Assembly: GCA_963804955.1 (NCBI GenBank)
Contig: CAWDSQ010000020.1
Location: 224,001-288,000, forward strand
Source of the DNA: an uncultured delta proteobacterium
GTDB taxonomy: Bacteria > Desulfobacterota > WTBG01 > CAIYCZ01 > CAIRTM01
DNA length: 64,000 nucleotides
Direction: 5' to 3'
Shown: one piece after another, positions 1 through 64,000 of the stretch
Numbering within the stretch: position 1 is the stretch's first letter
How the letters are laid out: every line of letters starts with the position of its first letter
Position numbers and translations under genes: made by a program
Notes under the pieces: generated by a model
Seen by the model: only the letters and a program-made list of their open reading frames with translations
What the model was told of the DNA's origin: nothing
Database searches by the model: none

Positions 1-1272
1 AGGCCCGTGGGGCTGCTCTCTATTGCGTCGCTGTTGAAAAAAAGCGGCTGCGGGATTCACCTGATCGATTGCCTCGACACACATCACCCCGCCATGAAAA
101 AATTTGCCGATGCCGCCTCGCTGCAATACCGAGAATTCGGCCAGGGCCGTTTTTTCAAGCAGATCATACCCAAGCCCGAATGCCTGAGCGCAATTCCGAG
201 AAACTACAGCCGCTATGGTATGTATCCCGGGGTATTTCAGCGCGAGCTTGAAAGCCTGCCGAGGCCCGATGCCGTGCTTGTCGGAACAATGATGACTTAC
301 TGGTATCCGGGAGTCACGGACTGCATACAAATCATTAAAAATATTTTCCCTGACGTTCCGGTGCTGGCCGGCGGGGTCTATGCAACACTCTGCTCTGATC
401 ATGCGGGAACATACACAGGTGCTGACCATATTATGCCGGGCCCCTTTGATAACTCTGCCGTAAAAACTCTTGAAGCCATTATCCATAAACCGCTTCAGCC
501 CGCTGCCGATTATGCAGCGCCCCGCCTGGCCTGCGAGCTTATGAGCTCTAAAAAAGTCATACCCCTTCTGACATCACGCGGATGCCCGCTTCGCTGCCCT
601 TACTGCGCATCAGGGCTTTTATACCCTGATTTCATCCAGCGCGAGGCTCGAAACGTGGCCGATGAAATCGAATACTGGCATGTTCGGTATGGCACAACCG
701 ATTTTGCATTGTATGATGATGCCCTGCTCATACATTCAGATACGCATATTGTGCCCCTGCTTGCATCAGTCATAGAGCGCAGCTTGCCGGTACGGTTCCA
801 TGTGCCCAACGGGCTGCATGTGCGCAATATAGATGAGCGCATTGCCTGTCTTATGCAGAGGGCGGGTGTTAAAACGCTGCGACTTGGCCTGGAATCGGCT
901 GATGAAAATATGCAAATTGTTACGGGCAGCAAAGCCTCGCGAGATGATTTCACCCGCGCGGCTCAGGCGCTGAAAAATGCCGGATATACAGCCCGTGAGG
1001 TGGGCGCCTACATCCTTGCCGGCCTTCCCGGGCAAAGCGTGCAAAGCGTTCATGATAGTATTGCATTTGTGAAAAATCACGGCCTGAGGCCTTATATCTC
1101 CGAATACTCGCCCATACCGGGAACAGCCTTCTGGGATAAAGCAGTCGCCTGCTCCCCCTTCCCTATTGACAGGGAACCTCTCTTTCATAACAATTCCCTG
1201 CTTCCGTGCAGGTCGCCGTCTTTTACGGTTCATGACCTTGAAACGCTCAAACTTGAGTCAAGAAAAACATAG
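1..1272 (+). CDS. B12-binding domain radical SAM protein (5' end probably outside window)
   Basis: CxxxCxxC motif (SRGCPLRCPYC); N-terminal cobalamin-binding-like segment (PVLAGGVYATL); YDDALL and GLES motifs. Confidence 0.85.
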   Translation, partial: RPVGLLSIASLLKKSGCGIHLIDCLDTHHPAMKKFADAASLQYREFGQGRFFKQIIPKPECLSAIPRNYSRYGMYPGVFQRELESLPRPDAVLVGTMMTYWYPGVTDCIQIIKNIFPDVPVLAGGVYATLCSDHAGTYTGADHIMPGPFDNSAVKTLEAIIHKPLQPAADYAAPRLACELMSSKKVIPLLTSRGCPLRCPYCASGLLYPDFIQREARNVADEIEYWHVRYGTTDFALYDDALLIHSDTHIVPLLASVIERSLPVRFHVPNGLHVRNIDERIACLMQRAGVKTLRLGLESADENMQIVTGSKASRDDFTRAAQALKNAGYTAREVGAYILAGLPGQSVQSVHDSIAFVKNHGLRPYISEYSPIPGTAFWDKAVACSPFPIDREPLFHNNSLLPCRSPSFTVHDLETLKLESRKT

Positions 1273-1361
1273 GCATGCTAATATAAATATGTTAAAAATG
1301 GCTCCTAACCTGATATATTAATTTTCTCTGTCTTACATATGAACCTCATAAAGGAGTGCGA

Positions 1362-3969
1362 ATGAAAGTACGAAGGGAAAATTCTGTTTTCATTTGTTGT
1401 TTCTACTGCCTGCTCTCCCTGCACATATTCACACAGGATGCATCGGCATCTTTTTTTGAGCAGATAAACGAAAACGGTTTTGGCAATCAGCACACTACCG
1501 GCGGGCTTGAGCGCCAGACTATGGCGGTGTTTCAGGGCAAGCTGTATGTGGGCGCAGCCAACCGCAATGACGGCGCCGTGTCATGTCCTATGATGAAAAA
1601 ACCTGGGTGCAGACCGCGAAAAACGGATTCGGAAATCCAGCCAATACGGCCATTACCAACCTGTTTGCAACCGATAAAAAACTGTATGCCGGCACCAGCA
1701 ATAAGAGCGGCGGTGAGGTCTGGGAGTATGACGGCGCAAACTGGCGCTGCTTGCACAAGGGCCCCTTCGGTAGTTTCCTCAGCAATTTGGTTATGGGAGT
1801 AGCTTATTACAAAGGGCGCGTATATGTTGGTCTCTGGGATCAGGTGACAACCAAACCGATTGAGGTATGGGCCGGCGACGAACAGGGCAACTGGGAGCTT
1901 GTGAGCATGCCCGGGCTTGGCGACAAAGAAAATGAGGCCATACCCTCAATGACCATCTCAAGCGCTGACGGTACGGAAAAGCTCTATGTTGCCGTCTGGA
2001 AAGACTTTGAATACCGGGGCCCTGACTCGGGCTGCGAGATATGGTCTTTTGACGGGCAGCAGTGGGAAAAGCGAAACCGGGGGCTTGAAGGTTTTGGAGA
2101 ATTAAACAAAGGCCGGCCAGGCATGGAACCGCTGGCCCTGTTTGAGTTCAATAAAAAACTGTATGTCGGGCTCTGGGCATTCGGGAGCGGCCAGCCGGGG
2201 GAATTATGGTCCTTTGACGGCAAGAGACTGGACAAAAGCAGACAAAACCTTGTCCACAACCATGCCAAGCATCTATACCATGGCGTCATGCAAAGACAAG
2301 CTGTATGCTGTTGCCTCTAATGTGCTATGGGAAATTTGAGCTGTGGGAATATGACGAGCGCACCTGGACGAAACTTATCGGCAAAAACAGCCCCACTCCC
2401 GAAAACTTCGGCAACACTGATAACTTTAATATATCAACCATGGTCGGCTATAATGGCAGACTGTATCTCGGCGTCAACAACAATCAAACCGGCTTCAAAG
2501 TTTTTCAAAGCTCGTTTCCTGAAATAGTGCCGACCTTTCAGACAGCAGCGGTCAACACGGTGGATCTCCTGAGGCTGACCGAAGGCATGCAGCCGTCAAA
2601 GTGGACCTCTTCTAATCCGGCCATTGCCACGATAGACCCGGTCACCGGGTATTTTAAAGCAGTTGCACCGGGCACCAGCGTTATCTCGGCGTCGGACGAC
2701 CGCGGCTTTACCGTTGCGTCACGGCAGATCACGGTCACCCAGGGCGAAGCGCCGAAAAAAGATGCTCTTCTTATTTATGCCCGTTTCACGCCTCCCTCTA
2801 CAGGCAATGACGGCTCCATGCCGGTCAAGGCGACCGCCATGCCGTATCTTGTCGGCAATGCCGGAACGTTTGCACAGGCCCGTATCGACCTGTCTGAGAT
2901 TGGCGGCGCAATGCAGGACATGTTTGACGACGGCACTCACGGCGATGCGCAGAAAAATGACGGCGTTTTTACCTGTGAGATTACCATTCCGAAAAATACC
3001 AAAGCCCGGCAACTATACCTTCCCTGTTACCGGAACCACCAGCACAAATCTCAGCGGGCAGGGCCAGGCTGTTCTCAGCGTAAAGATTGGCCTACACGGT
3101 CCCGGAACTGGTCTACCTCAAAGCCAAAGACAGCGTCTATCATATTCCCGTGATGTTCGCCCTGCGCGACCGGGATGGCGATGACAATGCAGTCACATTT
3201 GAATACCAGCAGGATGGCGGCCCCTGGAGCCCCGCAACCGTGTACTCGCAGTCCGGCATGCTGACAAGCTCCGCTGCACCAGGCGGCAAGATGAATAAGC
3301 TTGCAAAGCTTAAAACAAACCGGGAGCAAAATCATTATGTCTGTGTCTGGGAATCCGAGAAGGATATCGGCCAGTCTGCCGGCACGTACCGCCTGCGCGC
3401 CACGCCGGCTGACGCGAAATCGGCAGGCGCAGCCCTGATATCCGAACCCATAAAAGTCGACAATCAGTCGCCGCCAAAAGACGAGATGGTCTTCGTGCCC
3501 AACGGCAATTTTTATATCGATAAATACGAGTTCCCCAATCACTACGGCTACTATCCGCTGCTGCGCACAACCTGGAAGGAAGCCTGCGCCGAGTGCAATA
3601 AACAGGGCAAGGAACTGTGCACCCCCGAGCAGTGGGAAGCGGCCTATTATGGCAATAAAAAGCTGCGATTTCCCTATGGCACCGAGGGCAAGGTCAGACG
3701 GCAGGGATTACTGCAATACCTATGGCTCCATGGACAATGCCGCCGTGCCCTCAGGCCTCTATGAGAATTGCGTGAATGATCTGGGCATTTACGACATGGG
3801 CGGCAATGTGTATGAGTGGTCAAGCCGGAGTGCGAAGGAAGTGTTCATGGCAGACCAGAGCTACCTGTTGACATCAATTGATGCAGCTCTTATCAATGTT
3901 GAGGGTGCGGACCATCGCCATGAATTTCTCGGACACCGATGCTGCAAAGCTGCTGAAAAAAGCAAGTAA
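1362..3969 (+). CDS. Large secreted multidomain protein: beta-propeller repeats, Ig-like domain, MxDDGxxGDxxxxDG (choice-of-anchor X-like) motif, C-terminal FGE-sulfatase/SUMF1-like domain; several frameshifts
   Basis: AAGGAG RBS and signal peptide. Consecutive ORFs 1356-1802, 1583-2320, 2305-3153, 3087-3764 and 3649-3969 join. Motifs: repeated GFG..KLYVG..W.YDG..W; WTSSNPAIATID; MFDDGTHGDAQKNDGVFT; IDKYEFPN; NDLGIYDMGGNVYEW; GHRCC. Confidence 0.7.
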
Positions 3970-4006
3970 AGCGTTGCTGATGCTGTATTGAATCAGCCCT
4001 GAGAAT

Positions 4007-4064
4007 AAAAAAGTCCGGAAGATGTTATGCCAGTATGTACGGCCTAACTCTCCGGACTTTTTTT
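4007..4064. terminator. Bidirectional intrinsic terminator-like inverted repeat
   Basis: AAAAAAGTCCGGA...TCCGGACTTTTTTT between convergent genes. Confidence 0.65.
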
Positions 4065-4111
4065 GCAAAGTATCGCAGGCTGTGCTGCGCTTCTGTGCTA
4101 CGAATTATTTG

Positions 4112-5442
4112 TTACGGCATGCACGCAGTCTCACACACCGGCTGACCGCTCCCGCCGCACCCTGGTTCTGCATCGTATACATAGCCGACGAATGCGATGA
4201 TTATACCTGTCTGCAATATAGAATGCACCGGTTCTGTCAACGACGACACCCGCAGGATAGTAGAGTTCAGCTCCTGTTGCAGGCCCGTTATCTCCTGAAT
4301 ACCCTGAATCGCCCGTGCCGGCAACAGTGGTAATGGTGCCGTTGGCTGCGACTTTCCGAATACAGTGATTATTCGTATCGGCAATGTAGAGATTGCCGCT
4401 GCTGTCTACAGCTGTGCCTAAAGGATACCGCAGTTCTGCTTCCGTAGCTGCCGCGCCATCACCGCCATAGCCTGAGCTGCCCGTGCCTGCAAAGGCGGTG
4501 ATCGTGGCACCTGCAGTAACTTTTCGAATTGCGTGATTATAGTTATCGGAAATATAGATATTTCCGGCAGGGTCCACTGTTACCCCCCTCGGCTTATCAA
4601 ACCTGCACGCCGTAGCAGGCCCGTTGTCGCCGGTATAGCCTGAAAGCTCTGCAGTGCCCGCAACTTTTTCTATAAACCACTCTGCCTGAGAACACCACTG
4701 CCTTTATTTTATTTTGCCGCACAGCTCTGAATCGCACCTTTTTCCGCTCCGCTGATATAACCGGCACTTTTCCACTCATTGGTAAGATGGGCGACACAGC
4801 TGACAAATTGCCCGTGATTTTTTGCCTCAACAGAACACTGTGCTATAAGGTCGCTCATCGTGCAGCCACCTTCAAAAATCACATTAAGAACCCCGCTATT
4901 GCAGCTGTCTATAATTATAGTTTCTGTAAGTATTGATTCAGGACAGTTATCTTCCGCATCAGAAATACCGTCGCCGTCTGTATCAAGATACTCACAGGCA
5001 GGCAGTCCGCAGCCTCCGCAGCCGGCGGTTGTATCGCATACATCTCCTATGCCATCGCCATCGGCGTCAAGCTGCAAGGGGTTGGCTAAGCTCGGGCAGT
5101 TATCAAGATAATCTTGAATCCCGTCGCCGTCTGTATCAAGATACTCACAGGCAGGCAGTCCGCAGCCGGGGAAAAGTCCGCAGCCGGGTGTGACATCGCA
5201 CACATCGCCAATGTTATCACCATCAGCATCAAGCTGCTGAGGATTGTATTTGTACAGACAATTATCAACGGCATCGGAAATACCATCACCATCGGCATCG
5301 TCAGAGCCTTGAAGAATAGCGCCCTTACTGCCGACTGAAAGAATCTGCGTCCAACATATGCGGTTGACTGCGCAAAAATATCGTGCACAACTGTTACAGC
5401 AAACAAAATTACTATTAAAATAATAAAAGCTGCTTTATTCAA
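4112..5442 (-). CDS. Secreted thrombospondin type-3 repeat plus NHL-repeat protein (frameshifted, or two adjacent genes)
   Basis: TTG start with GGAGGG RBS and signal peptide; DTDGDGI..DNCP repeats and GCGLPACE motifs; NHL repeats (AGTG.SGY.GD.G.AT.AEL.YP.G.AVD..GN.YIAD..NH.IRKV) from about 4670 down; stop at 4709 separates the two parts. Confidence 0.65.
4968..5167. repeat. 47-bp exact intragenic direct repeat (4968-5014 and 5121-5167)
   Basis: CCGTCGCCGTCTGTATCAAGATACTCACAGGCAGGCAGTCCGCAGCC occurs twice, 153 bp apart; encodes the TSP3 repeat unit. Confidence 0.85.
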
Positions 5443-5638
5443 TTCACCCTCCCTTGAAATAATTTAAAGTTTATAAAAAAAATAAACTTTATTACTTTTA
5501 TTTATTTTTTGACCCTATACCCATGATCCCACACCACAACTGGTATTTAGAATGTAAAAAATTTGTCGATCACTTTACGATCATTTAAACAGACACCATG
5601 AACACATACATGCTCAACAAAATTTAATAGATAAACAT

Positions 5639-5654
5639 TACAACTTACGTGCCA
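5639..5654 (-). promoter_or_regulatory. Candidate sigma54 -24/-12 promoter for the TSP3/NHL gene
   Basis: TGGCACGTAAGTTGTA on the minus strand (GG-N10-GT variant) within an AT-rich intergenic region. Confidence 0.5.
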
Positions 5655-5975
5655 AAAAAAATTTGGTTAACTTGAAAAAAAAATTAAAAGTAAATAAATA
5701 TTAATTAATTTTATTCTTTAAACAAATTTTGATTGTTTTTTAAAAGTTAAATCGTGCTGCAAACGACAAACAAAGTACTGGAAAATTAAATAAAAATTTA
5801 AAGTTACTCAGGCTGCATACAGTGCTTAAGCGAAAATAATAGCTCAAAATGATCAACTATTATCGTTTTAATTTAATCAAAATGAGCACATAGCAAGGGA
5901 TTTGGATACGGAAATGTAGCCACTATCTGGGTCGTTCTATAAGTAATGAGCCCTCAAAGGGTGCATAACACACTT

Positions 5976-6098
5976 CCCCTCATCCCGACCTTCTCCCCTT
6001 TTAAGGGGAGAAGGAGTTCGCATATCGGCGCTCATGTACTGCTCACACAACAATGCTTCCTCGCCCCTGAAAAGAGGGAGAGGATTGAGGCGAGGGGG
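5976..6098. repeat. Inverted pair of REP-like palindromic units
   Basis: CCCCTCATCCCGACCTTCTCCCCTTTTAAGGGGAGAAGG and a related unit in opposite orientation (CCTCGCCCCTGAAAAGAGGGAGAGGATTGAGGCGAGGGGG). Confidence 0.65.
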
Positions 6099-6338
6099 TA
6101 AGCCTGATTCATTTTTTTTGACCTTTAACCTCCCGAGTTCTGCAGAATCTATCCGGGAGGGGGCACAGCTATAAAAGGGCAATTAATTATTAAGCATTCT
6201 TTTCCCCCGAAACGCTCAGAAGCTTTTTGGGTCGCACGGCCATAGGCCATGGGTTTATAAATCAACTAATTTGGAGGGAAAAAGGGTTTTAATGGGATTG
6301 TAAAGCAGCCTTGCGGTTTGATACAGGCGAAGGGAATG

Positions 6339-6371
6339 AAAAAGGGGGGATGCCGCTATACAGCATCCCCC
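6339..6371 (-). terminator. Intrinsic terminator of the Spy/CpxP-family gene
   Basis: GGGGGATGC...GCATCCCCC stem followed by a U-run on the minus strand, 20 bp after the stop. Confidence 0.7.
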
Positions 6372-6390
6372 GTACTGCTTTAAAAAAAAT

Positions 6391-6918
6391 TTATAAAGCT
6401 TTTTCAGGCATGAGCAGTGAGAAATAAGCTGGCTTTTTGATACCCATCCATCCGTGATGCGAATCAGCACATTCCCGCAATTGATTGACCATATCAAGAA
6501 TCAAGGCTCGCTGATCTGCGGTAAGTAACTGAACAGCCGTCAGCTCGGCATGAAGAATGATGTCTGCTATTTGCGTCTGTAGAACCAGCATGGCATCAAT
6601 TTGTGACTCTGCCGTTGCATTGTCAATTTCTGCGGCCAAAAATGTATCAGTCAGTTGATTCTGAACATCAATTATCTGCGTTGCCAGAGCTTCCGTCTTA
6701 TTGTCGGTCTCTTCTTTTAATGCCTTCAGTGCATCTTTCTGTTCGTCGGTTATATCAATATTTTTTATAAACTTAATCATTTCCCATCGGGATATGCAGT
6801 GCCTGCCCATAATGCCCCTTTTTTGCGGCTGGGCTTCACCAAGGGCAAAAGCCGATGAGTTTATGAGAAATGAAAAACTGACAAGCATGGCACAGAATAA
6901 AAAAACATTTTTCTTCAT
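6391..6918 (-). CDS. Spy/CpxP family periplasmic chaperone-like protein
   Basis: Signal peptide; ITDEQ and LTADQR (LTxxQ) motifs; helical; GGAGG RBS. Confidence 0.75.
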   Translation of the reverse strand: MKKNVFLFCAMLVSFSFLINSSAFALGEAQPQKRGIMGRHCISRWEMIKFIKNIDITDEQKDALKALKEETDNKTEALATQIIDVQNQLTDTFLAAEIDNATAESQIDAMLVLQTQIADIILHAELTAVQLLTADQRALILDMVNQLRECADSHHGWMGIKKPAYFSLLMPEKAL

Positions 6919-7200
6919 ACGTAACCTCCTTCTGATAAATTAAGCAAAAAAACACCAATTTTAAACACTATATTTTTACTAACACATGCAGAGACAAATA
7001 GTTACCGCCAGGCTGAATAATTTTTCCCTTGACGGTCGTATATGGAGCATAAAAGGTAAAAGTGTACCGCATATAAAACAATGGGTACATAAGCTGTATT
7101 TTGATGAATTAAAAGGCCGGAAGGATATTAAAAGAATGAATGTACAGCTAAAGCTGCAACACTGGCAGAGGCAACCACAATAAAATTTAATCCAATACCT

Positions 7201-8302
7201 TTAAAGAATCGTTAGAGTGTGGGAATGGCCATTATTCTTAAGAAGCAATAGCTGGCTATCGCAGGCGACAAAAGCATCGACAATGCGGGGATCAAATTGT
7301 GTACCCCTGTTCTGTTTAATGATACGACGAGCATCATCATGGGTCTTGCCAGCCCGGTAAATCCGGTCTGAGGTAATGGCGTCATAGGCATCGGCAACAG
7401 CGACTATGCGCGCTGAAAGCGGGATGTTGTCGCCGCTGAGGCCACGGGGATATCCTGTGCCGTCCCAGCGCTCATGGTGGCAGTAGGCTATCTGCTTGCC
7501 CAGTGTAAAAAATGACCGCCCTTCCATTCGCTCCTCAATTGCTGTCAGCGCATCACCTCCAACCGCTGTATGAATTTTCATGGTTTCAAATTCCTCGGGC
7601 GTTAAAGCCACCCGGCTTTAAAAGAATAATATCGGGGATACCAACTTTACCGATATCATGAAGCACTGAGGACAGCACGAGGTCATCAACATACTCATCG
7701 GTGATATAGGAGTCAAGAGGCGGCGTTCGGCGAAGTTCACCAGCGATAATGCGGCATACCTCGCTGACCCGCTCAAGGTGCTGGCCGGTTTGGCGGTCAC
7801 GGCACTCGCTGAGTTTTGCCATTCCGATGACGGTTTCTGCCCGCGCTTTTTTCAGTTTTTCATATGCTTCACATACTTCAATATTCAAACGCTTGAGGCC
7901 TTCGCGCTCATGTATAATTTTCTCCTGCTGCTTCCCGACCAATGCTCCGGCAAGCACAAGGAAACATCCCCAGGTAAGAACAAAAGCAACAACCTGCTCA
8001 ACATCCTGGGGAGGCTGATACTGTTCAGGGGAGACAGCTGCATGAAACAGAACGACTCCGAGACAAAACACGGCTCCCGGAACAGACAGGCGTATCCCCA
8101 CATAATATCCGGCCAAAATGATCGGAAGAAAAAAGAAATTAAGAAATGAAATGTTGTTGGGGACGAAATAGGTAATAAACGAGGCTGCAAATATGCTGAC
8201 GAGAATAAAAATTTTCTCGAAATTACTTTGAATGAATTGGGGGAGCTTTGTCAATATAAACCTCAACCCTGCACTAAGCATTTTACTGAATGATGCCGCC
8301 AT
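7201..8302 (-). CDS. Membrane-anchored HD-GYP c-di-GMP phosphodiesterase (frameshift ~7610)
   Basis: N-terminal TM helices; [30 protein letters not shown] and VADAYDA motifs. Confidence 0.85.
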
Positions 8303-8418
8303 TGAAACATTGATACATACTGAGGCAGGACCAGCGCACTCTTATACACTACTATAAGACGGGGTAAGAATTCCAGTCAAGTCAAAAATAACTCGTACAG
8401 CGCGCTACAAAAAAATAT

Positions 8419-10012
8419 TTATTCAACGCCCTGACTTTGAAGATAATTTTCATAGTCGCCGGTGAAGTCGGTGATACCATCGGGCTTCAGCTCGATGATG
8501 CGCGTTGCAACGGATGAAACAAATTCCCGGTCATGGCTTACAAAAACAAGTGTGCCGGGATAATTTTCCAGCGCATAATTGAGGGCCTCTATGGATTCCA
8601 TGTCCATGTGGTTGGTGGGCTCATCCATCACCATGACATTGGGCTGCTGGAGAATCAGTTTGCCGAACAGCAGGCGCCCCTGCTCTCCGCCGGAAATAAT
8701 ATTAACCGATTTATAAATATCATCTTTAGGAAACAGGAGACGCCCCAAAGTGCTGCGCAGCACCTGCTCATCCTGGCCAGCCGGCTTCCACTGGTTAAGC
8801 CAGTCAACAAGCGTCATCTCGGAGGCGAAGTCTGCGGCATGGTCCTGTGCAAAATAGCCGATATTGGCATTTTCAGACCATTTAACAGCGCCCGCATCCG
8901 GTAGCAGATCACCGACGAGGCAGCGCAGCAGCGTTGTTTTGCCGATACCATTGGGGCCGATAACGGCGATACGCTCCCCGGCCTTGATCATCAGGTTGAG
9001 GCCCTTAAACAGCGGTACGCCGTCATAGCCTTTGCTCAGACCCGTAATCTCGACTACCAGACGAAAAAGCTTTTTTTCCTGCTCAAAGCGGATAAACGGG
9101 CTGACCCGGCTTGACGGCTTTATATCTTCCAGCTTAATCTTCTCTATCTGCCGTGCGCGCGAAGTTGCCTGCTTCGCCTTGGAGGCATTGGCTGAAAATC
9201 GGCTCACAAAAGTGCGCAGTTCGGCTATCTGCGCCTTTTTCTTGGCATTGCTGGACAGTAAGCCGCTCCCTGGCCTGGCTGGCGGCGGTCATGTACTCAT
9301 CGTAATTTCCCGGGTAGACGCGGAGTTCACCGTAGTCCAGGTCAGCCATATGCGTGCAGACGCTGTTCAAAAAATGGCGGTCATGCGAGATAATGATCAT
9401 CGTGCTGTTGCGCGCATTGAGAATGCTTTCCAGCCAGCGGATGGTATTAATATCAAGGTTATTGGTAGGCTCGTCCAGCAGCATGATATCCGGGTCGGCA
9501 AACAGAGCCTGGGCCAGCAGCACGCGCAGCTTCCAGCCCGGCGCTACGGCGCGCATAAGTCCGTTGTGCTGCTCAAGGGGTATGCCGACGCCAAGCAGCA
9601 GCTCGCCGGCATCGGACTCTGCATTATACCCGCCCATTTCGGAAAACTCGGCTTCGAGTTCGGCTACTTTCATGCCGTCTTCGTCACTCATTTCAGCAAG
9701 GCCGTAGATACGGTCGCGCTCCTGTTTCACCAGCCACAGCCCGGTATGCCCCATAATGACGGTATCCATAACCGTACAATCCTCAAAGGCAAACTGGTCC
9801 TGTCTTAGCTTGCCGACACGTTCATGGGGATCAACAGAAACTGTGCCGACAGTCGGTTCCATGTCGCCGCCGAGTATCTTCATGAGCGTCGACTTACCGC
9901 AGCCATTGGCGCCTATAAGGCCATAGCGATTGCCTTCGCCGAACTTTACAGAGATATGCTCAAACAGGGGCTTTTCCCCGAACTGAATGGCAAGATTGAA
10001 TGTAGAGATCAA
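8419..10012 (-). CDS. ybiT: ABC-F family ATPase, YbiT-like (frameshift ~9260)
   Basis: Two ABC cassettes ([37 protein letters not shown]); linker [14 protein letters not shown]; no TM domain. Confidence 0.88.
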
Positions 10013-10093
10013 AACAGTGCTCCGGATTATAATGTTTGTATGCAGCCTCTATGCGCACGGTCCTGCATGGTAATCATAACGATCAAAAAAAGG

Positions 10094-10232
10094 ATGACAG
10101 AGAGAAAAGCTCCTGATGCAGGCGCACACATCCGAAGTAGTGAGGCGTGGCTACACTGTACGTTGCAGCGTCAATTGATATGCACGGTTCCGATAGGATC
10201 AGAACTGGGGGTCTTTTTCAACGGCCTGTCAT
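10094..10232. mobile_element. Degenerate MITE-like intergenic element
   Basis: Inverted termini ATGACAG...CTGTCAT with subterminal GAAAA/TTTTTC; non-coding, ~140 bp. Confidence 0.4.
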
Positions 10233-10369
10233 AAAGTTTAGTGTATTATACCACAGCTGCCGTCATTTACCTAAAATATAATTCCCGCTGATGCACATGC
10301 GGGGGCTTCTGCTGCAAATAAATCACGGCAGCAGCAGCCGGATTGCAGCACAAATAAGGGTGCCTGTGT

Positions 10370-10885
10370 TTAAGGATCAACAGATACGTCTACTATTGTC
10401 AGATAAATATCGCCAAGGGGGCGGCGCACCAGAACTTCATCCTCCAGTCTTTTGCCGAGCAGGGCTTTTCCCATGGGCGATTCCATGCTGATTTCTGCTC
10501 GCTTACTGTCCCACTCGTCAGCTCCAACGATGCGGTACCGCTTTGTCTGGCCTTCTTCATCCTCAACAGTCACATAACAGCCAAAGTAAATCCGGCCGTC
10601 TGCCCTGGGCTTTTCCGTCACCATGGTAACAGCATCCATCCTTTTGCCAAGAAACCGGAGCCGCCGGTCAATTTCTGCAACCTGACGCTTGCGGTACAGA
10701 TATTCCGCATTTTCAGACCGGTCTCCTTCTGCTGCTGCATCAGCCAGTGCGCTTACAACCTGTGGCCGTTTTACTGTCCATAAATAGTTGGCCTCTTCTT
10801 CGAGGCGTCGATATCCATCGGCTGTTATATATTGGACTGCTCCGGTTGCTGTGCCTGAATGCTTTTGCTCTCGGGTTCGTACCAT
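10370..10885 (-). CDS. greB: Transcription elongation factor GreB
   Basis: YITADG..YLWTVKRP, AAAEGDRSENAEY, EIDRRLRFL, ISMESPMGKALLGK; GAGGAG RBS. Confidence 0.9.
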   Translation of the reverse strand: MVRTREQKHSGTATGAVQYITADGYRRLEEEANYLWTVKRPQVVSALADAAAEGDRSENAEYLYRKRQVAEIDRRLRFLGKRMDAVTMVTEKPRADGRIYFGCYVTVEDEEGQTKRYRIVGADEWDSKRAEISMESPMGKALLGKRLEDEVLVRRPLGDIYLTIVDVSVDP

Positions 10886-11158
10886 TGCACTGCTCCTCGT
10901 ATTGCAGCAACAAATAAAGTCGAGTTCATGGGCATGCAGCTCTGACATCTCATACTCTTATATATCGCAGGCAGGCATGTCAACCTGTAAGTTTTCAAAC
11001 ATTCCAAGGATCGATTCATTTATAATAAAAAATATCGTGACCGACATGTTAGATTGAATTCTAAAACTCATTTTGATATGCTAAGCATGTATGTAAAGTA
11101 ACGCATTTTAATCATCCATGCAGTCCACCCCCGATGGTTCAAACTCACTGAGGCCTCT

Positions 11159-11837
11159 ATGATACCCAGGAAACTACTTGGCAGAGCACAGACCCCGGAT
11201 AAAGCCGGCGAGCTGCAGCTGTACCAGCGTGGCGATGACTTTTTTATCTCGTATAATGGAAAAGAACTTATGAACAGCCGCATGCACGGCTCTGAGGATG
11301 TGCTTGCAGAACTTGCCTGTAAGCCCATTGCCTGCATTCCCAAAGCCAGGGTGCTTATCGGGGGGCTCGGACTCGGATATACGCTTGCCGCTGCTCTGTC
11401 AATACTGCGGGAGGACGCTACGGTGATCGTTGCCGAACTGGTGCCGGCCGTGGTTCAGTGGAACCGCAGCTATTTTTGGACATCTGGCCGGCCATCCGCT
11501 GGAGGATTCCCGCGTTGATGTGCAGGAGCACGATGTGTGCATACTGCTCAAAAACGAACAGGGCGGCTTTAATGCTGTGATGCTTGATGTTGACAACAGC
11601 CCCGACAGCATGACGCAGAAAAGCAATGACTGGCTGTACAGCGATATCGGCCTGTCGGTTATCTACATGGCCTTGCGTACTCAAGGGATTTTGACCGTGT
11701 GGTCAGCTGCGCCCGACAGCTCTTTTAGCAACAGGCTCCGAAAGGCAGGATTCGATGTACAGAAAAAAACCGTCAGCGCGCGTGGAGGCGGCAAGGGAGG
11801 GCGACACACCATCTGGGTCGCACACCGGCCAAATTAG
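11159..11837 (+). CDS. Spermidine synthase-like SAM-dependent methyltransferase (frameshift ~11475)
   Basis: ELMNSRMHGSE, VLIGGLGLGYTL, LDVDNSPD, VWSA motifs. Confidence 0.8.
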
Positions 11838-11940
11838 ATCGCATAATGTAGAAATCCGGCTGGACCTTCGCATACAAAAAGTAATTACACTCAGTAAAGA
11901 TGTACCAGCATCACGTAAATTTGTATTTGAGATATCTGTT

Positions 11941-12801
11941 ATGAACATAGGAATAGCCCTGGGCGGCGGCGGTGTGCGCGCCCTTGCCCATATACCGGTG
12001 CTTGAAATGCTCGACGAAATGGGCATAAAACCCAAATTGATTGCCGGTACAAGCATGGGGGCAATTGTAGGCGCCCTCTATGCCTCAGGCATGCCCGGTA
12101 GGCAGATCAGGGAAAAAGTCCTGGGCCATGTCATCCTTCGCAATGACAGCTTGCGGGATGTAATCGGGAAAAAAGCAAACCTGCTGAAGTGGGCATCTGT
12201 TTTTAAGGCAAATTTTTCACGCGGCGGACTTATCAATGCGCAGGGTTTCATCGAGTATCTGTTCAGCGAAATAAAAGCGCGCAGGTTTGAAGATTTACAG
12301 GTTCCCCTGCTGGCTGTTGCAGGAGATTTCTGGACGGGAAAGGAAGTTGTTTTTAAAAAAGGCCCCCTGCTGCCTGCACTTCAGGCCAGCATGGCTGTTC
12401 CCGGCGTATTTTCACAAGTCGTGCTTGGGGGCCATGTGCTGGTCGACGGCGGAACCGTAAACATGGTGCCTTATGATCTGCTCCTGGGCAGTGTCGACTT
12501 AACCATAGCGGTGAATGTCAGCAAAGTTAGAATTCCGGAAAAGCACACAGTTCCCAATGCCCTTGAATCGGTTATGGGCACTTTCGAAATCATGCAGACA
12601 GCCGTGCTCAATGAAAAAATGAAGCGGCTCAAACCAGATATTTATATATGCCCCGAGCTGTACGATGTCAGGATGCTTGATTTCGGAAAAATTGAAAATG
12701 TCATGGAACAGGGCAAGCCTGCCGGGGAACTACTAAGACAAGAACTTATTAAAAAAAGCCTGAATCCTGCTTTCAGATGGCTCAAAAAGATATTCGATTA
12801 G
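11941..12801 (+). CDS. Patatin-like phospholipase
   Basis: ALGGGG, GTSMG and DGG motifs. Confidence 0.9.
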   Translation: MNIGIALGGGGVRALAHIPVLEMLDEMGIKPKLIAGTSMGAIVGALYASGMPGRQIREKVLGHVILRNDSLRDVIGKKANLLKWASVFKANFSRGGLINAQGFIEYLFSEIKARRFEDLQVPLLAVAGDFWTGKEVVFKKGPLLPALQASMAVPGVFSQVVLGGHVLVDGGTVNMVPYDLLLGSVDLTIAVNVSKVRIPEKHTVPNALESVMGTFEIMQTAVLNEKMKRLKPDIYICPELYDVRMLDFGKIENVMEQGKPAGELLRQELIKKSLNPAFRWLKKIFD

Positions 12802-12950
12802 CAGCGCTGCCGGGTAACTGTCGCCAGCACCTGTGCTTGAAAATGCTTTAAATAAAACACTCATAGTCCTGTGTGTCTTTGCCTCGTGCGCGGCGCACAC
12901 CGTTAAACCGAAAAAGAGTATTCAAAAACCAATACTGCTCTTTTGAGCCC

Positions 12951-14839
12951 CTAAATCGCAACCCCCGCAGCATCTTGGCCGGATGCATCGTTGTCGTCGG
13001 ATTGATCAGCGTCTTCGCCTCAATATGCGCCTTAAATTTACTGCGCTGTTTTTCAAAATACGACCTGTCGGTCGGCTGCAGCGAAAGGGCCTCTTCTATT
13101 GTTTCAAGGGCCTGCCGAAAATCACCATTAATAAAATAGCTCTCTGCAAGGGTATCAAGGATATGCGGTTTAGGATCAAGCTCTGCGGCCTTTCGGGCAA
13201 ACAGGAGAGCTTTTGAGGCGTTGCGCCAGTCGGGATTCTTTGAGGTTGCATACAGCCAGGCAAGATTATTGAGTGCTTCAGCATTATCGGGCGCAAGCTT
13301 GAGAGCAGTAAGATAGGCGCTTTCAGCGCGGCCAAAGTCATCTATTTCAAAATAAATATTTCCCAGCAGAAAATAAAGCTGCGGGTTATCCGGTTCGTGA
13401 CATAATGCGCCGCTCGGTTATTTTTTGCAGCACCGAAAGTTCCGAATCACCCATCAACGAACCGTTTGACAGGAATAGCGTACCGGCAGTCAGCAGAAGA
13501 ACTGCGCAATATGCTGCAATCAGTCGTTTTACCCGGAGATCATGCTTTTTAATAAGACTGCTGTCTGCAGTGCAGCGGCGCATGTAATCAATGCGCTCCT
13601 GTATGGTGAAATGGTGCCAGTTGGGGGCGCTGCGGCTTTGAGAACCGGCAAAAGCAATTTTTTCCAGCGATTGAATAATGCCATTACCTGATCCTGTGTA
13701 CATGCAGGAATAGCCATCGGCCTGCCGTTCAAAGTTACGCGAAAAAAGGCCGAAAAGCAGCCGGAAATAAACAAGTAGAAAAACCAAGAAGAATCAGTAT
13801 GCCGAGGAACGATACTGCCGGGCCGGTCCTGCCTTCAGCAGTTATGGCAAGGTTAAAAATAAAATCCTGAGACAGAAGGAAATAAAAAATGATCGAGAAA
13901 AAAATATAGGCGAAAAAAGAATACCCCAGAACAAACAGGAGATAAAAGAGCATATGATGCCGTTTCACATGACCGATTTCATGCGCAACCACGGCCTCCA
14001 GCTCCTGTTCATCAAGCAGGTCAAGCAGAGCCGGGCTTATAAGCAGATAGCGAAATCTTGGAACAAACCCCAGGACTCCGGCAGTTATGAGCTTGCCGTC
14101 AAACAGATTCCATTCCAGAATATCAGCATATGAAAAATGGGCCTTTTTGCAAAACTGAGTCAGCCGGCTGCGAACAAAACCATGGTCAATGGACTTGCAC
14201 CCCCACATCCGTGACAAGAAGCGGCGGAAAAAAAATACCCATGGCAATAAACAAACACACCATGAACACATACGCGCCAAGCGAGTCTCCCGGTGAACAT
14301 GGTGGCTACGGGGGGCGGCAGGAGTTTTAAAGAGTCAATAACCAGTGAAAATATGATCCATGGTGCAATAATCGCGCTGTTGAACCTACATGTGAAAGAA
14401 CATAGCCCCTCAGGGTCGACCCGGTGTTAAAAAAAAGCCTGTACGAAGGAAAAGCGCATATCCAGATAATGACGAGAAACACAAAAAACAGCATGACCGC
14501 AATAAAACTTTGAAGAAAATCGCTCTGCGACAAAATGGATACTGCGGTGAAAGCTGTCTTGATGTCCAGCACATAGATAAAAACAGCATAAGCAATAACT
14601 GCGATAATCGTGCAGCGGTTTATCAGACTGCCATGGAGGTTTGAAATCGTGGTATGCCTGCCTGCCGTATATGCTTTTTCCAGACGTGCAAAAAGCCACT
14701 TTGCGAGCATATAAAACAGAACATATGAAATCAGCACGCAGCCAAAAATATCTGACGGTGGAAGAACAGGCACTGCGCTGATTTCAGAGAATGAAAAAAG
14801 GGAAAAGACGACTATAAAGTAGAGGAAATTTGAAAACAC
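12951..14839 (-). CDS. M48 family membrane zinc metalloprotease with C-terminal TPR repeats (multiple frameshifts; ends approximate)
   Basis: AVVAHEIGH, ERQAD, NWHHFTIQERI; many TM helices; TPR segment with ALNNLAWLYAT and LDTLAESYF. Confidence 0.75.
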
Positions 14840-14911
14840 GCCCAGCGTCTCATTGCAGGCAGGGGGCGGCATGGAGCCGCCCCCGCTCATACATGGTTAA
14901 AAAGAATTTGT

Positions 14912-15139
14912 TTAAATGTATTTGCTGATAATTCGTTTCTGATCGGGCGGCAGCTTTTCATGACGCGCCTGCTCAAAAATCACATCGGCGATTTTAAGAA
15001 CCATGAAATAGTCCTCCTCCACTTTTTTCGTACGCTCTTCAAAAGTCAGATTCTTATACTCAGGAACCAGATGCGATGCATAAAAAGCTACCTGAAGGGC
15101 TGCTGCGATACTGGGAATCATTTTCTTTTTATCCGACAT
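14912..15139 (-). CDS. Small hypothetical protein
   Basis: 75-aa ORF with AAGGAAGG RBS; GC-rich hairpin just downstream (14862-14884). Confidence 0.6.
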   Translation of the reverse strand: MSDKKKMIPSIAAALQVAFYASHLVPEYKNLTFEERTKKVEEDYFMVLKIADVIFEQARHEKLPPDQKRIISKYI

Positions 15140-17009
15140 ACAAACCTTCCTTTCTATGGTTTAATGAACAGTGGCCTGCATCCGCCATGTCCGGCAGTAT
15201 GCATAACCGGTTTATGAGACCTCTTTTAAATAGTAGCTTATCAACATAGCGTTGCTCAATGGTTTTTTGCGCTGCAAGAGAAGAAAATGTCTCTTCAAAG
15301 CGGTCAAGCACGGACCTGGGTGAATGATTCCAGAGCCGGCGGCATGCTGCCATCATAAAACGATGCAAGCCAGGCAAGCGTATCGTTGCGCAATGAGTTC
15401 CTGAGACAGAAGCCGCCATCTGCACTTTTGTTCAAACGCGGCATCAATAAACCGCAGGTTTCAGCCTCTGAAAGCGCCTCAAGCCTTGTTTTACCGGTCA
15501 GGCATATAGCGGGCAAGCACGGTAAGAAACACGGCCTCGGCACGAAGCTGCACAGGCTCTAAAAGCGTTGTTGTAGCAATAAAACCGGTCATAATCCAGT
15601 CGGGATCAATAGCCCACTGAACAAACAGCAGATTGTCGACAGCGCGGCACATAAGGAGGCCTCGCGTGCAGCCTGCACGTCTTGAAGGGTCATAAAAGCA
15701 CGGTACTGGAGCTGTTTCTTATTGAGAAGCCCCTCATAGATCATGGGCCGCTGCATGGAAAGACCGTGCAGGGTTTCGCCCAAGGGGAGATCCCATAAAG
15801 GACTCCATAAGCAGCCTGTCGCTGATATGCCAGACATGTGCCAAGAAACTCTTTGCGCACTTTCATGATGATACTTATGCCGGCACGAAAAAGCGTTTCA
15901 GGATGCACCTGTTCAAGGTATGCCTGTGCCGTCATGGCATTGCCGGAGCTAAAAGATTCAAGGGCGATACTGATACAACCAGAAGCCTTCAACAGACGCC
16001 CGCTGCGTATCCTCTGAAGTCTGCACATCAAGAGCATCGGCGACTATAATTTTATTGGCTAGTGCTAATCACTGCCCGCTGTATCCGCTCACTGACATCG
16101 GATGTTATCAATGAGTCCCAGCGCTGTCACAAAAAACCGGGGCATATCATCACACGAGAAAACATACCGGGGCAAAACAGCTCCGGACTGGCTCTGCGCA
16201 GAGGTGTCATGTCGTATTGATTGTGCAATTTGCTGCAGCTCCCTGTCTGGCAGTATCTGATAAATTGAAAAAGCCTCATCAAATTCGGGAAAACCGTATT
16301 CGGCAAGGCGTCTGGTTTTCCAGGCATAGGCTGCATCCTCAACTTCGGGCGGACTGTCCCAGATGATTCCTTCGGCAAGGGAGTAGAACCTTCCACGGTC
16401 GTGCTGGTACAGGGCATTAAAAATGGGCATTATAGAACCGTATGCATCCTTCTCGAGAAATATAAAAAAATAGATGCCGTCAAGCGTCGCTGCAGGCATA
16501 TCAGGATATTCTTCGGAAATATCGGTATCCTGCTGAATTTTCTTAACTTTTAGAAGCTTTTTTAAGCGATGCGACCAGAAACTCCTCATCGGCCTTCTCG
16601 AACCAGTCGAGGACTTTCTGTTCATTGCATTTTGCAAGAATACCGTACCAGCGTGCAATCGAAGCTGCATTCAGGCTGTCTTTTCTCCAGCATTCCATAT
16701 CAAACAGAAACCGAAGCTGCTCATGGCTGGTCAGGGAGATCAGCTGCAGGGAGTCCTCGACGCCGCACTGCAGCACGGTCATGTGTATTTCCTGCGGCGG
16801 CAGAGCCTGTACAAGGCCGCGGGCATTTTCAGCCAGCATGATAATATCACGGCGCTTCTGCCAGGGCGCAGCAAGCACAAGATGAATTTGCTGCTCCTGG
16901 GCAAGCCGGTTGAATATGTTCTTCAGCCTGCAAGGGCGTCAAGCTGCAGCAGATGCAGCGGCGTTATACAGTCAGAGTCCTTTTGCAGACTAATCTTCTT
17001 TGTTGCCAT
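15129..17009 (-). CDS. DUF6178-like deltaproteobacterial protein (many frameshifts; 3' end approximate)
   Basis: LPPQEIHMTV..GVEDSLQLISLTSHEQLRFLFDMECW; TLDG.YF; RLAEYGFPEFDEAFSIY; LFRAG. Confidence 0.6.
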
Positions 17010-18006
17010 TTATGCATATCCTTCTTTTTTATACCAGTCGATGGTACGGGCTACAACATCGTGAAGCCTGGTCTGTGGTATGCCCAGTACGCGCACAGCT
17101 TTTGAAAAATCCACCCGGCGCTTAAGGGCCAGTATGCGGATATTGGCAGGTGTGGCAAGCGGCTCGCGATGAGTTATATAATCGGCTATGCAAGGTAAGT
17201 GTTCGGGCATAACCCAGAGTTAAAGACACGGGCATTTTTAAAAATGGCGCATGAACTCCGCCTATGCGTGCAATAAGCCTGAACAGATCCCCCATGGCAG
17301 TAAAATTGCCCTGGCACCCCAGATTGAAAGTTTCGCCGGGCTCAGCATGTTCCATGGCAAGAATATGGCCTGCCGCAACATCATCAACATCCACAATATC
17401 GATGCCGCCGTCAAAATAACACGGCACTCTGCCGTGAAGCATATCAAGGACAATCTTCCCCGATGGAGTCGGGTAGAAGTCTCCGGGACCCATTACCAGA
17501 GCCGGCCGGACAATGACCACAGGAAGCCCCTTGTTGAGATACTCTCGAACCACAAGCTCGGCCTCGTATTTTGACTGCTCATAGGGCAGCATTAAATGCT
17601 GGAGGTTAAAGGCGGTATTTTCATCTGCAGGGCTGCCGTCAGCGGTCATGCCAAGCGCTGCTATGGAGCTTGTATGGACAATTTTTTTCACACCGGCAGC
17701 ACGTGCTGCTTCAAGCACATTGCGCGTGCCTTCAACATTAATCTGCCGCAGCATATCATAGTCGCGCATCCAGCTCCGGTACAGGCCGGCAACATGATAT
17801 ACCTGAGAGCAGCCATCCATGGCCCGATTGAGATCATCGCGGCTTCTGATATCTGCCTGCACATGCTCAAGGGGCAGTCCACTGATGTTTTTATGGACGC
17901 TTTCTGAGCGCACTGTTATGCGTATATTTCTGCCCTGCAGCAGCAGCTGCCTGACCAGTGCTGCACCTACAAAACCGGTAGCACCTGTTATCAGTATCTT
18001 TTCCAT
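17010..18006 (-). CDS. NAD-dependent epimerase/dehydratase, HpnA/dihydroflavonol reductase-like (frameshift ~17215)
   Basis: TGATGFVG, HTSS, YEQSK, PTPSG, VDVDDVAAGH. Confidence 0.85.
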
Positions 18007-18376
18007 AGCTGTTAATTAAGATATATATTGATTTTACCCTCAGCGTACATTAAAACCATAGTAGGTGTTTTAAAATACTGAAGGAGAACAATAAGCTTGT
18101 AAAATAATATAAAATAATTTATTATTTTTTTCTTTTTATATTAATTATGTATACCAAAAACAGGCAAAACTCAAGAGGTTTTTCTCTGGAGCAAGGTTGG
18201 GCTGTACAGCCGATAGAGCACCATCCTTGCCAGTTCTCTTTTAAACAGCAAGGTTATGTATGGCGGAATCCGGAGCGGCGTTGGGCTTTTTAAAACATAC
18301 AGAGGCTGCTGTGATATGCAGAAAGCACTTTACATCCATAACTGGCAATAAAAACAACAGTTCTGCTGACTAAACC

Positions 18377-18613
18377 ATGAAAATAACCCTAAAACTTTTC
18401 GCGACACTTCGCGATCATATGAAAAATCACCTCAACGGCGCCTGTGAAGTTGCCCTTCAGGAAACTGCAACGGTGCAGGATGTCCTTGCATCATTCCGGA
18501 TACCGGAGGACATCCCCAAAATCATTCTCATAAACGGCATCCAAAAATCCGCTTGCGACGAGCTGCATGACGGCGATACGCTGAGCGTCTTCCCCCCCAT
18601 TGCAGGCGGCTGA
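18377..18613 (+). CDS. MoaD/ThiS family sulfur carrier protein
   Basis: 78 aa; KLFATLR start; C-terminal FPPIAGG. Confidence 0.9.
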   Translation: MKITLKLFATLRDHMKNHLNGACEVALQETATVQDVLASFRIPEDIPKIILINGIQKSACDELHDGDTLSVFPPIAGG

Positions 18614-18614
18614 A

Positions 18615-19010
18615 ATGTCCAATCAAAAAAACAAACTGCCCGCAGCGTTATCAGCCGGCAAAGGCAGACACCGTGTGCATGCTGCAGTACAAATCCTTGG
18701 AAATGATATCCTGCTGTCGATCTGGGGCGGAATCATGCCCCATATCGGGTCTGTGTCCATAACACAGCCCCGGCCGGGAATTACGAACCCCGAACACCGC
18801 AGCTCAACATCATCCGTCTACAATTTTACCGGGCATAAGGACGAAGCCGTTGCGCGCTGCTGTGCGGAAAAAATAGCAGCGGCATGCGACAAAAAAACAA
18901 TTGCCGTTGCGGGTATCCATATTGACAATGCCTCAACTGCCGACATTGCAGCTATAATGAAAAATGTCGACAAACTGTGTGCGCTCGTAATAAAAATGAT
19001 TGGGACATGA
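18615..19010 (+). CDS. LpdD-like small protein (putative prenylated-FMN chaperone family)
   Basis: GG..PHIGSV, GHKD and AGIHIDNA motifs; adjacent to ubiX. Confidence 0.6.
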   Translation: MSNQKNKLPAALSAGKGRHRVHAAVQILGNDILLSIWGGIMPHIGSVSITQPRPGITNPEHRSSTSSVYNFTGHKDEAVARCCAEKIAAACDKKTIAVAGIHIDNASTADIAAIMKNVDKLCALVIKMIGT

Positions 19011-19012
19011 CT

Positions 19013-19588
19013 ATGAACAAAAAGATTATCGTGGGGATTTCAGGAGCCAGCGGCGCCATCTACGGACTTCGGCTGCTTGAGGCACTGAAACATACAGGCT
19101 CAATCGAAATATTTCTGACAATCAGCCAGACAGGCAAAGCACTCCTGCGGGATGAAATTGCAGCCGGTGCTCTTGATCAGGCGATTGCCCTTGCAGACCA
19201 CTACTATGAAGTTCACGAGCTTGCGGCTCCCATAGCCAGCGGATCATTTTTTACCGATGGTATGATCATCGCCCCGTGCAGCGCAAAAACGCTTGCTGCC
19301 ATCGCCCAAGGCTTTGGCGATACACTCCTCAACCGTGCTGCCGACGTCGTACTAAAGGAGCGGCGCAGGCTGGTTCTGCTGTTTCGCGAAACGCCGCTGC
19401 ATTTGACACATATAGACAATATGGCTCAGGTTACCAGAATGGGAGGGATACTACTGCCGCCGGTTCCTGCCTTTTACCACAGGCCTGCATCAATTGATGA
19501 CATTGTCAACCAATCGATCGGCAAAGCGCTGGATCTTTTCAGCATCGACCATAAGCTCTACAAACGTTGGGGCAGCAGCACTGTGTAA
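19013..19588 (+). CDS. ubiX: Flavin prenyltransferase UbiX
   Basis: GISGASGAIYG, APIASGSF, APCS, RAADVVLKERR, RETPL, PAFY. Confidence 0.93.
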   Translation: MNKKIIVGISGASGAIYGLRLLEALKHTGSIEIFLTISQTGKALLRDEIAAGALDQAIALADHYYEVHELAAPIASGSFFTDGMIIAPCSAKTLAAIAQGFGDTLLNRAADVVLKERRRLVLLFRETPLHLTHIDNMAQVTRMGGILLPPVPAFYHRPASIDDIVNQSIGKALDLFSIDHKLYKRWGSSTV

Positions 19589-19627
19589 CCTTCCGCTACA
19601 CAGGATCCCAATGCACCCAATGCCCGG

Positions 19628-20983
19628 TCAGGCAGCGTTTTTTCCGAGAGATTTTCTAAATGTCTCCCAGTTTTTTAAAATCGAGAGGGCAGTATCCATG
19701 GGCTTATCGATTTTATCTTTATTATCTTTCTTTTCCGGCTGAATAGCTGTGGCTGCCCCCTTCCCTGCTTCCTCCAGCACCTGATCTTTCTGCTGAGTCA
19801 GGCTCTCGTCAGTTTCGCCGTCTTTAAACTGACTCACCAGATCTTTTTCCCGAAACGTTTTGCTGTGCTTGTCAGCAGGGGAAAAAATATCAAGAGTATC
19901 TTCTACCGTTACGTCCGGAGTAATACCCTTTTCCTGTATAGAGCGATGGCTGGGGGTGAAATATTTTGACGTCGTGATGCGCAGGCCGGAACCATCGCTG
20001 AGAGGATAAATAGTCTGAACAGTTCCCTTGCCGAAAGTCTGTGTGCCGACAAGTATGGCTTTATTATGGTCCTGAAGTGCGCCGGCGACAATTTCAGAGG
20101 CGCTGGCGCTTCCGCTGTTGACAAGGACGACGACAGGACAGGTGATGGCGGACATATCTTTTTTGGCAGCAAACTGCATCCGCTGACTCTCAGTTCGCCC
20201 TTCGGTATATACGATAAGCCCTTCTTCAATGAACTCATCGGCAATCTTGACAGCCTGATCAAGCAGCCCGCCGGGATTGCCGCGCATATCAAGAACTAGT
20301 CCCTTTAAAGAAGGCTCCTGTGCCCTGATGTTTTTCAGGGCTTTCCTGAACTCTTCTGCCGTGGTTTCCTGAAACTGTGAAATGCGAATGCAGAAGTACC
20401 GGTCGTCAAGCTTTTTGAACTTCACGCATTTAATTTTGATGATGTCGCGCTTCAGCGTAAATACCTGTGGATCCTTGAAACCATCGCGCATGATTGAAAC
20501 ATGCAGCATGCTGCCCGGCTTGCCGCGCATTTTTTTTACTGCATCCAGCAGGGTCATATTTTTCGTAGATTCATTTTCAATTTTAACAATTTTGTCACCG
20601 GTTTTAATGCCGGCATTGAATGCGGGGCTGTCCTCAATTGGGGCGACAACGGTCAATACATCGTCCTTGACCGTAATTTCAATGCCTACGCCACCAAAAC
20701 TGCCTTTTGTTTCGACCTGCATTTCCTTGTAGACATCAGGGGGCATATACGAGGAATGCGGATCAAGACGCGAAACCATGCCCTGCAGGGCATCCTGAAT
20801 GAGTTTTTTTGGATCAATCTCATCGACAAAATTAGTCTGCACAAGGGTAAGCACATCGGAAAATGTTTTCAGCGAGTCGTAGACATCCTCCGTACGCCCG
20901 GCACCGTGCAGCGATCCTGTGTCGAAGCACAACCATAGTGCAGCTGCCGCAGCGAATAAACCCAGTACCGTATTTCTATTCAT
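19628..20983 (-). CDS. ctpA: S41A carboxyl-terminal processing protease
   Basis: LDPHS, PDZ GGVGI, DMRGNPGG, SASASEI, FGKG.VQ. Confidence 0.92.
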   Translation of the reverse strand: MNRNTVLGLFAAAAALWLCFDTGSLHGAGRTEDVYDSLKTFSDVLTLVQTNFVDEIDPKKLIQDALQGMVSRLDPHSSYMPPDVYKEMQVETKGSFGGVGIEITVKDDVLTVVAPIEDSPAFNAGIKTGDKIVKIENESTKNMTLLDAVKKMRGKPGSMLHVSIMRDGFKDPQVFTLKRDIIKIKCVKFKKLDDRYFCIRISQFQETTAEEFRKALKNIRAQEPSLKGLVLDMRGNPGGLLDQAVKIADEFIEEGLIVYTEGRTESQRMQFAAKKDMSAITCPVVVLVNSGSASASEIVAGALQDHNKAILVGTQTFGKGTVQTIYPLSDGSGLRITTSKYFTPSHRSIQEKGITPDVTVEDTLDIFSPADKHSKTFREKDLVSQFKDGETDESLTQQKDQVLEEAGKGAATAIQPEKKDNKDKIDKPMDTALSILKNWETFRKSLGKNAA

Positions 20984-21179
20984 GACACATCTCCAGGTAA
21001 TACTAGAAATAATAACCTTAATTCAGCAAAATGAATCCTGCAGAATGATCTGCTGTTGTATTAAAAAAGTTGCTGCGCACTAAAGCAACAATAGCAAAAC
21101 TAAAAATATAAAGGCTATAAAAAGAGCAAACATATTAATTTTTCTTGTAACACATCAGCCTTTAATGAGGCAAGGCAAT

Positions 21180-21212
21180 AAAAAAAGGAGCGCGAAAAAC
21201 GCGCCCCTTTTT
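21180..21212 (-). terminator. Intrinsic terminator after hppA
   Basis: AAAAAAGGAGCGCG-AAAAA-CGCGCCCCTTTTT hairpin flanked by A and T runs. Confidence 0.65.
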
Positions 21213-21233
21213 ATAAATTATGGCCCTGTCGTT

Positions 21234-23697
21234 TTACTTTTCAACAGGAATCCGCATATTGTAGAATGAACGGTACACAAAAATCAAGGGCTATGACAAG
21301 GAAGATTGATCCCAGGATGGCCGTACCGCTGCCTTTCATTTGAAGGGCCATTTCCATTGCCAGCAGTCCGAACAGGGTGGTGAACTTGATAATCGGGTTC
21401 AGAGCAACGGAGGATGTATCTTTGTAGGGATCGCCTACGGTATCGCCGATAACGGCAGCCGCATGCAGATCCGTACCCTTTTCCTTCAGATCGACTTCAA
21501 CTACCTTCTTTGCATTGTCCCAGCAGCCGCCGGCATTGGCCATAAAAATAGCCTGAAAAAGGCCGAAAACGGCAATAGCGATCAGATAGCTGATAAAAAA
21601 GCAGCAGGCCAGCGAGGCCTGAATCTTCTGTGCCAGCGTCGCATTTGCAGCAACCTCAGACGGTGATGAGTAGAAGGCAAAGGCAAGGGCAAAGCAGAAA
21701 ATCGCAATAAAGATATTGAACATGCCCTTCTGCGCATACTGCGTGCAGATTTTTACGACTTCCTTGGAGCTTTCAGTTGAAGCAGACAGGTTTGCGCCTT
21801 CATCAAGCTTGATATTGTTCTTGATATACATAACAGCGCGGTAGGCGCCGGTGGTCACGGCCTGCATGGAAGCGCCGGTAAACCAGTAAATGACTGCGCC
21901 GCCGCACAGGAAACCAAGCAGTGAGTAAGGATTGAGCAGGTTAAGGATTAATTCCGGCTCAAAGCCAAGAGACTTCTTCAGCAGCAGGATCAGGGAGAAG
22001 ATCATTGTCGTTGCGCCCACAACTGCCGTGCCAATGAGCACGGGCTTTGCCGTTGCCTTGAAGGTATTGCCGGCGCTGTCATTTTCCTCAAGAAACTGCT
22101 TGGCCGTATCCATATTAGGCTTGAAGCCGAAATCCTTTTCGATTTCTTTCTCAACATTGGGAATTGACTCGATAAGAGACAGCTCGTAGATTGACTGAGC
22201 ATTGTCCGTAACCGGGCCATAGCTGTCAACAGCGATGGTCACCGGGCCCATGCCGAGCATGCCGAAGGCAACAAGGCCGAAAGCAAAAATGGATGAGTAT
22301 GTCATATAGGCATCAAGGCCATGCGTGCTAGCCCAGTAGGCTATGCCCATCAGGGCGGTTATGGCCATGCCGAGCCAGAAAGCGCTGAAATTACCGGCTA
22401 CAAGACCGGAAAGAATATCAAGGGAAGCACCGCCTTCGCGGGCAGCGGTAACGCATTCCTGGCAATGCCGTGAGCTTGAACTGGTAAATGCCTTGACCAG
22501 CTCAGGGATAACAGCTGCTGCAAGGGTACCGCAGCTGATGATAATTGAAAGCCAGAGCCACAACTGCGGATCAGCAAGCTTGCCGAGCATTATTTTGCTG
22601 ACAATAAAGGTAACTACGATTGAAATAATCGAAGTAATCCAGACAAGGGACGTCAGGGGCTTTTCAAAGTCATACTTCTTGTTGGCTTCAGCCGAACCGG
22701 TAAACAATTTGTTGATGTAGTAGGAGCCGATGGAGGTAAGAATCATCAGGATGCGCATGACGAAAATCCAGGTCAGCAGCAGCATCTGATTGCTCACATC
22801 GCCTACAGCAAGAACGATGAAGGTGATGAGGGCAACACCCGTCACGCCGTAGGTTTCGAAACCATCTGCCGTAGGGCCAACGCTGTCGCCGGCATTGTCG
22901 CCCGTGCAGTCGGCAATAACGCCGGGGTTGCGCGGATCGTCTTCCTTGATTGTAAAGAAAACCTTCATAAGATCAGAGCCGATATCGGCGATCTTGGTAA
23001 AGATACCGCCGCAGATACGCAGGGCGCTGGCGCCCAGCGACTCGCCGATGGCAAAACCGACAAATGATGCGCCGGCATATTCACGGGGCACCATAAGCAG
23101 AATAATGAGCATCATGATAAGCTCAACGCAGACAAGCAGCACGCCAATGCTCATGCCTGCCGTCAAGGGGATATCAAGCAGCTTGATGGGCTTGCCTTCA
23201 AGAGAGGCAAATGCCATGCGGCTGTTGGCAAGGGTGTTCATGCGGATTCCGAACCATGCAACACCGTAGGACCCGAGAATACCGATGATCGACCAGAACA
23301 GAATCAGCAGCACCCCGCTTGTATGCATTTTCTGCAGTACGCCGAAGTAATACACGATGCAGGCGCCGATAAAAATTTCAAGAATTGCAAGAAGCTTGCC
23401 CTGCTGCAGCAGATAGGTCTGGCAGGTCTGAAAAATAATCTCCGCAACATCGAGCATCGACTTGTGAGCCGGCATATTCTTGACCTTTGCATACATGAAA
23501 TAGCCAAAAATCATGCCCAGAATGCAAACACCCAAACCAATATATAATAGTGTCTGCTGCCCGGAAGCAAGTTCGGGAATCGCCAGATCCGCTTCACTTG
23601 CCCACGACATGGCGGGTGCGGCAAGCGTCAGCAGCGCCGCCACGGCGCCTGCCCTGAATTTTGTCAGGGCCGTTAAAAACCTTTGCATACTGCTCAT
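21234..23697 (-). CDS. hppA: Membrane-bound ion-translocating pyrophosphatase, long divergent type (probable frameshift near C-terminus)
   Basis: GGIFTKIADIGSDL, EDDPRNPGVIADCTGDNAGD, DSYGPVTDNA, GNTFKATAK, GGCWDNAKK, GDTVGDPYKDTS; AGGAGG RBS. Confidence 0.92.
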
Positions 23698-23730
23698 ACA
23701 TTCCTCCTGTGTCAAAAAAATAAACTGTAG

Positions 23731-23841
23731 GGAAAAGACTACTCCGCCAGAGCCCTGGCGAAGTCATACCTGTGTGTATGTCGATACACCCGGTTTGACA
23801 CCTCATCTACTATTGCGCGGTCCGGATGTATATCGTAGTAG
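23731..23841 (-). promoter_or_regulatory. Structured 5' leader of hppA (candidate attenuator or cis-regulatory RNA)
   Basis: Three consecutive hairpins, the last followed by TCTTTT; TTGACA-N18-TATAAA promoter candidate at ~23859-23888. Confidence 0.4.
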
Positions 23842-24369
23842 TGAAAAATAATCGTATATTTATAAGCTAAAACCCCCATATATGTCAAGGTTTTATACAG
23901 TAACAACACTATAAAGACGGGCCGGTTCCGGTACGCCAGGTCCGCCCCAGAATGAAATATTATTGTCTATGTTGATGGAAACACGAAAAAAATAACTTTT
24001 TCAAAAAAATATTTTTTTGCCACTACTATAATATTTATATTATAATATACTATTAAATAGTTTAGCGTACTAGGTAAATTTGCAGGTTTCCAACATTGAC
24101 CATCAGCGAATTGATAAATAATGTGCTGGTGACAAAATTGGTTATAGGTAGAACAGCACGCTTTCGAGGACTTCGTGGTACCTTCGCCAAAAAAACTATT
24201 GTTTATTGCGCCTGAACATGAAATAGGAACCCATACAAGAATGCCGGCATTCATACAGTGCCAATATCGTTATAAATAATGTATTTAAAAATCCATGCAA
24301 AGCTTATTCGATAAAGATATGCAAAATTCAAAATATCCCCCAAAAAAAAAGTGCGAAAACTGCCAGCAC

Positions 24370-25389
24370 ATGCTGACAATAGGCTCCGTCCATCTCAGTT
24401 CTCCACTGGTGCTCGCCCCCCTGGCGGGCATTACCGACCTGCCCCTGCGCATGCTAAACCGGAGTTTCGGCTGCGAGCTTGCCTTTACCTCCATGATAAG
24501 CGCACGTGCCCTGGCCTGGACCAATCACAAAACCGAAAAAATGCTTCTAACAGAAGCCGCTGACCGGCCCCTTGGCGTGCAACTCCTTGGCGCCGACCCC
24601 GAAATGCTTGCCCGTGCAGTCGATACACTCGCTGACTTCCCTTTTGATATCCTCGATCTTAATGCGGCCTGCCCTGTTCCCAAGGTTGTGCGCAAGGGCG
24701 AAGGTTCCTGTCTAATGAAGGAGCCAAAAAAAATATACGAGCTGGTTAAAGTGCTGGTATGCCGGACGGGCTTACCGGTAACGGTCAAGCTGAGGGCCGG
24801 CTGGGACAACTTCAGCCGCAATGCCTGCGAGGCCGCTTTGTACGCCCAGGATGCAGGCGCGAGCGCAGTTTTTATTCATGGCAGAACACGGGCACAGGAA
24901 TACCGCGGCAGGGTACAGTATGAATCGATTCGGGAGGTTAAAAAAGCACTTTCGATTCCCGTTATCGGCAGCGGCGACGCTTTTTCACCGCGGCTTATCA
25001 AAAAGATGCTGGATGAAACCGGCTGCGACGGAGTCGCGATCGCTCGCGGCGCCCTCGGGAACCCGTGGCTTTTCCATGAAACAAATTTATTTTTAGCAGG
25101 GAAACCTTCACCAGACCGGCCCGGACCTGCAGATATAATCGCTGTTATGCAGCATCATCTTGACCTGTGCTGCGCATTTCATGGAGAATCGCTCGGTACA
25201 AAACTTTTCCGTAAATTTTTTTCCTGGTATTCAAAAGCATTTCTGAATATCAAACCCCTTCGCATAAGAGCTTTTGGTGCTGCAACGCAACAGGAGATGC
25301 TGGAGGTGATCGATGAAATGTCCGGTCTTGGCATGGAGCCCGGTGCGCCGGTCTATGCATCCCGCGAAGCAGATGTTTGTGTGGAATAA
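24370..25389 (+). CDS. dusB: tRNA-dihydrouridine synthase DusB
   Basis: LAPLAGITD, DLNAACP..KV, PVTVKLR, HGRT, RGALGNPW. Confidence 0.9.
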   Translation: MLTIGSVHLSSPLVLAPLAGITDLPLRMLNRSFGCELAFTSMISARALAWTNHKTEKMLLTEAADRPLGVQLLGADPEMLARAVDTLADFPFDILDLNAACPVPKVVRKGEGSCLMKEPKKIYELVKVLVCRTGLPVTVKLRAGWDNFSRNACEAALYAQDAGASAVFIHGRTRAQEYRGRVQYESIREVKKALSIPVIGSGDAFSPRLIKKMLDETGCDGVAIARGALGNPWLFHETNLFLAGKPSPDRPGPADIIAVMQHHLDLCCAFHGESLGTKLFRKFFSWYSKAFLNIKPLRIRAFGAATQQEMLEVIDEMSGLGMEPGAPVYASREADVCVE

Positions 25390-25449
25390 GAAAATTCAGG
25401 TTAAGTGAAAATCTCAAAGTCATTATTCTGATAATGCATCTATAAGCTA

Positions 25450-25477
25450 TTGACACTATGGTGCCACATGCTAGAAT
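25450..25477 (+). promoter_or_regulatory. Sigma70-type promoter for radA
   Basis: TTGACA-N16-TAGAAT with extended -10 TG. Confidence 0.55.
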
Positions 25478-25512
25478 CCGTCAACATTTACAGAGCATCG
25501 GCGCATCGTAAT

Positions 25513-26884
25513 ATGTCAAAACTAAAAAATATATTCACCTGTTCGTTCTGCGGCTTTCAATCACCCAAATGGCTGGGCAAATGCCCGGACTGCGACCAGT
25601 GGAACACCTTCTATGAAGAGCTGCAAAAAACGCCTTCAAAACGCGCGCAATTCGAATTTGATGCAGGCCCCCGGCAGGGACCGGTTTCGCTGCACACAAT
25701 CAGCACAGCACAATGATGACAGAATTCCAACCGGCATCGGAGAACTGGACCGCGTGCTGGGCGGGGGGCTGGTACGGGGCGCGGTCATTCTCATCGGCGG
25801 AGATCCGGGCATAGGGAAATCGACCCTGGTGCTGCAGGCTCTCACAAGCCTTGCCTGCCGCGGCATAAAAGCTCTGTACGTGTCGGGTGAAGAATCGCTG
25901 AGGCAGCTGAGGATGCGCGCCGAGCGCCTGGGCTCACTGCCTGAGAACCTTTTCATTCTTACTGAAACAGCCCTTGAAACCATTATCGAGCATATCAGGG
26001 AATTCAAGCCCGAGATTCTTGTTATCGACTCAGTGCAGACCATCTACACCGGTGAGCTTGAATCTGCGCCGGGAAGCGTCAGCCAGCTGAGGGAGACATC
26101 GGCGAGGATTATCAGCCTTGCAAAGCAAAGTGAAACAGCTACTTTCCTGGTCGGCCATGTGACCAAGGAGGGAGCAATAGCGGGCCCCCGCGTGCTTGAA
26201 CATATGGTCGACACGGTTCTTTACTTTGAAGGAGACAGGGGGCACGCCTACCGCATTCTCAGAGCTGTAAAAAACCGCTTCGGCTCAACCGACGAAATAG
26301 GTGTGTTCGAAATGGGTTCTGCCGGCCTCATGGAGGTTGCCAGCCCGTCGGAGCTTTTCATCTCTGAGCGGCCTGAACATGCTCCAGGATCGACCGTAGT
26401 GCCGAGCATCGAAGGCACGAGGCCGATTCTTGTCGAGGTGCAGGCACTGACCGCGCCCACACCGCTTGCCATGCCACGGCGCACTGCAATCGGCATTGAT
26501 CAGAACCGCACATCAGTGCTTGTCGCCGTGCTTGAAAAAAAGCTCGGCATGACGCTGTTTAATCAGGATATTTTTCTTAATGTCGCCGGCGGTATCAGGC
26601 TGAATGAGCCGGGAGTTGATCTTGGAATCATCACGTCTATCGTCTCAAGCAAGCTTGAAAAGCCCATGCCGGGCAGGACGGTCGTCTGCGGTGAGGTTGG
26701 CCTGACCGGCGAAGTGCGCGCAATAAGCCAGATTGCGCCGCGCATCAAGGAAGCCGAGCGGCTGGGCTTTTCACAGTGCATACTGCCTAAAAAAAATATG
26801 AAGGGCCAGCCTGGCTCATCAAAAATGAAGCTTATCGGGGTTGAGTCAGTTCAGGAAGCAATAGATCATCTGTTCAAAAAATAG
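25513..26884 (+). CDS. radA: DNA repair protein RadA/Sms (frameshift ~25712)
   Basis: C4 zinc finger (CSFC..KWLGKCPDC), GDPGIGKST, KNRFG, Lon-like C-terminus. Confidence 0.95.
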
Positions 26885-26899
26885 AAAGGATCGTCCAGC

Positions 26900-27575
26900 A
26901 TGTCCATCATAGCACGTGCGGGGTATCCGGTCATCGGAGCCATCGCCATAATCGCAGCCTTTTTTATTCTCATTTCTTCATTCACCTCAGGCCCCGGCCA
27001 GACCCTTTTCCGAATTCTGGGAGGGCTCGGCATTTTTTTCTTTTTCTTTTCACTCTATTTTTTCCGCGACCCGGAACGCATAATCCCCACTGCCCCCGAA
27101 CTTCTGCTCTCGCCTGCCGACGGCACTATTATCGATATCGCGGAAATGGATGAACCGGTATATCTCAAGACCACGTGCTAAACGGGTGAGCATTTTCATG
27201 TCGGTTTTCAATGTGCATGTCAACCGTGCACCCATGGATGGCACTGTGGAATTGCTGCACTATAATCCAGGAAAATTCATCTCGGCATTCAAAGACAAGG
27301 CTTCTGAGGAAAATGAAAGCATTTTTGCAGGAATAAAAGGAAAGGACGGAAATGTCCGAATTTCAGTGAAGTTTATAGCCGGCCTGATTGCGCGGCGGAT
27401 TGTCTTCTATAAGCAGCTCAACGAGAAAATAACGCAGGGTGAACGCATAAATATGATTCGCTTCGGCTCCCGTGTAAATATTTTCTGCCCAATCGATTCA
27501 GCAATCAATGTAAAAAAAGGTGAAGCAGTAACAGCCGGCATGACCGTAATAGCCGTTCTTAAGAAAGGTGCGTAA
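26900..27575 (+). CDS. psd: Phosphatidylserine decarboxylase proenzyme (frameshift ~27175)
   Basis: FFRDPER, SPADG, SIFMSVFNVHVNR, AGLIARRI, RFGSRV. Confidence 0.9.
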
Positions 27576-28611
27576 ACGTAACGCTTTTCCGGCGCCGCTC
27601 TTTGCTTTCTATCTCGCCGATGGTATAGGCATTCTGCTGCATGGCCTTGAGCCGCTGCAGGACATCTTCCTCCTGTGCCGCAGGAACCACCAGCACGAGG
27701 CCGATCCCATTATTAAACGTACGCATCATCTCTTCTTCTTCAACATTGCCCCTGTCTTTCAGGAAATAAAAAATCGGCGGGACCGGCCATGAACCGGGCC
27801 TGAGATGGGCAAGGCACCCTGCGGGAAGAATACGGGCGATATTGTCGACCAGGCCGCCTCCTGTAATATGGGCGATGCCTTTGAGCTTAAAATCGCGCAT
27901 GAGGTTGAGCACCGCTTTTACATAAATGCGCGTAGGCTTTATAAGTTCCTCACCGACTGTGCAGCCAAGCTCCTGCACATAATCAGTAATCTTGAGATGC
28001 AGATTATCAAACATAATAGTGCGGGCAAGGGAGAGGCCATTGCTGTGTACACCGCTGGAGGCAATGCCGATAATCTTGTCGCCGACGGTAATTGTAGATC
28101 CGTCAATCACTTTGTCTTTATCAACAACGCCTACCACAAAGCCGGCTAAGTCGTATTCACCGTTGGGATAAAATGACGGCATCTCGGCCGTCTCTCCGCC
28201 AACCAGGGCGCAGCCGGAATCCTTGCAGCCTTCCACCATTCCTTTAACAAGGTCTACAAGAATATCATTATTGATCTTGCCCATGGAAATATAGTCAAGC
28301 ATGAACAAAGGCTCGGCTCCCTGCACGATGATATCATTGACGCACATGGCGACAAGATCAATGCCGACGGTGTCGTGCTTATTCATCATGAATGCCACTT
28401 TCAGCTTGGTGCCGACACCATCAGTGGAGGCAACAAGCACGGGCTCTTTATACTTCTGATGGTTCAATGCAAAGAGGCTGCCGAAACCGCCGATACCGGC
28501 AAGAACTTCATGCCGGAATGTGGGCTTCACAAGAGTTTTCAGTGACTGCACAAAACGGTCAGCCGCATTGATATCAACACCCGAATCCTTATATGTAAAC
28601 TTTTTTTCCAT
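27559..28611 (-). CDS. purM: Phosphoribosylformylglycinamidine cyclo-ligase (AIR synthase)
   Basis: TYKDSGVD, TDGVGTK, GGETAEMP, HSNG, HITGGG. Confidence 0.96.
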   Translation of the reverse strand: MEKKFTYKDSGVDINAADRFVQSLKTLVKPTFRHEVLAGIGGFGSLFALNHQKYKEPVLVASTDGVGTKLKVAFMMNKHDTVGIDLVAMCVNDIIVQGAEPLFMLDYISMGKINNDILVDLVKGMVEGCKDSGCALVGGETAEMPSFYPNGEYDLAGFVVGVVDKDKVIDGSTITVGDKIIGIASSGVHSNGLSLARTIMFDNLHLKITDYVQELGCTVGEELIKPTRIYVKAVLNLMRDFKLKGIAHITGGGLVDNIARILPAGCLAHLRPGSWPVPPIFYFLKDRGNVEEEEMMRTFNNGIGLVLVVPAAQEEDVLQRLKAMQQNAYTIGEIESKERRRKSVTFTHLS

Positions 28612-28774
28612 AGTGGTGCGTCATCCTGTAAGTTGATAGAGTGTACTTTATGTATAGCAGAATGTATTTTAAGAAGAAAGAGAAAAGCACGCCTCAGGCA
28701 TCTTGAAACAGTAATTTGTTATGAATTCCAAAATTTTTTTTTGCAATATAGATGATTTTCATATGAAAGGTCAT

Positions 28775-29089
28775 TCAATCCTCAGAGCAGGCCAACTGCT
28801 CCGGCAGAGGCAATGATTCAAGAATAACAATTGTGGCACCCCATCCGCCTGCATCATCAGAGGCCTGATAAAAATCAATCACCTCAGGCAGGCGGCAAAG
28901 CACACGATGAACGGTCTGCCGCAATACGCCCCTGCCTTTGCCATGTATAATCCTGACCTGCAAAATACCTTTTTCCCGGCATGCCGCAAGATAGTCAGGC
29001 ACCAGATATCTGCAATCGGCAGGCTGAAAAGTGTGCAGATCGAGCACATCATCAATCGGGAGCCGGAAGAACTCATCAGTCTTTTCCAT
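28775..29089 (-). CDS. Smr/MutS2 C-terminal domain protein
   Basis: LDLHTF, IIHGKG.GVLR, GGWGAT. Confidence 0.88.
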   Translation of the reverse strand: MEKTDEFFRLPIDDVLDLHTFQPADCRYLVPDYLAACREKGILQVRIIHGKGRGVLRQTVHRVLCRLPEVIDFYQASDDAGGWGATIVILESLPLPEQLACSED

Positions 29090-29225
29090 AGCATCTGTTT
29101 TAAAAATATGTCAGTAGGCCAAGCGGTAGGCTGCATCTAAATAAAAAGTTATGAATAAACAATTTGATTTTTAGTTCAAATTTGAATAAGTTACAATCAT
29201 AAAATTAAGTTATTGTGTTCATCGG

Positions 29226-29844
29226 ATGAAATCAAAAAAATACACTTATTATTGCCACTTGCTCATGGGCGGTTTTGCTCACCATTTCCTTCTGGGCAAG
29301 CATCTGCATGGGCTGGGGACCGGCAGAAAGCGAGCATGACCCGGCATCGGTATGGATGTATGTTCGACGGGGGCTTTTGCTGACAGGTGCGCTGCTGCTG
29401 CCGCGCATTGCCGGCGGCAGGGGTGCAGAAACCTATGGCTGGAAAATATCCTTCAAGTGGTTTCTGATTGCCGTTCCTCTTGGCATAGCTATGGGTTTCG
29501 GCAACAAAGGCGGGTTCGACCCCCGCTTTGTGTCGGCGCTGCTGCTTGCCTGCATGCATGCACTGGCAACAGAACTTTTTTTCAGAGCCTACCTCATAAC
29601 AGCCCTGTCTTCTGTTTTCAAGACATTCTGGACGCCGGTCATCATCTCATCGCTCATGTACGGGATCTATTATCTGACTGTCTGGACAGCATGGTCTCAG
29701 CCCGGCGCACTCAAATTTGCATTTGTAGGACTTTTTACCTTCATCGGACTTATTCATGGTTACTGCTACAAAAAATCCAACAGCTTTCTGGTGCCCTGGC
29801 TGATACATTTTCTTGGAGTATTGAAGTACAGGGTTTTCTTATAA
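29226..29844 (+). CDS. CPBP (CAAX/Abi) family intramembrane protease-like protein (start uncertain)
   Basis: TELFFRAYL, SSLMYG and PWLIH motifs; hydrophobic. Confidence 0.7.
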
Positions 29845-29869
29845 CATAGTACAAAAAAGTAAGGCTGCC

Positions 29870-30778
29870 ATGAAAATTATAAGAAACATTTTTATCGTTC
29901 TTGCCGCTCTGTATGCCTGCTGCATCATCTATGCGCTCATCCCGCAAAAATCAATTCCCGTGCAGGAACTTGCGGGGAAACACAGTCAGTTCATCAATGT
30001 AAGCGGGAGAATGCTGCATTATGAAAAAAAAGGCACTGGTAAGCCTGTAATTCTCGTGCATGGCTTTGCAGGCTCAACGTATACATGGAGGAATGTTATA
30101 CCACTGCTGGCTCAGCAGTATGAGGTTTATGCTGTTGATCTGCTGGGCTTCGGTCTTTCTGACAAACCTGCCGACGGCGGCTATTCCCTTGCTGATCAAG
30201 GGCAGCTGATCATCGCTTTTATAGAAAAACTCAAGCTGCAGCAGCCAACGATTGTTGGTCATTCCATGGGAGGAGTCATTACCGCGCTCGCAGCAATGCA
30301 ATCGCCTGAAAAAATCCGGAGGCTCGTCCTGATTGATGCCGGAATCTATCATGGCGGCCCACCTCAGTTTTTAAAATATTTCTTTTTCCCTTTTGATGTT
30401 ATAACCGCGAGGTTATTTTATACTAAAGGCGCTCGGACAAGGAGCCTTCAAAATTCATATTTCAACCAGTCAATGATTACTAATGAGCTGGTAAACAATT
30501 ATCTTAAGCCCGCCGGTACACCGGGCGCGGCTGCTGTTGTGGCCAGCATGAACAAGTTTGCTTCTATCAGGTATGAAGATATCAGCGTCAGGCTGCAGAC
30601 GCCGACACTACTTGTGTGGGGCCGATATGACAGGATCGTACCCGTGACTGATGCCGAACGGCTTCATAAGGAAATAAAGGGCTCTCAGCTTGCTGTCATT
30701 GATGACGCAGGACACATGGTACAGGAGGAAAAGCCAAATGAAGTTGCCTCGGCGATACAAAAATTTCTGGAACAATAA
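29870..30778 (+). CDS. Alpha/beta fold hydrolase with N-terminal membrane anchor
   Basis: HGF, DLLGFG.SD, GHSMG, WGRYD, GH motifs. Confidence 0.9.
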   Translation: MKIIRNIFIVLAALYACCIIYALIPQKSIPVQELAGKHSQFINVSGRMLHYEKKGTGKPVILVHGFAGSTYTWRNVIPLLAQQYEVYAVDLLGFGLSDKPADGGYSLADQGQLIIAFIEKLKLQQPTIVGHSMGGVITALAAMQSPEKIRRLVLIDAGIYHGGPPQFLKYFFFPFDVITARLFYTKGARTRSLQNSYFNQSMITNELVNNYLKPAGTPGAAAVVASMNKFASIRYEDISVRLQTPTLLVWGRYDRIVPVTDAERLHKEIKGSQLAVIDDAGHMVQEEKPNEVASAIQKFLEQ

Positions 30779-30921
30779 AAATTCGTCATAAGACCATGCA
30801 TGACAGCATTACACAATGTACAAAACCAGATAAATAGCATATTCTTCGGCCGCCAGAGCGGAATCGAGCGTGCTCTTGATGTTTTTTACGACATCCGGTG
30901 ATATACGGCGAGCTGACAGAC

Positions 30922-30960
30922 TAAAAGCCGGGCTGATGATCTTCATCGCAGCCCGGCTTA
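30922..30960. terminator. Intrinsic terminator between convergent genes
   Basis: AAGCCGGGCTG...CAGCCCGGCTT stem. Confidence 0.7.
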
Positions 30961-30979
30961 AATTTGAATCGTTCTTTGT

Positions 30980-31561
30980 TTATGCCTCAAGCGCAGCCCC
31001 GAGTTTTTTTCCTGCCTCTTCAGCCCGCTTGAGCACATCGGGCATATCATCTATATCGTTCATGCCAACAACTTCGGCAAGCTGCGCCACGATTTTCATT
31101 TTTGAGCAGTCATCGAAGGCAAATTTCAGGGTCTCAATTGTTCGTTGGTGCCCCGAACCTGCAACCGTAGTAATAATTACGGCAGGCTTGCCGGCATGTG
31201 GCCTGTCGCCAAGCCATGGCATGTCGGGATGATATGCAGGCCCCTGACTGCGGTAAAAAATTGCCATGGTGCGGTCTATAAAATCCTTCGTCGCACCGTT
31301 TAAATCAAAAAAATATGTTGGGCCGCCTATGATAAGCCCGTCGGACTGCAGAAGTTGCTCATACACCTGATCCATATCATCACGAATAGAGCACTGTCCC
31401 TCGTTCATCATGCAGGCGCCGCAGCCCGAACATGGTTTGATATCGAGCTTGCCGAGATAGATAAGCTCAAAGTCGCAGCCTGATGCCTCGGCGACTTTCT
31501 TTACAAGCTTATTCGTGTTGCTCTCCTCCCGATGACTGCCGCAGATGCCTAAAATTTTCAT
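30980..31561 (-). CDS. Iron-sulfur flavoprotein (Isf)-like flavodoxin family protein
   Basis: MKILGICGS.R..SNT, CSGCGAC-x5-C..RDD, GPTYF, KDFIDR. Confidence 0.85.
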   Translation of the reverse strand: MKILGICGSHREESNTNKLVKKVAEASGCDFELIYLGKLDIKPCSGCGACMMNEGQCSIRDDMDQVYEQLLQSDGLIIGGPTYFFDLNGATKDFIDRTMAIFYRSQGPAYHPDMPWLGDRPHAGKPAVIITTVAGSGHQRTIETLKFAFDDCSKMKIVAQLAEVVGMNDIDDMPDVLKRAEEAGKKLGAALEA

Positions 31562-31602
31562 GGCCACAGCTCCTTCCATAATTAGTATTCAAAAAGGTAT
31601 AC

Positions 31603-31642
31603 AAAAAAAGGCTGGGTACAGGCATGTCTGTACCCAGCTTTT
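31603..31642 (-). terminator. Intrinsic terminator after the 4Fe-4S membrane protein gene
   Basis: GCTGGGTACA...TGTACCCAGC stem with a minus-strand U-run. Confidence 0.7.
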
Positions 31643-31691
31643 CTATCTTTATCAATTGGACTCTGCATCGCGGCACATTGTGCGGCCAGGC

Positions 31692-32820
31692 CTAGGCAGC
31701 TTTAGGCGCATCAGGTATGCCGGTCTTTGATTCGACTTTTAGCCGGGCTTTTTCAGCAGGGTCACGCTTATAGGTTATAACCCCCTCAAAGGGGCAGGCT
31801 TCCATGCAGCTGAAGCAGAGGCAGCAGGTTGCCGGCATTTCATTGTCCTGATTGCGAATGTCAATATAGAACGGACAGGCCTTTTCTGCCTGGCAGACCT
31901 TGCAGTTTTTGCACTTTGAACGGTTATAGCGAATGCGCCACAGGCTGTTATGGCAGTTGATGCCGCGGTATGATGAAAGCCAGCAAAAATGCGTGCACAT
32001 CTTGCGCCACTTAAATACGAGGGACAGTATAAATAAGACCATACATAAAGGCAATCGGATACCAGGCAACACCGGTAAGATCCCATACGGTTTCTGCAAA
32101 AAACATGGGAAACCAGGACAGCAGCAGCGTTGCCGGGAACAGGGGAGCCCGGACATCAGCCTTGCCGCTGATATTCATGCAGGCAGTGCTGCTTTGTGAA
32201 TCAATTGCTTTCGGCAGATTCTCAATAGGCCGTTTGAATGTCATATTTTTATAAAGGGCGTCCTGCAAAGTTGCATTGGGGCAAATCCAGCCGCAGATTA
32301 CGCGGCCGAAAAATACCGGAAAGAGCGCCACTGTGGTCACATGAAACATGGCCCAGAACAGCATGTCGGGCCGTGTGCCTTTGATAAAACAAAATGATGT
32401 AACCGATGCCCAGATCATAAAGATACTGCACTGAACGAATGTGCGGATGGTAACGGCTTTCAGGCGCGGCTTTCTGGGCGGCTTCTCTTCGGACGAGCCG
32501 GTGATTAATACGAGACAGGGGACCAGACAGGTCAGCAGTGAAAGCAAAAACAGCAAAGGATTACCATCGCCTGCTTGAAGCGGAGTAGCGGCGGTAAAAA
32601 GGGTTACGCCAAGCGGCAGCATCCACACATGACCGGCAAGACTTGGTTTCGGGGTAAAATAATCTTTGTGAAAGAGACAAAAAAAGCCGGCAAAAAAAGC
32701 AAACAGGAGGCCCGGCTGCAGATATTTCAGTGGTGTGAACACGCCGATGAGATAGAGAAAAATGGCTGAAAAAAGTGCCCACTTATTTATTCTTACAAAG
32801 CTGTCTTTAGCAATCATCAT
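31692..32820 (-). CDS. Polytopic membrane 4Fe-4S binding protein (NapH/MauN/RdxA-like; frameshift ~32020)
   Basis: FFGRVICGWICP, CTHFC, CKNCKVC..ACP, CCLCFSCMEACP; about 8 TM helices. Confidence 0.8.
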
Positions 32821-32835
32821 GGCATCTCACCTCCT

Positions 32836-33501
32836 TTAGTGTTTACCGTGTGCGGCCATCATTTTAGGCAGAATTTCAGCAGCTTCCATTTGCGTGATGC
32901 CGAGGCCACAGGCAAAATAAGCAGCAAGAAAGCCGATGCCAACCAACAGTACAAAATAACGCCGCTTGCCGATAACCCCTGTGCGCTTTGCGAACATCCA
33001 GAGCGCCAGCATATAAAAGACACAAAACATCTGTATCTGGCCACGGGGAGAATCAACAGCGCTTTTGGTGAGGGACTCTATTGTCTCACCTCCGCCGAGG
33101 GTCTCAAGCAGCGTATTGGTAACATGCGACAGCGTGCCGTTCATGACTGCAAGGGGAATCAGGGTAATCGATGTAAACCTGAGGGAATCGATATATTTGC
33201 GGTCGCCCAGCACAAGGTGCATGACTGCGCCAAGAATAAGTATAACCAGAAAGCCGACCAGAGCGCCTGAGCAGGTCGAAAACAGGCGCTCAAGTGCGGC
33301 GCTGTCGGTCACCATAAGGCCTTTCATCTTCTCGGCCATATTGATGAGAAAAGATGGAAATATTGCGCGATAGAGGTCCACGGTCTGTACATTTGCTATG
33401 CCCCAGGCTTTGCCGAACATATACCCCGGAATAAAAATTTCCAGAATACGGGCCCATTTGGCAAGTGGAGTAATATATCTTTCTTCCAGTATCTCTGCCA
33501 T
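32836..33501 (-). CDS. Hypothetical integral membrane protein
   Basis: Intact 221-aa ORF, AAGGAG RBS, 4-5 hydrophobic segments. Confidence 0.7.
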   Translation of the reverse strand: MAEILEERYITPLAKWARILEIFIPGYMFGKAWGIANVQTVDLYRAIFPSFLINMAEKMKGLMVTDSAALERLFSTCSGALVGFLVILILGAVMHLVLGDRKYIDSLRFTSITLIPLAVMNGTLSHVTNTLLETLGGGETIESLTKSAVDSPRGQIQMFCVFYMLALWMFAKRTGVIGKRRYFVLLVGIGFLAAYFACGLGITQMEAAEILPKMMAAHGKH

Positions 33502-33539
33502 ATACGCTCTCCTTATTGACTAAGTTATATATGCGTGAG

Positions 33540-34799
33540 TTAGTCTTCTTTTTTGACCATTTTCAAATACTGACGATACAGTACATATCTGCCGTTTTCA
33601 TTTTTCTTAGCAATGCCCATATCGCGCAGGGGCTTAAGATCTGCTTCAGAGAGCATACTGCGGTCAAGCACGGCCTGGAACTCATCTACGGTAATAAGGC
33701 CGCGGGTAGCTAAAAACTCAAGGCCCTTGCCGTCAACCATGCCAAAGTTTACAAGTTTCTTGAGCTTGGCCATGGGTAAAATCCCGTGGTCGTACATATA
33801 CTTAAAATCACTCGCCTTGAGCATCCGCTTGGCAGCCATATAGTCAAACAACCGCTCGAGATTAGCCTGGTCTTGCTTTCAGTTCTTCAATTTCGTGGCC
33901 AAGGTGGGCTGCTTCATATTTTACATAAAAAGTCTGCGGCTCTTTCCACTGGCCGCTCATAAGAATAAGCGCGAAAACAATATAAAAAATGCAGCCCAGT
34001 ATCGTTTTTCTTTCAAGTGACTCCGTTTTCTTGGCTGCACGCAATATCATATAGGTTGCAATGAGTGATCCCATCAGCACCATGGTGCTCATGCCGGCCA
34101 TTTTCTGCAGCGGGTCAGCAAAGGCAAGTACATCCCGGAAATTTATAAGTGTCGAACCGGCAAGGCCAAGGATGATCAGGACACCCAGTATTGCCTTAAT
34201 CGGCTTTCTGTACCTTAAACAGGTTCCAAGCATATGTCAGGCAAACTGCCAGGAGTGCAAGAATAGCAATTGCAAGCAAGCCGCCGATGTAGAGAAACTT
34301 GTCACTGGACATGCTTGAATAATTGTCCATGTAAAGCTCAAAGCTCCAGATGGACAGGAAGGTCATGAAAAAAACGCAGACGGATTTTTTCAGAGCGCCG
34401 GTTCGCCACATGATATGCAGCAAAGCCCAGCCGGAAAGAACATAAAAATAAGCCCCAAGGGCTTTAATGTTAAAATCGCTGAACTGGGTAATAGTGCCTT
34501 TATCAACAGGTATATTGGACACCTCGCCAATCAGCGGCCAGGCAAACATAGCTGCAAAAAAGCCGTACAGATAGCCTTTAGCCTCATTCTCTTCAATGCA
34601 GCAGCGGTAAAAAAGCGCAGCCAAGTATTAGCGCAAGTATCGGAACATAATACAGATTATAGTTGACAACAGGATTTTCCCACATGCGAAGCGGCGACAT
34701 GGTGAAGACCGAAATCAGGAATACCCCCTGACCTGCCAGAGCTATCCAAATGGTTCGCCACATCGGTTTGAAGAAGTTTTTGATTCTAGCTAGCATCAA
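33540..34799 (-). CDS. Hypothetical polytopic membrane protein with C-terminal 14-aa tandem repeats (about 3 frameshifts)
   Basis: ORFs 34593-34799, 34196-34624, 33862-34233 and 33540-33851 abut or overlap with continuous protein-like sequence; clear RBS (AAGGAGAGG) only before the first. Confidence 0.6.
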
Positions 34800-34875
34800 T
34801 CCTCTCCTTAAAGTTAGGGTTTCTAAAAGTAAAAAATTTTTTTTATTTTGCGCACGGATAATTAGTTACATAAAC

Positions 34876-34904
34876 GGTATAATGGAGATGCTTTAGTGTG
34901 TCAA
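34876..34904 (-). promoter_or_regulatory. Sigma70-type promoter for the membrane protein operon
   Basis: TTGACA-N17-TATACC on the minus strand. Confidence 0.5.
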
Positions 34905-34959
34905 GATTTTTCACGGTAAAGATAAAATAATTGACAGTACAGGCTGGGTAGTGATTTAT

Positions 34960-36078
34960 TTATTCAAACAGAAATGACCGGTCAAAATCCTTCCACACAG
35001 GCTCAAGATTTTTGCCTGCAAGCATGGCTGCAACTTCCGCAGGCGTTCGATTGTCGGCTATCTGAAACTGTTCGAGAGAGTCCTCCTCAAGGCTGTAGCC
35101 GCCGGGGTTGGTTTTTGAACCCGCGCTCATGCGCGTTATGCCGACATCGGCCATGCCGTCACGAAATGCCGCCCTCTCCCGGGTTGAAAGCACAAGATCG
35201 GCATCAGGCAGGACCATGCGCGAAGGGCAAACACGGTCTGGGCCAGTTCCCTGTCGGAAACCAGATAGGAAGGGATAAACGAACCGGCTGCAGCACGAAT
35301 GCGCGGAAATGATATGGAAATCTGCGATTTCCAGAACTGTTTCATCAGATAGGCGGCATGAAGGGCAACGCAGGTCATATCAACCCTGAAATCAGTAAGG
35401 CCCATGAGGGCGCCAATCCCAAGATCACGCAAGCCTGCCTGCCCTGCCCGCTCAATGGCGGCAAGGCGATAGTCATAATCAGCCTTTGGGCCTGCATGCA
35501 GGGTTTTATAGATTGCGCGATCATAGGTTTCCTGATAAATGGCAATGCCGGTAACACCGGCCGCGGCCAGGGCACGGTATGACTCACTGTCCATGGGATA
35601 GATTTCAATTGAAATACCGGCAAACAGCTGCGTCAGCTCACGCACAATATCCGTCAAGATAGTCAAGAGTCACTTTGTTCTGTGCTTCTCCGGACACCAG
35701 CAGCAGATGCCGGAACCCCAGCCGGTGAATAGCCTCCGCCTCCCGAAGGACTTCGTCTCTTGAGAGGGTCACGCGGGCAAGCTTGTTGTGAACATTAAAT
35801 CCGCAATAGAGGCAGGCATTGACGCATTCATTGGATACATACAGCGGGGCATAAAGCTTCATTACCCGAGCCAAAACGAAGGCGGGTGATTTTTCGGGAC
35901 AGAGCTGCCATGCGCTCAAGACTGCGAAGCCGCAGCCGGGGATATCAAGCACGGGAAAATCATCAACGGTCAGATTGCTTTTAGCAAGAACCCGCTGTAC
36001 ATCCCTGCTCGGTAACGGCATAGATCCGGTGTTTCAACTGCTCAAGATCAAGCGCGGCAAGGTTTCTAGAAATGACAT
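34960..36078 (-). CDS. thiH: 2-iminoacetate synthase ThiH (frameshifted)
   Basis: YAPLYVSNECVNACLYCGF, YQETY, SAGSKTNPGGY, PVWKDFD; follows thiG. Confidence 0.9.
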
Positions 36079-36081
36079 ACT

Positions 36082-36846
36082 TTATTCCAGAAAACCGGTT
36101 AAGCGGGCTTGAGGCAGATGCCGCTCCTGCTGGTCTATCGGGCCGGCATCAAGTGCTGCAATTGCGCTCTCCACAGCAAGCCTGAATGCATGGGACATTT
36201 TGACCGGATCCTGCGCAACGGCAATCGCGGTATTAACGAGCACTGCATCGGCGCCCATTTCAATAGCCTGTGCGGCATGCGAGGGAAGGCCGAGTCCCGC
36301 ATCGACAACCACCGGCACCGTGGCCTGCTCAATAATAATTTTTATAAACTCTTCAGTTTTAATTCCCCGGGCTGAGCCGATAGGCGATCCCAGGGGCATA
36401 ACCGCTGCGCAGCCGACTTCTTCAAGCCGCTTAGCCAGTGTCGGATCGGCATGCATATAGGGTAGAACGATAAAGCCTTCTTTTACCAGAATCTCAGCAG
36501 CTTTCAGCGTATCGACCGGGTCCGGCAGCAGATACACCGGGTCCGGCGTTACCTCGAGCTTTATCCAGGTAAGGCCTGATGCTGCCCGCGAAAGGCGGGC
36601 AAGCCGCACAGCCTCATCGGCGTTTTTGGCGCCTGATGTATTGGGAACAACCAAATATTTGCTGAAATCGATTGCCGAAAGCGTGGGATCAGGCTCTGAA
36701 AAATTCACACGGCGGAGCGCCACGGTAACAAGTTCGCAACCTGAAGCATCAAGAGATTCTGCCAGAACCCGTGGCGACGGGTACTTGCCCGTTCCAACAA
36801 AAAGTCTCGACTTCAGCTGTCGACCGGCAATAATAAGCGGCTTCAC
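36082..36846 (-). CDS. thiG: Thiazole synthase ThiG
   Basis: [43 protein letters not shown]. Confidence 0.95.
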
Positions 36847-36847
36847 T

Positions 36848-37052
36848 TCAACCACCTCCAACAAAAGATACTATTTCAATTTTATCCCCATCGCACACCG
36901 GGGTCTTATCAAACAATCCAGGGTCAACGACATCATCATTGAGTTCAACAGCGGCGCGCACCCAGGGAACATTGAAATAATCAAGCACCTGACCGATATT
37001 GTTCAAGTGGCTGAGCAAGAATGTGCTCCTGTCCGTTAACCTGAATTTTCAT
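36848..37052 (-). CDS. thiS: Sulfur carrier ThiS (1-nt frameshift; absent from the ORF track)
   Basis: Manual translation MKIQVNGQ...AVELND...[13 protein letters not shown]. Confidence 0.85.
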
Positions 37053-37855
37053 ATTTCTTCTCCCGCAAGAAGCCGTATTATTACATGAGACTGCATGGAG
37101 GCGGCAATCCCGACTCGGGATGCAAAAAGGCCATTGCCGTCGGCCATGTCGCTGACCAAATCACCGACAAGATACACTCTGCTGAAAATTTTACGCACTG
37201 AGATACTAGCACCATCTCCAATGCCGGCAAGACCCGATGCAGCTACAATTTTTGCCTGCGGCACATGTTTAAGAAAGCCTGATACTATGGACGCTTTTTC
37301 CGAAGCGCTGTCAAGACATTCCGCCACAATGGCGCAACCGCGAAAAAGATCGCCGGCATTATCAAATGTTATGCGCTCCTGGTGTGCGACAACGGTTACA
37401 AAAGGGTTGAAGCTTCGAATGTTATCGGCAAGCGCCTGCACCTTAGGCAGGCCGAGCTGCGCCAGACAATACCTCTGACGATTAAGATTTGAAGGTTCAA
37501 CAACATCAAAATCAGCAATAACCAGCTTTCCGACACCGCTGCGGGCAAGGTTTTCGGCAACCACGCTGCCAAGGCCGCCTGCGCCCGCTATGCCCACACA
37601 GGCTGCCTTCAGCCGGCTGGTAATAGCTTCGGGCTGCCGTGCAAGAATGAGCGCTTCAAGCTCGTGCTGTTCAGACAGATTGCCTTTTTTAAAAAAGGAC
37701 ACGTGATCGCCTTCGCAGATCGCCGTCGACATGTCGGAAACCGGCATACTATTGACAATCACGACATCGGCTGATGGGCAATACTGCTGCAGCACATGAC
37801 CGACAAGCGGACTGCCGGCGATATCACACTGACTGCCGTTTATATATACTTTCAC
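37049..37855 (-). CDS. thiF: ThiS adenylyltransferase ThiF with N-terminal ubiquitin-like domain
   Basis: GAGGLGS, DFDVVEPSNLNRQ, AASG; N-terminus VKVYING..VIVN..EGD. Confidence 0.88.
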   Translation of the reverse strand: MKVYINGSQCDIAGSPLVGHVLQQYCPSADVVIVNSMPVSDMSTAICEGDHVSFFKKGNLSEQHELEALILARQPEAITSRLKAACVGIAGAGGLGSVVAENLARSGVGKLVIADFDVVEPSNLNRQRYCLAQLGLPKVQALADNIRSFNPFVTVVAHQERITFDNAGDLFRGCAIVAECLDSASEKASIVSGFLKHVPQAKIVAASGLAGIGDGASISVRKIFSRVYLVGDLVSDMADGNGLFASRVGIAASMQSHVIIRLLAGEEI

Positions 37856-37862
37856 AGCTGCA

Positions 37863-38423
37863 TTACCCGCCGCTGCCATTGAAAAAAAATGTGATTCCGG
37901 CAGCGGAAAAATCGCATCTGAAATCCTCTGCAAGCGTCTTTATGCGCTCAGCTGTCATGCCTCCCAAAAGAACTATTCTCTCTCCATGCAGGGCAATAAG
38001 CTTGCGCAGATCAGCATGCGGGAAGAGCGGCCTTTCATCATGCTTGGACAGGGGCTCATAAACGGGCGAAACATAGACATAATCCGCCCCTGCATTCAAG
38101 GCAAACCGCGCTTCAACCTTGCTATGTGTTGAAACCGTTATCGACTCGGTTGCTGTGGAGCCAGCCGCTGATCAAGAAGGTTTAATTCATTGCTTTTAAA
38201 ATGCACGCCGCAGTTGCCCGGCTTGTCACGCTTGTAGACTGTATAGGGAACGATAGGAACGATGCCGGCAAACGACTGCAGCATCAATCAGCAGACGGAT
38301 ATCCCGGCTTGAACCTGACAGGCGAAGATAGAGATGTGTGGCACCTCGATTCTGAATTTCGGGCAATCGTGCAACCAACTGATCTTTACTGATATTGTCC
38401 GGAGTAATTGCGAAATGCTTCAT
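37863..38423 (-). CDS. thiE: Thiamine phosphate synthase ThiE/TenI-like protein (frameshifted)
   Basis: GVHF, VSTH, GADYVYVSPVY, LGGMT; heads the thi operon. Confidence 0.65.
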
Positions 38424-38618
38424 CTAGTCTTATCCCTGAAAAAAACAGGGCAATGAGAGGCGATATTGTGTGCGGCCGCATACAATAAAAAAAAACGGTG
38501 TCCAGGTCAACTGAAATGGTGGTATGGGCGATAGTCTCACCATGCGGCTGATGTTCGTTCTGCCATGCCCTGCGGTACAGCTGGAGATGCGGCAGGAAAA
38601 AGCCCGGATCCGGTGCGG

Positions 38619-39000
38619 TCAAGCAGCTCCGCCGCCTTTAATAAGCGCCAATTTTCTGCGCACAGGTCTGCCGGAACCTTCATTAACCGCATTCTTTTCA
38701 CGGGTCGGGGCGCCGGCCAAAACATCAACGGCAACAACAAAATGCTCAGCACCGTTTATGGTAAATATATCACCGCTCATCTGAGGTATGCGCAATATCC
38801 AGGTTATTTCAACGGGGGGCAGAATTAAGAAGTTTAAACTTAAGTTGATACCAGTTTTTTTTGTCATCAGGCTCAATACTCTCAACCAAACCGTAAAAAA
38901 CTCCTGATGGCATCCCCACAAGAATAAGATCGCCAGGGGCTGTTGTCGGCTTAACATGCATGTAGCCCCGCAAGGTCTGCAGTGCTTTGGGTATATCCAT
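38619..39000 (-). CDS. Hypothetical protein (frameshift ~38825)
   Basis: ORFs 38809-39000 and 38619-38957 join (GDLILVG..IEPD.KKNWY...PPVEITWILR); AAGGTGG RBS. Confidence 0.6.
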
Positions 39001-39235
39001 GGACCACCTTCGTGTGAATTTCCGGTTCCTACTCTACTCGTTCCGTTCTAAAAAATCAACTATGGATGTCCTGTGCGTAAAATTATTTTACGAATAACTA
39101 TTTCAACGTCAACCATCTGATGATAGTGCGCTCGAATTATGTACTAATCAATATCCAATCTAAAAAAAATATCAAGCCAATTTTTCTTTAATCTTTACTT
39201 TTTCTTTTACACTACTATCATGAAAATACTTTTTC

Positions 39236-39888
39236 ATGCTAAACTTAAAGAAAGGTGCGCGCATGCTTATGCTGATAAAAGTTCCCCGGGGGAGCATTGA
39301 GGAGGAAATGGATGCGGTAGGCCGTGACCTTGAAACACAGCACTCTCCGGCCTATGTTCCGCATCTTTTTTTAAAGCTCGGTTTGGAGACCATCAGGATT
39401 GCAGAAAAAACCTTCAACCTTGACTGCGGCCCGACAATTGGAAGTGATGCGGCCATCCATTGCACGCAGCAGGCAGCGGATGATGAACGTTTCATAGCCG
39501 GATTAGCAGGATATGCTTGAAGCGGTTTACACCACTGTGTCCGCCTGCGCCCGTCAGCATGAAGGAATTGTTTCTCAGGAATCATTGAGCTCATTGCTGC
39601 CGGATAGAGCAGCTTTTCTTCAGCGGGAGCTTGCAGATATTGATCTGGCCTTGTTGATAAAAAACTTTTTCACAAGCACCGTTCGCCACAGCGGAAATTA
39701 CATCTGCCGCACTTAAATTGTTCATAATCAAAAACAGCAGGGAGCCGGAGTTGGAAAAGTTCTGCGCCTGGGTCGTGCAGCATGAAAAAATCCCCAATTT
39801 TCGCGTCTATGAAGTAATTGCAGAATATCTGCAAACATACCGGACGGGCATTGCTCAGCTTAAAAAAACCCGTGGACGGATACAATAA
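39236..39888 (+). CDS. Hypothetical protein (frameshifted)
   Basis: Three consecutive overlapping reading frames with protein-like composition. Confidence 0.4.
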
Positions 39889-39975
39889 AACAGTGGCTGC
39901 TGTATAAGCTGAAAAGCAAGTTTCAATTGTGATTTCACTATAAAAAGACTGAAACCATTACATGAGGAGAACAGC

Positions 39976-41353
39976 ATGAAAAATATTTTTTTTATATTTT
40001 GCTCAATCTGCGCTTTTGTCTGGACATTTCCCTTCGGCAATTTCGCTGCCGCTTCAATTCTCATAGATCATACATCCACGGATCTGTCCAAAATTCCCGA
40101 CCAGTAGATTACACAGGCAAAATCAAACCTTCATATCGCCTATCAGCACACCTCCCACGGCAGCCAGCTCATTACCGGCATGAATGCACTGCAAAGCTAT
40201 CCGGACTATCGGAACAAAATACAGCTGGACCGATGAGGGCACGGCAGGCACGCTTGATCTTGATGATTACGGCATTCCGCGGCTGCGATGATTTAGCACG
40301 GGAGACACTATCGACGTGTGGGGTAACCCCCTGGGTAACCGCAACTCGCACGCTGCTCAACAACCCGGCAAACAGCCATATCAATGTCATCGTCTGGTCA
40401 TGGTGCAGCATCAACGGTCATGATGCCCAGCGCTATGTCGATAATATGGAAATTCTTATCGCTCAGTATCCGGCTAAAAAATTTGTTTTCATGACCGGCC
40501 ATGCCGAAGGCCAGGGTTTAGATACATTACTCCCAATTCCGTCCACTACAATAATCAGCTTATTCGAAATCACTGTGCAACCCATGACCGGATACTGTTT
40601 GATTTTGCCGATATCGAAGCCTACAACCCCGACGGCACGTACTTCTGGGATAAAGACATGTATGATAATCTTAATTACACCGGCGGCAACTGGGCTGTTG
40701 AGTGGATTGCGGCAAACCCGACTCATGAACTGACAAAACTCACGACCGGCACAACAGGCTACAGCGGCTGCACGGGCTGCGCCCACTCAGACAGCCCGAC
40801 ACAGGCAAATCTCAACTGCGTTCTGAAAGGCCGGGCTGCCTGGTGGCTGTGGGCGCGCTTGCGGGCTGGAGCGGCCCGGACGGAGACTTCCACCACGACA
40901 CTCCACGGTACCACAACTACAATAACGGGTGGCTCAACAACAACTACAACTGTCAGAAGATTCCCCTGCCCGGCTGCACAAATACTGGGAGATGACCGTC
41001 AGTCACTTTCCGCCCTGCGGGAGTTCAGAGACACTCGACTTGCCCCCACAATCAACGGCCGCCTGTTTATCATTCTCTATTATATGCATGCACACGAACT
41101 GACATCGCTGCTTGAAAATAACGATACTTTGCGTGATGAAGCACGGGAATTACTTGCCGATATCCTGCAGCGCCTGTCAGCATGCCGCTACGGAACATGC
41201 TCAGCAGCTCTTTCTGAAGATACATTAAATCGCATCGATAGCCTGATTGATGAAATTGAGCCTCTAGCTTCACTGCGCCTGCGCATGAGCATGGCTTTTG
41301 TGCAGCACAAGATTCACTCAGGCGAGTTGCTGCGAAGTTTAAGTGCAGAATAA
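39976..41353 (+). CDS. Secreted protein with Thr-rich linker and C-terminal C..LRxFRD (CFI-box-CTERM-like) domain (frameshifts, one in-frame TAG)
   Basis: GAGGAG RBS, signal peptide, IDHTSTDLSKIP..HTSHGSQL, VWSWC, FVFMTGH, LFDFADIE, AAWWLWARL, poly-Thr, CPAAQILG..LREFRD..L..FIILYY. Confidence 0.65.
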
Positions 41354-41356
41354 AAC

Positions 41357-41386
41357 AAAGGGCGGATGCACCGCATCCGTCCCTTT
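41357..41386. terminator. Intrinsic terminator
   Basis: AAAGGGCGGATGC-ACC-GCATCCGTCCCTTT. Confidence 0.7.
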
Positions 41387-41622
41387 AAAATTGCAGTATA
41401 GAGGATATAATTCACTTAGTTTTTCCAGCATTTCTATTTCAAATTGCCACTTCCATTGACGTTCCTTGCGGTCCAGTATCTCTTGATACACCATGGGAGT
41501 GATTTCTCGTGGGAATCGAGTCAGGATAGTGCATCCGCAAGTAGGACTCTTTGAAAGTACGAATGCTGCATCTGATCAGACTCAAGGATTTTAGCAAGAT
41601 TATTCGTATAACGATCCAGTGA

Positions 41623-42822
41623 CTATTGCAGAACACAGTTCAACTCAAATAAATACATAGACTTAAAGCCTTTAGCTATCAGTTCCCGGAACCTGCCGAA
41701 CAAATACGACGAATCATGCGGGCCCGGCGCGGCTTCGGGATGATACTGAATAGAAAACATGGGCTCAGTTTTGTGCTCTATGCCTTCTGTAGTCTGATCG
41801 TTCAGGTTGATATGCGTCACCTCTATTTTTGAGCGATCCAGAGAATTGATATCAACGGCAAAATTGTGATTCTGCGAGGTTATTTCAACTTTGCCGGTTT
41901 TCAAATCCTTCACCGGCTGATTGCAGCCGTGATGGCCGAATTTCAGACGGTATGTTTTCCCGCCCAATGCAATTCCCATTATCTGATGACCAAGGCAAAT
42001 ACCCATGACAGGAATTTTGCCTATCATAGTTTTCATAGTATCAATAGCATAGGTAACAGCAGCAGGATCAGCCGGGCCATTTGAATAGAATACGCCATCG
42101 GGCTTCATGGCGAGCACCTTGTCTGCAGGAGTTTGCGCCGGCACAACGGTAACATTCATGCCCGCAAGGCGCATGCGCCGCAGTATATTCCACTTAATGC
42201 CAAAGTCATAGGCCACGATCTTTAAATCAGCAGGCGGCAACTCTGCAGCTATCCCCCAGGTATCGGTCAGTTTGCCATCAGGGTCCCATTCATAGGGCGC
42301 TGCACAGGAGACACGGCATGCATAATCCTGCCCGTCTAGGCCTATCCACTCTTTGGCCTTTTTTATCGCCTCCTCCACACCAACCTTCTGTTCAACGGAA
42401 ATATAGCCCCGCAGCGTTCCTGCATCGCGCAGCTTGCTGGTAAGCGCCCGTGTGTCGATGCCGGCAATAGCAGGAATACTGTTCCTTATGAGGAAATCAC
42501 GCAAAGACTGTTCACTGCGCCAGCTGCTGGGCTCATTCATATGGTGTACAATGAAGCCGTTGGCGAAGCAGGTGCGGGATTCCATGTCCTGCATGGACAC
42601 TCCGTAGTTGCCCATCTCGGTATAGGTCATGGTGACGATCTGGCCGCTGTAGGATGGGTCGGAGAGTATTTCCTGGTAGCCCGTCATGCCCGTGTTGAAA
42701 ACAACTTCGCCCAAAGAGTCTTTCAAAGCTCCGACCGAGTGGCCCCGATAGACTGTGCCGTCGGCAAGGGCCAAAAACGCCCTCTTCTCCCGCTTTTCTT
42801 TCCAGTTGTATTTTGTATCCAT
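41623..42822 (-). CDS. carA: Carbamoyl-phosphate synthase small subunit
   Basis: [34 protein letters not shown]. Confidence 0.96.
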
Positions 42823-42939
42823 GATAGTATTCAATTAAATATTTTGATTTTTTAGTGTTGATGCAGCGCAGCGAAACTCACCGTGCGCGGATGGGTTCAC
42901 CATTTTAATTCATGTCTTAGCCCACACAGTATTTCTTTT

Positions 42940-45900
42940 CTACCTCTCCCGCTTCACGATCTTAATCTTCGGCGCGTGGCGGTGATATTCCTGAAGGCTG
43001 CACACCTCCATCTGGCTGAAAGTGCTGAGGCTCTCAAGGCCCTGAATGGCGGCGCGCAGGCCGTCGAGCGTTGTCGTAATCGGTATGCCGCGCAGCACGG
43101 CATGGGCCCTGTATCTTTACTTCGTCAAACTTGGGGCTGGCGCCGGTTGAGGGCGTATTTATGATCCAGCTGACATTCTTTTCTTCAACCAGATCGATAA
43201 CATTGGGTCTGCCATCGGACACGCGGAACATGGCATTACTGTTGACGCCATTATCGCGCAGCACGGTGCTGGTCCCCTGCGTGGCATAGATGCTGAATCC
43301 GAGCTGCTGAAGCTGTTTGACAAGCGGCACAATCGACTGCTTGTCGGAATCGCGGACGCTGACAAAAACATTTCCCGTACCAGGCAGAGCATTGCCGGCT
43401 GCAATCTGGCTTTTAAGAAATGCCATGCCGTGGGATGAATCAATGCCCATAACCTCGCCGGTTGATTTCATCTCGGGCGAGAGCAGCACGTCGATACCCG
43501 GAAATTTCACAAACGGGAAGACTGCTTCTTTAACCGAATAATACCTGGGCACAACTTCTTTGGTGAATCCCATGTCTTTGAGCGTATTGCCGACCATGAC
43601 AAGGGCTGCAAGCTTTGCCAGAGGTACGCCGATGGTTTTGCTCACAAAGGGCACGGTGCGCGATGCCCGGGGATTTACTTCAAGCACATACACAACGTCG
43701 TCTTTCACTGCATACTGCACGTTCATAAGGCCCATTACATTGAGCTCTTTTGCCATCTTGAAAGTATAGTCGCGAATAGTATTTTTTGTTTGTTCAGTAA
43801 GATGCGGCGCAGGGATGATGCAGGCGCTGTCGCCGGAGTGAACACCGGCAAGTTCCACATGCTCCATGATAGCGCCAAGCAACGATGTTTCGCCGTCTGA
43901 AATGCAGTCGACATCGACCTCAACGGCGTTTTCAAGATAATCATCAATGAGCACAGGCCGCTTATCCGACACCTGCACAGCCTCGGCCATATACTGCCGC
44001 AGGCCATCCATATCATACACAATCACCATGGCTCTGCCGCCAAGAACAAAAGAGGGGCGCAGCAGCACAGGAAAACCAATACGCTCTGCTATTGTTTCAG
44101 CCTCGGCAAGGCTTCGTGCAATTCCGTTAACAGGCTGTTTGATATTTAAGCGTGTGGCAAGCTTCTGGAAAAAGTCACGGTCTTCTGCCGCCTCGATGCT
44201 GGCGGGTTTGGTGCCGATGATATTGACGCCGTTTTTCTCAAGATCCTTTGCAAGGTTGAGCGGTGTCTGGCCGCCGAACTGCACGATAGCGCCCCAGCAT
44301 TGCTCACGCTGATAAATATGGAGTATGTCTTCAAGCGTAAGCGGCTCAAAATACAGCTTATCGCTGGTATCATAATCGGTAGAAACGGTTTCCGGGTTGC
44401 AGTTGACCATGATGGTCTCAAAGCCCGCATCGCGCAGGGCAAATGAGGCATGGACGCAGCAATAGTCAAATTCAATGCCCTGACCGATACGGTTGGGCCC
44501 GCTGCCAAGGATCATTACTTTTCTGCGATCAGAGGGCATGCTTTCGTCAAGTCCGCCATAGGTCGAGTAGAAATAAGGCGTATAGGCCTTAAACTCAGCT
44601 GCGCAGGTATCAACAATTCCATATACCGGCAGCAGGCGCATTTCATAACGCGCCGCGCGTACAGCATCTTCAGTAGTCTCTAAAAGAAAGGCTATCTGCC
44701 GGTCGGAATAACCCATTTCCTTGATCTGCTCAAACAGGGGCCTGTCCTTTTTTAATTTCTCAAGATTCCCTGCCGACTGTATCTCCTGCTCAAAACACAC
44801 CAGCTCCTCGATTTGCCGCAGAAACCACGGGTCGATGCCGGTACGGCGATGTACGGTTTCAATATTCCAGCCGCGTTTAAATGCTGCCCGGATATAGAAC
44901 AGGCGGTTTGCCGTGGGCCGCACAAGGGCATCATTCAGTGCGTCGTGCGGCAGTGACTCGAAGTGCCCGTCTTTACCATCAGCGCCGAAGCCTGACCTGC
45001 CAAGCTCAAGTGAACGAAGGGCCTTCTGAAATGACTGCTTGAAGGTCTTGCCGATGCCCATGGCCTCGCCTACGGATTTCATCTGCGTGCCGAGAGTATC
45101 ATCTGCAGCGGCGAATTTCTCAAATGCAAAACGAGGTATCTTGGTTACCACATAGTCGATAGTCGGTTCGAAGCAGGCCGGTGTTTCGCGCGTGATGTCA
45201 TTGAGTATTTCATCAAGCGTGTAGCCGATGGCGAGCTTTGCAGCTATCTTTGCAATGGGAAAGCCAGTGGCTTTTGAGGCGAGTGCAGAAGAGCGCGACA
45301 CGCGCGGGTTCATCTCGATGATGATCAAGCGGCCATTTTGGGGATTCACGGCCCACTGGACATTTGAACCGCCGGTCTCGACGCCGATCTCCCGGAGCAC
45401 GTCAAGAGACTTGTCGCGCATGATCTGATACTCGCGGTCGGTAAGGGTCTGGGCCGGCGCAACGGTTATGCTGTCGCCGGTATGAATGCCCATGGGATCC
45501 AAATTTTCAATCGAGCAGACGATGACGGCATTGTCGTTTTTGTCGCGCATCACCTCAAGCTCGTACTCTTTCCAGCCAAGCACCGACTCTTCTATCAGTA
45601 TCTCGGAGGTTGGGCTGTAGAAAAGACCACGAGCTGCAATCTCTTCAAACTCAGCATCATTATAGGCTATGCCCCCGCCCGTGCCTCCCATGGTAAAGCC
45701 AGGCCGAATGATGAGCGGATAGGAGCCGATCTCTTCGCGTACTTTTCGGGCCTCTTCAATAGTATGGGCTGAATCGCTTCGTGGAACATCAAGCCCGATC
45801 TTGAGCATGGCATTTTTGAATAGATTACGATCTTCGGCCTTTTCGATTGATTCGGCCTTTGCGCCGATCATTTCAACATTGTAGCGCTGCAGAATTTTTT

Positions 45901-46213
45901 TTCTGTGCAGCTCAAGGGCAAGATTTAAGGCCGTCTGTCCGCCAAGGGTCGGCAGCAGCGCATCAGGCCGCTCTCTTCGGATAATTTCTACCAGAATGTC
46001 GACATGCAGTGGTTCGATATAGGTACGGTCGGCAAATTCGGGATCGGTCATGATGGTGGCGGGATTGGAGTTTACCAGCACCACCTCAAAGCCTTCCTCT
46101 TTCAGTGCCTTGCAGGCCTGAACGCCCGAATAGTCGAATTCGCAGGCTTGACCGATGACAATCGGGCCGGAGCCGATAAGCATAATCTTCTTTATGTCTG
46201 TTCTTTTGGGCAT
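42940..46213 (-). CDS. carB: Carbamoyl-phosphate synthase large subunit (frameshift near C-terminus)
   Basis: [24 protein letters not shown], duplicated ATP-grasp halves, terminal SLQEYH in the shifted frame. Confidence 0.97.
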
Positions 46214-46219
46214 AATAAA

Positions 46220-46339
46220 TTGTTTAATTTGTTTTATTTGTTCAATTGGTTTTATTGGTTAAATACTTTAACCCAATCTCAAACAATCCAATCAGTTCAA
46301 CCAATGTAACTCATCAAACTAATTGAACCAATTCAACTA
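46220..46339. repeat. Inverted array of degenerate 9-bp tandem repeats
   Basis: Five T(T/G)GTTNNAT units followed by 5-8 reverse-complement units. Confidence 0.75.
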
Positions 46340-47732
46340 TGTTTTTCCATAGATTTCTTACCTTCAAAGCTCTCGATTGCAACCGGATAGGCACCGCTAA
46401 AGCAGGCCGTGCAGAAATCCTGCGGATTATCAAATGGCGACAGTATCCCTTCAAGGCTCAAATACCCGAGAGTATCCGCACCCATGAGCTGTCTGATTTC
46501 TTCAACTGTTCGGGTTGCAGCCACCAGCTCTTCAGAAGTCGGGAAGTCTATACCATAAAAGCAGGGATGCTTGATAGGGGGGCATGATATGCGCACATGC
46601 ACCTCTTTGGCTCCAGCATCGCGCAGCATTCTGATACGTTTTGCCATGGTATTGCCGCGCACGATGGAGTCATCCACAGCAATAATGCGCTTGCCCTTGA
46701 TCACATCCGGCAGCACTGCAAGCTTCATGTCGGCAGAGGACTTTCTCTGCTTATCCTCGGGCATGATGAATGTGCGGCCAACATAGTGGTTGCGTATAAA
46801 GCCGAAATCAAGCGGTATGCCGCTTGCACGTGAATACCCGAGTGCTGCAGAATTTCCGCTGTCGGGTATGGGTATGACCATATCGGCATCAACGGGATGC
46901 TCCTGCGCAAGACTGCCTGCCATAGGCCATGCGCACCTCATGGACATTTTTGCCAAAAACATGGCTATCCGGATGGGCAAAATATATGTGCTCAAAAATA
47001 CACTGGCCATAGTGCTCGCGCTTTTCGCAGAACATGTTGCTTGTGAGCCCGGATGAATTCACGGTGACTATCTCGCCGGGCAGCACGTCGCGCATATAGG
47101 TAGCACCGATCAGAGGCAGCGCGCAGGTCTCACTGGTGAATATAAAGGCTTCTCCCAGTTTACCGATTGACAGGGGCCTGAAGCCCAGCGGATCGCGTGC
47201 AGCCATAATGCTGTCTTTAGTCATTAAAAGAAAAGAAAAAGCGCCTTTGAGCTCACCAAGTGCGCGCTCAACCCTGCGGGGCCGGTTGCGGTACATGGGA
47301 TCGGCAAGAATGTGCACCAGAACCTCGCTGTCCGTACTGGTCTGAAAAATAGAACCTGATTCCTGATACATTCTGCGCAGCTTATTGGCATTGACCAGGT
47401 TACCGTTATGGGCGATAGCCCAGATTCCGTCTGCGCACTCGGCAACAAGGGGCTGCACATTCTGGATTCGCGTGGAACCGGTTGTGGAATAGCGCACATG
47501 GCCGATGCCAATTTTGCCGTTTAGATCACTGATCGGCTGCTTCGAGAAAACTTCCCCTACAAGACCAAGGCCCTTGGCCGACTTTATCTTCTCGCCATCG
47601 CTGACGACGATTCCCGCGCCCTCCTGCCCGCGGTGCTGCAAGAGCAAAAAGCCCCTGGTAGATAAGCGGGGCTGCTTCCGCAACACCGTAGACACCGAAA
47701 AGTCCGCAAAATTCCTTCAGTTCACTTCCCAT
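46333..47732 (-). CDS. purF: Amidophosphoribosyltransferase (frameshifted)
   Basis: Propeptide plus CGLFG, LQHRGQE, GHVRYST, HNGNL, VDDSIVRG, PCFYGID, CTACF. Confidence 0.95.
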
Positions 47733-47884
47733 ATATACCCGCTTTGCCGCTGCAAACACATGTCTGCAAACAGCATATAATTAAAAAATGCAATTTATAC
47801 TTTATACACACATAAAGGTCTGACTGTCCACGGGACAACCCTTTTGTGCAGCACCGCACAGATCAACCACTGTGTACAACCTGC

Positions 47885-49510
47885 TCAATTTTTGAGCGCA
47901 GCGGCAATAAATGCCGAAAACAGAGGATGAGGGTCATGCGGCCGCGATTTGAATTCAGGATGAAACTGGCAGCCAAGAAACCATGGATGATCAGGTATCT
48001 CGACAATCTCCACAAGTTCGGCATCGGGGCACATGCCGGTAATCCTCATGCCGTTTTTTTCAAGCACATCCAGAAAGGTATTATTGAATTCATAACGATG
48101 CCGGTGCCGCTCTGATATTTTTTTTATCTTGTAGGCTTCAAATGCCTTTGAAGGGCTTATAAGACCGCAGGGAAAGGCTCCGAGCCGCATGGTTGCTCCG
48201 TAGCAAAACTGCTCATCCCGCACCTGCTTTGTCTGTTTCTGATAATCAAACCACTCTTTCAAAAGAAAAATAATCGGGCTCGGGGTATCCTTATTGAACT
48301 CCGTGCTGTCGGCATCCTTAATGCCGCAGACATTACGGGCAAATTCAATGACGCACAGCTGCATGCCCAGACAGATGCCGAAATACGGCTTTTTCTGCTC
48401 ACGGGCATACCGGATGGCCTCAAGTTTTCCGGGAATGCCGCGGTCTCCAAAACCGCCGGGCACCAAAACGCCGTTTGCATCATCCAGTATGTCGGCAACA
48501 TTTTCTGCGGTTATGGTTTCGGAATCGACAAACTTCAGGTGAACGCGTGCACTGTTGGCAATGCCCCCGTGAATGAGAGCTTCGTTTAGACTTTTGTATG
48601 AATCTTCAAGGTCTATATACTTGCCCACAATGGCAATAGTTGTCGCATGATCAGGCTTTTTTAATTTTTGAAGCATCCCTTCCCACGACTCAAGATGCGG
48701 CGCACGGGTCCAGATATTGAGAAGCTCAATAATTTTTTCATCAAGTCCCTCCTGGTGAAGCAGCAGCGGCACCTCATAGATTGAATCGACATCTTTTGCC
48801 GTTATGACCGCGTCCCGTGAAAGATTGCAGAACAGAGCGATCTTATCCTTGATATCATGGGGCAGAAGCCGGTCAGACCGGCACAGCAGAATATCGGGCT
48901 GAATGCCTATCTGCAGCAATTCCTTTGTGCTGTGCTGCGTGGGCTTGGTCTTGAGCTGACCAGCAGCTCCTAAAAAGGGAACATAGGTCAAATGAACATA
49001 GAGAACGTTTTCCCGGCCTGCATCATTTTTAAACTGTCTGATAGCCTCAAGAAAAGGAAGTGATTCAATATCGCCAACCGTTCCGCCGATTTCGATTATG
49101 GCAATATCAACACCCTGGGCTACAAGCCATATTTTATCTTTGATCTCATTGGTGATATGGGGAATGACCTGAACGGTGGCGCCCAGATATTCACCCTTGC
49201 GCTCCTTGCCGATCACGCGCTCGTAAATCTGGCCTGTCGTATAATTGTTCTTTGAACCCATTCGGGCAAAAGTGAAGCGCTCGTAATGCCCCAGATCAAG
49301 GTCTGTTTCATTGCCCTCATCGGTTACAAAAACTTCACCATGCTGAAACGGATTCATGGTGCCGGGATCGACATTTATATAGGGATCAAACTTCAAAAAA
49401 GTGACTTTGAGCCCACGGGCCTCCAGCAGTGCCCCCATAGAAGCCGCGGCAATGCCTTTGCCCAGTGCCGATAGTACGCCGCCTGTTACAAAAATAAATT
49501 TTGGCTTCAT
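47885..49510 (-). CDS. pyrG: CTP synthase
   Basis: [42 protein letters not shown]. Confidence 0.98.
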
Positions 49511-49582
49511 TGCAGACCTTTCTAGTGCATATTTAATAAAATGCTTTAAGATGCCGTAATAACCTTACAAACTGAAAAAAAC

Positions 49583-49611
49583 AAAAAAAAGCGGGAGGGG
49601 GGCCTCCCGCT
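49583..49611 (-). terminator. Intrinsic terminator after glnA
   Basis: GCGGGAGG...CCTCCCGC stem followed by a long U-run on the minus strand. Confidence 0.75.
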
Positions 49612-49618
49612 GAAAGGA

Positions 49619-51709
49619 TTAGTTGATGAACATCATTTCCGCATAGGTGGCAAGCGGCCACTGATCCCGGGGCAGCAGACCTTCGAGATCATCTACAGCT
49701 GCCCGCAGCTTTGCCATGGCAGGCAGTATCTTTACGGGATGGCCTGTTTTGACTGCGGCCTCCACAGCTTTGCAGCCCTTGAGGGTTGATTCAATCTGTT
49801 CCGTCACAGCTTTCAAAAGATCCCTGCTTTCATTGATCTTCACGGCTTTCATCATCTTTGAGATATCGGCAATTGCCGAAGCAAGCTCCCTCACATATGT
49901 TACCGCTGCCGGAACAATCATGGTGCGGGCAATGGTAACCGAGCAGTTCGCCTCAAGAATGATGGTCTTTTCATAATTTTCAAGCAGGGCGTTATATCGT
50001 GACTCAAGCTCCCTTTTTGTGAGCACGCCGTGCTTTTCAAACAGCTTCACGGTTGCTGGAGCAGCAAAAGCCTTCAGCGCTTCCGGCGTCGTCATAATGT
50101 TGGGCAGGCCGCGCCGGGCAGCTTCCCTGCGCCACTCGGCAGTATAATTGTCGCCATTGAAAAGAATGCGCTTATGCTTCTTAACTATTTTCTGCAGTAT
50201 GCCCTGCAGGGTTTCATTGAAATTCTTTCTGGCTTTGACTGCCGCTTCAAGCTCGCTGCACACTTCATTGATTGCATCGGCGACGATCGTATTGAGAACG
50301 GTATTGGCTGCAGAGCAGTTGTGGCTCGAGCCGACTGCGCGGAACTCGAACTTGTTGCCGGTGAAGGCAAAGGGCGAAGTGCGGTTACGGTCAGTTGCAT
50401 CACGCGGAAACTGCGGCAGAGAGGTAACCCCGATCTTAATCACGCCGCCGTTTTTCGAGCTTTTCGCCTTGCCTTTCTCTATCTGCTCGATCACATCATA
50501 GAGCTGATCTCCAAGAAAAATTGAAATGATGGCCGGAGGAGCCTCATTAGCCCCAAGCCGGTGATCATTGCCAGCCGAAGCCACAGCCGCCCGAAGAAGC
50601 GCTGCATTGGTGTCAACGGCTTTCATAAGAATGCAGATCATGGTGAGAAACTCTGCATTTGCATGGGGAGTATCACCCGGGGTCAGCCAGTTGCGGCCGG
50701 TCGGGTCGACAAGGGACCAGTTATTGTGCTTGCCCGAACCGTTTACTCCGGCAAAAGGCTTTTCATGCAGCAGGCATACCAAACCGTGCTCATCGGCAAC
50801 ATTGCGCAGCACTTCCATGGTCTGCATATTGTGATCAACAGCAATGCTCAGCTCCTCAAAGACCGGCGCAATTTCAAACTGCGCAGGGCACACTTCATTA
50901 TGCCGTGTCTTTGAAGGAATCCCCAGGCGCCAGAGCTCGCGGTCCAGATCTTCCATAAAAGCCATAATCCGCGGTTTGATGGGTCCGAAATAATGATCTT
51001 CCATCTGTTGATGCTTGGCAGGCTGGCGGCCAAACAAGGTACGGCCGGTCTGCATGAGATCAAGACGGCTCTCATAGAACTGCTTGTCAATCAGAAAGTA
51101 TTCCTGCTCCGGTCCCAGGGTCGGATAGGTGCGTGTGCCGCCATCGACATCCATGCCGAACAACTTTGCAAGCCTGCATACCTGCTTTGACAGCACGTCC
51201 ATCGAACGCAGCAACGGCGCTTTTTCATCAAGCGCTTCACCGCTATAGGAACAAAAAACCGTCGGGATACACAGGGTCGATCCTTTTGCACCGCGTTTTA
51301 TAAAAGCGGGGCTTGTGGGATCCCAAGCCGTATACCCCCGTGCTTCAAAGGTTGTACGAAGCCCCCCTGAAGGAAAACTTGAGGCGTCGGGTTCGCCCTG
51401 TATGAGCTCCTTGCCGGAAAAATGCATCACGCAGCCGCCTTCTCTATCCGGGTCGATAAAAGCATCATGCTTTTCTGCAGTTGTTCCCGTCAAAGGCTGA
51501 AACCAGTGTGTAAAATGGGTCGCCCCTTTTTCCATGGCCCAGGTCTTCATGGCATCGGCAACTTCATCGGCAATCTTCGGATCAAGTGATGCCCTGCGGA
51601 TTATTGTATCCATGATGGAATCATAGGCATGTACAGACAGATAGTTGCGCATGGTTTTTATGGTAAACACATCTTCTGCGAACAACTTGGTACAGTCAAA
51701 AGTATTCAT
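49619..51709 (-). CDS. glnA: Glutamine synthetase type III
   Basis: 696 aa; HWFQPLTG.TAEKHD, EPDASSFP.GG.R.TFEARGYT.WD, HEKPFAGVNGSGKH, RLGANEAPP, DRNRTSPFAFTGNKFEFR. Confidence 0.95.
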   Translation of the reverse strand: MNTFDCTKLFAEDVFTIKTMRNYLSVHAYDSIMDTIIRRASLDPKIADEVADAMKTWAMEKGATHFTHWFQPLTGTTAEKHDAFIDPDREGGCVMHFSGKELIQGEPDASSFPSGGLRTTFEARGYTAWDPTSPAFIKRGAKGSTLCIPTVFCSYSGEALDEKAPLLRSMDVLSKQVCRLAKLFGMDVDGGTRTYPTLGPEQEYFLIDKQFYESRLDLMQTGRTLFGRQPAKHQQMEDHYFGPIKPRIMAFMEDLDRELWRLGIPSKTRHNEVCPAQFEIAPVFEELSIAVDHNMQTMEVLRNVADEHGLVCLLHEKPFAGVNGSGKHNNWSLVDPTGRNWLTPGDTPHANAEFLTMICILMKAVDTNAALLRAAVASAGNDHRLGANEAPPAIISIFLGDQLYDVIEQIEKGKAKSSKNGGVIKIGVTSLPQFPRDATDRNRTSPFAFTGNKFEFRAVGSSHNCSAANTVLNTIVADAINEVCSELEAAVKARKNFNETLQGILQKIVKKHKRILFNGDNYTAEWRREAARRGLPNIMTTPEALKAFAAPATVKLFEKHGVLTKRELESRYNALLENYEKTIILEANCSVTIARTMIVPAAVTYVRELASAIADISKMMKAVKINESRDLLKAVTEQIESTLKGCKAVEAAVKTGHPVKILPAMAKLRAAVDDLEGLLPRDQWPLATYAEMMFIN

Positions 51710-51824
51710 TTAGAAAATCTCCTTACATAGGTATAGCTGTTATAAATAATTTTACTTCGTTCTGTAAAGCACTCTTTGCTCAAGTACTTATTTTTTTAAT
51801 TTTCCTTTGTTAGCTAAATTTAAT

Positions 51825-51840
51825 TACAAGAACGGTGCCA
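51825..51840 (-). promoter_or_regulatory. Sigma54 -24/-12 promoter candidate for glnA
   Basis: TGGCACCGTTCTTGTA, 116 bp upstream of the glnA start; divergent sigma54 activator gene adjacent. Confidence 0.65.
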
Positions 51841-51970
51841 AACCATCGAGAGGCTTACCAGCTCCGCCTGCACTAAACAGGCGTTATAAACTAAGTTATT
51901 GTTATAGCATCAAAAATTAATAAGTTGCGATTTATTCTAAACAAAAAAAACCTTCTTCCTGCCATTTAAA

Positions 51971-52025
51971 TTGACAAAATACTTACATTATTGTTACTAT
52001 ACTGCCTAGTGAATCACAAATTTGT
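51971..52025 (+). promoter_or_regulatory. Sigma70 promoter of the activator gene overlapping two ACA-N4-TGT dyads (candidate enhancer sites)
   Basis: TTGACA-N18-TACTAT; ACATTATTGT (51985-51994) and ACAAATTTGT (52016-52025). Confidence 0.45.
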
Positions 52026-52063
52026 TTTTAGAAAAAAAATAATAAACCATAGCAGCTTTTCAT

Positions 52064-53632
52064 ATGAAACAAAAAGAACCCGAAAGTATAAATACAATCA
52101 ACGCACGCTCCGCAAAACAGCTGGCAATTCTTGCAAAAATTTCACACGCCACATTTCATCAGAATAATATTTCAGCCCTGCTTGAAGATGCACTGGGCAT
52201 CATGGACACGGAAATGGGCATGTCGCGGGGTATACTTACTCTGCGCGTGCCGGATACCGACGTCTTAGTTATTGAAGCATCAAAAGGCCTTTCTGCAGAA
52301 GAAAAAAAACGCGGCAAGTACAAACTCGGAGAAGGCATAATAGGCCGTGTGGCGCAGACAAAAAAATCCGCTCTTATTGAAGACTTCACTACGGATCCCT
52401 ATTTTCTGAACAAGACAAGATCGCGCAAAAAAGATGTGCCCATGGCATTTCTTTGCGTGCCGGTCCTGCATAATCACGAGGTCATCGGAACCATCAGTAT
52501 CGACCGGCCCAAGGATGATCTGAACATTCTGCGCAGCGACCTGAACTTTCTGTCCCTGGTCGCAGACATTCTTGCAGAAGCCGTCGCCCAGATACGCGAG
52601 CAGGTTGCCGAGAGGGAAAACCTGATGGCGGAAAACCGTCAGCTGCGGCAACAGCTTGGAGAGCTCTACCAGCCCAACCATATCGTCGGACGCTGCAGCG
52701 TCATGCAGCAGATATATCTCCAGATCGCCCAGGTCGCCGACAGCACTGCCACCGTTCTTGTCCGGGGCGAGTCCGGCACGGGCAAGGAAATGATTGCCCG
52801 TGCGATTCACTTTTCAAGCTCCCGCCGCAACAATCCCTTTATTGCGGTCAACTGCGCGGCCCTTCCTGAAAACCTCATAGAAAGCGAGCTGTTCGGCCAT
52901 GAAAAAGGCTCGTTCACCGGCGCCATGCAGCAACGCAAGGGCCGCTTTGAGCTGGCAAATGGCGGCACTCTTTTTCTTGATGAAATCGGCGATATATCCC
53001 CGGCCGTACAGGTTCGCCTGCTGCGGGTACTGCAGGAAAAAATATTCGAACGCGTTGGCGGAACTGAAAGTATCAGGGTCAACATCCGCATTATCGCCGC
53101 TACTGCGGCAAACCTTGAGCAGGCCATTGAGAGCGGAAAATTCCGCGACGATCTTTTTTACCGGCTCAACGTGTTTCCCATCTACATGCCGCCGCTTCGC
53201 GAGCGCCGCTCCGATATCATTCTGCTTGCCGATCATTTTCTGCAAAAATACAATGAGGTCTACGGCAAGACCATAAAGCGGATATCAACCCCTGCCATCA
53301 ACATGATGATGGCCTATCACTGGCCGGGTAATGTCCGGGAGCTTGAAAACTGCATAGAACGCTCCATCCTCACCAGTTCAGACGACGTCATTCACAGCTA
53401 CTGCCTGCCGCCGTCGCTCCAGACATCCGATGAAACCAATACGGCCCTGCTGCCGGTTGATGGAGCACCGCTGACAACACTGGTGAGCTCCTACGAGCGG
53501 GAGCTGATTGTCGATGCGCTGAAAAAGCACCGCGGCAATGTTGCCTCCACGGCCCGCTATCTGCAGACCACGCAGCGCATTCTGCACTACCGCATTATCA
53601 GCCTTGGCATTGAAACAAAAAAATATAAATAA
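52064..53632 (+). CDS. NifA-like sigma54-dependent transcriptional activator (GAF-AAA+-HTH)
   Basis: GAF ([18 protein letters not shown]); [40 protein letters not shown]; Fis-type HTH. Confidence 0.92.
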
Positions 53633-53727
53633 TGCCCCCACAGGCGTTAAACTGCCAGCAGGCGGGTTGTCTGCCTCGCCCGCCCCTGCCTGAGCACTGT
53701 CATTGGCAATACGTACGGTGCGGCGGT

Positions 53728-56334
53728 TTATTCATCAGTCGCATGGGGGCTTATGCAGAGCAGCTTTTGCGTGTGAATATCGGACATGAGGCAGAGTTTT
53801 CTTGAGTCCGTATCAAAGACCCGGACAATATGTTCATATTGAGCGCTCTCCGGGAGCAGGCGCGCAAGCAGGTTTTCCATGCCTTCCATCCAGGCGGTGT
53901 TCAATGCAGCCTGTTCATTTTTGAGAAACAGCGCTGCATAAAAAATATCGGTTTCAACCAGGTCCTGAAAAAAATGGGTTCCAAAGGACAGCTCTGGCAT
54001 GAGCATCTCTCCCCTGTACTCAATCTCGACCATCACCGAAATATTATTAATCTCTGCAAACCTGACAGGCACGCCAAGGGCCGGTGTTGAAGTGCCCCAC
54101 CTGCCAGGCCCCATCAGCATGACATGCGTGCTGCTTTTATCTTCAATCTGTCGGTTAAGTCTGCCGATAAGCCGGGCAATAGTATATTTCTCAGAGATGG
54201 GAAGCCCGCTGTAGCCTTCCGGATCGACATAAATCACGCGGCTGATCGGCAGCATGACATTGCTGCCCATAAAATTGCCGTTCGATGAAAATAAAACTTT
54301 TTCAGGTTGTACGTTGTCCGGTATGCTTACGCGGGCCTGTATTCCCTTTGTCTGGAGTGGCCGGCACTGAACTAAATTTATATGAAACTGCCCACTGCGG
54401 TCGAAATTGACGGTAAATTCCGTATCAACCGGATAGCTATAGGTATCCTCAAGCTTTTTCAGCATATCACGCATGACCGCGGGAAACAGGCTATCGGCAA
54501 GAAGTGGATCAAATGTCAGCAGCCAGGCATCTTTATCAAAAATGCCGCGTTCCCGCAACCGCTCAGCCGCATGGCTGTCGCGCATGCCGAACCGCTCAAA
54601 ATCAATTTCCACAGCGCTCTCGACTACGGTATCGAGAGGAACTGTTTCAAGCTCGTTTTGCATAACATTCAGAACATCAACATAGCGCTGTGAGTATTTT
54701 CTGGCATCGCTCAGGCCTGCATGGGGCCGCAAAAGCGGGTTGTCAAGCGGTACTATCCGGGGATAATCATTTTCCACGCGGTTGACCGCTCGGGTCCCCA
54801 GCCCCAGCACCAGCCGCAGCATGCCGGCTTTAGGGTCCATATCCGGCTTCCAGACAAAAGCATTATAAGAAATGCCCACGCCCGCCAGATCAGGAAAGAA
54901 ATACCCGTTATGATGGGAGCCGGAAACCCGCTGCACAAGAAGCGCCATCTGCTCATCGTGCTCGGCAAGGCCGCGCTGCTTTCTATAGCTCAGGGCATCC
55001 TCGCCCATGGTGCTTGCAAACACCTGCCGTACATAATCTTTAAAGCGCTTGAAGCGCTGCTCGGGCGAGCCCTGATTGACGCAGAACAGGCTTTCGTATT
55101 TTCCGGCAAAAGCATTGCCGAAAGCATCCTCAAGAAGGCTGCTGGAGCGTATGATTATCGGCGCCTGGCCGAAATACTCGATCAGTTCCCAGAACTGGTC
55201 TTCAATTTCTTCAGGGAAAGACCCCTCAAGCATCTTGTCCTTTAAAATTCCGGCTGCCTTAAAATAGCCTTCAGGTGTCTTGTGCTCCATCAGCAGCGGC
55301 CACCAGCCGTTTGACACGATATAGGTATAAAAAACATCGGAGCCGATAAAAAAAGAATCATGGGGCTCAAGCAGAGCCCGCCAGTCGCGTGAGCTGTCCA
55401 GGTAGAAGAATTTTGCGGGCTATGAGCATGCCGGCTGCCTTTCCGCCGATATAACCGGTGCCGATAGTACGCTCTTTGATGGCAAGCAGATCCTGCAGCG
55501 ATGAGCGTTTTTTTCGCAAGATCCAGAATGCGCTGCTCACGGCCAATCATGACCGAGCACAGCAGCTCCAAAGCCTTATCCTTATCAGCGTCCTGGCTGT
55601 GGCGTCGCAGCAGATCCTGAACTTCCATAAACAGCCGGTCCCAGGAATCAAGATTTCTTCTTGTCTGAATAGTGCTTTTACCGGTTATATAAGAAGTGAG
55701 TTTCGCCAGATCCATGCTGCTGGTAACCGGTATGAAAGATTCGTCTGTTTTTTTATGCGGTAAAAACATGGTCGGCGAATACCTGCCGAGCACCTTCAGC
55801 GGATGCACATAGGTGTCGGTACCGGTATTGTAAACATCCATCAAAAGCTGGGTGGTTTCCCTGATGCGGGCTACGGTTTTGTAGGAATGCCGGCTGCGGA
55901 TGAGGCCGAAATAGGCAATGGTGTCAAGCTGAAAAAGATACGGGCAGGTGATCCTGAAAAAATTGCCGATCATCAAATCCGTTGCCCAGGCCGAAAGCAG
56001 ATCAGACAGGCAGTCAAAAACATAATAGGCGCCGATACCTTCGCGGGCAATTATGCCATGCACCTGCGTTGAAAACGACTCAAAGCCCGAGCCTGGCATC
56101 AAGTTCGTAGCGGGTTACTGCCGCCGTGGGTGCTACGAGTTCACGGTGCCGGGCGAACTGAACATAAATGAGTTTTTTCTTTTCTTCGATGGCCCGTTGA
56201 ACAAACGGCATTACAAAGCCGGCATAGTCATCGATATTGTCGACTTGCCAGACCACATTATCGCCAAGCCTGAGATGGTCGATAATGGCGTCAAGCCCTT
56301 TAATGCCGGTTGTCGGATAGAGTGATGCTTTCAT
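53728..56334 (-). CDS. PEP/pyruvate-binding (PPDK_N ATP-grasp) domain protein with N-terminal degenerate KaiC/RecA-like domain (frameshifts ~56090 and ~55500)
   Basis: TTGIKGLD..LRLGDNVVWQV; IGGKA; RSSSLLED.FGNAFAGKYES; GLGTRAV; PVDTEF; QCRPLQ; GPGRWG; SFGTHFFQDLVE. Confidence 0.8.
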
Positions 56335-56490
56335 CTATTCTGCTCATAAAAAGGTCTGAAGACAATACATAACTTATAAAATAGTTTAACTTTTAATTTT
56401 ATATTCATGTAATAACTTAATATTAAAACTTTAATTTCACATTACTTTCGTTCCTGTATCCATACTGTCACGCCACAGGCCAGACAGGGC

Positions 56491-57929
56491 CTATCCCTTC
56501 GCCGGCCTTGCCATAACAGCCTCATGAAGGCACTGAGCAGCCTGCCTGCCCTGCCAGATGGCGCGCACAACAAGCGATGGCCCTGTTACCGCATCGCCTG
56601 CGGCAAACACGCCAGGCACGGAACTCATATATCTGTCATCCACGGCAATGGTTCCGGAAGAGGAGAGCTGAACGCCAAGCTCATAAATCAATTTTCCATG
56701 AACTATGCCGGTAAATCCCATGGCAAGTATGACAAGATCGACATCAAGAGAAAAATCCGAGCCAGGCACTTCTTCAAATACCTGCCGTCCATTAATATCT
56801 TTCCATCCAACTCGTGTTGCGATTACCTTGGAAATTACTTCCACCATTTCCTTCGAAGCGCTTTGTCAAGACCGACCACTGAAGCTGGCAGCCTTCCTCG
56901 TGCGACGAGCTTTTTCTTACAATACGCGGCCAGTAGGGCCACTCAGGGTTCCACTGCTCGCTCCATTCACGCGGCATGGGCAGAAGTTCGAACTGATGAA
57001 CGTCGCGGGCACCCTGCCGGTTTGCCGTCCCGACGCAGTCGGAGCCTGTATCGCCTCCGCCGATCACAAGCACGGATTTGCCGCATGCGGTAATGCCGTT
57101 GCCTGCAGGAGCTTCACCCTCAACTGTCTGGTTGGAGTATGCAAGGAAATCCATAGCACAGTGGATCCCCGCAAGCTCACGGCCCGGCACCGAAAGATCG
57201 CGAGGAACTTCGGCGCCGCAGGTGATGAGAATGGCGTCAAAAGATCTTCGCAGATAGGCTGCTGAAATGTCTTCACCAACATGCACACCGGTTTCAAACT
57301 GGACTCCTTCGGCAGCCATCTGTTCAAGCCTGCGGTCGAGCACCCATTTTTCAAGCTTAAAACTGGGTATGCCGTAGCGCAAAAGGCCGCCGGGACTCTT
57401 CGATTTCTCCCAGACGACAACATCGTGGCCCAGACGCGCAAGCTGCTGAGCGGCAGCCAGTCCCGCAGGGCCTGAACCGACGATGGCAACGCGGCGGCCG
57501 GTTTTGAAGGGCGGTGGCGCCGGAAGCACCGCGTTTTCGGCAAAGCCGCGCTCAATAATTGCAAGTTCATTGAGCCGTATGGTCACGGGGCCTTCGTTGA
57601 TGGCAAGGGTGCAGGCTGCCTCACAGGGCGCCGGACATACACGCCCTGTAATTTCAGGAAAATTATTGGTCATTTCAAGGCGCTGCAGAGCATCTCGCCA
57701 CTGACCACGGTAGACAGAATCATTCCATTCGGGAATAAGGTTGTAGAGCGGGCATCCCATGGCATGACAAAACGGAACTCCGCAGTCTATGCACCGTGCG
57801 GCCTGCTGCTGCACCGCCTCGTCCGGCAGGCGCGTTGCGACTTCACTGTAGTCTTTAAGCCGTTCAGGCACCGGACGATACGGTGGTAGTTACGCGCGAA
57901 TACTCAAGAAAGCCTCTGATCTTTCCCAT
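56491..57929 (-). CDS. gltD: Glutamate synthase small subunit (frameshifted)
   Basis: [54 protein letters not shown] overlap with the gltB stop. Confidence 0.95.
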
Positions 57930-60900
57930 TACCTGAAAACCTCCTCGGTCATGACGACATGTTCAGAATCCCGGGTCTGCTGCTGCCTGATACGCTCCAG
58001 GGCTTTGCGGTAATCCATGGGCATGACCTTCACAAAATACGGCAGCAACTCAGCCCAGTCCTTTAAAATGCCTTCGGCATATACGCTGCCTGTATAGCCG
58101 GCATGCCGCTTGATCATGGTGTAGAGATAGGCAGCTTCCTGATCATCATCGATGGGACTCAGATCAACCATTTCAAGGTTGCAGCGGGTGTCGAACAGCT
58201 GATTGGTGTCAAGCACATAGGCTATGCCGCCGCTCATGCCAGCCGCGAAATTGATGCCGGTAGGGCCGAGGATGATAACACGGCCGCCGGTCATATACTC
58301 GCAACCATGATCACCCACACCTTCTACCACCGCAACGGCGCCGCTGTTGCGCACGGCAAAACGCTCGCCGGCCTGCCCATGTATAAAAACCTCACCGCCT
58401 GTTGCGCCGAACAGATTTACATTTCCCGCGATGATATTGTTCTGCGGCCGGAATGTAGAATTTTCAGGCGGATACACAATGATGCGGCCCCCTGAAAGGC
58501 CCTTTCCGAAATAATCGTTTGCATCCCCTTCAAGTTCAAAGGTGATGCCGGGGGCAAGAAAGGCCCCGAAACTCTGCCCTGCCGAACCGTTGAACTTTGC
58601 CCAGATAGTGTCATCCGGCAGTCCGGCTGAGCCATACCGTTTTGACACCTCATAGCTCAGCATCGCACCGGCTGTCCGGTTGCGGTTGCGAATGTCCATA
58701 AGAATTTGAACCGGCTGGCGCTCATCCAGCGCCTGCCGCGCCTTTTCAATGATGGCAAAATCAAGACACTGGGAGAAATCGTGCTGCTGGCTCCGGGTGC
58801 AGCGCAGGCTGCGTCCTGCGGCAAGCTCCGGCTGATGAAAAATGCCTGAAAAATCAAGGCCGCGGGTTTTCCAGTGCATCAAGGCATCATTAACATCCAG
58901 CATGTCGACGCGACCAACCATATCATCGACAGTGCGGAATCCCAAAAGCGACATAATTTCACGCGTGTCCTGAGCAACAAAGCGCATAAAATTCATCAGA
59001 TGCTCGGGTTTGCCCCTGAAGCGTCTGCGCAGCTCGGGGTCCTGCGAGGCAACGCCGACCGGACAGGCATCAAGATGGCATTTGCGCGCCATGATGCAGC
59101 CCATGGTCACCAGAACGATAGTGCCGAAGCCGAATTCTTCAGCTCCAAGAAGCGCACCGATGACCACGTCGCGGCCCGTTCGGAGCTGGCCGTCGACCTG
59201 CAGGCGTATCCTGTTGCGCAGCTTATTGAGCAGCAGTGTCTGCTGCGCCTCGGCAAGTCCTATTTCCCAGGGCATGCCGACATATTTGATGGATGAGATA
59301 GGCGATGCGCCCGTACCGCCGTCATGGCCGCTGATGAGAACCATATCGGCCTTGCCTTTGGCCACCCCGGCAGCTATGGTGCCGACTCCCGCTTCTGACA
59401 CAAGTTTAACAGACACGCGCGCCTGAGGATTGGCATTCTTCAGATCATAGATCAGCTGCGCAAGATCTTCGATGGAGTATATGTCATGATGCGGCGGCGG
59501 TGAAATGAGCATAACGCCTGGCGTTGCATGCCTGACTTTGGCTATACCTTCAGTTACCTTATGGCCCGGCAGCTGGCCGCCTTCACCCGGCTTGGCGCCC
59601 TGTGCCATTTTGATCTGAAGCTCGCGTGCATGGGCCAGATAATTGCTGGTTACGCCAAATCGCGCTGATGCAACCTGCTTTACGGCGCTCATGGACAGGT
59701 CGCCGTCGGCCCTTGGCTGATACCTGCTCTCATCTTCGCCGCCCTCACCTGAATTGCTCTGGCTGCCCAGGCGGTTCATGGCAATGGCTATTGTCTCATG
59801 GGCCTCCGGGCTGATGGAACCCAGAGACATGGCCGATGACACAAACCGTTTAACAATCGAGTCCACGGGCTCAACCTCATCAAGAGGTACGGGTGTGCCT
59901 TTTTTAAACTTGAAAAGGCCGCGCAGCGTGCATAGATTTTCAGCATGGTTGTTCACGCATGAGGCATATTTCTTATACAGGTCATACCGGCCATCCCTGA
60001 CAGACCACTGGATATTGGCGATTGATTCAGCGGTGAGCAGGTGTTTTTCAGAAAATTTTCGGAAGTGGTAGCTCCCCCCTGACGGCAGCGCTTCACGCTC
60101 CGGACTTTCATGCAGTGCAAAGGCTTCGCTATGGCGCTGCAGGGTTTCGCGGGCTATCTCCTCCAGCCCGATGCCACCCACGCGTGAAAAAGTGCCGGGG
60201 AAAAAGGTATCAACACATGCTTTGTTCAGGCCCACGGATTCAAACAGCTGTGCGCTTTTATAGCTGCGGATCGTGGAGATACCCATCTTGGACATAATTT
60301 TAAGGAGGCCTTTTTTAAGTGCTGTAATGTAGTTTTCGATAGCCTGCGGCATCGTCAAGCCCTGGGGCAGTTTATTATCGTTTTGCAGGGACGCAATAAT
60401 CTTATATGCCAGATACGGGCACACGGCGCTTGCGCCGAAACCCACGAGGGTTGCAAAGTGCATGACATCGCGCGCCTCGGCTGTTTCGATAACGAGGCCG
60501 GCAAGATGCCGTTTGCCCGCCCGCACAAGATGATGATGCACGGCAGAGGTTGCAAGCAGGGCCGGCACCGCCATCTGCTTGCAGTCGATCCAGCGATCGG
60601 AAAGGAGCACAAGTGAAGCGCCCTGGTCGATGGCAAGCTCAGCCCGAGAGCACATGGCTCTGATGGCGTCTGCCATGCCCTGCTTCCCCTCATCCACGGC
60701 AAACAGCATGGAAACTTCTTCAACTTTAAAATCAGGTATCTCGCAGTACCGCAGCTTCTCCATGTCCTCATTGGTGAGCACGGGATAGAGAAGCTTTATC
60801 TGGTGGCAGTGCCCGGGCGTTTCTGCCAGAAGGTTGCGCTCGCGGCCGGTGAATGCCATGACAGACATGACAAGATTTTCCCGGTAGGGGTCAATAGGCG

Positions 60901-62476
60901 GATTGGTAACCTGCGCGAAAAGCTGCTTGAAATATTTATACAGAAGCTGCGGCCGGTCGGAAAGCACGGCCAGAGCTTCGTCATTGCCCATGGAGCCGAC
61001 CGGCTCCTGGGAGGTTTCAACCATAGGGGTTAAAATTTTGTCAATTTCTTCAAGGGTATAGCCGAAAGCACGCTGCTGCGTAGCCAGCGACTTTTTCTCC
61101 TCTACCTGCACCATTCCCGGCACCTGAAAAAAACCTTTCAGCTCTATCTGATTCTGCTCCAGCCAGCGCCGGTAGGGTTTATGGCGGCATACCGATGCCT
61201 TGATCTCATTGTCCTTGATGACGCGCTTATGCACCGTATCGACAATGAGCATTTTGCCCGGCGCAAGCCGGCCTTTTTCAAGAACATCAGCCGGTTCAAC
61301 AGGCACAACCCCCACTTCTGAAGCCATAATAACCCTGCCCTGCCTGGTCACAATATAGCGGGCAGGGCGCAACCCGTTCCGGTCAACTATTGCCCCCACC
61401 TTAAACCCGTCAGTGAATGCCATTGCAGCCGGGCCGTCCCAGGGCTCCATAATGGCTGCATGATATTCATAAAAAGCCCGCTTGTCTGTACTCATATGAA
61501 TGGCCGGTCCGAAAGCCTCGGGAATCATCATCATCATGGCATGCTCCGGACTTCTGCCGCCGGCTACAAGCAGTTCATAGGTATTATCAAACATGGCTGA
61601 GTCACTGCCGCCCGGCATGATGATCGGGAAAAGCTTTGCTATATCATCGCCGAACACTGGCGATGCCAGTGTTTTTTCACGCGCCTTCATCTTGTTGATA
61701 TTGCCCCGAAGGGTATTGATCTCGCCGTTATGAGCCAGATACCTCAGGGGCTGGGCAAGGGGCCAGGATGGAAAGGTATTGGTGCTGTAGCGCTGATGTA
61801 CCACGGCAAATGCGCTGTCGAAATCACGCTCGGCAAAATCACAGTAAAACTGCTCGAGCCGGGGGGCGTCAAACATGCCCTTATACGTGATGGTACGGCA
61901 GGACAAAGACGGAATGTAGAATTCCTCCAGCGGCAGCTTAAGACGAGCAGCCTCCTGTTCAATGCATTTGCGCACTACATACAGCTTTCGCTCCAGATTA
62001 TCGCCAGCGAGTTCACCAAACTGAACAAAAAACTGCTTCATGTGGGGCATGGAGGCAAGGGCGATTTCGCCAAGGCAGTCCGGGCTCACGGGAACATCGC
62101 GCCATCCCAGCACAAGACCACCTTCCTGCTGCACAACAGATTCGACGGCAGCCAGCATTTTTTGCCTGGTATCAATGTTTTGAGACAGAAACAAAAAACC
62201 TGCGCCGTAGGAACCGGGATCCGGAAGGCTAAAGCCCAGAGCCTTTGCCGTTTTCCTGAAGAAGAAATGAGGAAGCTGAATGAGCATGCCTGCGCCATCG
62301 CCGGTTTTCAGATCGCCGCCGACCGCTCCACGATGTACGAGGTTCTTTAAAATCGTCAATCCGCCGGTAACGATATCATGCGCTGGTTCACCGTCCACAT
62401 TGACGATGAAGCCTACACCGCAGCTGTCATGTTCGAACTGCGGATCATAAAGCCCATGCTCCGAATCCTGGCCCAT
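57929..62476 (-). CDS. gltB: Glutamate synthase large subunit
   Basis: EHDSCGVGF, HQRYSTNT, QGAKPGEGGQLPG, CIMARKCHLDACP, GXGXG C-terminal domain; 1515 aa. Confidence 0.98.
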   Translation of the reverse strand: MGQDSEHGLYDPQFEHDSCGVGFIVNVDGEPAHDIVTGGLTILKNLVHRGAVGGDLKTGDGAGMLIQLPHFFFRKTAKALGFSLPDPGSYGAGFLFLSQNIDTRQKMLAAVESVVQQEGGLVLGWRDVPVSPDCLGEIALASMPHMKQFFVQFGELAGDNLERKLYVVRKCIEQEAARLKLPLEEFYIPSLSCRTITYKGMFDAPRLEQFYCDFAERDFDSAFAVVHQRYSTNTFPSWPLAQPLRYLAHNGEINTLRGNINKMKAREKTLASPVFGDDIAKLFPIIMPGGSDSAMFDNTYELLVAGGRSPEHAMMMMIPEAFGPAIHMSTDKRAFYEYHAAIMEPWDGPAAMAFTDGFKVGAIVDRNGLRPARYIVTRQGRVIMASEVGVVPVEPADVLEKGRLAPGKMLIVDTVHKRVIKDNEIKASVCRHKPYRRWLEQNQIELKGFFQVPGMVQVEEKKSLATQQRAFGYTLEEIDKILTPMVETSQEPVGSMGNDEALAVLSDRPQLLYKYFKQLFAQVTNPPIDPYRENLVMSVMAFTGRERNLLAETPGHCHQIKLLYPVLTNEDMEKLRYCEIPDFKVEEVSMLFAVDEGKQGMADAIRAMCSRAELAIDQGASLVLLSDRWIDCKQMAVPALLATSAVHHHLVRAGKRHLAGLVIETAEARDVMHFATLVGFGASAVCPYLAYKIIASLQNDNKLPQGLTMPQAIENYITALKKGLLKIMSKMGISTIRSYKSAQLFESVGLNKACVDTFFPGTFSRVGGIGLEEIARETLQRHSEAFALHESPEREALPSGGSYHFRKFSEKHLLTAESIANIQWSVRDGRYDLYKKYASCVNNHAENLCTLRGLFKFKKGTPVPLDEVEPVDSIVKRFVSSAMSLGSISPEAHETIAIAMNRLGSQSNSGEGGEDESRYQPRADGDLSMSAVKQVASARFGVTSNYLAHARELQIKMAQGAKPGEGGQLPGHKVTEGIAKVRHATPGVMLISPPPHHDIYSIEDLAQLIYDLKNANPQARVSVKLVSEAGVGTIAAGVAKGKADMVLISGHDGGTGASPISSIKYVGMPWEIGLAEAQQTLLLNKLRNRIRLQVDGQLRTGRDVVIGALLGAEEFGFGTIVLVTMGCIMARKCHLDACPVGVASQDPELRRRFRGKPEHLMNFMRFVAQDTREIMSLLGFRTVDDMVGRVDMLDVNDALMHWKTRGLDFSGIFHQPELAAGRSLRCTRSQQHDFSQCLDFAIIEKARQALDERQPVQILMDIRNRNRTAGAMLSYEVSKRYGSAGLPDDTIWAKFNGSAGQSFGAFLAPGITFELEGDANDYFGKGLSGGRIIVYPPENSTFRPQNNIIAGNVNLFGATGGEVFIHGQAGERFAVRNSGAVAVVEGVGDHGCEYMTGGRVIILGPTGINFAAGMSGGIAYVLDTNQLFDTRCNLEMVDLSPIDDDQEAAYLYTMIKRHAGYTGSVYAEGILKDWAELLPYFVKVMPMDYRKALERIRQQQTRDSEHVVMTEEVFR

Positions 62477-62538
62477 AAAAACCTCAATTGTATGTGTCGG
62501 TTTATAAATGTTTTATATCAACATGCAAAATACTTTAA

Positions 62539-62554
62539 AGCAAAATAGATGCCA
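62539..62554 (-). promoter_or_regulatory. Sigma54 -24/-12 promoter for gltBD
   Basis: TGGCATCTATTTTGCT (canonical GG-N10-GC), 63 bp upstream of the gltB start. Confidence 0.7.
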
Positions 62555-62585
62555 TTTTTGCAAACGATAACCTAAGAGCGAGGCC

Positions 62586-63404
62586 ATGCTAAACTACAAA
62601 GCTAAAGAACCATTTCCTGCTCTGTCGACCTGGATTGACTCTCAGCAGTCACAGGGCCGATATTTCTTTACCAGTGAGCAGGCCATTAATGAACTACAAG
62701 CATCCAAAGCCGCTTTTGATAATGCATCACTGAGGCTTGGAAAAAAGAAAAGAATAGCCCGGCTGTACAGCGGTTTCTATAGTATCATCCCCCTTGAATA
62801 TGCCGCCACCGGCATGCTCCCTCCTGAATGGTTTATTGCCGACCTGATGAGTTATCTTAAAAAGCCATACTACGTCGGCCTTCTCAGCGCAGCAAACCTG
62901 CATGGCGCAGCCCATCAGCAGCCGCAGGAGTTTCAGGTGATAACGACCGCTGTAGTAAGAAAAATCGAGGTCGAAAATCTTGCAATTCGCTTTTTTACTA
63001 AAAAGAACTTTTGAGAGCACGTTCTACTTCTCAGGTTAAGGTGCAAACCGGTTTTATGACGGTCTCCACCCCGGAGGCTACGGCTGTTGACCTTGTTTGC
63101 TATGCACGGCAAATTGGCGGGCTTGACCGGGTGCTTACCGTTTATCCAAGAGCTTGGGGAGGTGCTGGATGCCGACAAACTGGCAGCTGCGGCGAAAGCT
63201 GAAAATAATCTTGCGTATGCCCAGCGGTTAGGGTGGCTGCTTGAAAAGGCTGGCTTTAAAAACAAGACGCAAAAGCTTGCTGCGTGGGTATCAGGGCAAA
63301 ATCCGCTGCCGGCAAGGCTTGAACCATCTCTTGCAGTAAAGGGTGCGCAGAAAGATGAACGGTGGTCGCTGCTCATTAATACCACGGTAGAGGGCGACCT
63401 GTGA
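62586..63404 (+). CDS. abiEi: Type IV toxin-antitoxin antitoxin, AbiEi family (frameshifted)
   Basis: GRYFFT, GFY.IIPLEY, YYVGLLSAA.LHGAAHQQPQEFQV, VSTPEATAVDLV, QRLGWLL, RW.L.IN. Confidence 0.85.
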
Positions 63405-64000
63405 TCCCGAAGGCCGACATTGTGGCATGGCGACAGCATGCGCCGTGGGTTGCCGATGCTCAGGTCGAGCAGGATCTTATTATTAGCCGGGCGCTGGTTG
63501 CCATCTTTGCCGACGAAACACTTGCAGGGAAGCTTGCCTTTCGCGGCGGTACTGCTTTGCATAAGCTCTATTTTAAACCGGCACGGCGGTACTCTGAAGA
63601 TATTGACCTTGTGCAGAGCAAGGCTGGCCCAATAGGTGCTGTGCTCGATAGTCTACAGGCAGTGCTCAACGGCTTTTTGGGAACGCCAAAGCGGAAACAG
63701 ACAGAAGAAGGGGCCACACTAACCTACCGGATGGAATCAGAAGGGCCGCCTGTGGTGCCGATACGCTTGAAGGTTGAGATAAATACGCGCGAGCATGTTG
63801 CTTTTCAGGGGCTGCAACTGATGCCTTTTGCCGTTACAGGTCGTTGGTTCAGTGGAAGCTGTAATATTTCAACATTTACCCTTGAGGAGCTTCTGGCAAC
63901 AAAACTGCGGGCGCTCTACCAGCGGCGCAAAGGCCGCGATCTGTTTGATGTATGGCTGGGGCTCACCGAAGGTGGTGCGGATGCTGTGCAGATTGTCACA
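63401..64000 (+). CDS. abiEii: Type IV toxin, AbiEii/AbiGii nucleotidyltransferase (runs off window end)
   Basis: GTGA overlap; manual translation MIPKADIVAWRQHAPW..QVEQDLIISRAL..FRGGTALHKLY..RYSEDIDLV..LKVEINTRE..KLRALYQRRKGRDLFD. Confidence 0.9.
   Translation, partial: MIPKADIVAWRQHAPWVADAQVEQDLIISRALVAIFADETLAGKLAFRGGTALHKLYFKPARRYSEDIDLVQSKAGPIGAVLDSLQAVLNGFLGTPKRKQTEEGATLTYRMESEGPPVVPIRLKVEINTREHVAFQGLQLMPFAVTGRWFSGSCNISTFTLEELLATKLRALYQRRKGRDLFDVWLGLTEGGADAVQIVT

What the first reader, a model, noticed from the sequence alone, without database searches (positions are those of the whole stretch)
53728..56334. Truncated PEP-synthase-like enzyme fused to a degenerate KaiC/RecA domain, inside the GS/GOGAT cluster: candidate nitrogen-control phosphotransfer protein
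Seen: the reconstructed ~870-aa protein has an N-terminus starting like a KaiC/RecA fold (TTGIKGLD...GDNVVWQV) with no intact Walker A. It continues with a PPDK/PEP-synthase ATP-grasp domain (IGGKA, RSSSLLED, GLGTRAV, QCRP) and a short C-terminal domain with a His in SFGTHFFQ. There is no room for the pyruvate/PEP-binding barrel. It lies directly downstream of gltBD and converges on the NifA-like activator. Known: PEP synthase/PPDK transfer phosphate through a His swivel domain to a third substrate domain, and rifampicin phosphotransferase and glucan water dikinase reuse this chemistry with other acceptors. Inference: this is a dikinase-like protein with a different acceptor (a protein such as GOGAT, GS or the activator, or a small molecule), with the N-terminal domain acting as sensor or scaffold. 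That would be an undescribed layer of ammonium-assimilation control.
Basis: partly seen in the sequence, partly recalled or inferred. Interest (0 to 1): 0.72.

Follow-up and report, generated by a model that had tools for sequence, protein, structure and literature searches.

The report
Nitrogen-linked dikinase-like enzyme, function unknown
This gene, split here by three probable sequencing errors, belongs to a large unstudied family of ATP-using enzymes that sit beside the genes turning ammonium into glutamate in many anaerobic bacteria, so the family probably plays an undescribed part in nitrogen assimilation.

Summary
Window 56334-53728 (- strand) encodes a protein of about 870 aa, broken by three single-base insertions. 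Same-genus genomes carry intact 867-874 aa copies, and short-read contigs from other samples lack two of the three extra bases. The breaks are therefore probably assembly errors.

The protein has three domains:
- A KaiC/RecA-fold domain with no P-loop, carrying 'GDNVVW' in its place.
- An intact PPDK_N ATP-grasp domain.
- A 190-aa C-terminal domain with an invariant His in 'SFGTHFFQ'.

There is no PEP/pyruvate barrel. The C-domain folds as a swivelling beta/beta/alpha domain that only weakly resembles phosphohistidine carrier domains (Z about 5), and it shows no profile similarity to them.

The link to nitrogen metabolism is strong. In 23 of 28 loci from at least six phyla, GOGAT, GDH or GS lies within the fetched flanks, in many different gene arrangements.

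That points to a sensor or scaffold role for the domain.

Complementary distribution with GlnD/GlnE was tested and rejected. No paper on the family was found, and the closest described analogue is VadK. This scan has flagged the same family at least seven times on other DNA. The function remains inferred.

The parts
53728..56334 (-). Whole gene for the ~870-aa three-domain protein, in four frame segments because of three +1 insertions
   Evidence: ORFs. tblastn frames -2/-3/-1/-2 against intact orthologues P0001 and P0002 (85-86% identity over the large piece).
55470..56334 (-). N-terminal KaiC/RecA-fold domain without a P-loop ('GDNVVW' domain), residues ~1-290. Approximate 3' border; includes a helical linker.
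   Evidence: Foldseek: KaiC 7s65_B E 2.7e-8, FlaH, RecA. Invariant G24 D25 N26 V28 W29 Q30, D107, H149 and R184 in 27 sequences. No Pfam hit.
54307..55469 (-). PPDK_N-type ATP-grasp domain, residues ~291-675 (approximate borders)
   Evidence: PF01326, E 7.8e-49, residues 294-673 of the orthologue. Foldseek top hits: rifampin phosphotransferase 5hv3 (E 5.7e-13), HpeI 9goj, PEP synthase 2ols. Invariant G291/G293/G296/G297, R395-S398, E401, D402, K411, E638, Q655, R657.
53731..54306 (-). C-terminal ~190-aa domain with invariant GPGRWG, E769 and S782-x-G784-x-H786
   Evidence: Alignment A4. AlphaFold2 model with pLDDT 87.2. No Foldseek match at E<=1e-3. VIA-align best Z 5.3, with swivelling beta/beta/alpha folds including PPDK carrier domain 2fm4 at Z 5.1.
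53974..53976 (-). Codon of the invariant histidine (His786 in orthologue numbering) in SFGTHFFQ
   Evidence: The tblastn alignment places query residue 786 at 53976-53974. Invariance.
56087..56091 (-). Frameshift 1: one extra base relative to five same-genus orthologues (position +/-2)
   Evidence: Alignment A3. Frame change -2 to -3 at residue ~83. Not covered by any laid contig.
55500..55504 (-). Frameshift 2: one extra base
   Evidence: Alignment A2. A 151-nt short-read contig of run X4 leaves out one letter at 55502.
55402..55406 (-). Frameshift 3: one extra base
   Evidence: Alignment A2. A 153-nt contig of run X1, with one other letter different, leaves out one letter at 55404.
56491..57871 (-). 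gltD (GOGAT small subunit), split into two ORFs by a frameshift
   Evidence: ORFs 57871-56792 and 56847-56491. Fer4_20 plus the two halves of Pyr_redox_2.
57929..62476 (-). gltB (GOGAT large subunit, 1515 aa)
   Evidence: GATase_2, Glu_syn_central, Glu_synthase and GXGXG.
62539..62554 (-). Sigma-54-type promoter-like site TGGCATCTATTTTGCT, ~63 nt upstream of the gltB start. It may drive a gltB-gltD-target transcript.
   Evidence: One-mismatch hit; position read. Matches across the whole window are not above chance (25 found, 51 expected), so only the placement is suggestive.
52064..53632 (+). Convergent GAF / sigma-54 / HTH_8 activator (NifA/NtrC-like, no receiver domain)
   Evidence: Pfam GAF, Sigma54_activat, AAA_lid_14, HTH_8. 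Same convergent partner in same-genus loci L013-L016.
49619..51709 (-). Type III glutamine synthetase, with a sigma-54-like site TGGCACCGTTCTTGTA at 51840-51825
   Evidence: GSIII_N, Gln-synt_C, Gln-synt_C-ter. Promoter-like site.
43034..49510 (-). Rest of the nitrogen cluster: carB, purF (split by a frameshift) and pyrG
   Evidence: Pfam.

Best explanation
The gene encodes a member of a large, uncharacterised branch of the PPDK_N dikinase superfamily that belongs to the ammonium-assimilation gene set of anaerobic bacteria.

**Proposed mechanism (inferred).**
- The intact ATP-grasp domain binds ATP and passes a phosphoryl group to the invariant His786. That histidine sits at the N-terminus of a helix in the C-terminal swivelling-type domain.
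- The reaction would be ATP -> AMP + Pi + His~P, as in PEP synthase, rifampin phosphotransferase and VadK.
- With no PEP/pyruvate barrel, the phosphate goes to something else. The likeliest targets are an enzyme of glutamate synthesis (GDH or GOGAT) or the protein's own N-domain, which would give ATP-dependent control of the 2-oxoglutarate/glutamate node.
- The P-loop-less KaiC-like 'GDNVVW' domain acts as a sensor or docking module for nitrogen status.

**This window.** The gene probably rides on the gltB-gltD transcript from a sigma-54 promoter. The three frameshifts are most likely assembly errors, so the organism probably makes the full protein.

**Shown:** domain anatomy, conservation, gene neighbourhood. 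**Inferred:** autophosphorylation on His786, the acceptor, and the regulatory role.
For: **1. The ATP-grasp domain looks functional.**
- PF01326 at E 7.8e-49.
- The RSSSxxED and QxRP motifs align with PEP synthase 8a8e and are invariant in 61 of 61 sequences.
- Closest structures are rifampin phosphotransferase (E 5.7e-13), HpeI and PEP synthase.

**2. ATP-grasp plus C-domain form a conserved core.**
- They travel together in every architecture examined: ~865 aa, ~770 aa, ~600 aa, ~1050 aa with a nucleotidyltransferase tail, and duplicated forms of 1460-1650 aa.
- The strict PGR...E...S-x-G-x-H motif is in 246 of 253 C-domain matches. Six more keep G-[ST]-H and one is a spurious partial hit.

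**3. The C-domain model is compatible with a carrier domain.**
- His786 starts a helix after a flexible loop.
- Six of the best 26 of 48,161 chains are PPDK, pyruvate kinase, RPH or Enzyme I His-carrier-type domains, at Z 4.2-5.1.

**4. The nitrogen link is strong: 23 of 28 loci hold GOGAT, GDH or GS.**
- gltBD abuts the target in 6 loci (7 with this window), in three different orientations, and lies 7 kb away in one more.
- GDH lies within 1.2 kb in 12 loci.
- A split GOGAT lies directly upstream in 4 loci.
- GS lies directly upstream in 1 locus.
- NrpR or a GAF-HTH_8 regulator is adjacent in 3 loci (L025, L027, L029).
- Gaps to the upstream gene are 4-230 nt or overlapping in 17 of the 24 loci tabulated.

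**5. The family is widespread.** Record titles name Thermodesulfobacteriota, Spirochaetota, Omnitrophota, Margulisiibacteriota, Bacillota and Sedimentisphaerales. A true orthologue is present in 65 of 401 sampled genomes of the phylum.

**6. The N-domain recurs in a second nitrogen-linked architecture.**
- Its signature, including GDNV-W, C130-P131, H149 and R184, is shared with ~435-aa HTH_3-cupin regulators (Pfam).
- Of 16 such regulator loci, 8 adjoin a Glu_synthase-domain gene, 5 an NtrC-type activator gene and 3 a GDH gene.

**7. There is a precedent.** VadK is a barrel-less PPDK derivative that autophosphorylates on His and interacts with enzymes of the pathway it tunes (abstract of PMC13400623).

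**8. The gene is probably intact in the organism.**
- Three same-genus genomes hold open frames of 868-879 aa; two of them were read out as 867-aa and 874-aa ORFs.
- Near-identical short-read contigs lack the extra bases at 55404 and 55502.
- gltD and purF in the same cluster are also frameshifted.
Against: - The C-domain shows no sequence-level relation to phosphohistidine swivel domains. There is no PF00391 hit at E<=1, and hhalign gives probability 0.13%.
- The structural matches are weak (Z<=5.3). They are tied with cyclase/kynurenine-formamidase, RraA and chaperonin apical domains. The tool's own note says Z under 8 may reflect only a common arrangement.
- The extra invariant residues R744, E769 and S782 could form a catalytic site of their own rather than a carrier.
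- No acceptor is identified. The neighbours vary (GDH, two GOGAT types, GS, PurT-like, several kinds of regulator), which fits membership of a regulon as well as it fits a specific partner.
- No sigma-54 site lies directly upstream of the gene in 24 loci examined.
- Three frameshifts in 2.6 kb is more than in the rest of the cluster (2 in ~14 kb; rough binomial P of about 0.03, my own arithmetic). Frameshift 1 was not covered by any contig. A real pseudogene in this strain is therefore not excluded.
Confidence: 0.5

Rival explanations
1. The protein is a metabolic dikinase, not a regulator. It phosphorylates a small molecule of the glutamate node through His~P, for example 2-oxoglutarate (a 2-oxo acid like pyruvate), glutamate or an ammonia-derived compound. 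The conserved pocket of the 'GDNVVW' domain or of the C-domain serves as the substrate site.
For: - Every characterised full-length relative named by the searches acts on a small molecule: PEP synthase, rifampin phosphotransferase, PigC/RedH.
- Conservation is very high, ~60% identity between hits whose source names span different lineages. This is typical of enzymes.
- The former nucleotide site of the N-domain carries invariant polar residues (D25, N26, D107, H149, R184).
- The gene sits inside biosynthetic operons: between a Glu_synthase-like gene and GDH in L072 and L074, and between a PurT-like gene and GDH in L018-L021.
Against: - No pathway is known to need such a product (my own knowledge).
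- The N-domain also occurs on DNA-binding regulators, which suits a sensor better than a catalytic site.
- Core-only forms of ~600 aa and forms with other N-termini keep the ATP-grasp and C-domain, so the N-domain is not needed for the core chemistry.
- The distribution is patchy within a family: strong full-length-type matches in 8 of 17 genomes of family f1, the window's own genome included. This argues against a core metabolic step.
Confidence: 0.25
2. There is no phosphohistidine relay. The C-domain is a catalytic swivelling beta/beta/alpha domain of the cyclase or hydrolase type, with His786, E769 and R744 as its active site or metal site. The ATP-grasp domain supplies or regulates it directly.
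For: - The top VIA-align hit, and four further hits in the top 40, are 'putative cyclase'/kynurenine-formamidase-type enzymes: 8f9x Z 5.3, 8hmo 5.1, 4co9 5.0, 4j0n 4.6, 5ibz 4.0.
- There is no profile similarity to PEP-utilizers.
- The domain has more invariant polar residues than a simple carrier needs.
Against: - Those matches are as weak as the carrier-domain matches.
- In every characterised PPDK_N enzyme the ATP-grasp domain acts on a histidine (established knowledge of the family; RPH abstract, PMC4844700, seen in the search listing).
- Only one histidine is invariant in the C-domain, whereas I recall the cyclase family's metal site using several. That motif is recalled, not tested.
Confidence: 0.1
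3. In this particular genome the gene is a real pseudogene. The three insertions exist in the cell and only an 84-aa peptide could be made.
For: - Three indels fall in 2.6 kb against two in the other ~14 kb of the cluster.
- Frameshift 1 has no read-level check.
- Another same-genus assembly (G003, locus L016) has its own frameshift in this gene at a different site.
Against: - All three changes are +1 and sum to a restored frame.
- Apart from the indels the sequence stays 85-93% identical in protein to intact orthologues, with no in-frame stops.
- Contigs from other samples, 99% and ~97% identical, lack two of the extra bases.
- gltD and purF, which cells of this kind need, are frameshifted too.
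- The two assemblies with breaks are the ones with few contigs and low completeness: 36 contigs at 87% and 50 contigs at 79%. I infer that this fits error-prone long-read assemblies.
Confidence: 0.15
4. It is an ordinary PEP synthase or pyruvate phosphate dikinase, as many database records name it.
For: Sources name family members 'phosphoenolpyruvate synthase'. The PPDK_N domain is present.
Against: - NCBIfam PEP-synthase equivalogs score 48 bits or less against cut-offs of 598-1063.
- There is no PEP-utilizers domain and no PEP/pyruvate barrel.
- The genome has three matches to the canonical PEP-utilizers domain elsewhere, on contigs C7, C1 and C5.
Confidence: 0.02

Closest known systems
VadK (Rv1127c) of Mycobacterium tuberculosis, a PPDK derivative acting as a histidine autokinase (PMC13400623; abstract and outline read)
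   Same: Both are PPDK_N-type enzymes that have lost the PEP/pyruvate barrel. VadK is proposed to tune a metabolic pathway and interacts with that pathway's enzymes. A histidine is the presumed phospho-site in both.
   Different: By its description VadK is a truncated PPDK, so it should keep the canonical carrier domain; I did not scan its sequence. The protein here has an unrelated-looking C-domain and an extra KaiC-like N-domain. VadK's pathway is the methylcitrate cycle, not nitrogen assimilation. No experiment exists for the family here.
Rifampin phosphotransferase (RPH; PDB 5hv1/5hv3; PMC4844700, abstract seen in a search listing)
   Same: It is the best structural match of the ATP-grasp domain (E 5.7e-13, ~400 columns). 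It has a three-domain logic: ATP-grasp, a substrate or accessory domain, and a small C-terminal His domain at the end of the chain. The overall length is similar, ~850-870 aa.
   Different: RPH's His domain is a canonical PEP-utilizers domain and its middle domain binds rifampin. Here the accessory domain is N-terminal and KaiC-like, and the C-domain matches RPH residues 757-867 only at Z 4.5. The NCBIfam RPH model scores 28 bits against a cut-off of 999.
PEP synthase (PpsA) / pyruvate phosphate dikinase
   Same: PPDK_N ATP-grasp domain with conserved nucleotide-site motifs.
   Different: No PF00391 swivel domain and no PEP/pyruvate-binding barrel. Scores lie far below the equivalog cut-offs. 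The genomic context is nitrogen assimilation rather than gluconeogenesis.
KaiC / RadA / FlaH-type RecA-fold ATPases
   Same: The N-domain has the same fold (Foldseek E 2.7e-8 to 1e-7, ~215-230 columns). An acidic residue stands at the Walker B position (D107; my reading of alignment A6).
   Different: There is no Walker A P-loop, so no nucleotide binding of the usual kind. There is no Pfam KaiC hit for the target. The trimer prediction gave no verdict (see Tried and rejected).
KaiC-like/HTH_3/Cupin_2 regulators of ~435 aa found here (e.g. L068:8310-9617, L079:6891-8189). No published description was found; no literature search used their domain names.
   Same: They share the specific P-loop-less 'GDNV(V/I)W' domain signature with the target's N-domain: 23 invariant columns across both families. 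They also lie in glutamate-synthase-like, GDH or NtrC neighbourhoods.
   Different: They carry a DNA-binding HTH and a cupin instead of the ATP-grasp and His domains. They have a ~38-aa insert in the domain. None was found in this window's genome at E<=1e-10.

Membership tests
PPDK_N dikinase superfamily (PEP synthase, PPDK, RPH, PigC, VadK) | PPDK_N ATP-grasp nucleotide-binding domain (PF01326) | tested here: met
   E 1.3e-44 on the window's 529-aa piece. E 7.8e-49 on the intact orthologue, residues 294-673. Foldseek matches RPH, HpeI and PEP synthase.
PPDK_N dikinase superfamily | Conserved nucleotide- and phosphate-site motifs of the ATP-grasp domain (RSSxxxED, QxRP, acidic residue before QxRP) | tested here: met
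   The motifs align with PEP synthase 8a8e. R395, S396-398, E401, D402, E638, Q655 and R657 are invariant in 61 of 61 sequences.
PPDK_N dikinase superfamily | Phosphohistidine swivel domain (PEP-utilizers, PF00391) with the GGxTSH motif | tested here: not met
   No PF00391 hit at E<=1. hhalign of the C-domain alignment A4 against the PEP-utilizers alignment A5 gives probability 0.13%. Only fold-class resemblance at Z 4.4-5.1. An invariant G-T/S-H at a helix start does exist, so a very divergent or analogous carrier is not excluded.
PEP synthase / PPDK proper | C-terminal PEP/pyruvate-binding TIM barrel (PF02896), and a score above the equivalog cut-off | tested here: not met
   No hit. 867 aa are fully taken up by three other domains. 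The best NCBIfam PEP-synthase score is 48.4 bits against a cut-off of 883.
PEP synthase / PPDK proper | Catalyses pyruvate + ATP -> PEP + AMP + Pi or PPi | not testable with these tools
   Needs an enzyme assay.
KaiC/RecA-like ATPases | RecA-type alpha/beta core fold | tested here: met
   Foldseek: KaiC 7s65_B E 2.7e-8 (214 columns, rmsd 4.0), FlaH 4yds E 1e-7, RecA 1xp8.
KaiC/RecA-like ATPases | Walker A P-loop GxxxxGK[ST] | tested here: not met
   Where KaiC-type proteins carry the Walker A motif (my reading), the sequence runs G24-D25-N26-V-V-W29-Q-V and is followed by an acidic loop (D32..D-D-Y37). There is no lysine. The motif is invariant in 27 of 27 and 61 of 61 sequences.
KaiC/RecA-like ATPases | Pfam KaiC model (PF06745) match | tested here: not met
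   No hit for P0001 or P0002 at E<=1. One sister regulator with the same signature (L075:6172-7539) does hit PF06745 at E 1.5e-8.
VadK-like barrel-less regulatory dikinases | Autophosphorylation on histidine and binding to enzymes of the regulated pathway | not testable with these tools
   Only the architecture can be compared: the barrel is absent (met) and the canonical carrier domain is absent.

The most novel reading that the evidence does not exclude
The P-loop-less 'GDNVVW' KaiC-like domain is an unrecognised nitrogen-status sensing or docking module. Anaerobic bacteria would use it in two output forms. One is a transcription factor (HTH-cupin). The other is this dikinase-type enzyme, which spends ATP to AMP to phosphorylate GDH, GOGAT or its own KaiC-like domain through a new kind of His-carrier domain. 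That would be a post-translational control layer of ammonium assimilation separate from the PII/GlnD/GlnE system, and coexisting with it.
Probability: 0.3. Interest if true: 0.85.

Novelty: new variant of a known kind. Interest (0 to 1): 0.66.

Why it matters
Control of ammonium assimilation is textbook knowledge for enterobacteria (PII, GlnD, GlnE, NtrBC) but poorly known for the anaerobes that dominate sediments, digesters and guts.

This protein is about as conserved as a core enzyme. It is present in about one in six sampled genomes of its phylum (65 of 401) and in at least five other phyla. It is tied to GDH, GOGAT and GS genes in many independent arrangements. No paper describing it was found, and databases mislabel it as PEP synthase.

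If it is an ATP-driven phosphotransfer regulator or enzyme of the 2-oxoglutarate/glutamate node, it adds a missing component to nitrogen metabolism. It would also add a new acceptor class and a new carrier-like domain to the dikinase superfamily.

The shared 'GDNVVW' domain gives a concrete handle for ligand and partner screens, because it can be expressed alone or taken from the regulators.

Tried and rejected
1. **Complementary distribution with GlnD/GlnE (would the protein replace them?).**
   - In 41 relatives the four genomes with a two-domain GlnE-like frame all lacked the target.
   - In the 401-genome phylum sample, PF08335 was found in 31 of 65 genomes with the target and in 208 of 336 without it. 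I tallied this by hand. Many target genomes had three matches.
   - Rejected.
2. **Rosetta-stone coupling of the regulator's N-domain with N-less dikinase paralogues.**
   - 12 of 21 genomes with a ~770-aa paralogue also have the regulator, against roughly 77 of 380 others (hand tally).
   - Most regulator genomes have no dikinase core, and kin are not independent.
   - Kept only as a weak hint.
3. **Complex prediction on three copies of the N-domain.** No verdict (score 0.00, mark 0.42). This is no evidence either way.
4. **Foldseek of the C-domain against the PDB.** Nothing at E<=1e-3.
5. **ESM Atlas search with the C-domain.** It returned only fragments of the same family.
6. **PDB sequence search.** Only weak ATP-grasp hits, plus GNAT hits at E 0.08-0.8 that I take as chance.
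7. **Sigma-54 promoter directly upstream of the gene.** None in the window or in 24 loci. The terminator and promoter scan of 53400-56700 was at chance level.
8. **Frameshifts caused by a CTGCAG methylation motif.** Only one of the frameshift sites checked lies at such a site. Dropped.
9. **Sequencing runs.** No run held half of the words, so the source sample was not found. The laid runs are relatives, and parts without cover, including frameshift 1, say nothing.
10. **Literature searches for the family.** Searches found no description. One search found VadK.
11. **GAF-like look of the N-terminus of the nucleotidyltransferase-fused relatives.** This is my impression only. Pfam found no GAF there at E<=1e-3.


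Full report
**1. What is in the window**

On the - strand between 56334 and 53728 there are three overlapping ORFs of 84, 270 and 529 aa. tblastn with intact orthologues shows that they, plus a short fourth-frame stretch (55519-55403), are one gene read in frames -2, -3, -1 and -2.

DNA alignments with five same-genus orthologues show exactly three single-base insertions in the window, near 56089, 55502 and 55404.

Upstream on the same strand lie gltB and a frameshifted gltD. The GAF/sigma-54/HTH_8 activator converges on the gene's 3' end. Beyond it lie a type III glutamine synthetase, pyrG, a frameshifted purF and carB.

**2. Are the breaks real?**

- Three same-genus genomes hold open frames of 868-879 aa at 84-86% identity. 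Two were read out as 867-aa and 874-aa ORFs.
- A fourth same-genus assembly has its own +1 insertion at another site.
- The two broken assemblies are the ones with few contigs and low completeness: 36 contigs at 87% and 50 contigs at 79%.
- No public run held the stretch as a whole (best share of words 0.21).
- A 153-nt contig in run X1, with one other letter different, lacks the base at 55404. A 151-nt contig in run X4 lacks the base at 55502. Frameshift 1 was not covered.
- Apart from the indels, the protein is 77-93% identical to the closest intact orthologue (P0002) across the four aligned segments, with no in-frame stops.

I conclude that the breaks are probably assembly errors. I give about 0.15 to a true pseudogene, because three indels in 2.6 kb exceed the two seen in the other ~14 kb of the cluster. 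All further analysis used the intact orthologue P0001 (867 aa, from L003).

**3. Anatomy**

Pfam sees only PPDK_N (residues 294-673, E 7.8e-49). NCBIfam PEP-synthase, RPH and PigC models score far below their cut-offs. An AlphaFold2 model built on 61 diverse family members is confident (pLDDT 87.9, pTM 0.83).

*Middle domain.* Foldseek matches it to rifampin phosphotransferase (E 5.7e-13), HpeI and PEP synthase. Its nucleotide-site motifs are invariant and align with those of PEP synthase 8a8e.

*N-domain.* Foldseek matches it to KaiC, FlaH and RecA (E 2.7e-8 and weaker). It has no P-loop. The invariant GDNVVWQV runs into the first strand and is followed by an acidic loop.

*C-domain (about residues 676-867).*
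- It carries invariant GPGRWG, E769 and S782-x-G784-x-H786.
- Folded alone (pLDDT 87.2), it places the His at the start of a helix after a low-confidence loop.
- Foldseek finds nothing at E<=1e-3.
- VIA-align against 48,161 chains gives a best Z of only 5.3.
- The list is dominated by swivelling beta/beta/alpha domains. These include the PPDK phosphoryl-carrier domain (2fm4, Z 5.1, 111 residues aligned), the pyruvate kinase C-terminal domain, maize PPDK 386-510, RPH 757-867 and Enzyme I.
- It also includes cyclase/kynurenine-formamidase enzymes, RraA and chaperonin apical domains.
- A profile-profile comparison with a PEP-utilizers alignment made from 18 proteins of related genomes is negative (probability 0.13%).

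So the fold class fits a His carrier, but homology to the canonical carrier is not shown.

**4. The family**

- The word-indexed search hit its ceiling. All 8000 scored candidates had E<=1e-3. The best 120 all carry PF01326 only and are named 'phosphoenolpyruvate synthase', 'PEP/pyruvate-binding domain-containing protein' or, once, 'KaiC/GvpD/RAD55 family RecA-like ATPase'.
- The exhaustive search found 3812 representative clusters at E<=1e-3 and 896 at E<=1e-30.
- The ATP-grasp and C-domain always occur together. The forms seen are ~865 aa, ~600 aa (core only), ~770 aa (other N-terminus), ~1050 aa with a C-terminal Pol-beta-type nucleotidyltransferase, and 1460-1650 aa with the module duplicated.
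- The strict motif PGR...E...S-x-G-x-H is in 246 of 253 C-domain matches among the 270 proteins held. Six more keep G-[ST]-H, and one is a spurious partial hit.
- In a 401-genome sample of the phylum, 65 genomes have a full-length orthologue (E<=1e-87 with the N-domain profile). 100 genomes have some C-domain protein.

**5. Neighbourhood**

I examined 28 loci from one genome per species, with up to 10 kb on each side. Genes were identified with tblastn using the window's own proteins, clustering of ORFs, and Pfam.

| Neighbour | Loci |
|---|---|
| gltB+gltD abutting the gene | L016, L022, L023, L026, L031, L039 (and this window), in three different orientations; 7 kb away in L019 |
| Glutamate dehydrogenase within 1.2 kb of the 3' end | L018-L021, L024, L025, L028, L030, L032, L034, L037, L038 (12 loci) |
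| Split GOGAT directly upstream (FAD-oxidase/Fe-S; two Glu_synthase/Fe-S proteins; GATase+GXGXG) | L013-L015, L017 |
| GS type I directly upstream | L040 |
| GS III nearby | L014-L016, L022 |
| NrpR | L025, L027 |
| GAF-HTH_8 regulator | L029 |

- That makes 23 of 28 loci with GOGAT, GDH or GS.
- Of the other five, two have only a nitrogen-type regulator. Three are contig ends or held nothing I could identify: L033, L035 and L036. Not every ORF of L036 was scanned.
- A random gene should meet such genes in a 20-kb span only a few percent of the time. That figure is my estimate, not a computed control.
- Kin are not independent: L013-L016 are one genus and L018-L021 are similar spirochaete loci. 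Even so, the arrangements differ across at least six phyla named in the record titles.

**6. A new lead on the N-domain**

The N-domain profile also hit frames of mostly ~435-480 aa at E 1e-11 to 1e-24 in about 80 further genomes of the phylum sample.

- Those fetched and scanned have a KaiC-like domain, an HTH_3 and a Cupin_2. One of them reaches the Pfam KaiC model (E 1.5e-8).
- Aligned with the target's N-domain, they share its specific signature. This includes GDNV-W in place of the P-loop, plus C130-P131, T138, H149, Q162, K180 and R184, giving 23 invariant columns across both families.
- Sixteen of the 20 fetched stretches held such a regulator. Among those 16, eight adjoin a Glu_synthase-domain gene, seven adjoin NuoF/NuoE-like genes, five an NtrC-type activator and three a GAF-ANTAR protein. 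Three each adjoin GDH, a GAF histidine kinase and a member of the target family.
- The Glu_synthase-domain neighbour also sits beside the profile hit in one further stretch, L077, where no regulator was recognised.

The same P-loop-less domain therefore heads two different output types at nitrogen-assimilation loci. An earlier-findings look-up with one such regulator found nothing.

**7. Mechanism**

The best-supported reading (confidence 0.5) runs as follows:
- The ATP-grasp domain uses ATP to phosphorylate His786 on the C-domain.
- Lacking a pyruvate barrel, the protein passes the phosphate to another acceptor at the glutamate node.
- The GDNVVW domain provides sensing or docking.

VadK shows that a barrel-less PPDK derivative can work as a histidine autokinase that tunes a pathway through contacts with its enzymes (abstract of PMC13400623).

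The rivals are set out above with their evidence:
- A small-molecule dikinase.
- A catalytic, non-carrier C-domain.
- A true pseudogene in this strain.
- An ordinary PEP synthase, which is effectively excluded.

In the window, sigma-54-like sites lie upstream of gltB and of GS III but not of the target. The 156-bp gap after gltD shows no terminator-like site. Co-transcription with gltBD is therefore plausible but unproven.

**8. Tested and failed**

The idea that the protein substitutes for GlnD/GlnE looked promising in 41 relatives but failed in 401 genomes: 31 of 65 against 208 of 336. The trimer prediction for the N-domain gave no verdict.

**9. Novelty and standing**

Three literature searches found no description of the family. 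This scan has flagged the same family at least seven times on other DNA, with the same general reading.
- The frameshift diagnosis.
- The fold-class result and the negative profile test for the C-domain.
- The nucleotidyltransferase-fused relatives.
- The rejected GlnD/GlnE hypothesis.
- The shared-domain regulator family.

I file it as a new variant of a known kind: a dikinase-superfamily enzyme with a new domain set and probably a new acceptor. The function is still inferred.

Noticed in passing
L068:8310-9617(-), L069:6558-7865(+), L075:6172-7539(+), L079:6891-8189(+) and 12 more loci among L068-L087: A family of ~435-aa regulators: P-loop-less KaiC-like 'GDNVVW' domain + HTH_3 + Cupin_2. 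It is present in roughly 80-90 of 401 sampled genomes of the phylum. The gene is usually divergent from a Glu_synthase-domain gene and next to NuoF/NuoE-like genes, and often near GDH, NtrC-type, GAF-kinase and GAF-ANTAR genes. It was not found in earlier notes of this scan.
   Followed up: partly
Proteins P0235, P0244, P0266, P0267, P0270 (~1050-1077 aa) and P0183 (1654 aa): Relatives of the ATP-grasp + His-domain core carry a C-terminal Pol-beta-type nucleotidyltransferase domain (NTP_transf_2/Polbeta) and a different N-terminus. Their genomic context was not examined.
   Followed up: no
Proteins P0008 and P0011-P0022 (1459-1513 aa; P0016 is named from Geobacter sp. OR-1): Long forms with a tandem arrangement: an N-less ATP-grasp + C-domain module, followed by a complete three-domain copy.
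   Followed up: partly
window 56491-57871 (gltD), 46333-47695 (purF); also ORF pairs 2305-3764, 8419-10012 and 39999-41353: Other genes in the window look split by frameshifts. gltD and purF were confirmed by Pfam halves. The three other same-strand overlapping ORF pairs were only seen in the ORF list. This suggests an error-prone assembly.
   Followed up: partly
L014:2234-9772, L015:2364-9852, L017:2234-9635: Same-genus genomes G004 and the L015 genome have a four-gene split GOGAT-like cluster directly upstream of the target, instead of gltBD: FAD-oxidase/Fe-S, two Glu_synthase/Fe-S proteins, and GATase+GXGXG (872 aa). In L017 the cluster is flanked by two divergent copies of the target gene.
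   Followed up: partly
L018-L021 (Spirochaetota loci), e.g. L018:8649-16696: A conserved string in these loci: PurT-like ATP-grasp gene, target, GDH, then an NfnA/NfnB-like pair (DHODB Fe-S/NAD-binding protein plus a GltD-like protein). This suggests an operon for NADPH supply and glutamate synthesis.
   Followed up: no
window 62539-62554(-) and 51825-51840(-): One-mismatch sigma-54 promoter-like sites lie upstream of gltB and of the type III GS gene. This fits control by the adjacent GAF/sigma-54 activator.
   Followed up: partly
L072:9934-12234, L074:10111-12396: A 766-aa N-less paralogue of the target sits between the Glu_synthase-like gene and GDH, next to the KaiC-like HTH regulator.
   Followed up: partly
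Protein P0225 (900 aa): PPDK_N is joined to a complete alpha-L-rhamnosidase. This may be a chimeric gene call or a misassembly.
   Followed up: no
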